Positions 1 through 32,000 of a DNA stretch of 32,000 bases are shown here, piece by piece (the first letter of the stretch is position 1; each line of letters starts with the position of its first letter). This stretch comes from Candidatus Heimdallarchaeota archaeon (GTDB lineage Archaea; Asgardarchaeota; Heimdallarchaeia; JABLTI01). Location of the stretch: assembly GCA_030614005.1 (NCBI GenBank), contig JAUWKS010000012.1, forward strand, positions 34,276 through 66,275, written 5' to 3'. The translations under genes were made by a program, and so were the position numbers. The notes under the pieces are model-generated. The model did no database searches, was not told the DNA's origin, and saw nothing but the letters and a program-made list of their open reading frames with translations.

Positions 1-1
1 A

Positions 2-259
2 AAATTGTTTAAAGGTGCTCTCGAAATAAAGAGTGGGAAAATATTAGGATTCATTCTACAAAATATTGCCTGGTTAGGAGGGCATATACAAGAATTCTTC
101 TGGTTGAGAGATTATATTGGAACGGTCAATTCAATAATTTTCATTATAGTATCAGGTGTTTTAACAGGATTAACAGTAATGGAAACAGAAAATATCTTTG
201 GAGTATCAATAGGACATGTACTACTAAATGTACTAATAATAGTAACATATGCAGTGTAA
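2..259 (+). CDS. C-terminal part of a CPBP (Abi/CAAX-protease family) intramembrane metalloprotease, truncated by the window edge
   Basis: Frame is open from position 2. Hydrophobic helices carry CPBP-like motifs AWLGGH and ENIFGVSIGHVLLN (HxxxN). Confidence 0.6.
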   Translation, partial: KLFKGALEIKSGKILGFILQNIAWLGGHIQEFFWLRDYIGTVNSIIFIIVSGVLTGLTVMETENIFGVSIGHVLLNVLIIVTYAV

Positions 260-366
260 GAAGAAGAAAAAATTTTCCTAATACAAAGACTCAAAAAGAG
301 AAAAAGAGTCAAAAAAACAACTAATAATGGGCCGGTAGATCAGACTGGAAGATCGCCTGATTTGCA

Positions 367-400
367 ATAGATAAAAGGCTGCGGGCCAAATCTAAAAAAT
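367..400 (+). other. Archaeal tRNA intron with a relaxed bulge-helix-bulge
   Basis: 5' bulge C365 A366|A367. Intron helix TAGAT(368-372)/ATCTA(390-394) with inner GGC/GCC. Central helix TTTG(361-364)/AAAA(395-398) has one G.A mismatch. 3' bulge A399 T400|T401. Confidence 0.85.
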
Positions 401-405
401 TTCAG

Positions 406-439
406 GAGGCCGTGGATTCAAATTCCACCCGGTCCACCA
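406..439 (+). repeat. tRNA 3'-end repeat, source copy (GAGGCCGTGGATTCAAATTCCACCCGGTCCACCA)
   Basis: This 34-mer recurs four more times almost intact and once partially on the same strand. Confidence 0.95.
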
Positions 440-1046
440 CCTTCTTTTCTCTTTTCCACCTCGTTCTGTCCTTCTTTTTATTTTTATTGTGTGGTATCTG
501 TTACCATTAAAAATTGGATTAATAGAACAAAATTATTTTTACTCATTTTAAAACCTAGAGTTCGAAAAATCTCTTTAGCTTAACAGGATCAGCTCTATCT
601 TCATCATCAATCAGTATAAACACACCGACATTTCTTTTGATGTATTCCTTGCTCCAGTCCTCTTTTATCTTCCATCCTCCTGTTGCAAACACTCCGTTAT
701 CCATATCGTAGAAAGGAACATGGGTGTGGCTGAGGATAATTTTATCTGTCTGAAGAATCTTTGGAAGAAAGTCTATGCTGTTAGTTATTAACTGTTTCTT
801 CATGTTAGTTGCCGCTTGATTCCAAGTTTCATTCACTCGTTTCTTAAGACCAATGTTATGTCCATGGCAGATGATAAACCGACCTTCTAGAGTATTTAGT
901 TTCACATAGGGAACTACTTGGATGTCCGGTCTATCGAATAGCAAGTTTCCTTCGTGTCCCATCCCACCTGTTACAAAGACTAACTTTTCCTTAAATCCCT
1001 TCTCAATACTCCAGTCAACAAAAGAGTCTAATGCCTCCTTTCCTGT
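440..1046. repeat. ~600 bp left end of segment 1, repeated in diverged form at 16830-17443
   Basis: Non-coding 441-554 vs 16831-16944 has 14 mismatches in 114 nt (hand count). The encoded phosphoesterase parts are about 80% identical in amino acids (hand count). Confidence 0.95.
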
Positions 1047-1190
1047 TTCATCGAAATTATCTAAGAAATCACCGTTCATAATAATTATATCTACTTTCTT
1101 TGACGCGCTTTCTAGCGCTTCTTTGAATTCATCCTCTAAACATCCTTCTGCACCTAGATGTACATCACCAACCACTATTGCAAGAGTCAC
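555..1190 (-). CDS. Calcineurin-like metallophosphoesterase
   Basis: Motifs GDVH, NGDFLD, TGGMGHE (in place of GNHD/E), CHGH and SHTH. GTG start overlaps the helicase stop by 4 nt, with a GGAGG SD upstream. Confidence 0.9.
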   Translation of the reverse strand: MTLAIVVGDVHLGAEGCLEDEFKEALESASKKVDIIIMNGDFLDNFDETGKEALDSFVDWSIEKGFKEKLVFVTGGMGHEGNLLFDRPDIQVVPYVKLNTLEGRFIICHGHNIGLKKRVNETWNQAATNMKKQLITNSIDFLPKILQTDKIILSHTHVPFYDMDNGVFATGGWKIKEDWSKEYIKRNVGVFILIDDEDRADPVKLKRFFEL

Positions 1191-3502
1191 CCCGCTAGAT
1201 CCTCCTTTGTCTTTTGTACTAAAAATGAGTTGACTATTCCAATAGAATCTTCTGATACATTAGCAAATAAAGGTAAGATTGACTCTTGAGTTTGCTTATT
1301 TATTAGAGCTTCATTAACTAGTTTCCTCATTTGTTCTGCTACTTTTTGGAATTCTCTAAAAAGAAATGCCGCATTGCCTAACTCTCCACCTCTATCATAA
1401 ATAACTATTTTATTCTCGTGTACGTTCACCACTGTTCTAAAAGAGGGCTCTGAAATATGCAATGCTATTTCTGTACTCTTTAGAATAAGGTCTTTCAATA
1501 AACTTAGTGCTTCTCTTTTCTTTTTATTGCTTGACTTCTTAGCTGAAAAAGTCACCTCTACTAAGAAACCACTAGTTTTCTCTTGCGAGTGGAAAACCTG
1601 CTCGTCTTGATGATTATCATCTATTTTGTTACCTGTTTTCGTGTACCTCACAACTTCAGCAGTTTCTCTTTGAATGACCATTTTGCCAAATCGAATATTT
1701 AGTTCAGCAAATCTAAACACTCGTGCCTGTTTGTCAATTTGGATAGAAGGAGCCTTTAGTTTGTTTTGTTCAATTGATGATTTATTAATTTGAAGCTTTT
1801 CTACAACAATCTTCCTCTCTAGCGATTTTTCAACTCGGTAGATATCTCCCTGTCTTCCTAGGTAAAGGAGGTTACCCTCTAAAGCCGTTCGTAATATTCT
1901 TTGCTCCTCAATTTCACCAATTATCCGTTCAAAATTATTATCAAGACTTCTCTCAACTAGTAACCTTCTTTGCCCTGCAGATCGAATTTTGTGGTTTCGT
2001 ATGAACTGTAATAGCTCTTGTTCATCAGCTATAATTAATTCACGTCTATCAGCAGAAACTTTGTGATTTATAGTTCGAAGAATGCCGTCTGCTATTAGCA
2101 TAACGATTGCTGTCTGAGTTATTTGCTTGCTTTCCAATGTTTTGCTGAAAGCAAGAATTTCTTCAATTGTTGTTATCCCCATATATATTCTGAATAACAC
2201 AAAAGCTTTCATTCTTTGTAAGGACTGTGAGTTAAACAATATTTGTTCAGCAGTGTTCTCTTCAAGAATGGTCTTTATTATTCGATAATTTTCCAAATAA
2301 TACTTATCCAATACTCGTTCTGTGTCTAATATTAGTGTAAAATTCTTTTTCTGAGAAATATCTTGAAATCGCAATCTTCCCATTCTTTGTATTAGCCCAT
2401 TCTTACCTGTTATCGGCCAGCCTATATTGATAATATGTTGAATTTTTGGTATATCTATTCCTAACTCAAGCAATGATGTAGTGAATAGAAATCGAAGTGA
2501 TCCATCCATTATTCTCTTTATAATATCTGCTTTATCAGATTCTGTTAGTTGACTATTGATACACATAAATGGTGAGTTTTGTTTTACTATCTCTAATGGT
2601 AAATCTGTTTTTATCATCAATTGTTCATTAAATTTCGCCACTAACTGACTGACTTTTTGCACACTATCAATGAATACTAAACATATTCCCCCTATCCTTT
2701 GAAGATGTGGGTCGATTCGCTCAAGTATGAATTGTTCTAGTGAATCCTTAGGAAGGATCATCACTCGAATCACTCCCCTTTTGCCTACAGCTTTTACAAT
2801 CTTTGCGCTTGGCAAGAAATTATCTCGAAATGAAGCAACATCCTTTACTGTAGCTGAAGCAAGAATTACTCTTAACTTTGGATTCGTTTGTTTAAAGGCT
2901 GCAATAAACTCTCGAACATGAGTTAAATATCCTCCCGAACCTGCATGTATTTCGTCAAATACCATTATATCAGTTTGTTTAATCCAGTCGAGAAAACCAT
3001 ATTTATCTTCCTTGAAACGTCTGTAGAACAATTTATCTAAAGTTGCCAAGATGATCTGTGGTTTCTTCTTCTCAATTTGTTCCAAGTCTTGTTTTGATAG
3101 GTCGCCATTGTATCTGCTATAGGTGATCTTTTTCCCTGTTGCTTCGAGAATATGATTGCAATAGCGAGTTAATCTTTGTTCCTGGTCAGCAGCAAGCTGC
3201 TTGGTTGGATAGATAATGATTGCATTAGAAATCTTCTCATCTATTAATTCTTTAAGTATTGTAAATAGAAACACTTCTGTTTTTCCAGCACCAGTCCCTA
3301 CTGTGAGAAAAAGGTCATCACCAGCAAGAATTTTCTTCATAGCTTCAATCTGGTATTTGTAAAGAGTGTAGGGAAACGCTTGTTTCAATGCTTTACCAAG
3401 CTTCACCATACCTACTTCAGGATCATCAATATAATGATTAGTTTTCTCACTCTCTTGTGGTTGGATATTAAAGGTTGCTTTAACGATGCAGTGGTTTGGC
3501 AA
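1187..3502 (-). CDS. DEAH-box SF2 helicase, YprA/MrfA (DUF1998-like) family
   Basis: Q motif YKYQ, I GTGAGKT, Ia YPTKQLAADQ, Ib ATLDKL, II DEIH, III SAT, V TTSLLELGIDI, VI QRMGR. ALEGNLLYLGRQGDIYRV and IYDRGGELG resemble the MrfA/DUF1998 C-terminus, but the terminal Cys cluster is absent. Confidence 0.85.
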   Translation of the reverse strand: MPNHCIVKATFNIQPQESEKTNHYIDDPEVGMVKLGKALKQAFPYTLYKYQIEAMKKILAGDDLFLTVGTGAGKTEVFLFTILKELIDEKISNAIIIYPTKQLAADQEQRLTRYCNHILEATGKKITYSRYNGDLSKQDLEQIEKKKPQIILATLDKLFYRRFKEDKYGFLDWIKQTDIMVFDEIHAGSGGYLTHVREFIAAFKQTNPKLRVILASATVKDVASFRDNFLPSAKIVKAVGKRGVIRVMILPKDSLEQFILERIDPHLQRIGGICLVFIDSVQKVSQLVAKFNEQLMIKTDLPLEIVKQNSPFMCINSQLTESDKADIIKRIMDGSLRFLFTTSLLELGIDIPKIQHIINIGWPITGKNGLIQRMGRLRFQDISQKKNFTLILDTERVLDKYYLENYRIIKTILEENTAEQILFNSQSLQRMKAFVLFRIYMGITTIEEILAFSKTLESKQITQTAIVMLIADGILRTINHKVSADRRELIIADEQELLQFIRNHKIRSAGQRRLLVERSLDNNFERIIGEIEEQRILRTALEGNLLYLGRQGDIYRVEKSLERKIVVEKLQINKSSIEQNKLKAPSIQIDKQARVFRFAELNIRFGKMVIQRETAEVVRYTKTGNKIDDNHQDEQVFHSQEKTSGFLVEVTFSAKKSSNKKKREALSLLKDLILKSTEIALHISEPSFRTVVNVHENKIVIYDRGGELGNAAFLFREFQKVAEQMRKLVNEALINKQTQESILPLFANVSEDSIGIVNSFLVQKTKEDLAG

Positions 3503-3504
3503 GT

Positions 3505-4023
3505 CTAATTCTCTCCTTGGATTTTAGCAGCGTATAAAATTGAAAATATTGAACTAAATTCATCCTTTAAAAAATCATTTATTTCTTCATCGGTTGTATA
3601 TTCTTCTCCTTTCGAATAAAATTGGATTATTCCAGAAATGCATTTTGTTATCGCTTCTTTTCTTCCCTCTCGAGATAAGAATCTGATATTTGATGAAAAA
3701 TTTTGAATTATTATTTCTTCTTCACGTTCTTTTAGAGCGATTTCTTTATTCAATTTTGTTCTATTATATAATTCAGCATGTGCTTGTGGACTAATTTGTA
3801 AATGTGGAGGTAATGCTTGCCCTAATGCGAGACTGTTATAGAGTTGAACCAAATTATCTAATTGGGAACCTTCTTTCAATCCAAAACGATATTTGTACTT
3901 TTGTCCAATACGCCATATTAGACCTTTTTTCTTCAACTCCTGAAGAGTTAGATACGTTTCTGTAAGAGCTATACCTGCTCCATCAGCTATTACTTTGGCT
4001 TTTTTTTGGATAGGCAATTCCAT
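3505..4023 (-). CDS. Hypothetical protein, possible N-terminal winged helix
   Basis: 172-aa ORF tightly coupled in the operon. ETYLTLQELKKKGLIWRIGQKYKY resembles a wHTH recognition helix and wing. Confidence 0.65.
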   Translation of the reverse strand: MELPIQKKAKVIADGAGIALTETYLTLQELKKKGLIWRIGQKYKYRFGLKEGSQLDNLVQLYNSLALGQALPPHLQISPQAHAELYNRTKLNKEIALKEREEEIIIQNFSSNIRFLSREGRKEAITKCISGIIQFYSKGEEYTTDEEINDFLKDEFSSIFSILYAAKIQGEN

Positions 4024-4059
4024 ATTTTATGAAATCACCTAACAAATACCATATCACTT

Positions 4060-5556
4060 TTATCGTATCCATTCTATTTCAAGCTCCTCAAATCGATTGC
4101 AATATTCAATTACTCTAGGAGAAAATTTATTCGGTTGCAGGTTATTTTCTTCCAGAAAATCCTTCTCTCGGTCTTCAAAAAGGAGAGACGAAGATTTAGA
4201 ACAAGTAAGGTTTTGTTCTACTTTCTTAGCAATTCGCTTATTTGGGTAATACACTAACGGTTTAAAATTCGCTTTTTTGATCTCCTCTTGACAGATCCTA
4301 AAGGCTATGTCCTTCATTTGTTCCCTTTCTTCTATGTCTAATGAAATCCATTGAGCAGATAATCGCCAGAATTTCACAGGTATCTCTCTTTCACAATCTA
4401 TTATCTTTACCATTAATTGCTTTTCAAGAAATTTCTGATGAATAGCTGAGAGTAAATTATCAAATTCAACAATAAATTGCTTACAAGCTTCTCTGAAGGT
4501 TCGATAGGTTTTTCCATTGAAGTAACATGGTTCACTAAATAATTGTTGTTTGAGCTTGTAAAGCATCTCTTCTCCTCTTTTGTTAACAACATAGACAATC
4601 TCCCCTTTAAATACATCAAGTTTATCAACTAATGAATTAGTTATTCTTTTGTCAAGAATAGCATGTACTAGCTTTATGTGTCCTGCGAACTTTAACGCTT
4701 CACACAAATCAAGCACCAGTCCCATCCATGATAGATCAGAGTAATAACTGAAATGACTAAATCCCCCAACACCTAGATACTTTAAATCTAATTCATCAAG
4801 TATATTCCACAATTCCTCCTCACAGAGAATGAACATATAATTAAACAGAACATCTCCTTTTGTACATGCCATTGTTTTGTAATTGCCTGTTGTTCTTTTA
4901 TGTAGATATAATCGATTGGACACTCGATTGCTGATAGCAAAATCAAAAGTGCTTATTAGTTCATTAGTTACCATCCAAGTAATATCTGCTGCTGATGCTT
5001 CTGAAAGATTACAGAGAACACTTGTATTACAATTATATCCATAAAGATAGGCATCACATATTGCATCAACAAAAAGCTGCCACTTTTGTTTTTCTGAAGA
5101 GAACCCTCGCAATGTTTGAACCAAGGCTAATCGATTAGATAGATTCGACCGCCAAAAGACATTGTTTAATCCAAAAGAAAATCGCATTACATCTACCGTA
5201 AGAGCTCTTTGACAGTCCATTCGCTCAACTTTAAACCATCCTTGAGGAGAAGAAATGCGAACATAATGGCACCCTGCAGAAACTAATTGTTGTTTTATCT
5301 CCTCAGAAATTCCCTGATAGTCATATACGAATTGTATTACTGACAAATTATATTGAAGCTTGTCTACATGAAGATTATAATCTTTAATAATCACTTGTTG
5401 TCCAGGCAGTATTTGAAAACCTAAGCTCACTTTATTCTTTTTCCGGGCTTCATCAAGCGTTAATCCAGTAAGTTTATACACTTCTTCATTGAAGATATGT
5501 TGATTATCCTTAACACATAATATATACTGTTGATCATCCTTTCTACTTTTACTCAA
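4060..5556 (-). CDS. cas1: Divergent stand-alone Cas1 / casposase-like integrase with a ~130-aa C-terminal extension
   Basis: Cas1 motifs in the correct order: N-terminal beta domain VIQFVYDYQGISEEIKQQLVSAGCHYVRISSPQGWF; E186ASAADITW (EG/AxAAxxYW/F); R-x3-R then GDVLFNYMFILCEEE (DPxNAxLNYxY); GGFSH268 (GFLH); LVLD283LCE286ALK (LALDLMEEFR); then VYVVNKRGEEMLY...FREACKQF. TTG start with a GAGGAGG SD. Confidence 0.8.
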   Translation of the reverse strand: MSKSRKDDQQYILCVKDNQHIFNEEVYKLTGLTLDEARKKNKVSLGFQILPGQQVIIKDYNLHVDKLQYNLSVIQFVYDYQGISEEIKQQLVSAGCHYVRISSPQGWFKVERMDCQRALTVDVMRFSFGLNNVFWRSNLSNRLALVQTLRGFSSEKQKWQLFVDAICDAYLYGYNCNTSVLCNLSEASAADITWMVTNELISTFDFAISNRVSNRLYLHKRTTGNYKTMACTKGDVLFNYMFILCEEELWNILDELDLKYLGVGGFSHFSYYSDLSWMGLVLDLCEALKFAGHIKLVHAILDKRITNSLVDKLDVFKGEIVYVVNKRGEEMLYKLKQQLFSEPCYFNGKTYRTFREACKQFIVEFDNLLSAIHQKFLEKQLMVKIIDCEREIPVKFWRLSAQWISLDIEEREQMKDIAFRICQEEIKKANFKPLVYYPNKRIAKKVEQNLTCSKSSSLLFEDREKDFLEENNLQPNKFSPRVIEYCNRFEELEIEWIR

Positions 5557-5557
5557 T

Positions 5558-7600
5558 TCAATTCCTCCTCATTTTCTTTCTCTTTTGAATCAATTTGAAT
5601 GTAGTATTACACATTGAACAGCTAACAGGTTTCAATCCCTGAGCTGGTCTATCATCTGTGCCAAAATCTTCAATTACAATTTCTCTCCCCTCCACTAAAC
5701 AAGTAGAACATAAATAAGCATATATCTCTTTTTTATCTGCTGAATATCCCACAAAACTTCTGGTAATTGCATCATAGAATTCTTCAACAGTATAAATTAT
5801 AGTTACCTTTTCTTTTCTTATAAAATGCTTGCAACCAACAGTTGTACTTCTGAGTGTTTTGGTAGCTCGAATATGGTTCTCACTTGAAACTTTTCGTTCA
5901 GCTATATTTATTGCTCTTCGCCAGAACATACAACGTCTTTTTTCAAACCAATGACAATCCCCACAAACGACTTTGAAATGTGCCGGGAAATCTTTACTTG
6001 TATAATAATCAAGACTTCTCCCCAAGGGTGGTTTGGCTGTTAGCGTCTTCACAGGATACCCACTTTTAGATAGACTTTGGATTGCTTGCTTTGCTTCAAA
6101 AGGATTAATGGTAAGCATTGAGCAAATTTTGTTTTGAGTAATAGGAGACTCAGTATTTGCCAGCAGTTCTTTTAGTGCTCGTTCAATTGTTTGTCTATCC
6201 ATTTTCTTATTTATTGGTGATTCCTCAACATCATAGGATTTTTGCAAAACTCTATTCAAGAGCTTTAGACTTTCTCTTGAATCTTGAGTCATCTGATCTC
6301 TAAAGCAATTTAACATCTGGGTAATTTGGAAAAGTACATAACTATTATTAGAAGCTGCTAGAATACTAGCAATGGTTTCCTCTTCATCTTTGAGAATATC
6401 TAACCTACCGATTAAAAATTGCAAATCATCAAATTGTAATTTCCCTCGTGTAAAATCGCTAAATATTTCCTGTACTAGTTCCCATGTAATGATGTCATTC
6501 TCAGTTTTTTTTCGGATAGTTCTCAAAAACATCATAGGATCGTTTAGCATCTCTTCAAAGTAGGTTGAAGCAATAATGTATTGTCTTCCAAATGTAGTCA
6601 AAGTGAAACGACTATAACTACTTTGATCTTTCTTTACTAAAGCAAATGCTCCTAGATGTCTTTCTTGCAAACTCTCAAATAGGGATATATTTTGGAAGTA
6701 TTTCGTATGGAAAATTAATTCAGTAAGGTGCTGTCTCATTTCATCATCTGTTTTCTTTTTCTTTGCTTGATATATTCGAAAGTACGTTGCTTTCTGTAAT
6801 CGTTCAATGAGTTGTTTTTTCGAAGGGGATCCTGAATATAAACAAAACAGAATAATACTCAAGAAAGCATCTTGTAATGCGTCCTCGTTTAATTCTTGAT
6901 ATATAGCTCTCACAGCCTCATTTGTTGAGATCATTATGTTATTAAATCCTCTTTCAATTTCTTCGGCAGGAATCAATCCGGTAGAAATAAAATGCTTTCG
7001 TACATGTGTTCTCTCTCGTTGAGGTAGAAGCAAAAGGATTGGGTCAATGTTATCAGAAATCCAAGACTTGCGAGCTCTATTAAGCGACTTATTCTCATCA
7101 AATGGATCAATGAAAATATACGCATTGACGATTGGCAGCTGGACTTTTGCTTTCAAAGCATCGTCTCGACTCTTTCGATATAACAGATTTCGAGTCAACG
7201 TGTTATAACTTGTTATGATTAGCTTATTCGCTGCTAGAGGGTGACTGTTTCCTTTAAATTTTGAAAACGTAGAAGCAATCTTCATCCCTGCAAGAGTTTT
7301 TTTGGAGGTCTCTGCAGTAACTTGATCCTCATCGTAATTAGCATAATTATAGATTTTCTTGGCTTGTTCAGAGGTTCGAACAATAATCATTGCTGTTTGG
7401 TCGGATAATCTAGCTGAAAGTAAAGCTATAGTGGTAGCTAATTGTAACTGGTCTTCAGGGAGAATTTCATAAAAAAATATGTCTGTTTCACATAGAACCG
7501 TTTTTCGAATAATGCTTAAGTTATCAACACAAGTAAATGGATAATCTCGAAAGATAGTGGTTATGCTAATGGGTAATTGTGTTCTATAAGTTGTTATCAT
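5558..7600 (-). CDS. Inactivated Hel308/Ski2-like protein with winged helices and C-terminal Cys clusters
   Basis: Degenerate RecA1 domain: no Walker A, Ia-like AMIIVRTSEQAKKIY, Ib-like IITSYNTL, II-like IFIDPFDE. Hel308-type WH (LIERLQKATYF...LTTFGRQ), a second wHTH, then CGDC-C-C and CSTC-CSMC. Confidence 0.6.
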   Translation of the reverse strand: MITTYRTQLPISITTIFRDYPFTCVDNLSIIRKTVLCETDIFFYEILPEDQLQLATTIALLSARLSDQTAMIIVRTSEQAKKIYNYANYDEDQVTAETSKKTLAGMKIASTFSKFKGNSHPLAANKLIITSYNTLTRNLLYRKSRDDALKAKVQLPIVNAYIFIDPFDENKSLNRARKSWISDNIDPILLLLPQRERTHVRKHFISTGLIPAEEIERGFNNIMISTNEAVRAIYQELNEDALQDAFLSIILFCLYSGSPSKKQLIERLQKATYFRIYQAKKKKTDDEMRQHLTELIFHTKYFQNISLFESLQERHLGAFALVKKDQSSYSRFTLTTFGRQYIIASTYFEEMLNDPMMFLRTIRKKTENDIITWELVQEIFSDFTRGKLQFDDLQFLIGRLDILKDEEETIASILAASNNSYVLFQITQMLNCFRDQMTQDSRESLKLLNRVLQKSYDVEESPINKKMDRQTIERALKELLANTESPITQNKICSMLTINPFEAKQAIQSLSKSGYPVKTLTAKPPLGRSLDYYTSKDFPAHFKVVCGDCHWFEKRRCMFWRRAINIAERKVSSENHIRATKTLRSTTVGCKHFIRKEKVTIIYTVEEFYDAITRSFVGYSADKKEIYAYLCSTCLVEGREIVIEDFGTDDRPAQGLKPVSCSMCNTTFKLIQKRKKMRRN

Positions 7601-7606
7601 CCTACT

Positions 7607-8245
7607 TCACTCCTGGTTTAGCAATAGCTCTTCTAGGTGTTCGGGCAGAGAAAGCAACTCCTCGCCAACAAACCGATCGATGTACTCCGCCATTTCTATC
7701 TCGAGTGATTCAGGAGAGCTCTCATCAATAATCGAAACTGGGAACTTGTCCAGAAATTCCTCACTCAATTCTTTCACTGTTTCTTGTTTGTTTGTCACTC
7801 TTTCAATAATAGTTTCTAAGTGCTTCTTGCTAGTTTTAAGTTGCAGTAAAAATGAATCATCAGGTTCTTCTGCGAGTTGACTTTGGATTTGCATTTTTAT
7901 ATTGAATTCTGGTTGACTGATTATCAAAATAAATTGGAGAAGGTTATTATTTATCTCAAAAAGCAATGGTTGAGTGTCTGATCGTGGTAGTTTTTCAATT
8001 ATCAACCATTCAGTTAGTTTCTTGACTTTCTGTTTGAATGTCATCAAGCTCATTTTCTCTAGCACTTGATTGTACAATGACAGTACGGATGGGTACGTCA
8101 CTTGACCGAATTTTATTAAATTATTTACTAGCAACTCACAGATAACTAGCAAATTAGCAGTGATTTTAATGTCTGGATTATCCAATTCCACTGAATTCGC
8201 TGGAACTGATTGTTGAAAAGCACTAGTGTGAGTCATTTCCGTCAA
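7607..8245 (-). CDS. Hypothetical protein, possible winged-helix DNA-binding domain with acidic C-terminus; first gene of the operon
   Basis: 212-aa ORF. VTYPSVLSLYNQVLEKMSLMTFKQKVKKLTEWLIIEK is wHTH-like. Its stop overlaps the SD (GGAGTGA) of the next gene. Confidence 0.7.
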   Translation of the reverse strand: MTEMTHTSAFQQSVPANSVELDNPDIKITANLLVICELLVNNLIKFGQVTYPSVLSLYNQVLEKMSLMTFKQKVKKLTEWLIIEKLPRSDTQPLLFEINNNLLQFILIISQPEFNIKMQIQSQLAEEPDDSFLLQLKTSKKHLETIIERVTNKQETVKELSEEFLDKFPVSIIDESSPESLEIEMAEYIDRFVGEELLSLPEHLEELLLNQE

Positions 8246-8462
8246 TAATTTAAAGGAAAATTATGTTTTTAAAGTACTAAAAGTATAAAAAAACGAAAAG
8301 GTTCGAAAGAAGAGTTCGAAAAGAAGGCAGGATAAGGCTTCTTTTAACTCTACGGAAGATTACTTTATGTCCCTTTAGAATTATATGTAATCCCATTTTT
8401 TCCTTTTTTTCTGTATTTTTGCCCTTTCTTTGAGAAATTTTCTCTTTGATTTCTCTAAATTT

Positions 8463-8567
8463 CTCGTGTCGGAACGACGACCGTTAAAAAAGACCACCGA
8501 AGTGTGGGCTTTTAGGTCGCACGAGGGGAGCGTTCAGCGACAGTTTTTTGGTCAAGGACATTCCCTC
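8463..8567. other. GC-rich multi-stem structured non-coding element
   Basis: 45 of 80 nt are G/C over 8463-8542 in an AT-rich background. Nested inverted repeats: TGTCG/CGACA, GAACG/CGTTC, CGACC/GGTCG, AAAAGACCAC/GTGGGCTTTT. Alternative pairings: CTCGTG/CACGAG and GAGGGGA/TTCCCTC. Confidence 0.6.
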
Positions 8568-8634
8568 TTACTTCTGAGCTGTGAATTTTTCTCAAAATTT
8601 TTTTGCTTCTTAAAATTGCAGAGTTATTCTTAAA

Positions 8635-10281
8635 TTACTCTTTTTCCGTACATAATACAAAAAATGTTTTTACATACTGGTGTAGGACAGAATTTTGAAT
8701 AGTGTTTGTTTTTACTATTTCTATTCCAAACCGATTTTTCAAATCTGTATAAAGTCTCTTACTATTATTTAGAACAATTAGATAATCCTTGCAGTATGCC
8801 AAAGATTTCAATAAGACAAGTAAGTTATCATTAGGTTTTAGATTTAATCTAGCTATAGTTTTCCTCGAACGGAAATGATAATGATCATTTTGTTCAAGAA
8901 AAAGCATTAACTGATGAGGTACGTTAGAGAATAAAGGTAGAAGCTTGAGAAGATGAGTGATAGGAAGATTTCCAGTGTATTCATAAGCAGCTAACCGACC
9001 TTTTTTTATTTCCAAAAAATCTGCTAAATCTTGCTGAGTCCAATGGTTATTTTTACGAACTTTTCGCAAATAATTAGTGCAATCCGGAATTAGAAGCATA
9101 GGGAGAAGTTCAAAATTAAAGAAAGTAGTATCATTTATGGTAATAAGAGCTTCAGGATTAATGTCTTTAACATACAAACGTTCGAATAATTTTGTTTTCC
9201 TGCTCTTTAGATATTGTAATAAATACTCTATCTTAGTTATATGCCTTGATTTAAGATAATTACCTATTATATCTTTAGAGATTGCCATAATTTGAAGAAC
9301 ATAACTTTCACCATAAATTGATTTGTGATGATAAATGGAATACTTAATTTTATATTGATCCAATACTTTTCCAAAAGCTTGTACAAATTGTCTTGATGCA
9401 GATGAAAAACTAATACCTCTAATATAAGAACCATCAGCATCCAATACTCCACTCCAGAATTCCCAGCGAAGAGTCTCATCCGACGTAAAAATAAGAGGTT
9501 CTTTCAAGGAATCATATTTTTTCCCAGTAATAGGTTGGTCTGTAAGGAAATTGGTTAACCTAACAATCCATTTGTTATTCAAATGCAACAACCAAATCTT
9601 CTTTTCACCTGATATTTTGCCTTGAATACCAAATAATTGATTTGCTAATTTTTGCATCATAAGCATGTGGTCTTGTGAGAAATCCACCAATTCTATATTA
9701 TGGTAGTTCAAGTGACCATCACCAATGACTACTCCCAAAAAATAAGCTAAATCTTTTGAGAGTCTTGTAGGCATATGGAAGTGTTCTCCCCGAGCAGATT
9801 GGAAAGGAACATATTCTTGTGTGAGGAATTCTTGCCAAAAGTCACTTAACCGGAAAAGAGGGAAAGGCAGTCGCTGCTGGTTTTCAGTATAGTCGATGAT
9901 CTTTTGTTGCCACTTCTTGATAGAATAAGCAATAGCTGTATCTTGAAAATAATAACTGCATCGCTCAGCTAAAGCAAGTGATTGTTTTCTAATCTGTTGG
10001 GAAATCTCACAAGGTAATGTAACATAAGGCAATCGCTGTAATAATCGTTCTCCTGACTTAAAATCGATTTTACGAATCAAAATGGAGTAAAGATTTAGGA
10101 TATTAGGTTCAAGGAATATTTTTGATTGCTTATTCAGCTCAATTAGTTTATTCGCTGTTAGCCACTGGTTTTTAGGTGTGGGCAAGTTATCAATAAGCAA
10201 AAAGTCTGTTTGCCAAGATTTAGGGATTTCATCAAACATCTTATTGAGTACTTTGTAATTGGGAATATAAAACTCCCCCAA
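8635..10281 (-). CDS. Stand-alone LAGLIDADG endonuclease-family protein with an XRE-type HTH
   Basis: Two motifs, LAYFLGVVIGDGHL and FWSGVLDADGS. HTH LRKVRKNNHWTQQDLADFLEIKKGRLAAYE. No intein splicing motifs seen. Confidence 0.85.
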   Translation of the reverse strand: MGEFYIPNYKVLNKMFDEIPKSWQTDFLLIDNLPTPKNQWLTANKLIELNKQSKIFLEPNILNLYSILIRKIDFKSGERLLQRLPYVTLPCEISQQIRKQSLALAERCSYYFQDTAIAYSIKKWQQKIIDYTENQQRLPFPLFRLSDFWQEFLTQEYVPFQSARGEHFHMPTRLSKDLAYFLGVVIGDGHLNYHNIELVDFSQDHMLMMQKLANQLFGIQGKISGEKKIWLLHLNNKWIVRLTNFLTDQPITGKKYDSLKEPLIFTSDETLRWEFWSGVLDADGSYIRGISFSSASRQFVQAFGKVLDQYKIKYSIYHHKSIYGESYVLQIMAISKDIIGNYLKSRHITKIEYLLQYLKSRKTKLFERLYVKDINPEALITINDTTFFNFELLPMLLIPDCTNYLRKVRKNNHWTQQDLADFLEIKKGRLAAYEYTGNLPITHLLKLLPLFSNVPHQLMLFLEQNDHYHFRSRKTIARLNLKPNDNLLVLLKSLAYCKDYLIVLNNSKRLYTDLKNRFGIEIVKTNTIQNSVLHQYVKTFFVLCTEKE

Positions 10282-10284
10282 AAA

Positions 10285-10734
10285 CTACTTGAAATACTTC
10301 TCTTTTTGAATTAACCATTCAACTTTGTAGGCTGCTAAATCATTTACAGAAAAAAATTCATATCCTGCTTTCCAAAGGATTAAACCAATTATTATAGCTG
10401 ATCGACCAAGAACATCAGTGATATCAATTAGTAATTCCTCTTTGGTTATATCATAATAATGTTGCAGGTAATATTCAGAGAGAAAGAGCATTTCAAGGGA
10501 ATTTTGAGATGAATCCAATTGATAAAGTGCTCCTGCAAGATAAATTCGAGCTAAATCGCTTTCAGTAGAAATTAACTCATGTTTAATTTGATTAAATGTA
10601 ACCTCATTAGTAAAGGTAGCAAGAGCCCAACAAGCTTTTGCTCTAACCACAACGTCGTCATTTTCAACCAGTAAAGCTATAGACTGCATGTCATTTGTAC
10701 TAAATAATTCAGTAAGCAGAGCTTCTCTATTCAT
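10285..10734 (-). CDS. HEAT-repeat protein
   Basis: VVVRAKACWALATF and LARIYLAGALYQL resemble HEAT_2/PBS-lyase repeats. Coupled to both neighbours (3 and 12 nt gaps). Confidence 0.65.
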   Translation of the reverse strand: MNREALLTELFSTNDMQSIALLVENDDVVVRAKACWALATFTNEVTFNQIKHELISTESDLARIYLAGALYQLDSSQNSLEMLFLSEYYLQHYYDITKEELLIDITDVLGRSAIIIGLILWKAGYEFFSVNDLAAYKVEWLIQKEKYFK

Positions 10735-10746
10735 AGTATGGAATCC

Positions 10747-12846
10747 TCATTCAATATGAATTTCAACATTATCTACCCAAGATGTTACACCAAATAAACT
10801 TTGTTGACTCTCAAGAAATGATTTATTGACTTTCACATAAAGAATAGCTTTGTCGGCATTAAGAAGGTTTTTTCGAAACTCAAGTAAATTTGCTGCTTCT
10901 TTTATTAGGTGTGGAAGATCTGGTTCGTAAGAGATATTACTCCGATCTTTACAGCTGACTAATATCATCTTGTCATTTTGGAAGGCAATATGATCAATTT
11001 CAAATGGCTTACTGATATTTGAAAGGAAAACATTTGAAGCTACTTGATAGTCTTCTGTTATTAGCCTATCTCGTATTTCTTGCTCATAAGTTGTTCCATC
11101 TCCTCTTCGATTTTTAATATCATGAACTTTTATTGATAATGGCAATTTTTCTTGTAGTTGTTTTTTATATTGAAGAAGAACTAGCAAGTTTGAATTCTGT
11201 GTTAATTGATACTTGAGTTCGAGTATTCCAAAATAATCCTTCTCAACTAGAAATGAATGAATCATTTGAAATACTGTACGTCTATTTGGTTCGATAACTT
11301 TTTCAGAAATTACACCTAAATCAACATTCGTTTGTTGAGATTCTCTGTTAACAACATCTTTTATGTAAGAATAGAGTAATTGGAAGTCAGTTACTGAAAT
11401 ATTCATCAATAGGCAGTATTCAGTAATATTGGGTGAGTTTAAAGAGGTGATTACTGACAAACATTCTAATGCTTCATTTTGCAATTCTGCCTTAGATACA
11501 ACTTCGCTTGTTATAGGATGAATTTGACTTGATTTATTTTCAGTTAGTAAAGCTTGTTTTTTTGAGTATTCTAACATAGAGTCAATTATTAAATCTAGTG
11601 AATCCCTTATGTTCATAGTAGCCGATAAACCAATGAGAAGAACCCCACAAGATAAACCATATTGTTTAGTTATTTGAAAATGAGTGTGTAAACGCAAAAT
11701 ATCTTGATTAATAAATAAGAATGGAAACACATACACAAATTTATTAATTTTTCTTGTTGTGTGTAATAAATCTGCTATTGCATATTCAAGCTCACTACTA
11801 AGTGTTTTATCTGATGTTTTTATCTCACACAGTAGTAGAAATTGTAAACGTTTGTTTACGGCTATTACATCAACAATTTTTCTATTACCATTGATATTTT
11901 CATCTGAATTATTGAAGTTTAATAATACTTCAGGTAGTAGTATCAAATCTCTTGTGGTTGCAAATTGTTTTATAATATTCCTAACCAACAACTCATATGA
12001 GAAATCGCAATGGTCACCCAATGCACTGGAATATGACTTGAGAGTTTTGAGAGAAAGGCCTCTGCACTCAAGAAGAGACATTAGTTGTAAATCTTTTTCT
12101 GCAATTTCTGTTAACTCAAAATCTGGAGATGAGAATAAAACCGTAATTGATTTTCTTTTCCCACAATAAGGAAAATAAAGACATTTCTCAGGCTTTCTTC
12201 CAGTGTGCTGTCTGATTATTCGAGTTTCAATAATCATTGTTTCTTCACCATCTTTAGAAGCAATTACTAATTCTGATTTTTTAAACCAATCTTTGATGTA
12301 ATGATTCAATTGGTATGACAAGGAAATAGATCCACCATCTGTTAATGTTCCAATTGCCTTAATAAAAAGTAAACCTTTATCTCTATAGATTGTGAATTTA
12401 CGATTTCCTTTACCGCCATTGATAATGGGTGTTAGTAAGCATACGTTCGGTAGTTGTACGGAATTTAATAGAGTTAGAGCTTTTTGATACTTCTTTGTTG
12501 GTATAAAGTATGAGTTATTTATCATATTAATCTGGCAAATAATTATTTCCCTATGTTGGAAATCTGATGAATTTGAAAGATGAATGTATATACCATTTTT
12601 AATTTTAGTAATTTTAATGAGAATGTTAAGGTAATGGGTTCCTGCTGAAACTGACTTGATTTGTATTTGCAATATGTTAGATCTATTTCCAATTTCAAAC
12701 CATTGAGTTATTTCCTTTGGTATGTTGATTATGCTATTTTTTAATATCCGTCCCTTTAATTCTATTATTCCATTAGAATATATACTAAAACCATTTTTCT
12801 TTGATGTCATATCTTTTTGAAAGACTAATTCCTTTTCCATTTTCAT
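10747..12846 (-). CDS. Multidomain protein with two PD-(D/E)XK nuclease-like domains and an AbrB-like beta-rich N-terminus (ORF could extend to 12945)
   Basis: KIVDVIAV...LLCEIKT and YEQEI...FEIDHIAF...LVSCKD. N-terminal GRILKNSIINIPKEITQWF is AbrB-like. ATG at 12846 is preferred over TTG at 12945. Confidence 0.6.
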   Translation of the reverse strand: MKMEKELVFQKDMTSKKNGFSIYSNGIIELKGRILKNSIINIPKEITQWFEIGNRSNILQIQIKSVSAGTHYLNILIKITKIKNGIYIHLSNSSDFQHREIIICQINMINNSYFIPTKKYQKALTLLNSVQLPNVCLLTPIINGGKGNRKFTIYRDKGLLFIKAIGTLTDGGSISLSYQLNHYIKDWFKKSELVIASKDGEETMIIETRIIRQHTGRKPEKCLYFPYCGKRKSITVLFSSPDFELTEIAEKDLQLMSLLECRGLSLKTLKSYSSALGDHCDFSYELLVRNIIKQFATTRDLILLPEVLLNFNNSDENINGNRKIVDVIAVNKRLQFLLLCEIKTSDKTLSSELEYAIADLLHTTRKINKFVYVFPFLFINQDILRLHTHFQITKQYGLSCGVLLIGLSATMNIRDSLDLIIDSMLEYSKKQALLTENKSSQIHPITSEVVSKAELQNEALECLSVITSLNSPNITEYCLLMNISVTDFQLLYSYIKDVVNRESQQTNVDLGVISEKVIEPNRRTVFQMIHSFLVEKDYFGILELKYQLTQNSNLLVLLQYKKQLQEKLPLSIKVHDIKNRRGDGTTYEQEIRDRLITEDYQVASNVFLSNISKPFEIDHIAFQNDKMILVSCKDRSNISYEPDLPHLIKEAANLLEFRKNLLNADKAILYVKVNKSFLESQQSLFGVTSWVDNVEIHIE

Positions 12847-12997
12847 AGTTTTTGAGATATTGTTTCCTAACACCAGAGTCATAATTATCAATATAATATA
12901 AGAGTAAGGAGTTATAAGTATTTTGTGGAAATCCAAACTTTCCAAAATATGCTTAAATTGCGAAAAATACTTAATCTATAAGGTAAAATAAGTAACT

Positions 12998-13165
12998 ATG
13001 AAATTCATAGGTAGCGCTAAACTCTACGGAAAAAATCAAATCACCGTCCCAAAAGAAGTAGTAGAAGAATTGAAGTTAAAACAAGGAACACAAATCATCT
13101 TCCTTCAAAACGATGAAGGTTACGTGTATATCGTAACTGAAGTTGCTTTACCATCTAAAGAATAA
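12998..13165 (+). CDS. AbrB/MazE/SpoVT-family DNA-binding protein (55 aa; not in the ORF track)
   Basis: Hand translation MKFIGSAKLYGKNQITVPKEVVEELKLKQGTQIIFLQNDEGYVYIVTEVALPSKE fits the AbrB pattern. Divergent from 12846 and followed by a T-tract. Confidence 0.85.
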   Translation: MKFIGSAKLYGKNQITVPKEVVEELKLKQGTQIIFLQNDEGYVYIVTEVALPSKE

Positions 13166-13621
13166 GAGAGCCCTATTGATTCTTTTTTTTTAGATTCTTA
13201 GGAACAGTTCGTGTGTCAAATCGTAAACAATTATCATCAACATACTCTCCGGAATTATCCCAATGTGTCATTTTTAACATACTTTTATCAGTACTTATAC
13301 ACTTATCTTCAGTTAATCCTTCTCGTAATATTTGGAAACTCAAGTAAGAAAAAGGATCATAAGGAGGGAAAGGTGATAATTTAACCTTTTACAAGATGAA
13401 AAAGTATTAATTTTCATTACAAGTGAAGTTGAAATATCGTATCCAAAGGGCTAATAGAGATGAAAAGTCAAGGATTATTTGACCAGTAAACAAAATTAGT
13501 AAAGACGACTGATTTAGAATTTGACAGATTGAAAAGTTCAACTAGTAAAGCAAACCAAAAATTGAAATATATACTAGAATAAAAAGATCTTATTCTAATG
13601 AGTATTAAGCAATGACTAGAC

Positions 13622-16540
13622 TTAAATTTTATAATTTATACAATCATCTGAATGAAACTCTTTTTTCTTGCAGAAAAATGGTAGTCCAGGTTTTATAAGG
13701 TTTTTATTTTCTTCTTCAAAATGCTTACATGCGTTATTCAATTTAAGAAGTAGTTCTAATGGATCAAAAATTTTTTCAGTATCTTTTAATCCATAAAAAT
13801 AGGCTTTTCTTACAGCGTTATCTAGTTCTTCATGTAATTTTTTTAGAATATTATCTCCGGGTAATTCTAAGGTTCTATATATTTCTCTTAATGACAAATG
13901 CTTTTCGTCTCTTAGTTTGTTCCGGGTTATTCTTAATTCTCTAGCTTTATTTGCTACATCAATACAGAGTTTAACTTTTTCATCCAAGTTATCTTGAATA
14001 TCAATATCATTTATAACACCAAATTGAGGCCAGGGAAAAGTATTATAGATTGTTGTTATTGTATATCTATAATCTCCTTTCAAAGTTGAACAACGTGCTT
14101 TTATCCATTCCCAATGAAATGAACTCTGTAAAATACCAAATGAATAATCATCACCTAAAGGAAATGCTATTAGTGCATCATTTGGTCGAATATTTGATGA
14201 AACAAAATCAAATATGGATCTTTTTGCAACCCGACTACAAGCAATGTATCTTGGAATATTCTTGATTAGGTTAATTAAATCCTTTCTAGTTCTCCAAAAT
14301 AACCACCATTTCTTTAAATGATTTTGACGAACGGTATCTTTTTTCTCTAGTTTTTCATATAGCTTCATTTCTTCATCAGCTTTTTGTTCAATTGTTGGGA
14401 GAACCTTTTGTTTTATTATTTTAAATGGGGTTTTAAATTTCTGTGCATCAAATAAAGACATCGATTGAAAATCTATCACTAATCGGTCTGGTCGAGATTT
14501 TATATTACCCAGCATTGCGTTTGCTATTAAGTAAGGAAAAATTACTTCTCTCGCTTTAGGTTCCTTTTTGAAAATATCTTTAGCTTGTTGTCGAGATAAA
14601 ATAAACCCACTGTGTCCATGAGTTTGACCTTGGTAACAAGTTCTTGAATTCTTATTTGTAATTAATGCTTTTGCTGAGATGACATCTAATTTTGGTGAAA
14701 GAGAAGAAGGTATCCATTTTAGATCATATTCCTCGAGCAAATTATTGGGGTTTTTCTCATCATAGAATAGTAATTTCTTATTCTTAGATTCATCAGTCTC
14801 TCCCTTAATCCAATTTACAATGGATACGTGAACTTGAGCTTCCCCACTCCAAGGCATAGTGGAAACAGCTTCTATAATAGTTCCATTATTTTCAATAATA
14901 TACTCCAACCCATCTTTTTTTGAATAAGTTTGTCTAATTGTATTTGTACCAACAAGTCCTGCTTTACCACCTTCCTTTAACTTGTTATGAGCTTTGCGAA
15001 ACCAATAAACACAGTAATCTACTCTACCATTTACATCTGGATATTGTTTTCTTAACTTCTCCACATATTCTGGTCCAAATTCTTCAATCATCTTATTTTT
15101 AGCCTGAAAAGGAGGATTACCAATGATTATATCTGCTTCGGGCCAGTCAATAAATAGGGCATCATCAATGATGAAATTTGTATTTAGATTATCAAAAGGT
15201 AATGGACTCTCTGCATCATAATTCAACAAACGCTGACTATTGAATTCATTAAAAGTATCTATTGCATCTTTCTTAGCGAATGATAATGTTATTTTAGCAA
15301 GTTCAATAGCAAAAGGATTAGTATCAATTCCGAAAAATTGTGTTGATTTAATTTTAGATTGTAAAGAATGTTTTTTCTTTTCAAGTGATGGATATTCAGT
15401 TATCATTTTTCGTATTAAATCAAGTTCAATATGTTTTAATTCCCTAAACGCTACAGAGAGAAAATTACCACTTCCACAAGCAGGATCTAGAATTCTCATT
15501 TCACTTAAAGAGTTCCAAATCCTCTCCAACTCTTTTAATGATTTTGCCTCAGTTATTTTTAATCTAATCGGTCGAAGAATAGTTGGTTCTACTATTTTCA
15601 TAATGTCTGATTCTCTTGTATAATGAGCACCATATTTGTGACGTTCATCTTTTCTTAGACTTGATTCAAATATATTGCCAAAAATAGCAGGTTGGATTTT
15701 AGACCAATCATGAAGAGCTACTGCGTGTAAATTTTCCAATTCACTCTTGCTTAATTCAATAGGTTGAATGATTTTAAAAATATCACCATCAAAATATGAA
15801 ACTTCTTTAAATCTACCTCCTGTTTCTTTTTTTGTTGAATTCATCTTAGTAAAAAGTAATTTAAAAAGATCGTAGCTATTAGCTCCATTTATACAATCTT
15901 GAATTAATTCTGTGAAAAAACCTCGAACTGGAAATAAACCAGTATCTTCAGCAAAAAAACAAACTAAACATTGGAGTGTAAACCTTTGAGCTTTTTCATA
16001 ATTAACACCTCTCTTTATTAAACTCAAATATAATTTTGCTATTTTTTGTGCTGCTACTTCTGTAACAGCAACTCTATCATTATTGAATATCGGTTTTATA
16101 TCTCTTCCATGGTAAAGAAATGATAAAGCTCTCCATCTTTTCGCTAAATTATCTATATGTATTATATCAACTGGATCGGGTTGTTTGTTCCAATCAAATA
16201 TCCAAAATTCATCAAAATTACACAAAATGACATAAGAAGGTCGCAATTTATAGATGTTTATCCAGTAGAATTTAGCTTGACTTATATGTTTGTTTAAATC
16301 TTCACCTCTTGATTTCATTTCTATCAATACTCTTTCAGGCCAAAATAAGTCTGCATAATAGGTTTTATTTTCGATTTTTATAGAGGCTTCAAAAGAAGCA
16401 CCACACTCAAAAACCCCTTCATGTCCAAATGCTTCGAATAAATGGTTCAAGAATGTTTGGGATTCCTGTTTTTCTCTACCAGATAATTTTTTTGCAAAAG
16501 ATAGAAATTCTTCAAGGTTGCTTTCAATTAGCTTTGTCAT
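13622..16540 (-). CDS. MmeI/YeeA-like (Type IIL/IIG) fused restriction endonuclease and N6-adenine methyltransferase
   Basis: N-terminal ADLFWPERVLIEMKS nuclease motif, GAHYT, motif I LDPACGSGNFL, motif IV IGNPPF, and an MmeI-like C-terminal TRD (YGILQS-type region FGILQSSFHWEW, YRYT, TFPWP). Confidence 0.9.
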   Translation of the reverse strand: MTKLIESNLEEFLSFAKKLSGREKQESQTFLNHLFEAFGHEGVFECGASFEASIKIENKTYYADLFWPERVLIEMKSRGEDLNKHISQAKFYWINIYKLRPSYVILCNFDEFWIFDWNKQPDPVDIIHIDNLAKRWRALSFLYHGRDIKPIFNNDRVAVTEVAAQKIAKLYLSLIKRGVNYEKAQRFTLQCLVCFFAEDTGLFPVRGFFTELIQDCINGANSYDLFKLLFTKMNSTKKETGGRFKEVSYFDGDIFKIIQPIELSKSELENLHAVALHDWSKIQPAIFGNIFESSLRKDERHKYGAHYTRESDIMKIVEPTILRPIRLKITEAKSLKELERIWNSLSEMRILDPACGSGNFLSVAFRELKHIELDLIRKMITEYPSLEKKKHSLQSKIKSTQFFGIDTNPFAIELAKITLSFAKKDAIDTFNEFNSQRLLNYDAESPLPFDNLNTNFIIDDALFIDWPEADIIIGNPPFQAKNKMIEEFGPEYVEKLRKQYPDVNGRVDYCVYWFRKAHNKLKEGGKAGLVGTNTIRQTYSKKDGLEYIIENNGTIIEAVSTMPWSGEAQVHVSIVNWIKGETDESKNKKLLFYDEKNPNNLLEEYDLKWIPSSLSPKLDVISAKALITNKNSRTCYQGQTHGHSGFILSRQQAKDIFKKEPKAREVIFPYLIANAMLGNIKSRPDRLVIDFQSMSLFDAQKFKTPFKIIKQKVLPTIEQKADEEMKLYEKLEKKDTVRQNHLKKWWLFWRTRKDLINLIKNIPRYIACSRVAKRSIFDFVSSNIRPNDALIAFPLGDDYSFGILQSSFHWEWIKARCSTLKGDYRYTITTIYNTFPWPQFGVINDIDIQDNLDEKVKLCIDVANKARELRITRNKLRDEKHLSLREIYRTLELPGDNILKKLHEELDNAVRKAYFYGLKDTEKIFDPLELLLKLNNACKHFEEENKNLIKPGLPFFCKKKEFHSDDCINYKI

Positions 16541-16793
16541 TAACTACTTCCTTCTCATTTAGATATAAATAATTGTTGTTTAGAAATTATTAAAATTTGC
16601 GATTGCACAACCGTGTTCTTAACGCTTCCCACATTCTTTTTAGATTATGTAATTAAAGTATTTCTAACTCTTTACTCTGAAACATGTGTTTTTATTTCTC
16701 TATTAGTGAAGGGGAGAAAAAATAAATGAATTTTTTAAGGTGATTTCTTCTTTCTATAAAAAGAACACTTCTATAAAAATATGCTGCTTTTAA

Positions 16794-16829
16794 AGGATGC
16801 CGTGGATTCAAATTCCACCCGGTCCACCA
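16794..16829 (+). repeat. tRNA-Ala 3'-end copy 1 (att/TSD-like)
   Basis: Matches 404-439 at 35/36 (G408 to T). Confidence 0.95.
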
Positions 16830-16944
16830 CTTTCTTTTCTCTTTTCAGACTCGTTCTGTCCTTCTTTTCATTTTTATTTTGTGCTATCTGTTACCATTAA
16901 AATTTAGACTAATAGGACAAAATCATTTTTGTTCATTTTAAAAC

Positions 16945-17443
16945 TTAGAGTTCGAAAAATCTCTTTAGCTTAACAGGATCAGCTCTATCTTCATCATCAA
17001 TTATAATGAATACACCAATATTTCTCTTTATATAGTCCTCATTCTCCATTAACTCTTCTTTTACCTTCCACCCTCCTGTTGCAAATATACCATTGTCCAT
17101 ATCATAGCTTGGGAAGTGTGTATGGCTGATAATTAGCTTGTCAGTTTTGCGGATTTTTGGCAAGAAATTACTATCATTTGTTATCAAGTGGTTCTTCAAG
17201 TTAACTAAAGCTTGGTTCCATGTTTCATTTACTTGCTTCTTCAGACCAATATTATGTCCATGACAGATGATAAACCGCCCTTCTAAAGTGTTTAATTTTA
17301 TATAAGGAACAATTTGGATATCTGGTCTATCGTACAGTAAATTTCCTTCATGTCCCATCCCTCCTGTTACAAAGACAATTTTTTCCTTAATACCTTTTTC
17401 AGCACTCCAAAGCAAAAATGAATCCAGTGCTTCTTTATCCAGT
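16945..17443 (-). pseudogene. 5'-truncated paralogue of the 555-1190 metallophosphoesterase
   Basis: Homology extends upstream to KEALDSF and, after a +1 insertion near 17437, to TG. The first ~48 codons, with GDVH and GDFLD, are missing. In-frame stop at 17458-17460. Confidence 0.9.
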
Positions 17444-17664
17444 ACAATTAGAAGAACTCAACAAATTTTTTTTCAAAACTTTATTGATTTCGTCTTGTGT
17501 TTTTAATGATAACATGTTTTATGATTGCTTATCCGACAAAATCTAAAAGGTTATTCAGTAAGTACAATCTAACATAGGTATCAAGAATTCTTAAATATAA
17601 TTACCTTGAAGTAGTACATGAACTCTTTTGATTAGGAAAAGAGCGGAGGGATTAAAATTTAAAA

Positions 17665-18579
17665 ATGAAAAAGAAATTAGGAATTTTGATGATAGTTTTT
17701 CTATTTGTTGGTATATTGAGCACATATATTGATGTGCGTGGAGCAACAAACTTTACTGGAACAGTAGAAAGTGAATATAGTAATCCATTGAGTAATACAA
17801 CAATTACACTAGCTGATTGTTATTTTAATATCCTTGGTTCAACTACAACAAACAGTCAAGGTGAATATAGCCTTTCTGTGACATTAAACGGTAACTCACC
17901 ATATTATTTATCTGCTGCAAAGAATTACCGTTGGGACACTGATACAAAAACAGTCTATTCTGGAGGGACAAATGATTTCGAACTTGATGCGATTACTGAG
18001 AAGATTGCTGTCTTTTTCTATGCATATGACGCATGCAATGATGATACAATAGATACATACGAAGAGATTCTAGATGATGAGGGGTATACAAAATATTTCA
18101 GATTTGCTAATAGTGATGATGTTAGCGATGATTGTGATACAGTTGATGACTATGAACGTCCTGCTGATACTCTTTTCTGTTATATTATTGGTCACGGAGA
18201 ATACGATAATTCTGAAGAAAAGTCTTACACCTATTTCAAATCAAATGAAAATACACAAGTTTACTCAGACACATTTGAATCCTATATGGATAATTGGGAT
18301 TCGGCTCGAAAAGGTCTGCTTGTTGATTCCTGTTATTCAGGTACTTGGGCAACAGATTTTACTACAAGTCCCTATTTAGCAATGTCCTCTGCAGATACTG
18401 CTAATGAAGCAGACTTCCGTTCAGGATATTCAAATCAAGAAGGAGAATTCTCATACTACTTCTTTGAAGCTGTTGATGCAGGAGATACAGCAGTAGAAGC
18501 ATGGGAAGCTGCAGAAGATGAGTGCTCTGATCAGAATCCAGAAAAAAGCGACTATTCAAGTTACACTTGGTTCAATTGA
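17665..18579 (+). CDS. Secreted clan-CD (caspase/legumain-like) cysteine peptidase with an N-terminal Ig-like/carboxypeptidase-regulatory-like domain
   Basis: Signal peptide MKKKLGILMIVFLFVGIL; GTV...PLSNTTITL...TTTNSQGEYSL; catalytic dyad motifs YIIGHG and LLVDSCYSG. Confidence 0.8.
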   Translation: MKKKLGILMIVFLFVGILSTYIDVRGATNFTGTVESEYSNPLSNTTITLADCYFNILGSTTTNSQGEYSLSVTLNGNSPYYLSAAKNYRWDTDTKTVYSGGTNDFELDAITEKIAVFFYAYDACNDDTIDTYEEILDDEGYTKYFRFANSDDVSDDCDTVDDYERPADTLFCYIIGHGEYDNSEEKSYTYFKSNENTQVYSDTFESYMDNWDSARKGLLVDSCYSGTWATDFTTSPYLAMSSADTANEADFRSGYSNQEGEFSYYFFEAVDAGDTAVEAWEAAEDECSDQNPEKSDYSSYTWFN

Positions 18580-18586
18580 CAGAAAT

Positions 18587-18617
18587 AAAGGAATCTTTTG
18601 GGATTCCTTTTCTTTTA
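18587..18617 (+). terminator. Hairpin plus T-tract terminator
   Basis: AAAGGAATC(18587-95)/GATTCCTTT(18602-10) is a perfect 9-bp stem, followed by TCTTTT, 7 nt after the peptidase stop. Confidence 0.6.
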
Positions 18618-18784
18618 TTAAAAGAGAAAAAAAATAAGTGGCAAATCAAAAAACATCAATTAAAAAAGGTCTAGCACTAAAAAAAATAATAGATAGCAAC
18701 AATATTCATTAGTGAATATAACGAAAATTTTGTGAAAATAACCTTTTTTAGTAAAGCACTTAATTAACATTTGGGGATTAAAAG

Positions 18785-20347
18785 TTGAGAAAAAAAAGTC
18801 ATTTAATTCTGGTCTGTTGCATAGGTTTTGTACTAGTTTTTGGGAATCTAATACCTATACTACAGCAAAACAGTATTACTAACCAAAACGAAAAAAATAT
18901 TCCATATGTAAATGCTAACTTGTCTGCAAATCTTACGATTGATTTCAGTACTTTTCTGGGGGGGAAGGATAAAGATCTTGGTTATAGTGCTGCAATAACC
19001 GACAAAAGAGAGTGTTATGTCACAGGGCTGACAGAATCCAATGATTTTCCCACAAAAAATGCTTTTGATGAAACTCTCGGTGGTAATCTCGATGCATTTA
19101 TCACTAAATTTGCTTTTGATGGTTCCCTGCTCTTTAGTTCTTATCTTGGAGGGAGTAGTCGGGATCGAGCTTTTGCTATTGATGTGGGGGATGATGGAAG
19201 CTGTTATGTTTTGGGAAATACTAATTCAAGTAATTTTCCAATCAGAAATGCATTTAACAGTACTTTTAGTGGTTATGAAGATGTTTTTGTTTCAAAGTTC
19301 TCATCGGATGGTGTTATGCTTTGGAGCACCTATTTTGGTGGCAATGGTTTTGATAGAGCAGAAGGAATCTCTGTTGCCAAAGATGGGAGTTGCTATATCA
19401 CAGGGAGAACCGCATCTACTAATTTTCCGACAAAAGAAGCCTATAGTGATACGTGTAATGGTGGGTATGACGTTTTTGTTTCCAAGTTTGATATAGAAGG
19501 GGGGTTACTTTGGAGCACATATTTAGGAGGGAGTTATTCTGAGCGTGTAGGAGATATTGTTGTGTCAAACGATGGCAGTTGTTATGTGACTGGTGAAACT
19601 GACTCAGTTGATTTTCCAGTGAAGGATGCATTTGATGACTCATATAATGGTGATTCGGATACTTATATAACTAAATTTTCCACTGAGGGTTCACTTTTGT
19701 GGAGTACCTTTCTTGGTGGGGCGTGGTGGGATGTAGGCCATGGTATTACTGCTGCAAGTGATGGAAGTTGTTATGTGACAGGTTATACGGTTTCTAGTGA
19801 ATTTCCAGTACAAAATGCCTTTAATGAGACGTACGATGATTGGGGAGATGCGTTTGTTGCCAAATTTTCTGCAAGTGGAGGTTTGCTATGGAGCACATTT
19901 CTTGGTGGAAATGGTCCTGACAGAGGTTACGCAATTACCACATCAAAAGATGATAGTTGCTATATTACAGGTTATACCGCATCAACGAACTTTCCGACTA
20001 AAAACGCTTATGATTATACTAAAAACGATGGCTATGATGTCTTTGCATCAAAATTCTCATCAGATGGTGTTTTGCTTTGGAGCACTTATCTTGGAGGAAG
20101 CAATACAGATGAAGGTCGGGATATTGCTGTAACAAATAACGGTTATTGCTATATTGTGGGTAATACGCATTCAGCTGATTTTCCAGTGATAAATGCGATT
20201 GATCGTGAAAGTACCAAGAGTGAATGTTTTGTGACGAAATTTATTGAGCCACTCGAACGTGGACAACCAACATTTTTGTATGGGTTCCTAGGTATAATGA
20301 CTGTTGTACTGCTTGCAGTTATTGTTCTTTACATAAAACGCAAATGA
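18785..20347 (+). CDS. Surface-anchored SBBP-repeat seven-bladed beta-propeller protein
   Basis: Signal/anchor at the N-terminus, seven ~63-aa repeats (WSTYLGG..D....I.V..DGSCY.TG.T.S..FP), and a C-terminal TM helix with KRK tail. TTG start. Confidence 0.85.
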   Translation: MRKKSHLILVCCIGFVLVFGNLIPILQQNSITNQNEKNIPYVNANLSANLTIDFSTFLGGKDKDLGYSAAITDKRECYVTGLTESNDFPTKNAFDETLGGNLDAFITKFAFDGSLLFSSYLGGSSRDRAFAIDVGDDGSCYVLGNTNSSNFPIRNAFNSTFSGYEDVFVSKFSSDGVMLWSTYFGGNGFDRAEGISVAKDGSCYITGRTASTNFPTKEAYSDTCNGGYDVFVSKFDIEGGLLWSTYLGGSYSERVGDIVVSNDGSCYVTGETDSVDFPVKDAFDDSYNGDSDTYITKFSTEGSLLWSTFLGGAWWDVGHGITAASDGSCYVTGYTVSSEFPVQNAFNETYDDWGDAFVAKFSASGGLLWSTFLGGNGPDRGYAITTSKDDSCYITGYTASTNFPTKNAYDYTKNDGYDVFASKFSSDGVLLWSTYLGGSNTDEGRDIAVTNNGYCYIVGNTHSADFPVINAIDRESTKSECFVTKFIEPLERGQPTFLYGFLGIMTVVLLAVIVLYIKRK

Positions 20348-20370
20348 TTTCAGTTTTCCATTTCAAAAAA

Positions 20371-20404
20371 GAGGCCGTGGATTCAAATTCCACCCGGTCC
20401 ACCA
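20371..20404 (+). repeat. tRNA-Ala 3'-end copy 2
   Basis: 34/34 identical to 406-439. Confidence 0.95.
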
Positions 20405-23114
20405 CTTCTTCTAAGTATAAACTGTCCTATTAGTTTCACTTGTTTTGTCTTCATTAAAAATAATTATAAACTGTTTATTGTTAATACAATTCCATGAGAG
20501 AGGTTAGTTTAAAGCGTTTTAAGGAACTTTTATTGGAAATAAAAAAATTCAAAATTTTTCGTTTTATCGGTTATTTAACCATCCCTTTTTTCTTTGGCTT
20601 TTATATTTTAAACAAGACTAAAACTAAATTATCTTTTCTATATAGTGAAAAGAAAAGAATCTTACAAGATCTTGTTATTGATATTGAATATAATTTCGCA
20701 TCTCTTCAGAAGAGAAATCAAGAAATCGAAATTAATGATACTTACCTTATTTATTCAGAGAAAGAAGAATGCCTTTCCAAAATTCGAAACTTTATCAGAA
20801 AATTGGGATCTATTCAAAGATATTTTGATATTTTGCCAAACGAAATTATCACTTTTTGTGAGCAATTAGAAGATGAAGCTTTTATAATATTAGAGAAGAC
20901 CGAACAATATAATGAACAATTTATTCAAAGAAAAAAAATTGAATATGAGAATCTCTTTAAGAGAGAAAATTTAATCTTAGATGATGAACAACAAAGAGCA
21001 ATTATAATTGACGATAAACATAATTTAGTTGTCGCTGGAGCAGGATCAGGTAAAACAGAAGTCCTGACCACAAGAATTGGATATCTTATTAAAAGGAAAA
21101 CTGATAGAATTAAACCAGAACGAATTTTAGCTTTGGCTTTTCAAAAAAAAGCAGAAGAGGTAATAAAGAAACGATTGAAAAAAAGATATAATATTGATGA
21201 TGTTGAAATCAGAACTTTTCATTCATTTGGAAAAAGAATAATTGAAGATTATGCTAAAAAAAGAAAAATTGATGAATATGCTAATAAAAAATTCATTAAT
21301 CCTAAGAAACTAAATCCTAATTGTGAAGATGAATCCAAATATCGGAATTTTATTAGAAAAATTTTTGAAAAAATAAGAGATAATGATGTAAAGTACCAAA
21401 ATCAAATTCTCTTATTTATGAAACATTTTTCTGATGAAAAAATCATAAAAGTAGAAACTGATTTTGAAGAAAAAGAAGAATTTTATGAATACCAAAGAAA
21501 CATGACTTATACAACTTTAAATGGTACTAAAGTGAGAAGTGAATCTGAACGATCAATAGCTAATTTCTTCATAAAGCACGAAATTAATGGTAACAAAATC
21601 AATATTTTATATGAAGAACCAGCGAAATGGATGGCATATATGGATGAAGAGGGAAAAGAACACACACCAAATCCAGATTTCTATTTCCCTTATTTTGATA
21701 TTTATTTGGAACATTGGGCAATTGACAAGGATGGAAATGTACCTAAGTGGTTTTCTGGAGAAAATCCAACGGAAAATTACAGGAAAGGTATGGACATAAA
21801 AAGAAGTAAATTTAAGGAAAATAATAAATTTCTAATCGAAACAACAGAAGCAGAATTTAAGAGTATACCAATTAACGAATTATTGAAAGAGAAATTTCTT
21901 ACAGCACTAAAAAAGAAAAACCCTCAGAAAGAGTTTAAGCTATCGGCAATACCATATAAAGGACTGGTAGAAAAAGTCTGGGATGAATGTAGAGCATTTG
22001 TTAATAGTTTACCATTGAATATTTCTAGATATATTACAATAGCAAAAACCTATGGATTAACTATTTCAGATATTGAGAAACGATTACAGAAGAAGAAGAA
22101 TTGGTCACTAAAACAAATTGCTTTTGGCAAAATAGCTTTGAGAATATATCAGGAATACGAAAATAAATTAGATAAAAGTTATTCCATTGATTTCGGTGAT
22201 ATGATAAATAATGCTACAAAGTATCTAAATGAAAACAAAGATTTCTTTTTAGACAAATATGATCACATCCTCATTGACGAATATCAAGATATTAGTGCTC
22301 AGAGATTTCTTTTAATTGAAGCATTAATGAAAAAAAATCCAAAATGTAAACTATTCTGTGTAGGTGATGATTGGCAGAGTATTATGGGATTTGCTGGGTC
22401 CAATCTTAACTATTTTATTCACTTTTATAGATATTTCGATCATCCTGTCAGGACAGATTTGATAAAAAACTATCGTAGCATAAAATCAATCGTAGATGTT
22501 GGAGCTACTGTAATTGAAAATAACACCAATCAAATTAAAAAACAGACAATTGCTAATAAAGAGATGGAATTGCCTATTTTGGTTTTTTCCTCAAGACATA
22601 ACAAAGATTATCCAGATAAATACTATAAACAAATCACGTCTCATGCTTTGGAGAAAATAAATGAATTGGTTAAAAAAGAGGGTTACAAATATGATGATTT
22701 TATGATTCTTTTAAGGATTGCAAAGAATCCTAAATTAAGAAAGTATCTTAATTCGGATAATGCTTATGGAATCCCTATTTCTGCAGAACCTGCTAAATCA
22801 AATTGTGTTCACATATTATCTGTTCATAAAAGCAAAGGACTAGAATCGAGAGTTGTAATTCTGTTAAATGTAGATAAGGGATTATATGGATTTCCTTGTG
22901 AACTTGAGAACCCAAAAATCTTTGAAACGGCAATAAAAGAAAATGATGGATTAAGAGAACAAGAGGAAAGAAGATTATTTTATGTAGCATTAACTCGAGC
23001 AAAAGAGCAAATAATTATCTATACACAAAAACAATCAGAAAGTAGTTTCATTGCAGAAATAGAAGAATTTATTCAAAAAAAGGAGTTATATTATTGAAAA
23101 TATTCAACAACATA
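20405..23114. mobile_element. Segment 3 (2740 bp period): single-gene cassette
   Basis: Lies between copies 2 and 3 and is almost entirely filled by one ORF, whose stop is 17 nt before the next repeat. Confidence 0.65.
20494..23097 (+). CDS. UvrD/helicase-IV-like SF1 helicase with an inserted PD-(D/E)XK-like domain and a hydrophobic N-terminal segment
   Basis: AGAGSGKT, TFHSFG, DEYQD, VGDDWQSIMGFAG, NYRS, SVHKSKGLE, EERRLFYVALTRAK. Insert VRSESERSIANF...PDFYFPYFDIYLEHW. Confidence 0.9.
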   Translation: MREVSLKRFKELLLEIKKFKIFRFIGYLTIPFFFGFYILNKTKTKLSFLYSEKKRILQDLVIDIEYNFASLQKRNQEIEINDTYLIYSEKEECLSKIRNFIRKLGSIQRYFDILPNEIITFCEQLEDEAFIILEKTEQYNEQFIQRKKIEYENLFKRENLILDDEQQRAIIIDDKHNLVVAGAGSGKTEVLTTRIGYLIKRKTDRIKPERILALAFQKKAEEVIKKRLKKRYNIDDVEIRTFHSFGKRIIEDYAKKRKIDEYANKKFINPKKLNPNCEDESKYRNFIRKIFEKIRDNDVKYQNQILLFMKHFSDEKIIKVETDFEEKEEFYEYQRNMTYTTLNGTKVRSESERSIANFFIKHEINGNKINILYEEPAKWMAYMDEEGKEHTPNPDFYFPYFDIYLEHWAIDKDGNVPKWFSGENPTENYRKGMDIKRSKFKENNKFLIETTEAEFKSIPINELLKEKFLTALKKKNPQKEFKLSAIPYKGLVEKVWDECRAFVNSLPLNISRYITIAKTYGLTISDIEKRLQKKKNWSLKQIAFGKIALRIYQEYENKLDKSYSIDFGDMINNATKYLNENKDFFLDKYDHILIDEYQDISAQRFLLIEALMKKNPKCKLFCVGDDWQSIMGFAGSNLNYFIHFYRYFDHPVRTDLIKNYRSIKSIVDVGATVIENNTNQIKKQTIANKEMELPILVFSSRHNKDYPDKYYKQITSHALEKINELVKKEGYKYDDFMILLRIAKNPKLRKYLNSDNAYGIPISAEPAKSNCVHILSVHKSKGLESRVVILLNVDKGLYGFPCELENPKIFETAIKENDGLREQEERRLFYVALTRAKEQIIIYTQKQSESSFIAEIEEFIQKKELYY

Positions 23115-23144
23115 CCGTTGATTCAAATTCCACCCGGTCCACCA
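23115..23144 (+). repeat. tRNA-Ala 3'-end copy 3
   Basis: Matches 410-439 at 29/30 (G414 to T). Confidence 0.95.
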
Positions 23145-23165
23145 CTTCTAAAATCCTCACTTTTT

Positions 23166-23513
23166 TCAGTCTATTATTCTCACTACTTTTTCTGTTACTA
23201 TTATGAATTTGTTTGGTATTTTCTCTGCATATTTCTCTATGAGTTGTTGTATTATTCTTATCTTATTCTCCGTTCGTTCATTTTTTAGTCGTAATAGGAT
23301 TACTCCTTTGTGCTGTTTTTTTTGTCTTATAACTAATTCTCCAAAATCCTTGTCATTGGTTAGTAGGATGTATTTTTCCTCATATGCTTTTGCGATTATT
23401 TTTTCATCACTCATTCCTCTTGCTTCGTCGTAAATTGAAAAAACTTCATGACCATTTTTTCGCAACCAATCAGCTACTCTTGGTCCTGTGCATTCATCTA
23501 CTAGAAATCGCAT
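23166..23513 (-). CDS. DUF5615 family PIN-like toxin
   Basis: MRFLVDEC...GMSDEKI...ILLTNDKDFGEL...GVILLRL is the typical pattern, and the gene lies downstream of DUF433. Confidence 0.85.
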   Translation of the reverse strand: MRFLVDECTGPRVADWLRKNGHEVFSIYDEARGMSDEKIIAKAYEEKYILLTNDKDFGELVIRQKKQHKGVILLRLKNERTENKIRIIQQLIEKYAEKIPNKFIIVTEKVVRIID

Positions 23514-23514
23514 A

Positions 23515-23763
23515 TTATTGTGCCTCTTCTATAATCGGCATAAAAGTAGTATTTTCTAGTGTTTCTGAAGCATAAAATAGACAAGCTAAAATATCCTCTT
23601 TGGTTAGATCTGGATATTCTTCTATTATCTCCTTTATTTCTGCTCCATTTGCTAACAGATTCAATATGAATTGCACTGTTAATCTTGTTCCTTTAATAAC
23701 AGGTTTTCCGGTCATTATTTTCGGATTTATTGTTATCCTTTCTAGAATTTCCTTTCGCTCCAA
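23515..23763 (-). CDS. DUF433 family antitoxin
   Basis: RITINPKIMTGKPVIKGTRLTVQFILNLLANG...EYPDLTKEDILACLFYA. Confidence 0.9.
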   Translation of the reverse strand: MERKEILERITINPKIMTGKPVIKGTRLTVQFILNLLANGAEIKEIIEEYPDLTKEDILACLFYASETLENTTFMPIIEEAQ

Positions 23764-24139
23764 GGATGATCAATTCTCCTTTAATTTTTTTATTCACGTG
23801 TAATATATACAATGTACTTGTTGTTATAGTTTTCTTTGTTTCTTTAATACTTTTAAAGTAGAAGTGATTCTTCAGTTGGAGTTCGCTTATTCATATTCCA
23901 CTGTTCGGCTATTTTTTTCTCTTCGTAATTTTGATTCAAAAGTAAATTTTTTTTCTTTTTTTATCCATTTATCATACGTTGTTTCAAGTCATTATTTTGA
24001 TTATACCTTTTTTCATTTATTGGTAATGCATCTGCCACTTAAATAACGTCCAAATTCGATGTTTGTACATCAATTATCTATCAAATTTCTTTTTTAAACC
24101 TCTAAACGAAAAGTGTTAATAAAATAAAGTATCTCAACT

Positions 24140-24174
24140 GGAGGCCGTGGATTTAAATTCCACCCGGTCCACCA
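24140..24174 (+). repeat. tRNA-Ala 3'-end copy 4
   Basis: Matches 405-439 at 34/35 (C419 to T). Confidence 0.95.
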
Positions 24175-24230
24175 ATTTTTCTTCATCAATAGTTTTTTAT
24201 CTGTGTATTACCAATATATAGATGATATAT

Positions 24231-24449
24231 ATGGGTTACAAAACTCTTAGTGTTAGTGATGAGATTTACGATCTTCTTTGTGCTATGAAAGAAGATAATG
24301 AATCTTTCAATGAACTCTTTACTCGGCTCATTCGTGGTAGTGGCAAACATATATTAAAGTTTCATGGACAGCTTTCTGATTCAGCTGATTTTGATAAGAT
24401 TATGGCCCGTATTTCAGATGAGCGAAAAAATGAGCAGGAACGTCTCTAA
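24231..24449 (+). CDS. vapB: Archaeal VapB-family antitoxin
   Basis: MGYKTLSVSDEIYDLLCAMKEDNESFNELFTRLI fits the KTIxISxExYxxL...ESFSExIxRL pattern. Located 2 nt upstream of a PIN gene. Confidence 0.85.
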   Translation: MGYKTLSVSDEIYDLLCAMKEDNESFNELFTRLIRGSGKHILKFHGQLSDSADFDKIMARISDERKNEQERL

Positions 24450-24451
24450 TC

Positions 24452-24850
24452 ATGGCTTCTTTTGTTCACTTTGACACTAATCTTGTTGTAGATTTTTTTA
24501 AGGGAACTTTTCCTCGAGCTGAATTTGAACCTTTGCTTTCACAGAATGTTGTCATGATTAGCGTACTTGTTGAATATGAATTGAGACTTGGTCAGAAATT
24601 ATCTCAAAATCAAGATATTAAACAATTACTTGCGGATTTTCTTGAATCCGTGCTCATAATTCCACTCTCATCTGAAATTGTGGCAAAAGCATGTGAGATA
24701 CAATCACGACAAATTTCCTTAGGCAAACGATTACCATTAGTTGATCTCTTGATTGGAACAACATCTATCGTTCATAATGCAAAATTGCTTTCAAATGGTA
24801 GTGATATGCAAAAACTTATTGCATATGGACTTGAAGTAGTTTCTTTTTAA
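24452..24850 (+). CDS. vapC: VapC PIN-domain toxin
   Basis: FDTNLVVD, VEYEL, LVDLLIGTT, LLSNGSD carry the PIN acidic positions. Confidence 0.85.
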   Translation: MASFVHFDTNLVVDFFKGTFPRAEFEPLLSQNVVMISVLVEYELRLGQKLSQNQDIKQLLADFLESVLIIPLSSEIVAKACEIQSRQISLGKRLPLVDLLIGTTSIVHNAKLLSNGSDMQKLIAYGLEVVSF

Positions 24851-24876
24851 TCTAAAAGTTTCGCTCGTTTAATATT

Positions 24877-24889
24877 GTGGATTCAAATT
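24877..24889 (+). repeat. Degenerate terminal copy of the tRNA repeat (GTGGATTCAAATT)
   Basis: 13/13 match to 412-424, on the same strand, at the island/core-gene boundary. The 3' half is absent. Confidence 0.55.
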
Positions 24890-24968
24890 GCTAATTCAAA
24901 CTAAATATTGTGAAACAACTTTTTGATAGAATTCTTTAGAGCAGTACTTATTTTTGAAAGAAATAATC

Positions 24969-26252
24969 TTAAAGCAGCTCATCTACACTTTTTCCTCTAT
25001 TGTGTAGTCTCATCTTTAATTCGGTCATAAGATCGGATCTTTTTAATGTGCCGTCACCTACACTATCGGGTGATACGCTTAAAGCTTGATTGAGATATCT
25101 ATTTAATTGTTGAATATTCTTTATTGAGCTTTCTTCAATTGAAGTGCAAATAACTGTACTTACATGCTCTGGTGATATTTTTTCAAAGAATATGTTATAA
25201 ACATCAATCTTCAGATGCCCTTCACCACCAATTCGTATTTTCCCTATTGTTTGCATATATTCTTCCAGGTTTATTTTAGTGAGCGTAATTTCAATTAATT
25301 GTAAAATCTCTGGGTTTGCTCCTCTTTGTACCGCACCGACTACTCGTTCCGCATTTTCTGTATAGACGGCTATTGCGGTTAATTCAGCATTATTATCCAA
25401 GGTTGCTCCAATGATATCTGATAATCTTTCTGCTATTTTCTCTTGTATTCGCTTCGCCTCTTCTTTCTTCATTGGTTGAGCAATGTCCATGTCAGGAGGG
25501 GCTACATCAGTTATCGTTGATTCAACTCTTTTTGGTGGTGCTACAGGAGGAGAAGGTGTTGTTTTTGGAGGGGCAACAGGTTTTGATGTAACGGGTTTTG
25601 TTAAAAAGTCGTCTTGTTTTTCAACTGGTGGTGTCAGAGTTACTTTGTGAACTGGAGGAGAATGTGTTGCGGGTTGTTGTTGAACAGGTGGTAATACAGT
25701 TGCAGGTTGTTTTGACATTTTCTTTGGTAAAGTATCTAATAATATTCTTTGTAGAGTTTGATTCGAAGAGTCAGTATAGATGCTTGTAATGCTTTTTATA
25801 AGACCCCCTGGTATGAGTGCATCTAATGGAGCGATTAGTTGAGCTAAGTGTGCTAAGCCGCTTTTTATTTGTGCTTCCAGTCCTGGGTCAATTTTATTGA
25901 ACAAAATATATCCTTTCACATTTTTCAATTGGTCTGCAATGCTTTTCGTCCATAATATTAGAAAATTAGCTGCTTCTTCATATTTTGAAGCATTTTGTAC
26001 ATCAACGAAATACACGATAGCACTTAGATTTGCCACTAATTCCTTGTTCCCGATATATCCCTGCCTAAATTTCTTTCCTCCGCCGACATCAATAATCTCC
26101 ACATCAGATCGTAGGAAATCGTGTTTGTATTTGGCAATTCCTCTTGTAGGTGGTATGTTTAGAAGCTGTGCTGGTGGTTTTTTTCCAAAGAATTTCTGAT
26201 AGAGTGCCGTTTTCCCTGCTCCATCAATTCCAATAAAGAGTATTTTTTGCAT
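24969..26252 (-). CDS. Arf/Rag-like small GTPase fused through a Pro-rich linker to a roadblock/longin-like domain
   Basis: G1 GIDGAGKT, G2 PPTRG, G3 DVGG, G4 NKID. Linker PPVQQQPATHSPP...PSPPVAPP. C-terminal LTAIAVYTENAERVVG... domain. Confidence 0.85.
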   Translation of the reverse strand: MQKILFIGIDGAGKTALYQKFFGKKPPAQLLNIPPTRGIAKYKHDFLRSDVEIIDVGGGKKFRQGYIGNKELVANLSAIVYFVDVQNASKYEEAANFLILWTKSIADQLKNVKGYILFNKIDPGLEAQIKSGLAHLAQLIAPLDALIPGGLIKSITSIYTDSSNQTLQRILLDTLPKKMSKQPATVLPPVQQQPATHSPPVHKVTLTPPVEKQDDFLTKPVTSKPVAPPKTTPSPPVAPPKRVESTITDVAPPDMDIAQPMKKEEAKRIQEKIAERLSDIIGATLDNNAELTAIAVYTENAERVVGAVQRGANPEILQLIEITLTKINLEEYMQTIGKIRIGGEGHLKIDVYNIFFEKISPEHVSTVICTSIEESSIKNIQQLNRYLNQALSVSPDSVGDGTLKRSDLMTELKMRLHNRGKSVDELL

Positions 26253-26537
26253 TAGTTTTCACCAAAAGAGGGTAGTATTTACCAAGTATTTACTTGTATA
26301 TGTCTTTTCTCTTATCCGTTGTTTTTTAGGTCTTACTATTTCGATGCTAATTGTTTCACAGCTATCTACTAATAATTCTAAAGTCAGTTAACCTAAATAT
26401 CTTTTTTCCTCATAAAATTCTTATGTTTGAGGTAAAATTTTCCTATTAAATCTCTTCAAATGCCTATTTAGAACTATTTTTATTGCCGTTTGCTTGTTTT
26501 ACTTATTACGCGAACTTTAGCTTTAGAGTTAGCTAAC

Positions 26538-27578
26538 ATGCTTTACTATGGAGGCAGCGTATTGATCCAAGCTTTATGGATAATTACAGAAACAGGTCAA
26601 TGTATCTTTAGTCATAAATATGTGAAAATGGATATTGAAGACCAGCTGATTTCAGGACTTTTAACAGCGTTTAATGCTTTCTCAACTGAAAGCGGTATTG
26701 GCGGTATCCAACAAATAGGTGGCATAGATAATCAATTTGTTTATGGTTCCGCAGGAAAGTTTCTTGTCGCAGCTTTAGCAGACACCAGAGATGATCCTGG
26801 TTTAGTTGAAAGTTTAATAAATAGAATATCTGTTGCTTTTCAAGAGAAATATTCCAAGTATCTAACTGATGATATGTATATGGACCTTAATCTCTTCAAT
26901 GGTTTTGAAACTGATATTGATCAAATACTCTTTCCAAAAATTTTAGCTCGAGGTACTATGTCAACAATATTTGGTACCTTTGTTACTATGGCACTTACTA
27001 TAGGCACATTATTTATTATGATACAAATTCCGAACATCTTTCCTAATTTGAATCAAGGTTTATTGAATAATCTCGCTTATCTAATTTTTCTTGCTTGTGT
27101 TCCCGGCTTTTTTGTTGGTGCAATTACAGCAGGAACAAGAAAATATGCTTTGATTGCTAATACCATTGGTATACTTCCAGTAATCGGTTATTTTGCTTAT
27201 GATATTGCCGTTTCTGGTATTTTATTAGGAGATACTTCTAATTTAGCTACCACCATTCCTATTGTGTTACTTATGGCAGAGCAATATATTGCTATTGCAC
27301 TCTTATCGGCAATTATTGGTGGAGGAATGATTGAACGAAAAAAACTCTTCCAATTTTCAGACAATATTGAAAGAGTTGAAGATGATCAAATTCCAAGTTT
27401 GAACGAAATTTATGAGCAATCACAAGAAGCTACACTTCAACAAGAAGTTTACACACCGGATACTACTCCAACAGAAGATTACTATACGAGTAGCTCTTTT
27501 GCTGACCAACAACAAGTACCAACAACACCTCCTCCTCCCCCCCAAGATTATCAACAACAAGATTGGGAAAATCAATAG
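26538..27578 (+). CDS. Longin-domain membrane protein with an acidic Gln/Pro-rich tail (start uncertain, 26490-26562)
   Basis: IQALWIITETGQCIFSHKY...LISGLLTAFNAF is an Asgard-type longin pattern. About four TM helices and tail PTTPPPPPQDYQQQDW. Confidence 0.75.
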   Translation: MLYYGGSVLIQALWIITETGQCIFSHKYVKMDIEDQLISGLLTAFNAFSTESGIGGIQQIGGIDNQFVYGSAGKFLVAALADTRDDPGLVESLINRISVAFQEKYSKYLTDDMYMDLNLFNGFETDIDQILFPKILARGTMSTIFGTFVTMALTIGTLFIMIQIPNIFPNLNQGLLNNLAYLIFLACVPGFFVGAITAGTRKYALIANTIGILPVIGYFAYDIAVSGILLGDTSNLATTIPIVLLMAEQYIAIALLSAIIGGGMIERKKLFQFSDNIERVEDDQIPSLNEIYEQSQEATLQQEVYTPDTTPTEDYYTSSSFADQQQVPTTPPPPPQDYQQQDWENQ

Positions 27579-27605
27579 ACAATTTATCTTCTAAAGTGAT
27601 TATCA

Positions 27606-28511
27606 ATGAGCAAAAAAAACGAGTTAGATAACAATCCACATCAAGAGGAAATTTCTAACTCAGAAGAAGAAATTATCTATACTGCTCTAGGTAGTCAAAT
27701 TAGAAGAGACATTCTTTCTTTTATTAACAAAAATCAAATCGTAGGTTTTAATGAATTGAAAAAGGAATTCAGATCCCTCAAAGTTGGTTCACTGTATCAT
27801 CAACTAAATACATTGAAGGACCTTCTGACACAAGATGCCAATAAAAAATATCTTTTATCAAATCTTGGGAAAGTTGCTCATAATTTAATGATTTTAAACA
27901 AAGATCATATTGAAGCATCAAATGTAAAACTCATTACAAAAAAGGGCAAAGGCAATTCACTTACCAATAAGTCTCTTGAGATAATTACCTCTTTCTTTCT
28001 TCCAAGAAGGATTTTTCAGCATTTGGCGTCAGAACCTCTTAGAACATTTTTTGAGGGGGCAATCATTATTGGTGCGATGCTATTCTTTGCAATTGATAGT
28101 CAATTAGTTTTAATTGGATTTTATCCTCTTGATGTTGAGGAATGGTATTTTTCTGTAATAGGCATAATAGGTTTGTGGATTTTTCTTGCATTGATTACTG
28201 AATTGCTTTATGCTTTGTTCTACAAACGTAAGTATAATCCTGTAAAATTAATAGCAATTGTTCCTTTTATTTTACTTCCTAGTATGATCGCACTATTTTT
28301 CATTTGGCTTCAGACAAAAGTAGCTGCTACTTTTCTTTTCTTAGATGGTCAAATATTAATTGTTTTAGGACAAATTTGGGCTCTTCCATTGATGACCACA
28401 GCTGTTAGTCAATCAAAAGAGCTAACAATGAGTAGGTCAAGCTTGGTAGTGTTATTTACATTTTACCTTGCATATGCAATCTCCTTTGTTTTTATGGGTA
28501 TCAATCAGTAA
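27606..28511 (+). CDS. ArsR-type winged-helix domain fused to a multi-pass (Yip1-like) membrane domain
   Basis: YTALGSQIRRDIL...GSLYHQLNTL...YLLSNLGKVA, followed by about five hydrophobic helices. Confidence 0.75.
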   Translation: MSKKNELDNNPHQEEISNSEEEIIYTALGSQIRRDILSFINKNQIVGFNELKKEFRSLKVGSLYHQLNTLKDLLTQDANKKYLLSNLGKVAHNLMILNKDHIEASNVKLITKKGKGNSLTNKSLEIITSFFLPRRIFQHLASEPLRTFFEGAIIIGAMLFFAIDSQLVLIGFYPLDVEEWYFSVIGIIGLWIFLALITELLYALFYKRKYNPVKLIAIVPFILLPSMIALFFIWLQTKVAATFLFLDGQILIVLGQIWALPLMTTAVSQSKELTMSRSSLVVLFTFYLAYAISFVFMGINQ

Positions 28512-28535
28512 ATAACCATTTTTTCTCAAACTGTA

Positions 28536-29297
28536 TTATGAGGCATCTTTCTTTGAAATGGTTTTAGAAGATTTCTTAGAAGAAGATTTAGCACTAGTAG
28601 CTTTTTTAGGAGCAGATTTCTTTTTGGTTGTTTTTTTAGTTGCCGGTTTTTTTGTAGAAGTTTTCTTGGGTTTTTGTTTACTTTTGAGGTGTTCAGATAA
28701 AACTTGATAGACCCATTGACCTTCTGCATAACCGGTCCATCGACCTGGAACAATACCAACATGAACTAAATCCTGAGTTAACCAATAAGCTTCTCCTTCA
28801 GTTACCTCTAAGGCTTCTTGAATTTCAAGAAGATGAACAAAATCTTTTCCATCCAAAAAAATAACTGCTTTCTTTACGAGGTCGGGATTCCATCGTTCTA
28901 AAATGGTTGTTTCTTTTTCGTCTTCTTCAAGTTCTGCTTTTTTCTTCTTCTTCTTCTTCTTCTTCTTCCTTTTGCTCTTTGGTTTCTCAACAGGTTCCTC
29001 AGAAATCTCTCCGGATTGGATTTTCTTTATTTCGTTTATAAAAGCACTAATTATTTCTGGGTTTTCTAAATATGATACAAGAAAAGTGCCGGCAAATTCC
29101 TTCTTATTGAAATCAGCTGTTTGTTGCAAAAGATATTCTCGTTGTTTTTTACGTGCTTCACGGGGGATAACTAAACGAATCATTTCTTCTTTTTCATCAA
29201 GAATCATACCAACTTGTGATTCCAATAATTCATCCGGAGAACATTCAACGAGTTTTCTACCAACCAAAGAATAGACTTTCAAGAGCTTTCCATCCAA
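28536..29297 (-). CDS. Protein with a gelsolin-like N-terminal domain, poly-Lys linker, winged helix and H1-like Lys-rich tail
   Basis: VYSL..KLVE...LLESQVGMILD..EEMIRL pattern; KRKKKKKKKKK; LLEIQEALEVTEGEAYWLTQDLVHVGIVPG; KPKKTSTKKPATKK. TTG start. Confidence 0.55.
   Translation of the reverse strand: MDGKLLKVYSLVGRKLVECSPDELLESQVGMILDEKEEMIRLVIPREARKKQREYLLQQTADFNKKEFAGTFLVSYLENPEIISAFINEIKKIQSGEISEEPVEKPKSKRKKKKKKKKKKAELEEDEKETTILERWNPDLVKKAVIFLDGKDFVHLLEIQEALEVTEGEAYWLTQDLVHVGIVPGRWTGYAEGQWVYQVLSEHLKSKQKPKKTSTKKPATKKTTKKKSAPKKATSAKSSSKKSSKTISKKDAS
28942..28968 (+). repeat. (TTC)9 microsatellite encoding the poly-Lys tract on the minus strand
   Basis: Read directly from the sequence. Confidence 0.9.
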
Positions 29298-29417
29298 TTT
29301 CTATGCATAAATATTAAACATTTACTAAAATAATAGTTTCGCTATTGGTAAGTATTGAGTTGTTTTTATACTTTTTACAATATACTAAGGTACAGAAGAG
29401 AGCTTGTGATTAGAAAA

Positions 29418-29642
29418 ATGACTACTGACCCCACTTCCGAAAAGAAAAGTAAAATTAATTCAATTGAGAAAGAAGAGCATTCTAAAGATATAATTGCACC
29501 TCAATGTCCACACTGTTCAAGCGAGAATGTTTATGGTATAAGCAGAGTAGTTGGTTATTTCTCAGTTATTGATAATTGGAATAATAGCAAAAAATCCGAA
29601 CTAAAACGAAGGCAAAAGGGCAATTATTGGTCAAAGGAATAG
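29418..29642 (+). CDS. Small stand-alone NrdD C-terminal-like (Zn ribbon plus glycyl-radical motif) protein
   Basis: CPHCSSENVYGISRVVGYFSVIDNWNNSKKSELKRR matches the class III RNR C-terminus (CPxC...RxxGY...WNxxKxxExxxR). ATG at 29418. Confidence 0.85.
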   Translation: MTTDPTSEKKSKINSIEKEEHSKDIIAPQCPHCSSENVYGISRVVGYFSVIDNWNNSKKSELKRRQKGNYWSKE

Positions 29643-29732
29643 ATAGAAAATGCATCTATTTAATAAAAATGATCTATTTTTGCTAATTTAGAAATCCTTA
29701 AAACAGCTCTTCTGCCTAAGTTAAAGTAACTG

Positions 29733-30041
29733 GTGACTATTATGATTTCCCAAAAACAATTCCAATCTACTCTTAAGAAGCTCGCGGGATTCGATGGAGT
29801 TAGAGGCGTTATTATAACAACAAAAGAGGGTTTACCTATATCTAGCGATATAGAAACGGATAAAACAGAGTCTATCGCAGCGTTAGTTTCATCTCTCGTT
29901 GGAAAAGCAACTCAAGCAGTAGATCAATTAGAAGAAGGGGCTTTAAATTTCTTTACCATTGACACTACTAAAGGAGAAATTCTAGTAGCACCTGAAAATG
30001 ATTATATTTTGATTGTTTTGAAAGACAAGAAAAAGAAATAG
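29733..30041 (+). CDS. Roadblock/LC7 domain protein
   Basis: [17 protein letters not shown]...[12 protein letters not shown]...[16 protein letters not shown]. Confidence 0.9.
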
Positions 30042-30126
30042 TTACTCATAGAAAAGTAATAAATTAGAAGCTCACTTTTCAGAAGCTTCTATCTACGTTT
30101 TTTTAATGATTGTTATTTTACTACTT

Positions 30127-30624
30127 TTAGAATTTTTCGAGCTCCTTTAGGGCTTCTTCTAGATTATCATCCATTGACTCATCAGCACTGGTTACACTTG
30201 CGGCATCTTCCGCTGCTGTGGATGGAAATGATATCTTTTCTGATAAGAATTCGTTTAACAGTTTTTCAATTTCTGAAGCCTCTCTTTTCAAGACAAGTCT
30301 AACTAACCCAATATTTACATCATTGTCAGTTATAACACAGAGGATTCCCTTTCCACAACTTGCAGCAAAAATTTTCCCTTTGCTAAATTCTGATGAAACA
30401 ATATCTAAATCACCCAGATCAAGATTTACTCCTTGTTCTTCACTGGCAACAAAGACTGCACTAGCAATAGCACCTACTCCATCAACATCGATGGGGAAGT
30501 ATGAGAACTTTGAAACGTGAGCAATAGTCAATCCTGTTCTATCAACTAGGATAACTTTTCTTATGCCAGCTTCGGCTTTAATGATTTTACTAAGGACATT
30601 GTCGAACGCTTTAACATTTATCAT
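30127..30624 (-). CDS. Roadblock/LC7 domain protein with an acidic tail
   Basis: GIRKVILVDRTGLTIA...VGAIASAVFVASE...SEFSKGKIFAASCG..ILCVIT...NIGLVRLVLK. Confidence 0.9.
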   Translation of the reverse strand: MINVKAFDNVLSKIIKAEAGIRKVILVDRTGLTIAHVSKFSYFPIDVDGVGAIASAVFVASEEQGVNLDLGDLDIVSSEFSKGKIFAASCGKGILCVITDNDVNIGLVRLVLKREASEIEKLLNEFLSEKISFPSTAAEDAASVTSADESMDDNLEEALKELEKF

Positions 30625-30936
30625 AGGACTGTCACCATTTTGACGGTTTTAGTCAATCTACATTTCTGACCTCTTGTCAACTCTCTTTACTGATTACTTT
30701 TAATTAAAGTTTCTTTCCTACTAATATTTTAGCAATCGCTTTTATAACAGTATTGTTTTGAGCAGATTAACTTTTCTCCTTTTTCTCCAGTAGTATATAA
30801 TGGTTTATTTTTATCAAATAAAACAATTTTTTGCCTAATTTTCCACATTGGTTACTTTTTTATTTTAATAATGTAACACATAGACAAATAGTGTTCAATC
30901 AATATCACTATTAATAATTAAACTATTGGAGAATCT

Positions 30937-31782
30937 ATGACAATGAGTAAAAGCAAGAAAGGGAAAAATACAAAATCAATTATTTCCATCCGTGCCATGT
31001 GTGATCAATGTAAAAATGTAGATACTTTTCAAATATCTACAAGAGACCTTTTACCTCACATTGGAGGGCTGTATCAAGTTTCGACAATTCATCATTGTAA
31101 AGACGACAAAGAAATGATAATGAATATTGTTCTTGATAGAAATTATGCTGTGAGGCAAGCATCAGTTTCTCCCTTTGTAGGAGATTTGGAGTCCGGAAGT
31201 GATGCAGATGAAAAATGGTCTACAGAAGAAATAGCTGATGTAAAATTCCTTGTTAGCCAAGTAAAGGAAGCTGATAAGGTTATCCATGCAGTGCTTTCAA
31301 GTAAGCAAATTGTTATCACAAGCAAAAATAGCAAGTTTGTAAGGCGCATCGTTCGTACGCTTCAGCTCTTTGCACCTACAAGATATCCATCTGTTGTAGA
31401 ATGGGCAGATAAAGTAACTAAGGATAAACAAATCATTGGAACAAAACCTGACCTAGCAAAACAATACTCTAATGTAGTGCTTGTTAATCTTGATTCAAAT
31501 AAAGTTCTAAATGGTAAAAATTCTAATTATTCTAGGACTTTTCTAAATAAATTAATTACTTTGGAACCAAAAGGAATTGCATATGCAGCTAAGCTAAAAA
31601 TTGATATGATAATTGAATTTTCAAAGATGTTGATTGAACTTACAAAAGAACCCCAAATCGGTTCAAAAGCAATTGATCTCGTCAAAATGGATGTTAGTGA
31701 AGATGCTTATGATTTAATCATAGATATTGTGGCAGGTTTTGATCCTACAGCTTTGGAGATTATTAAAGAAGATTGGTTATGA
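30937..31782 (+). CDS. Hypothetical protein with an N-terminal Cys/His Zn-site and a DENN-like core
   Basis: CDQC...HHC; VIHAVLSSKQIVITS...IVRTLQLFAP...IIGT....VVLVNLDSNKV resembles the cDENN pattern. Confidence 0.55.
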   Translation: MTMSKSKKGKNTKSIISIRAMCDQCKNVDTFQISTRDLLPHIGGLYQVSTIHHCKDDKEMIMNIVLDRNYAVRQASVSPFVGDLESGSDADEKWSTEEIADVKFLVSQVKEADKVIHAVLSSKQIVITSKNSKFVRRIVRTLQLFAPTRYPSVVEWADKVTKDKQIIGTKPDLAKQYSNVVLVNLDSNKVLNGKNSNYSRTFLNKLITLEPKGIAYAAKLKIDMIIEFSKMLIELTKEPQIGSKAIDLVKMDVSEDAYDLIIDIVAGFDPTALEIIKEDWL

Positions 31783-31951
31783 TTCTATTTCGTTAACCAA
31801 TATTTAAATTTTCCACAGTCAAAGAAAATAAGCAAGTATCTTTTTTCATAGAAATATCAATAATTTTGCATAATGATTCTCCTACAATTCAATACCCTTT
31901 CTTCTTTTTAAATGCCTCTTAGAATAGCTGTACGAATAGTTAATTGTTCAA

Positions 31952-31999
31952 CTATTCTTTTAAATAAAGGACAATACTTTCAGTAACCTCTTTAGCTAA
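31952..31999 (-). CDS. Possible C-terminal end of a gene entering from beyond the window
   Basis: Open frame LAKEVTESIVLYLKE-stop from the window edge; too short to assign. Confidence 0.25.
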   Translation of the reverse strand, partial: LAKEVTESIVLYLKE

Positions 32000-32000
32000 A

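Follow-up and report, generated by a model that had tools for sequence, protein, structure and literature searches.

A divergent Cas1-like protein in the core operon of a tRNA-associated island of Heimdall-group Asgard archaea

Background

Two roles are known for Cas1, in CRISPR adaptation and in the transposition of casposons, and the transition between them is an open question. Heimdall-group Asgard archaea are the closest known relatives of eukaryotes, and their mobile elements have barely been charted. Diverse Cas1 homologues of Asgard archaea, along with ARAMP and putative new mobile elements, were reportedly covered by Makarova et al. 2020 in CRISPR J 3:156. As described in a later article, the Cas1 homologues of Asgard archaea include extremely diverged forms, some of which were suggested to reside in unknown mobile elements (Makarova et al. 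2020, per PMC8730458). Among described elements, the family-2 casposons provide the closest context: their casposases act at the 3' ends of tRNA genes, where the T-psi-C arm is recognised, and tandem insertions occur (PMC9939771).

Here we present an analysis of a 32,000-nt stretch of DNA, the window, from Candidatus Heimdallarchaeota archaeon (GCA_030614005.1 JAUWKS010000012.1:34276-66275), in which six minus-strand genes at 555-8245 encode, among other products, a protein with the fold and catalytic residues of Cas1. These six genes are the core of an island of roughly 13-16 kb that inserts beside tRNA genes in Heimdall-group Asgard archaea.

Results

The operon and its Cas1-like protein

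ORF calling recovered all six genes at the coordinates assigned to them in an earlier sequence-only reading (Table 1), and the junctions, when remeasured, were identical to those listed there (6, 1, 36, 2 and -4 nt). The SD motifs GGAGTGA, GAGGAGG, GGAGA and GGAGG were found at their claimed upstream positions, and non-AUG start codons were confirmed for the three enzymes, the Cas1-like protein, the helicase and the phosphoesterase.

Table 1. Features of the operon and the tRNA-Ala(UGC) island, in window coordinates
Feature	Position	Strand	Remarks
tRNA-Ala(UGC)	329-439	+	intron-containing, encoded CCA; Rfam RF00005 51.9 bits; ARAGORN with introns allowed
Direct repeat copy 0 (tRNA 3' end)	412-439	+	with flanks about 32-37 nt (about 403-440)
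tRNA-proximal non-coding terminus of element	441-554	.	88% identical to 16831-16947
Calcineurin-like metallophosphoesterase, 211 aa	555-1190	-	GTG start; PF00149; terminal gene of element
SF2 DExH helicase, 771 aa	1187-3502	-	TTG start; DEAD and Helicase_C; YprA/MrfA-like lineage
172-aa protein	3505-4023	-	ATG start; probable N-terminal winged helix
Divergent Cas1-family protein, 498 aa	4060-5556	-	TTG start; fold and motif match
680-aa protein	5558-7600	-	ATG start; SF2-helicase-like N-terminal part, winged helix, eight Cys
212-aa protein	7607-8245	-	TTG start; first of six genes; fold unassigned
GC-rich structured non-coding element	8453-8543	ambiguous	conserved; in 389-nt gap upstream of operon
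LAGLIDADG-HTH protein, 548 aa	8635-10281	-	two LAGLIDADG motifs and C-terminal HTH_3
HEAT-like protein, 149 aa	10285-10734	-	HEAT_2 E 0.009; optional companion
NERD-like nuclease-domain protein, 732 aa	10747-12945	-	NERD E 3.4e-4; optional companion
MmeI-type restriction-modification enzyme	13622-16540	-	Pfam MmeI domains; cargo, outside exchangeable module
Direct repeat copy 1	16802-16829	+	far boundary of segment holding operon
Truncated phosphoesterase paralogue	16948-17436	-	79% identical to residues 51-211
Direct repeat copy 2	20377-20404	+	tRNA 3' end copy
Direct repeat copy 3	23117-23144	+	1 mismatch
Direct repeat copy 4	24147-24174	+	1 mismatch; distal end of inserted array

The 498-aa protein had no sequence match in Pfam, NCBIfam, PADLOC or PDB, and the PF01867, NCBIfam and PADLOC models of Cas1 gave zero matches to it even at E 10. 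The call of Cas1, made by eye, nevertheless holds for the fold and for the catalytic motifs. The best Foldseek matches of its AlphaFold model (pLDDT 69, pTM 0.70) were the casposase 6opm and Cas1 structures, with E from 1.5e-7 to 1e-3 and an alignment at 1.5e-7 that spans residues about 44-375. VIA-align scored the model at Z 18.3 against 4n06 (251 aligned residues, rmsd 3.6) and 17.4 against 6opm, whereas unrelated folds reached at most 8.9. The match extends to full-length Cas1 and casposase, comprising both the N-terminal beta domain and the C-terminal alpha-helical catalytic domain. Comparison by hhalign with 25 Heimdall Cas1 sequences (P 5.9e-5) placed E186, N239, H268, D283 and E286 onto the catalytic columns of Cas1; these columns are kept in 18-19 of the 19 family sequences, with E186, H268 and D283 invariant and position 286 being E or D in 18. 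Furthermore, the family profile retrieves three distant members, P0047, P0049 and P0057, which match PF01867 weakly (1.2e-4, 2.5e-5 and 2.8e-3, respectively) and provide a transitive link to Cas1. The 498-aa protein is a very divergent relative of Cas1 that has kept its active-site residues and is predicted to be active.

Partner proteins

Pfam domains DEAD (2e-27) and Helicase_C (2e-15) were identified in the 771-aa helicase, and the GTGAGKT and DEIH motifs are visible in its translation. Its designation as YprA-like is supported indirectly, through the MrfA Zn-binding domain of paralogous and neighbouring helicases: the domain was found at 8e-6 in a fused paralogue carrying MZB and Metallophos, and also in neighbours of proteins P0037 and P0038. 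In the 771-aa helicase itself, Pfam gave no detectable match to this C-terminal DUF1998/MrfA domain; the protein is 26% identical to the fused paralogue over 733 aa and aligns through the paralogue's Zn-binding region. PADLOC models of the helicases BrxH, SngC and Cas3 match its core at about 1e-19. Identity as a ligase-associated DEXH helicase (TIGR04121) was rejected, the score being 93 bits and the cut-off 850. The 211-aa phosphoesterase matches Metallophos (PF00149) at 1.7e-6 and is 59-76% identical to its counterparts at other loci.

For the 680-aa protein, the proposal of an inactivated Hel308-like helicase with zinc-binding cysteines finds moderate support. Its AlphaFold model, at pLDDT 59.5, gives Foldseek matches to SF2, XPF or Hef helicase-like structures (E about 1e-4), Walker A is missing, and eight Cys are invariant. 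The winged helices proposed for the two smallest accessory proteins fared less well. In the 172-aa protein, which is kept at every locus compared, a match to TrmB (E 0.005) and an Atlas lead to an ArsR-type HTH (0.86, all leads being below 0.9) hint at such a fold, and for the 212-aa protein, which is 25-47% identical across other loci, Atlas leads to the Cdc6/ORC winged helix were all that was found.

Synteny, fusions and companion genes

The same gene order was found at at least 12 loci, at which the Cas1-like proteins are just 40-75% identical. The six genes were syntenic in every homologous locus examined, and in these loci and the metagenome contigs examined, zero members of the Cas1-like family were found outside the six-gene set or its fused equivalent. 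One such equivalent is a compact paralogue in the same genome (G000:C63), consisting of a LAGLIDADG-HTH gene and genes for two fusion proteins. One of these, of 1378 aa, joins a Cys-rich part, corresponding to the C-terminal part of the 680-aa protein, to the Cas1-like domain; the other, of 1063 aa, joins helicase and phosphoesterase (helicase-MZB-Metallophos). These fusions in a paralogous system favour a single machine, and the synteny of the six genes supports the same view. On unrelated metagenome contigs, too, a Cas1-like protein, an MZB helicase and Metallophos occur together. The earlier proposal of a dedicated machine is thus partly supported: neither of the outcomes named as refuting it, lack of synteny elsewhere or Cas1 homologues without the other genes, was seen. 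The processing of DNA for Cas1 by the helicase and phosphoesterase, like every other enzymatic role within the module, is putative.

The conserved unit extends beyond the six genes, a feature that the sequence-only reading had missed. A LAGLIDADG-HTH gene, mostly upstream and co-oriented, accompanies the module at 10 of the 12 loci, which are all those reaching far enough upstream, and there is frequently a NERD-like/HEAT pair. The HEAT-like gene is present in five of the 12 loci and one further metagenome contig, and the NERD-like gene in the window and at loci L002, L004, L053 and L057. The gap upstream of the operon contains two conserved non-coding blocks, one at about 8320-8381 and the other the structured element of Table 1, for which an 8-locus alignment gave 20 pairs in RNAalifold, 3 of them with double-sided changes, and a scan at Rfam gathering thresholds gave no match.

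An island at the 3' ends of tRNA genes

The integration target is tRNA-Ala(UGC), whose 3' end faces the phosphoesterase gene. From this tRNA extends a 23.7-kb array in which the tRNA 3' end, from the T-arm to CCA, occurs in five direct copies, where none would be expected by chance; the copies mark the limits of the array and divide it into segments. Metagenome contigs break at the repeat edges, at 441 exactly, 16792 and 16839. The truncated phosphoesterase and the terminus shared with the intact element are the remains of a decayed sister element, which had entered this tRNA site before. Empty sites, in which the tRNA is followed by a GTPase gene within about 40 nt, are present in four congeneric genomes (G071, G074, G077 and G079). 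The island, its direct repeats and the empty sites had likewise escaped the earlier reading.

Across the 12 loci, a tRNA 3' end abuts the phosphoesterase side in eight, the tRNAs being Ala, Pro, Lys and Glu; the distance from the phosphoesterase stop codon is 16-115 nt for Ala, Pro and Lys and about 500 nt for Glu. Four loci (L001, L003, L055 and L089) have no adjacent tRNA. At locus L002 a second 34-nt repeat lies 14.2 kb away, and a second repeat was searched for and not found at L004, L057 and the compact version. The distribution of the family is patchy: within one genus it occurs in five of 11 genomes, two of which have 3-4 copies. The module is absent from the other six, and likewise from every other genus of the class. 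Between the genome of the window and genome G072, nucleotide identity is 84-86% in the host flanks and 89-93% in the cargo (92.7% for the MmeI-type gene), and just 64-72% in a nine-gene module; since the module diverges between better-matching flanks and cargo, it has been exchanged at the same site.

This distribution bears on the possibility that the genes are a host operon for DNA repair, akin to MrfA/MrfB or Lhr-MPE, located near tRNA genes by chance. Helicase-phosphoesterase pairs exist in repair, and the helicase does partly match the ligase-associated DEXH model, but far under its cut-off; a module that is missing from so many related genomes, and that is multi-copy, repeat-flanked and accompanied by empty sites, makes a repair operon exceedingly improbable.

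Domain searches of the ORFs in the 24-kb array revealed no recombinase, and the island gave no match to tyrosine recombinases of the PF00589 type; the single PF00589 match in the genome, which is about 90% complete, lies on another contig (C58). There is no family-B polymerase or other polymerase domain in the ORFs of the window element (440-16829) or the L002 element (869-15066), and no terminal inverted repeats join the two ends of either. Repeats of 32-37 nt from T-arm to CCA, in fixed orientation and without inverted repeats, are what classical att-site recombination produces, so the island might be moved by an unrecognised or trans-acting recombinase, either a divergent tyrosine or serine enzyme or LAGLIDADG homing, with the Cas1-like operon serving in replication, maintenance or end-processing. 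A homing-endonuclease-like gene has indeed been proposed to direct site-specific insertion of a Heimdallarchaeum element (PMC8813620), and for the 212-aa and 680-aa proteins there are weak leads to domains of the Cdc6/ORC type. However, both fully bounded elements are devoid of recombinase domains, the genome offers only the one PF00589 match, a split integrase of the SSV type would leave ORF fragments across the repeats, of which none are present, and homing does not create direct repeats. We regard this explanation as decidedly unlikely.

The surroundings of the module include MmeI restriction-modification, HsdM, toxin-antitoxin pairs, a UvrD-like helicase and TnpB.

Discussion

Such a neighbourhood would suit a defence system built on a YprA-type helicase and nuclease, which tRNA-integrated islands would carry as cargo. 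In this system the helicase and metallophosphoesterase would attack foreign DNA, the Cas1-like protein would be a structure-specific nuclease or a subunit that captures DNA, and sensing or additional effector functions would fall to the LAGLIDADG-HTH, NERD-like and HEAT proteins. A helicase of the YprA family, with a nuclease either fused to it or encoded downstream, is the defining feature of DISARM, Dpd, Druantia, ARMADA, BRIGADE and TALON (bioRxiv 10.1101/2025.09.15.676423). The MrfA Zn-binding domain on paralogous helicases and the PADLOC matches to the helicase core point the same way, and patchy distribution with rapid turnover is also typical of defence genes. On the other hand, the other module proteins match no PADLOC model, and cargo would not be expected to lie always next to the tRNA, ending in the same gene whichever of the four tRNA species is involved, or to retain exactly the same terminus in a decayed sister copy. 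Moreover, the island offers no other integrase, and the part exchanged between species is the module and not the adjacent restriction-modification cargo. A defence system, which the sequence-only reading had not considered, is the most serious rival explanation, though in our judgement less likely than not.

The reading that we prefer, and to which we would give an even chance, is that of a mobile element that targets tRNA genes, lacks both PolB and terminal inverted repeats, and has the Cas1-like protein as its integrase. Its conserved backbone consists of the six genes, the LAGLIDADG-HTH gene and the structured non-coding element, often with the NERD-like/HEAT pair; the exchangeable module measures about 13 kb and the repeat-bounded elements 14-16 kb, inserted at the tRNA 3' end with the phosphoesterase gene closest to the tRNA. 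The integrase may join the element to the tRNA 3' end in the manner of family-2 casposases, and a staggered attack would duplicate about 32-37 bp of target, giving the direct repeat. The YprA/MrfA-like helicase and the metallophosphoesterase might unwind and trim the element ends. DNA binding would fall to the winged-helix proteins and to the ATPase-dead helicase-like Zn protein, whose counterpart in the paralogue is joined to Cas1, and the LAGLIDADG-HTH protein would recognise or nick a specific site. Since the element has no polymerase, the host would have to fill gaps and carry out replication.

Several observations run counter to casposase-like integration. Terminal inverted repeats were not found at the ends of the element, and a casposase requires particular nucleotides at the termini; at 32-37 bp and in fixed orientation, the repeat, which compares with casposon target duplications of 14-15 bp, fits a conservative site-specific recombinase equally well; and a genome about 90% complete leaves room for a trans-acting integrase, mobility itself being read from sequence. 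A bolder and unlikely variant is that the tRNA-side array, with its alternating inserts and repeats, is built CRISPR-style by the Cas1-like enzyme, which would insert each time at the repeat next to the tRNA and duplicate about 35 bp. The system would then be a living intermediate between casposon transposition and CRISPR spacer acquisition, with the helicase-nuclease pair in place of a polymerase or Cas2. A structured RNA encoded just ahead of the operon might also be dedicated to the process.

A Cas1-family element lacking polymerase, inverted repeats and Cas2 would add to the ways in which Cas1 is known to insert DNA, and it comes with a compact, testable set of partners: helicase, nuclease, pseudo-helicase and LAGLIDADG protein. 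Should the defence reading be true, a YprA-type system with a Cas1-like component would likewise be undescribed in the accessible literature.

Comparison with known systems

Like family-2 casposons, such as those of Aciduliprofundum boonei and Methanosarcina mazei, the element encodes a Cas1-family protein that stands alone, without Cas2 or a CRISPR array, and has kept its catalytic residues. In both, the target is the tRNA 3' end, insertions occur in tandem, direct repeats lie at the borders, and the distribution is patchy and multi-copy. Unlike casposons, it has neither family-B polymerase nor terminal inverted repeats; its repeats are more than twice as long and could equally be att cores; its Cas1-like protein escapes all Cas1 sequence models; and its partners are a YprA-like helicase, a metallophosphoesterase, a dead helicase-like Zn protein and a LAGLIDADG-HTH protein.

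The CRISPR adaptation module (Cas1-Cas2 with Cas4/Cas3 helpers) is similar in that a Cas1-fold protein is encoded with a helicase and a nuclease, and in that a repeat of CRISPR-repeat length at the insertion site is duplicated with each insertion beside a fixed "leader" side. In contrast to CRISPR adaptation, the inserts are gene-bearing segments of 1-16 kb and not spacers of about 35 bp; neither Cas2 (PF09827) nor canonical Cas1 (PF01867) was found in the 90%-complete genome, nor a CRISPR array in the window or that genome.

The YprA/MrfA systems, namely MrfAB repair and DISARM, Druantia, Dpd, ARMADA, BRIGADE and TALON, resemble the element in pairing a DExH helicase with a nuclease, downstream or C-terminally fused, and in the defence-island-like surroundings. 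They differ in that the nuclease here is a calcineurin-like phosphoesterase, not mentioned in the YprA survey (bioRxiv 10.1101/2025.09.15.676423), in that the window helicase has no detectable Zn-binding domain and other signature components are missing, and in the Cas1-like partner, which is not described for systems of this family. Lastly, the Cas1-like protein can be likened, in its extreme divergence and its probable residence in a mobile element, to the Asgard Cas1 homologues of Makarova et al. 2020; Cas5/Cas7 genes of the ARAMP type are not present.

The six-gene operon and its Cas1-like protein

The operon lies in DNA whose G+C content is 29-37% across the window and whose nearest protein matches are annotated Candidatus Heimdallarchaeota. 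Inspection of the ORFs and of the sequence bore out the architecture described in an earlier, sequence-only reading: six minus-strand ORFs with the start codons given in the table, intergenic gaps of 6, 1, 36, 2 and -4 nt, and purine-rich motifs 5-10 nt before the starts of the genes for the 680-aa protein, the Cas1-like protein, the helicase and the phosphoesterase.

The 498-aa Cas1-like protein had no match in Pfam (to E 10), NCBIfam, PADLOC or PDB sequences, in single or profile searches, and stays outside every curated Cas1 sequence model. It was aligned with 18 homologues (family n = 19) before fold and motif analysis. When the structure predicted by AlphaFold (pLDDT 69, pTM 0.70) was compared with the PDB using Foldseek, the top matches were all casposase or Cas1 structures, with E from 1.5e-7 up, and the AlphaFold DB clusters agreed. 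An independent all-against-all structure aligner (VIA) gave Z-scores of 18.3 to Archaeoglobus Cas1 and 17.4 to Methanosarcina casposase, as against Z <=8.9 for unrelated folds. Furthermore, profile-profile alignment of the family with 25 canonical Cas1 proteins of the same class (P 5.9e-5) placed E186, N239, H268, D283 and E286 at catalytic and structural Cas1 positions; E186, H268 and D283 are invariant in the family, and 18 of its 19 members have Glu or Asp at position 286. Because the structural matches are joined by aligned catalytic residues, the by-eye assignment holds for both fold and active site. A word-indexed search of 5.8 billion clusters yielded a family of 19 proteins, and a full profile search of 1.84 billion representatives gave 24 matches at E <=1e-3.

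Features of the element, its target site and its compact paralogue (window positions unless a contig is named)
Feature	Position	Strand	Remarks
tRNA-Ala(UGC)	329-439	+	34-36-nt intron; encoded CCA; 115 nt past phosphoesterase stop codon
211-aa phosphoesterase	555-1190	-	GTG start; GGAGG upstream
771-aa helicase	1187-3502	-	TTG start; GGAGA upstream
172-aa protein	3505-4023	-	ATG start
498-aa Cas1-like protein	4060-5556	-	TTG start; GAGGAGG upstream
680-aa protein	5558-7600	-	ATG start; GGAGTGA upstream
212-aa protein	7607-8245	-	TTG start
Second conserved non-coding block	~8320-8381		
GC-rich non-coding block, ~90 nt	~8453-8543		hairpin-rich
Lone UvrD-like helicase	20494-23097		segment 3
DUF433/DUF5615 toxin-antitoxin pair	23166-23763		segment 4
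PIN gene	24452-24850		beyond array
Arf/Rag-like small GTPase with long C-terminal extension, and two Roadblock/LC7 (LAMTOR-like) genes	24969-26252, 29733-30624		flank insertion site
Compact three-gene paralogue	G000 (window's own genome) C63:35626-44827 (= L086 5626-14827)		LAGLIDADG-HTH, 1378-aa fusion, 1063-aa fusion

Partner proteins

Sequence models recognise just two of the six operon proteins: the 771-aa protein is an SF2 DExH helicase (DEAD 2e-27, Helicase_C 2e-15) and the 211-aa protein a calcineurin-like phosphoesterase (1.7e-6). The 680-aa and 212-aa proteins gave nothing in Pfam (to E 10), NCBIfam, PADLOC or PDB sequences in single and profile searches. In a poor structural model of the 680-aa protein (pLDDT 59.5), the N-terminal alpha/beta part resembles SF2 helicases, including the inactive XPF/Hef helicase-like domain, at E ~1e-4; the protein is without a Walker A motif and has eight invariant cysteines. 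The proposal of a dead helicase with zinc sites is plausible rather than secure. Both small proteins had been read as winged-helix proteins; the 172-aa protein carries a weak signal of the TrmB/ArsR type, but the 212-aa protein yields sub-threshold leads only.

Conserved gene order and fused relatives

The order 212-aa protein, 680-aa protein, Cas1-like protein, 172-aa protein, helicase, phosphoesterase is identical in every locus retrieved, so the gene-neighbourhood search suggested by the sequence-only reading found the six genes syntenic throughout; the Cas1-like proteins of these loci are just 40-75% identical to that of the window. A LAGLIDADG-HTH gene accompanies the module wherever the locus reaches far enough upstream (10 of 12 loci); in most it lies upstream in the same orientation, and in two it is divergent. 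Genes for a 720-aa NERD-like protein and a HEAT-like protein are also present in about half of the loci. At two divergent loci (L004 16015-21301 and L089 1-1497), a NurA-HerA(-Mre11-Rad50) cluster is found at a distance of a few kb.

The compact paralogue on contig C63 has three genes. Its LAGLIDADG-HTH protein is 37% identical to that of the window. In its 1378-aa protein, a counterpart of the winged-helix/Cys-rich part of the 680-aa protein (E 2e-4) is fused to a Cas1-like domain (E 5e-9), whose GAGLFH and DLIEP motifs are nearer to canonical Cas1. The 1063-aa protein joins the helicase (26% identity over 733 residues) to an MrfA Zn-binding domain and a Metallophos domain. This copy has a tRNA-Leu(UAG) at its LAGLIDADG end, with TnpB past the tRNA, and HsdM adjoining the helicase fusion. 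Other compact sites in the same genome are at C8:199-3594, C29:27568-29499 and C88, making 3-4 copies, often at contig ends. Next to distant metagenomic Cas1-like fusions, an MZB-bearing helicase and a phosphoesterase again follow; some distant Cas1-like proteins match PF01867 weakly and some bear a PD-(D/E)XK domain.

The fusions are strong comparative evidence that the operon proteins act together. Also, the MrfA Zn-binding/MZB domain of the paralogue and the distant relatives places the helicase in the YprA/MrfA lineage, in keeping with its original description as YprA-like.

In two distant family members from metagenomes (P0040 and P0044, of 1342-1599 aa; L090), the PD-(D/E)XK nuclease domain lies on the N-terminal side of the Cas1-like one, an arrangement reminiscent of Cas4-Cas1 fusions.

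The tRNA site, the repeat array and empty sites

The tRNA-Ala gene beside the operon was missed by default ARAGORN and by Rfam at the gathering threshold. Four further copies of its last 28 nt lie on that strand, at 16802, 20377, 23117 and 24147, where chance expectation is none; flanks included, the repeat is 32-37 nt. The window therefore holds a repeat-bounded array, laid out as tRNA, 16.4 kb, repeat, 3.6 kb, repeat, 2.7 kb, repeat, 1.0 kb, repeat. Segment 1 contains all six genes, the LAGLIDADG, HEAT and NERD genes, a small AbrB-like ORF and an MmeI-type restriction-modification gene. Segments 2 to 4 span 16830-24174. The terminus at the start of segment 2 is 88% identical to its counterpart in segment 1, and behind it comes a truncated phosphoesterase gene (79% identical); the segment is the stump of a sister element and additionally holds two secreted-type proteins.

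In four congeneric genomes (G071, G074, G077 and G079), tRNA-Ala is followed within ~40 nt by a homologue of the GTPase gene, which in the window comes only beyond position 24980. Judged from this gene order, the four tRNA-Ala/GTPase junctions are empty sites. The flanking Arf/Rag-like GTPase and Roadblock/LC7 genes are typical Asgard eukaryote-signature proteins.

Across the 12 loci compared, the phosphoesterase stop codon adjoins a tRNA 3' end in 8, with constant relative orientation of the tRNA; the distance is 16-115 nt at tRNA-Ala (two loci and a remnant), -Pro and -Lys (three loci), and ~500 nt at tRNA-Glu. At L002, the 3' end of tRNA-Pro recurs as a 34-nt repeat 14.2 kb off, enclosing exactly the nine genes of the module (the operon with its LAGLIDADG, HEAT-like and NERD-like companions) and two others. 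A second direct repeat was sought and not found in the available sequence of L004, nor for L057 or the compact C63 version, and some loci have no tRNA adjoining the module. Several other element-adjacent tRNAs also have introns, that at L057 possibly at a non-canonical position.

Distribution and exchange of the module

The Cas1-like family occurs in 5 of the 11 genomes of the genus, with 3-4 copies in two of the five, and in no other genus of the class. At the same tRNA-Ala, the genome G072 carries a module that has diverged from the one described here. The host flanks of G072 are 84-86% identical to those of the window, its MmeI gene 92.7% (13582-16720 vs contig C11, L053 2498-5639) and the next cargo 89%, whereas the nine-gene module reaches only 64-72%. 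From this contrast we infer that the ~13-kb module, and not the cargo, was the part exchanged between the two genomes. A degenerate repeat candidate between the MmeI and NERD-like genes of G072 scored 14 and was not taken as significant, the maximum being 13 in the sole null run, which used the window's shorter region; no such repeat was found in the window.

Additionally, the edges of the repeats are where contigs from cold-seep metagenomes (runs X1-X3) break off (441, 16792 and 16839). Some match the element terminus from 441 on and carry upstream DNA absent from the window's genome, and others diverge at the edges of the second repeat copy. The flanking sequences at 441 and 16792 had no 16-mer match within that genome, and those at 16839 shared 16-mers with contig C9 only. 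These breaks, taken from contigs and leaving out three joints with 21-22-nt sides, suggest that these samples also contain variants or further insertion sites.

A conserved non-coding element

Two blocks in the 389-nt gap that separates the LAGLIDADG gene from the operon are, over eight loci, far better conserved than the flanking proteins. RNAalifold gave 20 pairs, three with changes on both sides, and an Rfam scan at the gathering threshold returned no match. The system may use this element as an RNA or as a DNA site to which proteins bind.

Candidates for the integrase

None of the ORFs in the 24-kb array or the L002 element showed a recombinase domain, and the single PF00589 match in the 90%-complete genome is on another contig. 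Neither canonical Cas1 nor Cas2 was found in that genome, nor a CRISPR array in the window; the Cas1-like protein is the sole integrase-family member in the element. Family-2 casposases target tRNA 3' ends, with the T-psi-C arm as leader-like determinant, and insert in tandem (PMC9939771). Given this precedent, the lack of a recombinase and the Cas1-like protein as the one candidate, we favor a casposon-like element with the Cas1-like protein as integrase, a reading to which we give an even chance. The helicase and phosphoesterase would then prepare DNA ends, as the sequence-only reading had proposed; the interpretation given there thus gains partial support.

The casposon-like reading has real weak points, and movement by an att-type recombinase would fit these equally well. 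Casposons have terminal inverted repeats and a 14-15 bp duplication; here, inverted repeats were looked for at the ends of the window and L002 elements and not found, and the repeat is 32-37 bp. Both features would fit such an enzyme, as would the fixed orientation and the loci where the adjoining tRNA or second repeat is missing. A split SSV-type integrase was rejected, there being no ORF fragments across the repeats, as were Aloposons (PMC8813620), there being no giant genes.

A serious rival, tentative as it is, holds that the genes form a defence system carried on tRNA islands. YprA-family helicases with adjacent or fused nucleases are a signature of several defence systems, and the surroundings resemble a defence island. 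The defence and casposon-like readings are mutually compatible.

Comparison with known systems

The gene set is not described in the casposon papers PMC4046053 and PMC9939771, in the Heimdallarchaeum mobile-element paper PMC8813620, where Cas1 is unmentioned, or in a YprA survey (bioRxiv 10.1101/2025.09.15.676423) that has no phosphoesterase and no Asgard; overlap with Makarova et al. 2020 is possible. What makes it of interest is that the central proposal, insertion by Cas1 at a tRNA with a ~35-bp repeat, is directly testable in vitro. The system is best classed as a Cas1-encoding mobile element, with a novel YprA-type defence system as a substantial minority reading, and it resembles the family-2 casposons in having a tRNA 3' end as target and inserts in tandem.

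Follow-up and report, generated by a model that had tools for sequence, protein, structure and literature searches.

To our knowledge, Cas1 proteins have been described in two contexts: CRISPR adaptation and casposons. Casposases (Cas1-solo proteins) have an extended loop and a C-terminal DNA-binding domain, an HTH, and work without Cas2, and the block that runs from the T-stem to the CCA of a tRNA gene is the classic identity block of the att sites of tyrosine integrases. The target of the casposase of Aciduliprofundum boonei, a member of casposase family 2, is the T-loop and 3' end of tRNA-Pro (PMC5137440), and the target duplications of casposons measure 14-15 bp (PMC5137440, PMC10359463). 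Here we analyze a Cas1-like gene found in a window of 32,000 nucleotides from a metagenome-assembled genome (MAG) of Candidatus Heimdallarchaeota that is 90% complete. Its product shares the Cas1 fold and the E-H-D residues with casposases, especially those of family 2, and the same fold and catalytic residues are found in CRISPR Cas1-Cas2 and type I-F Cas1-Cas2/3. Like casposases, it occurs without Cas2 or CRISPR, is longer than CRISPR Cas1 and carries a C-terminal extension, and the element in which it is found lies, like casposons, at a tRNA 3' end with the T-arm within the target region (PMC5137440). Unlike casposases, it is too divergent in sequence to be detected by Cas1 HMMs, and its association with a helicase-like Zn protein, an Lhr/MrfA-like helicase and a metallophosphoesterase is obligatory.

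A divergent member of the Cas1 superfamily

The Cas1-like gene (4060..5556, minus strand) encodes 498 amino acids and begins with a TTG codon positioned 1 nt past the stop of the upstream gene. The motif residues present are E186 in NLSEASAADITW (codon 5001-4999), H268 in GGFSH (4755-4753), and D283 (4710-4708) and E286 (4701-4699), both of which are in LVLDLCEALK. The sequence-only reading had taken the product for an unrecognised, divergent Cas1 with intact catalytic residues in the Cas1 order, and each part of this description was borne out by the profile and structure searches. None of the profiles of Pfam, NCBIfam and PADLOC, including the Cas1 models (PF01867), matches the protein at E ≤ 0.1; a sequence search of the PDB gave no match, and a profile search of the PDB gave weak and unrelated matches only (E of 0.14 or worse), none of them to Cas1.

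Superposition of an AlphaFold model on Cas1 and casposase structures, a check that had been proposed together with the reading, gave significant matches by Foldseek and VIA. The best Foldseek match in the PDB is the casposase-DNA complex 6opm (E 1.5e-7 over ~350 columns), and all 46 of the 46 significant matches are to Cas1 or casposase, with identities to the solved Cas1 structures of 10-13%. VIA gives a Z of 18.3 to 4n06 (rmsd 3.6 over 251 residues) and of 17.4 to 6opm; 6opm, the structure of the casposase from Methanosarcina mazei, is the best or second-best structural match. Fold searches of AFDB and Atlas returned Cas1 clusters alone plus one uncharacterised relative. When a family-wide profile is compared with that of 24 canonical Asgard Cas1 proteins by HHalign, the probability is 96.3% (E 1.9e-9), and E186, H268, D283 and E286 are aligned on the E (EG...), H, D and E (LDL.E) of Cas1, respectively. 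With the A1-only profile the probability is just 41% (E 2.9e-4), and the value of 96% is reached because remote relatives were added to that profile. In the suggested search for a Cas1 HMM match, the curated HMMs thus detect nothing at E ≤ 0.1, while the family does match Cas1 at the profile-profile level. A bridge at the sequence level is provided by a 1329-aa protein that is found with the A1-only HMM (2.8e-10) and is itself above the PF01867 cut-off at 40.3 bits, and the remote relative P0033 scores 21.8 bits against PF01867, the cut-off of which is 22.3. The Foldseek E-value and its exclusively Cas1 and casposase matches, the VIA Z score and the HHalign E-value together exclude a chance match, and we conclude that the product truly belongs to the Cas1 superfamily and has both Cas1 domains, although its sequence has diverged extremely.

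Among 19 close homologues, E186, H268 and D283 are invariant, and 18 of the 19 have E or D at residue 286. In a set of 40 sequences that includes the remote relatives, R211, R215, N239, H268 and D283 are kept, as are E186 (D in two) and [D/E]286 (N in one), and even lineages with less than 25% identity elsewhere have retained the E, H, D and D/E of the catalytic site along with the R-x3-R and N motifs. Judged by this conservation, the protein is a Cas1 relative with a conserved, predicted E-H-D/E metal site and is apparently active. It is very improbable that it is instead an inactive or non-Cas1 protein, that is, a product of fold convergence or a Cas1 relic that serves as a scaffold or DNA binder. 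Such an explanation could draw on the failure of every curated Cas1 HMM at E 0.1, on the low identity to the solved structures and on the loop with H268 (residues 262-279), which has a pLDDT below 50 in the AlphaFold model, but it is contradicted by the motifs retained across the 40 members with few E/D exchanges and one N at 286, by the HHalign probability and by the Pfam-positive intermediate that connects the families.

The N-terminal beta-strand domain of the Cas1 fold comprises residues ~46-105 (5242..5421, minus strand), with strands at 47-100 in the model, and is covered by the whole-protein Foldseek alignments to Cas1, while the HHalign alignment covers the protein from residue 68. The alpha-helical catalytic domain, which contains E186, H268, D283 and E286, comprises residues ~110-380 (4417..5229, minus strand), as indicated by the VIA match over model residues 106-438 and by the aligned conserved columns. 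Three further features that had been read from the sequence were also recovered: an insertion of 3 residues between H and D is seen in the profile alignment with the 24 Asgard Cas1 proteins, the long loop amounts to ~14 extra residues between R-x3-R and the N-Y helix relative to Asgard Cas1, and the extra C-terminal residues, put at ~130, number ~115-130 relative to the 329-aa Asgard Cas1. The match to the latter stops near residue 367-380, and the structural alignment to longer archaeal Cas1/casposase chains reaches ~438-444, beyond which ~55-60 residues extend past any Cas1. To the C-terminal extension as a whole (residues ~381-498; 4063..4416, minus strand), the model and the structural alignment assign no definite fold; modelled alone, it has a pLDDT of 64 and a pTM of 0.45, and Foldseek with this separate model gave no match at E ≤ 0.001.

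The family is tiny, with 24 matches among 1.8 billion representatives. Its named members are found only in Heimdallarchaeota, its remoter relatives come from metagenome contigs, one of which is archaeal by its neighbouring genes, and a literature search found no description of it. In the source genome, profile searches found neither cas1 nor cas2 above the cut-off, and the sole cas2 profile match, of 17 bits, lies inside the helicase gene. The window contains no cas2, cas4 or CRISPR-like array, as had been stated from the sequence, and a crude scan of the whole genome also found no CRISPR array, although arrays can be missing from MAGs; the genome is also without CRISPR effector genes. Because the genome lacks matches to cas1, cas2 and an array, the protein is predicted from gene content to act outside CRISPR, which fits the earlier suggestion that it works without Cas2 and sets it apart from CRISPR adaptation systems.

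The conserved operon and its partners

The Cas1-like gene is the centre of a conserved, translationally coupled operon. The gene order, which consists of a wHTH gene, the gene of a 680-aa helicase-like Zn protein, the Cas1-like gene, a second wHTH gene, an Lhr/MrfA-like helicase gene and a metallophosphoesterase gene, is identical in 11 of the 11 loci examined. The first gene (7607..8245, minus strand), kept in all loci, encodes a 212-aa protein that likely contains a wHTH and a coiled coil, and its counterpart in the remote locus L061 is a MarR-type wHTH protein. The 680-aa partner (5558..7600, minus strand) possesses a helicase-like N-terminal part, a wHTH and a Cys-rich C-terminus, as suggested by BLASTP and by an Atlas lead to SF2 helicase C / RecQ-Zn with a score of 0.82, which is below 0.9. 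By BLASTP it matches residues 99-721 of P0023 (1e-22), a 1215-aa fusion protein in which the 680-aa homologue is joined N-terminally to a Cas1-like domain. The 172-aa ArsR-type wHTH protein (3505..4023, minus strand), for which the Atlas feature search gave sub-0.9 leads only, is ~16 N-terminal residues short compared with its orthologues, and this is probably due to a 1-nt error or variant near position 4000. A predicted complex of this protein with the Cas1-like protein scored 0.00, with no controls alongside.

By profile matches, the 771-aa product of the fifth gene (1187..3502, minus strand) is an SF2 DEXH helicase of the Lhr-core / MrfA(YprA) / Cas3-like kind. Its best PADLOC matches are BrxHI, SngC and Cas3, in NCBIfam it comes closest to the ligase-associated Lhr-type helicase (93 bits against a cut-off of 850), and its orthologues in remote loci bear an MZB (PF09369) domain, the Zn-binding domain of MrfA. 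The last gene (555..1190, minus strand), the stop of which is ~115 nt from a tRNA 3' end, encodes a 211-aa calcineurin-like metallophosphoesterase. A helicase and a metallophosphoesterase also come after each of the remote relatives P0023, P0024 and P0025. This pairing of a helicase with a metal-dependent nuclease downstream is like that of the bacterial Lhr-core + MPE clusters and the MrfA(YprA)-MrfB repair pairs, but those systems have no Cas1-like protein and are not located at island tips. Type I-F Cas1-Cas2/3 is similar in that the integrase is encoded with an SF2 helicase-nuclease, whereas the nuclease here is a metallophosphoesterase instead of an HD domain and the helicase resembles Lhr/MrfA more than Cas3.

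The main alternative to the integrase reading proposed below, which we consider less likely, is that the operon is a defence or DNA-repair module carried as cargo. The Cas1-like protein would then be a metal-dependent DNase specific for DNA structures that, with the helicase and the metallophosphoesterase as partners, breaks down invading DNA or acts on damaged or branched DNA, and mobility of the island would come from an unrelated integrase that has been lost, is unassembled or is supplied in trans. The PADLOC matches of the helicase are consistent with this role, as are its NCBIfam match to a helicase type of which a metallophosphoesterase is the natural partner and a neighbourhood rich in defence genes, which include those for a type IIG restriction-modification enzyme, a NERD-like nuclease and PIN toxins and, in L061, AbiE. 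Against it, the Cas1-like, 680-aa and NERD-like 732-aa proteins are without a match to any PADLOC model, and the matches of the 172-, 212- and 149-aa proteins are weak (E 0.001-0.03).

Islands at tRNA 3' ends and the proposed integrase

At four distinct loci, a distance of 20-115 nt separates the end of the operon from the 3' end of a tRNA gene, which is tRNA-Ala in the window and in L051, tRNA-Pro in L004 and tRNA-Lys in L056. The islands are 14-16 kb long, and 28-36-bp copies of the tRNA 3' end mark their boundaries. In the window, a tRNA-Ala(UGC) gene that contains a 34-nt intron (329..439, plus strand) provides the proximal boundary with its 3' end, and a copy of this 3' end from the T-stem to CCA (16795..16830, plus strand) is the distal boundary of a 16.4-kb segment. 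Three smaller segments are marked off by additional copies at 20370-20405, 23110-23145 and 24140-24175, and in all four repeat-bounded segments of 16.4, 3.5, 2.7 and 1.0 kb are found behind one tRNA-Ala. For two elements, 440-16794 of the window and 871-15066 of L004, direct copies of the tRNA 3' end define the full extent, with an identity block at both borders that runs from the 5' side of the T-stem to CCA over 28-36 bp. Empty tRNA-Ala sites are found beside the same GTPase gene in four sister genomes, and a decayed sibling copy of the element end lies behind the next repeat.

The genes kept between elements all belong to the same gene set, while the cargo differs. Each locus, the remote L061 included, has the gene of a 548-aa LAGLIDADG-like and HTH protein (8635..10281, minus strand) upstream of the operon, and the genes of a HEAT-like 149-aa protein and the NERD/PD-(D/E)XK-like 732-aa protein (10285..12945, minus strand) are conserved in four elements. 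At the distal end, the type IIG restriction-methyltransferase gene (13622..16540, minus strand), identified by profile match, is variable cargo. Pfam scans of the ORFs revealed no integrase of known type in the two delimited elements, and the tyrosine recombinase profile PF00589 has no match on this contig; its single match in the genome is on contig C58. No family B DNA polymerase was found, as neither the ORFs of at least 100 aa between 441 and 16794 nor the L004 element contain a polymerase domain, and no terminal inverted repeats, of which short or degenerate ones could escape, were found at the ends of either element. In both respects the Heimdallarchaeota elements differ from casposons, as they do in the duplicated block, which is 28-36 bp and inside the tRNA gene here, is near CRISPR repeats in length, and is 14-15 bp and mostly downstream in casposons; the direct repeats could equally be att cores of a recombinase. 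They share with tyrosine-integrase islands the insertion at tRNA 3' ends, the T-stem-to-CCA identity block, tandem accretion and defence cargo, but the delimited elements are without tyrosine or serine recombinases, and the Cas1-like operon occupies the position of int. No flanking tRNA or repeats were found at L003, L053, L059, L061 or L062, and none of the low-depth Logan contigs from cold-seep metagenomes joins across the island or shows a circular junction. Aloposons, whose defining features are giant tandem genes and a ParA-like ATPase (PMC8813620), were considered and rejected, since the island contains neither.

We tentatively propose, as a reading to which we give slightly less than an even chance, that the Cas1-like protein works like a casposase, as the integrase of a new element that lacks PolB. 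An oligomer of the protein would be placed by the wHTH and Zn partners on the tRNA T-arm and 3' end, where it would join the 3'-OH ends of the element to staggered target positions, and gap repair would then duplicate the 28-36-bp tRNA 3' segment. The Lhr/MrfA-like helicase and the metallophosphoesterase may free, unwind or trim the element ends in excision or integration, a role played by other nucleases in Tn7 or casposons. Such an integrative element would depend on Cas1, encode no DNA polymerase of its own and lack obvious terminal inverted repeats. This proposal is supported by the Cas1 and casposase fold, the profile matches and conserved catalytic residues, the constant gene order and the fusion in P0023, the location of the operon at tRNA 3' ends, the delimited islands without another integrase, the empty sites, the decayed sibling copy, the varying cargo and the precedent of the A. 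boonei casposase. It is weakened by the lack of terminal inverted repeats at either delimited element, by an identity block that follows the att pattern of tyrosine integrases and is twice as long as the casposon duplication, by L003, L053 and L061 with neither tRNA nor repeats, by the poorly modelled H268 loop and by the fact that operons of helicase, nuclease and wHTH genes in islands rich in restriction and toxin genes typify defence; moreover, an integrase acting in trans may be unassembled because the MAG is 90% complete. The att-like repeat block, the three loci without tRNA linkage and the incompleteness of the MAG would equally suit a defence or repair module carried as cargo. Such a module is, however, harder to reconcile with two fully delimited elements without a known type of integrase, with an operon that is always at the tRNA-proximal tip in one orientation, which is the usual place of an integrase gene, and with conserved genes between elements that without exception belong to the gene set of the Cas1-like protein.

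The repeat-bounded segments also bear on whether the Cas1-like machine, besides moving its own element, acts in trans and inserts gene-sized segments at tRNA 3' ends, which we regard as improbable. Each insertion would duplicate a 28-36-bp target, and the arrays so formed would stand between an integron and a giant CRISPR array. The four segments behind the tRNA-Ala of the window and the closeness of the repeat length to that of CRISPR repeats are consistent with such capture. Two more tRNAs of the genome, a tRNA-Pro followed by AAA_21+RloB and ArsR cassettes and a tRNA-Ile followed by a GNAT cassette, likewise have repeat-bounded cassettes of 0.6-2.4 kb and no integrase, and genome G081 carries a similar repeat-bounded array. 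Partial tRNA repeat arrays are, however, the usual fossil of successive and then decaying tyrosine-integrase elements, the small segments may be deletion remnants, as segment 2 demonstrably is, and the cassettes are without any tie to the Cas1-like protein. We see only a small chance that general trans-acting DNA capture gives rise to ordered arrays of defence cassettes in Asgard archaea and represents a living intermediate between casposon transposition and CRISPR acquisition.

The Cas1-like family would be a third, deeply divergent branch of Cas1 that is invisible to current annotation profiles. Its partners are a helicase-nuclease pair and a fused helicase-like protein, and it occurs in those archaea that are closest to eukaryotes. 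Should the protein be the island integrase, the islands would form a new class of mobile elements that are driven by Cas1, require neither Cas2 nor a polymerase of their own and carry defence genes from one tRNA site to another. They would also provide a test case for Cas1 rulers that set the length of the duplicated target, the key step by which CRISPR repeats arose. Should the protein instead be a nuclease of defence or repair, it would represent the first recruitment of a Cas1 relative as an effector.

Two further observations concern the contents of the island. The type IIG enzyme is 92% identical in G081, while the core there is just 44% identical. Between the LAGLIDADG gene and the operon is a GC-rich structured element (8455..8560, minus strand), recognized by its conservation and consensus fold. 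An Rfam search of the window matched neither this element nor even the intron-containing tRNA, and no such element was seen by eye in L061. In loci with proteins 44% identical, the element is near invariant, and its consensus fold includes 2 compensatory pairs.

Divergent Cas1 homologue without cas2

The minus-strand ORF 4060-5556 has a TTG start codon 1 base past the stop of the gene upstream. Its product is 498 residues long, and the motifs quoted by a sequence-only reading are present at the codons as given. That reading took the product for an unrecognised, divergent Cas1 with intact catalytic residues. The curated profiles of Pfam, NCBIfam and PADLOC are indeed blind to it, with no match at E<=0.1, and PDB sequence and profile searches with the protein return no Cas1. 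An AlphaFold2 model built from a 19-sequence alignment (pLDDT 69, pTM 0.70) has 46 PDB matches at E<=0.001, and all 46 are Cas1 or casposase, the top one being the casposase-DNA complex 6opm (E 1.5e-7, about 350 columns). In an independent all-against-all structural search the model is superposed on Archaeoglobus Cas1 with Z 18.3 (251 residues, rmsd 3.6) and on casposase with Z 17.4, unrelated chains following from about Z 9. Apart from one closer relative listed as an "uncharacterized protein", all clusters retrieved from AlphaFold DB and from the ESM Atlas are Cas1; the nearest structural cluster in UniProt is unnamed.

Evidence from sequence was obtained once remote relatives were added to the profile. 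HHalign of this wide family profile against 24 canonical Asgard Cas1 proteins gives a probability of 96.3% (E 1.9e-9) and pairs residues 68-367 with Cas1 residues 30-314, which bears out the proposed identity as a divergent Cas1. E186, H268, D283 and E286 align, in the proposed order, with the catalytic Glu, His, Asp and Glu of Cas1, and the alignment also shows the two other predicted features, an insertion of 3 residues separating H from D and a long loop after the R-x3-R motif (about 14 extra residues). A 1329-aa Asgard protein that exceeds the Pfam Cas1 cut-off (40.3 bits) is matched by the wide profile (2e-30) and also by a profile of Heimdall sequences only (2.8e-10), and so provides a transitive sequence link to Cas1. 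P0026, P0030 (L060:10001-14029) and the protein of L077:735-4724 (-) are Asgard proteins of 1300-1600 aa whose divergent Cas1-like domain lies towards the C-terminus and whose gene context is unlike that described below; the first two have a PD-(D/E)XK (Cas4-like) nuclease domain ahead of it, and the third is above the Pfam Cas1 cut-off.

The family is small. Only 19 relatives were found among 5.8 billion clustered proteins, 18 of them about 500 aa long and all with a named source from "Candidatus Heimdallarchaeota archaeon", and just 24 proteins were recovered when 1.84 billion representatives were searched exhaustively with a profile. E186, H268 and D283 are invariant in the alignment of the 19 relatives, 18 of which have Glu or Asp at position 286. 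The catalytic residues, together with R211, R215 and N239, are kept in 40 of 40 members (with E/D exchange at 186, and N at 286 in one), which argues for a probably active enzyme. The Cas1 core stops near residue 380 and is followed by the C-terminal extension, put earlier at about 130 residues and here at about 115, which gave no fold match when it was modelled by itself. Full-text literature searches found no description of the family or of a Cas1-helicase-phosphoesterase module.

The absence of cas2 and of a CRISPR array extends from the window to the genome, a 3.6-Mb MAG that is 90% complete: no PF01867 match is above 9 bits, no Cas2 is above cut-off and no repeat-spacer array turned up in a crude scan. 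Other members of the phylum often have canonical Cas1 (69 of 200 genomes).

Conserved operon and GC-rich element

Six closely coupled genes on the minus strand form the operon, with the Cas1-like gene in third place and the others encoding, in order, a 212-aa protein that is probably a wHTH protein, a 680-aa protein, a 172-aa ArsR-type wHTH protein (3505-4023), a 771-aa DEXH helicase whose best matches are Lhr-type ligase-associated helicase, BrxHI, SngC and Cas3, and a 211-aa metallophosphoesterase. This order is identical in all 11 related loci examined, at a protein identity of only about 44%, and a LAGLIDADG-HTH protein is always encoded upstream. The neighbour that matters most is the 680-aa protein. 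In P0023, a remote relative of 1215 aa, its homologue is fused N-terminally to the Cas1-like domain (BLASTP 1e-22), and other relatives have a wHTH or PD-(D/E)XK (Cas4-like) domain in that place. The fused relatives P0023, P0024 and P0025 are followed by a DEAD helicase with an MrfA Zn-binding domain and then by a metallophosphoesterase, so that the core retained across lineages comprises the Cas1-like domain with its DNA-binding partner, together with helicase and phosphoesterase.

The 172-aa wHTH gene is without about 16 N-terminal residues that are present in all orthologues, which overlap the end of the Cas1-like gene. As contigs of two metagenome runs lack one base at position 4000, in an A8/T8 run (about 3993-4017), a homopolymer frameshift in the assembly or the strain is suggested.

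Between the LAGLIDADG-HTH gene and the operon, at 8455-8560 (-), lies a structured, GC-rich element of about 85-100 nt, whose two outer helices and 25-nt 5' block are almost invariant among loci with 44%-identical proteins and whose central hairpin has two compensatory pairs. The genome contains one copy of this element, Rfam has no match to it, and it may serve the system either as an RNA or as a DNA site.

tRNA-linked island and putative integrase

A tRNA-Ala(UGC) with a 34-nt intron at 329-439 (+) was found only with introns allowed; neither default ARAGORN nor Rfam at the gathering threshold detected it. Its last 30-36 bases are repeated at 16795, 20370, 23110 and 24140, so that the region falls into four segments (16.4, 3.5, 2.7 and 1.0 kb). 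In the first, which contains the operon, about 115 nt separate the phosphoesterase stop from the end of the tRNA. The second opens with an 89%-identical copy of the element end and a truncated phosphoesterase gene and is therefore a decayed sibling of the operon element. The three further segments (16840-24184) carry, respectively, the truncated phosphoesterase paralogue with a peptidase-like and a beta-propeller gene, a UvrD-like helicase, and a DUF5615/PIN-like gene; genome G081 has a related array that includes a UvrD-like segment. Empty sites are present in four sister genomes, where this tRNA-Ala, there without an intron, is directly beside an Arf-like GTPase gene that is 24 kb away in the window. 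The gene (Arf/Rag-like small GTPase, 427 aa, 24969-26252 (-)) is the conserved chromosomal flank of the site across the genus.

The same geometry, with 20-115 nt between operon and tRNA, is found at tRNA-Pro (L004), at tRNA-Lys (L056) and, with a 44%-identical variant, at tRNA-Ala (L051), and in L004 a second tRNA-Pro end copy 14.2 kb away delimits the element. What is common to the elements is precisely the gene set described above; their cargo varies and includes the type IIG restriction enzyme and TPR genes. The type IIG restriction-methyltransferase at 13622-16540 is 92% identical to that at L051:1181-4096 (G081), whereas the adjoining Cas1-like core is 44% identical, which points to probable exchange of modules among elements that share a tRNA site. 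In three cold-seep runs there is a contig whose match to the island begins precisely at position 441, immediately past the tRNA; upstream it continues into 131 unrelated bases that occur neither in the genome of the window nor in any of the loci compared. It may represent the same element end in another context.

No tyrosine or serine recombinase or polymerase is encoded in either delimited element (window and L004), and the single PF00589 match of the genome is on another contig. In this mobile unit, whose insertion sites are tRNA 3' ends, no protein other than the Cas1 relative is related to integrases. Insertion of this kind is known from casposases: that of A. boonei requires the T-loop segment of tRNA-Pro (PMC5137440). 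For these reasons we tentatively favour, at a little short of an even chance, a casposase-like integrase of the island, everything beyond homology and genomic linkage being what we infer. The wHTH and Zn partners would pick which tRNA is targeted, and processing of the element ends would fall to the helicase and phosphoesterase. The A. boonei enzyme makes a 15-bp duplication (PMC5137440), whereas the duplicated block here is 28-36 bp.

The main rival, that a defence or repair module rides as cargo, is less likely. Several observations weaken the integrase reading. The block runs from T-stem to CCA, a type that tyrosine integrases also leave, and the MAG is incomplete. No inverted repeats were found at the ends of the delimited elements, three loci have no tRNA linkage, and metagenome reads (low-depth cold-seep contigs) gave no junction evidence of excision. 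Aloposons of Heimdallarchaeum, considered as the identity of the island, are different elements.

Capture of unrelated cassettes in trans, a distinctly improbable reading next to a casposase-like integrase, is prompted by 0.6-2.4-kb cassettes in the same genome that are bounded by tRNA-end copies and encode no integrase. On contig C8 (36000-41000), a 2.4-kb cassette with an AAA_21 ATPase and RloB and then a 0.6-kb ArsR wHTH cassette lie behind tRNA-Pro(UGG), and on contig C46 (27000-30000) a 1.3-kb GNAT cassette lies behind tRNA-Ile(GAU). The tRNA 3' end copy that bounds each cassette is 27-33 bp long.

What the first reader, a model, noticed from the sequence alone, without database searches (positions are those of the whole stretch)
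8463..8567. GC-rich switchable secondary structure upstream of the Cas1 operon
Seen: an ~80-nt rod made of TGTCG(8467)/CGACA(8538), GAACG(8472)/CGTTC(8531), CGACC(8478)/GGTCG(8515) and AAAAGACCAC(8488)/GTGGGCTTTT(8504), capped by CGAAGT and followed by a T6 tract on the plus strand. A mutually exclusive pairing CTCGTG(8463)/CACGAG(8520) and a further GAGGGGA(8523)/TTCCCTC(8561) pairing are possible. Inference: candidates are a small ncRNA (possibly a partner of Cas1 or the LAGLIDADG protein), an attenuator, or an ssDNA origin/nick site; C-GAA-G loops are known to be very stable in ssDNA.
Basis: partly seen in the sequence, partly recalled or inferred. Interest (0 to 1): 0.65.

Follow-up and report, generated by a model that had tools for sequence, protein, structure and literature searches.

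The report
Folded DNA site in Asgard islands
This is one copy of a conserved, branched, roughly 90-base hairpin element that recurs in Cas1-bearing mobile islands of one family of Heimdall (Asgard) archaea; its loops suggest it works as folded single-stranded DNA rather than as RNA, but its job is untested.

Summary
Across 13 homologues a three-way junction is conserved (8463-8525: two stems, a side mini-hairpin, a covarying inner hairpin), plus a nearly invariant 15-mer (8527-8541). It belongs to a family of at least 48 distinct copies, found only in this Heimdall family and not in Rfam. Copies sit between a LAGLIDADG-HTH gene and a divergent-Cas1 operon (27) or beside AbrB-led Cas7/Cas5, TnpB or PD-(D/E)XK modules (11). 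On the strand opposite the genes (window +) the loops read GAA or GTA (41 of 67 triloops; genome background 6.5%), the extra-stable DNA GNA triloop. That strand is also purine-rich and folds better, as in integron attC sites. Best reading (0.5): a folded ssDNA or cruciform cis-site of these islands, most likely a module-exchange point. Structured RNA stays a serious rival (0.33) because wobble pairs do not settle the strand. It fails attC membership: no integron integrase found, no AAC/GTT. The scan noted paralogues before on other DNA and read them as ncRNA.

The parts
8463..8525 (+). Conserved three-way junction: P1 8463-8468 with 8520-8525, side mini-hairpin, P3, inner hairpin
   Evidence: DNA energy -14.0 vs -10.3 kcal/mol for the rod
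8469..8477 (+). Side mini-hairpin with GAA triloop (8472-8474); homologues show GAA, GTA or GAC, a compensatory T-A to A-T change, and a one-pair insertion in this copy
8478..8519 (+). Stem P3 (8478-8482 with 8515-8519) enclosing the inner hairpin 8488-8513; loop carries GAA at 8499-8501. The inner sequence is replaced between subgroups while a hairpin is kept
8527..8541 (+). Nearly invariant 15-nt motif; equals the two arms that flank the inner hairpin in subtype E, joined together. Probable protein-recognition motif (inference)
   Evidence: 81-93% identity in all type A homologues; alignments
8353..8381 (-). Separate conserved motif upstream of the Cas1 operon; a related motif also occurs in loci that lack the folded element
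8635..10281 (-). LAGLIDADG-HTH endonuclease, two LAGLIDADG motifs with invariant D188 and D281/D283; 14 matches in this genome
7607..8245 (-). First gene (212 aa, no family) of the Cas1 operon downstream of the element
4060..5556 (-). Divergent Cas1; best fold match casposase 6OPM, E 2e-6 (model pLDDT 64)
555..3502 (-). SF2 helicase (1187-3502) and metallophosphoesterase (555-1190) ending the operon
10285..13165 (.). HEAT protein, PD-(D/E)XK (NERD) nuclease and divergent AbrB-like gene (12998-13165, +): one of three exchangeable nuclease modules found upstream of LAGLIDADG
329..439 (+). tRNA-Ala(TGC) with intron, the insertion site of the island
16795..16839 (+). Duplicate of the tRNA 3' end, the far boundary of the island (about 440-16794); the element lies near its middle

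Best explanation
The element is a cis-acting site of the Heimdall Cas1/LAGLIDADG mobile islands that works as folded single-stranded DNA, or as an extruded cruciform, with the active strand opposite to the island's genes (window + strand). SHOWN: a conserved branched fold under purifying selection; GNA loops, purine excess and lower folding energy on that strand; constant orientation relative to the Cas1 operon and the AbrB-led modules; position at junctions between modules. INFERRED: when the island's DNA is transiently single-stranded, the GNA-capped hairpins fold and present the conserved stem P1 and the GTCGCT/ACGCTCC motif to an island protein (Cas1, LAGLIDADG-HTH or the helicase-nuclease), which cuts or exchanges strands there, so cargo and nuclease modules are swapped at this point, as attC does for integron cassettes. 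About 0.5 for an ssDNA/cruciform site of some kind; about half of that for recombination specifically, the rest for a priming or nicking signal.
For: Loops closing perfect stems of 4 bp or more read TAC/TTC on the gene strand in 41 of 67 cases and GNA in none; genome background for TNC is 6.5%. The triloop register beats the RNA UNCG register at 20 of 22 sites. The closing pair covaries T-A/C-G. d(GNA) loops are very stable even with two stem pairs (PMC3201870), which fits 2-3 bp side hairpins. Gene-strand GC skew is negative in 48 of 50 and the opposite strand folds better in 46 of 50, mean 1.7 kcal/mol as DNA; attC bottom strands show the same skew, a 2.1 kcal/mol bias and a GAA loop (PMC5027507). 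All four transition mismatches in type A stems are G.T only on the + strand. No TATA-like box near either end. The adjacent gene reads into the element from one side in 27 copies and from the opposite strand in 11. Junction signs: homology between modules starts at the element; subtype C is 83-87% identical between backbones whose LAGLIDADG proteins lie in different clades; L212 is a B/E hybrid; a variable co-oriented gene lies just upstream in 37 of 43.
Against: In subtypes B-F, helix-internal wobble changes favour the gene strand (16 events vs 5; family-wide 16 vs 8, all positions 27 vs 32), as expected for an RNA on that strand. This copy and L069 carry an insertion that gives a cUUCGg register on the gene strand. 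The energy bias is also seen with RNA parameters, so it points to a strand, not to DNA. Copies are related: the triloop signal rests on about 8 hairpin positions, not 41 independent events. No known ssDNA-processing enzyme was found in the genome: no Y1 transposase, serine resolvase or reverse transcriptase, and one tyrosine recombinase. No cassette arrays; usually one copy per island. No excision, circle or ssDNA form was observed.
Confidence: 0.5

Rival explanations
1. A structured RNA, processed from the 3' end of the neighbouring transcript (gene strand), that serves as scaffold or partner for island proteins such as Cas7/Cas5-HD, TnpB, Cas1 or LAGLIDADG.
For: Covarying stems; internal G.U changes lean to the gene strand in B-F, 16 vs 5; a co-oriented gene reads into it in 37 of 43 copies; neighbours include normally RNA-guided proteins with no CRISPR array (ARAMP per PMC8730458).
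Against: U(A/U)C triloops and 2-3 bp side hairpins are poor RNA motifs (established knowledge), and the UNCG register fails at 20 of 22 sites; no TATA box on either side; no spacer-like flank with a target was found among 12 own-genome copies, one 21-mer apart; Cas7 relatives occur in another family where the element was not found; only 3 of 7 Cas7 modules have it adjacent.
Confidence: 0.33
2. A transcription insulator or 3'-end stabilising structure that works in both directions and separates cargo genes from the core operon.
For: It lies within about 0-110 nt of a stop codon in nearly all copies, often between convergent genes.
Against: No terminator-type match; the T tract is not conserved; strict orientation and an invariant unpaired motif exceed what a terminator needs; confined to mobile islands of one family.
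Confidence: 0.1
3. A two-state attenuator or riboswitch controlling the Cas1 operon.
For: As RNA the rod and the junction have similar energies in this copy, -21.3 vs -20.1 kcal/mol.
Against: The rod is not conserved; the T6 tract is antisense to the operon and not conserved; a separate conserved motif lies between the element and the operon; the downstream gene varies.
Confidence: 0.03
4. A duplex binding site for a dimeric protein in which the palindromes never extrude.
For: P1 arms and the GCT-containing motifs are conserved in sequence.
Against: Inner stems are replaced wholesale while pairing and loop identity are kept, which requires intra-strand folding.
Confidence: 0.04

Closest known systems
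Integron attC sites (PMC5027507)
   Same: About 100 nt imperfect inverted repeat right after a gene's stop; the strand opposite the gene is purine-rich, folds better and carries GAA loops; outer arms of subtypes B-F resemble RYYYAAY/RTTRRRY; variable upstream genes.
   Different: Outer triplet is AAT/ATT or AAA/TTT and covaries, never AAC/GTT; no integron integrase found; no cassette arrays; branched rather than rod-like; strong sequence conservation.
Single-strand origins and other ssDNA signals of plasmids and phages (sso/ssi, Frpo, N4 hairpin promoters; from my own knowledge)
   Same: GC-rich imperfect hairpins, orientation-specific, exchangeable between mobile elements; GNA-type loops in some.
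   Different: No rolling-circle Rep or relaxase recognised among the island's genes; shorter; no ssDNA stage shown.
Asgard Cas1 (aCas1) loci: ARAMP and Cas1H-Asgard TnpB elements (PMC8730458, PMC10691335)
   Same: The host islands fit these classes: divergent Cas1, helicase, TnpB or Cas7/Cas5 without an array.
   Different: The passages I could read describe no such folded element; the non-coding motif they describe lies downstream of tnpB. Makarova et al. 2020 was not readable.
TnpB omega-RNA and other OMEGA scaffolds
   Same: Structured non-coding element next to a nuclease gene of a mobile element.
   Different: Lies upstream of tnpB or kilobases away; shared by unrelated nucleases; no variable guide with a target.
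Casposon terminal inverted repeats
   Same: Cas1-type integrase, insertion at a tRNA 3' end with duplication.
   Different: The element is internal here, about 8 kb from each end, and single; no polymerase B gene among the island's ORFs.

Membership tests
Integron attC | Conserved AAC/GTT triplet in the R box | tested here: not met
   Outer arms are AAT/ATT or AAA/TTT in B-F and CTCAG/CTGAG-like in A
Integron attC | Integron integrase in the genome or island | tested here: not met
   One tyrosine recombinase only, 298-aa frame on another contig; genome 90% complete
Integron attC | Tandem gene-attC cassette arrays | tested here: not met
   12 dispersed copies in the genome; at most two per module (L220)
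Integron attC | Bottom strand purine-rich, more stable, with GAA loop | tested here: met
   against PMC5027507
Integron attC | Recombination of the folded bottom strand | not testable with these tools
   needs an assay
IS200/IS605 or IS607 end | Y1 or serine transposase available; element at the transposon end | tested here: not met
   PF01797 and PF00239 not found in the genome; the element is internal in this island
Retron msr-msd / DGR hairpin | Linked reverse transcriptase | tested here: not met
   PF00078 not found in the genome
CRISPR repeat | Repeat-spacer array | tested here: not met
   single copy in the window, no array
Casposon TIR | Paired inverted repeats at both element ends | tested here: not met
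   single, about 8 kb from both tRNA-derived boundaries
TnpB omega-RNA | Scaffold at the tnpB 3' end followed by a variable guide | tested here: not met
   position upstream of or far from tnpB; no general flank-target match
Known Rfam families | Covariance-model hit | tested here: not met
   none at gathering score; best E 4.1
Intrinsic terminator / attenuator | Conserved hairpin plus U tract on the transcribed strand; two conserved alternative folds | tested here: not met
Single-strand origin (sso/ssi) | Primes complementary-strand synthesis on ssDNA | not testable with these tools
   orientation and strand bias fit; no Rep or relaxase recognised
Small non-coding RNA | Discrete transcript | not testable with these tools
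   no run could be laid; no TATA-like box near either end

The most novel reading that the evidence does not exclude
Asgard Cas1 islands use a folded single-stranded DNA site, recombined by the divergent Cas1 or the LAGLIDADG protein instead of a tyrosine recombinase, to capture and swap nuclease and defence modules (TnpB, Cas7/Cas5-HD, PD-(D/E)XK, HEPN-like, Schlafen): an integron-like system built on Cas1.
Probability: 0.15. Interest if true: 0.9.

Novelty: new variant of a known kind. Interest (0 to 1): 0.58.

Why it matters
The Asgard Cas1 homologues and the array-less ARAMP modules have no known nucleic-acid substrate or partner. This element is the one conserved non-coding feature I found shared by the Cas1 operons, some ARAMP modules and the TnpB and PD-(D/E)XK modules of this family. 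It is short enough to synthesise in four forms (each strand, DNA and RNA), so it makes that open question directly testable. If it is folded ssDNA, it would be an attC-like logic in an archaeal Cas1 system; if RNA, it is a candidate for the missing ARAMP or Cas1 partner.

Tried and rejected
Rfam at gathering and relaxed thresholds: nothing. No RNA holder was listed among public runs; this is no evidence either way, and no reads could be laid. Phage genomes, IMG/VR patterns and a CM search of the viral pattern hits: no true copy. 69 of 76 metagenome pattern hits were chance. Not found in 29 other genomes of the class with either model, nor in 120 phylum-level genomes with model R1; R1 misses even type A, so diverged subtypes elsewhere would be missed. 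Folding z-scores by strand and molecule did not discriminate, and several of those windows were mis-centred; redone as ensemble energies on properly cut elements. Guide-in-flank idea: no general match; the 21-nt match to C58 is absent for the homologous flank in G010. Complement of the 15-mer elsewhere in the genome: none convincing. A short ORF on the + strand behind an SD-like run in some homologues is in another frame in this copy, so rejected. Pfam, NCBIfam, PDB-sequence and Atlas searches did not recognise the Cas1; only the fold did. Makarova et al. 2020 could not be read. Literature searches for ARAMP and for Heimdall+LAGLIDADG+Cas1 found no description of the element.

Full report
Setting. 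The window comes from a 3.6-Mb, 33.5% GC genome whose closest database relatives are Candidatus Heimdallarchaeota. The feature lies in a 389-nt gap between a LAGLIDADG-HTH gene (8635-10281, minus) and a six-gene minus-strand operon. The LAGLIDADG protein has the fold of I-DmoI and intein endonucleases, with both acidic motif residues invariant in 51 homologues. The 498-aa operon gene escapes all sequence libraries, but its model (pLDDT 64) matches casposase and Cas1 structures first. The region from about 440 to 16794 is an island inserted at the 3' end of tRNA-Ala, whose last 35 or so bases are repeated at 16795 and three more times. The element lies near the middle of the island.

Observation. 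The core is the most GC-rich 80-mer in the window. On its own it folds no better than shuffles. Thirteen homologues of this subtype (type A) show the arms and a 15-nt motif at 8527-8541 far more conserved than the flanks. The rod fails: its outer helix is 77% paired with no compensatory change. P1 and P3 hardly vary in type A, so covariation there comes from the inner and side hairpins; P1 covaries in the wider family. The T6 tract and the 8523/8561 pairing are private to this copy.

The family. Paralogous LAGLIDADG genes carry similar GC islands just downstream. Profile searches found 12 copies in this genome. Covariance models found copies in 10 of 11 other genomes of the family and none in 29 other genomes of the class or, with one model, in 120 genomes of the phylum. 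The models are narrow, so this means not found rather than absent. Full-length LAGLIDADG-HTH and the operon's phosphoesterase show the same range. Of 48 distinct copies, 27 follow LAGLIDADG directly and 23 of those precede a Cas1-type operon. Eleven lie next to a small AbrB gene on the opposite strand that is divergent from Cas7/Cas5-HD (3), TnpB (2) or a PD-(D/E)XK nuclease (6). Ten are in other or decayed contexts. The same three nuclease modules also occur upstream of LAGLIDADG in full islands; this window has the PD-(D/E)XK version. In these two main contexts the orientation relative to the downstream operon is constant. Type A is 55-62% identical to subtypes B and E, and its 15-mer is the two arms that flank the inner hairpin of subtype E, joined. 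Decayed AT-rich and deleted versions exist, so the GC content is kept by selection.

DNA or RNA, and which strand. Loops closing perfect stems read TAC or TTC on the gene strand in 41 of 67 cases and never GNA, against 6.5% TNC among comparable genomic stems. On the opposite strand (window +) these are GTA and GAA, the d(GNA) triloop that is very stable with as few as two stem pairs (PMC3201870). The closing pair covaries, and the triloop register is longer than the RNA UNCG register at 20 of 22 sites; this copy is one of the two exceptions. The + strand is purine-rich in 48 of 50 copies and folds better in 46 of 50, as reported for attC bottom strands, which also carry a GAA loop (PMC5027507). 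No TATA-like box lies near either end. Against this, helix-internal wobble events favour the gene strand in subtypes B-F (16 vs 5) while type A favours the + strand (0 vs 4, one terminal); over all positions the count is 27 vs 32. The copies are related, so the loop signal rests on about eight hairpin positions. I therefore rank ssDNA or cruciform above RNA, but not by much.

Mechanism. Shown: fold, selection, strand bias, fixed orientation, position at module junctions. Signs of exchange at the site: homology among Cas7 modules, and with a TnpB module, begins at the element; subtype C is 83-87% identical in backbones whose LAGLIDADG proteins fall in different clades; subtype B with its LAGLIDADG clade sits on a type A operon in L036; L212 joins a B-type first hairpin to an E-type core; L220 has an intact and a weak, decayed copy (E 0.14) in direct orientation around one module; unrelated genes end just upstream in the same orientation in many copies. 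Some of this could equally reflect ordinary homologous recombination at the one conserved spot. Inferred: the folded + strand is bound and cut or exchanged by an island protein. No such step was observed, and no known ssDNA transposase, serine resolvase, reverse transcriptase or integron integrase was found in the genome.

Comparison with known systems. It works most like attC in position and strand features but fails membership on the core triplet, the integrase and arrays. It is not an IS200/IS605 end, retron or DGR part, CRISPR repeat, casposon terminal repeat, omega-RNA or Rfam family by the tests listed. The host islands fit the aCas1, ARAMP and Cas1H-Asgard classes (PMC8730458; PMC10691335); the passages read do not describe this element, and the original ARAMP paper was not available.

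Earlier scan notes. Paralogues were noted before on other pieces of this genome and in related genomes; follow-up agents read them as a small RNA. My additions are the link between type A and the other subtypes, the rejection of the rod, and the loop and strand analysis that argues for DNA. The claim that every ARAMP copy ends in the element was not reproduced: 3 of 7 have it adjacent.

Verdict. A real, selected, undescribed element family tied to Asgard Cas1 islands. Best explanation: folded ssDNA cis-site, 0.5; structured RNA, 0.33. New variant of a known kind; interest 0.58.

Noticed in passing
window 405-449, 16795-16839, 20370-20414, 23110-23154, 24140-24184: The last 35 or so bases of tRNA-Ala are repeated four times downstream, marking a tandem stack of insertions; the duplication length resembles a CRISPR repeat and starts just after the tRNA intron.
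   Followed up: partly
window 8541-8561 vs G000 C58:3447-3467 (and 19 of 21 at C58:1075): The 21 nt directly 3' of the element on the + strand match perfectly, antisense, inside a host surface-protein gene (E 6e-4). The homologous flank in G010 has no such match, so probably chance.
   Followed up: partly
L001, L071, L069, L226, L154: TnpB, Cas7/Cas5-HD and PD-(D/E)XK-HEAT modules, often with an AbrB gene, replace one another at the same slot upstream of LAGLIDADG, like interchangeable maintenance nucleases.
   Followed up: partly
window 8353-8381; related motifs after LAGLIDADG in C63, C67, C78, C122: A second conserved motif (AAAGGGACAT / AAAGGAATGTC / AGAGGG types) lies upstream of the Cas1-type operons, also where the folded element is missing; candidate operator or LAGLIDADG-HTH site.
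   Followed up: no
L001:4020-4180, L024, L033: Some type A homologues have a possible outer long-range stem (CTCACAAA with TTTGTGAG, one compensatory change in L024) that would extend the fold to about 190 nt; its 3' arm is lost in this window.
   Followed up: partly
G000: Thirteen TnpB-family matches but no Y1 or serine transposase found in the genome; several lie beside tRNAs or Cas1 islands.
   Followed up: no
L224 and L220:3350-3387: Two copies have the same inner stem with loops that are reverse complements of each other (TTGC vs GCAA), a loop inversion of the kind hairpin or cruciform DNA can produce.
   Followed up: no
L216, L076: The element also occurs, without LAGLIDADG or Cas1, in regions of small unknown genes that share a similar-looking 121-123 aa ORF; possibly another mobile element type.
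   Followed up: no
G000 C71:90626-90718: ARAGORN calls a tRNA-Pyl (CTA) in this genome.
   Followed up: no
window 16945-17415: Truncated phosphoesterase and about 250 nt of end sequence from an older sibling island directly behind the first one.
   Followed up: no
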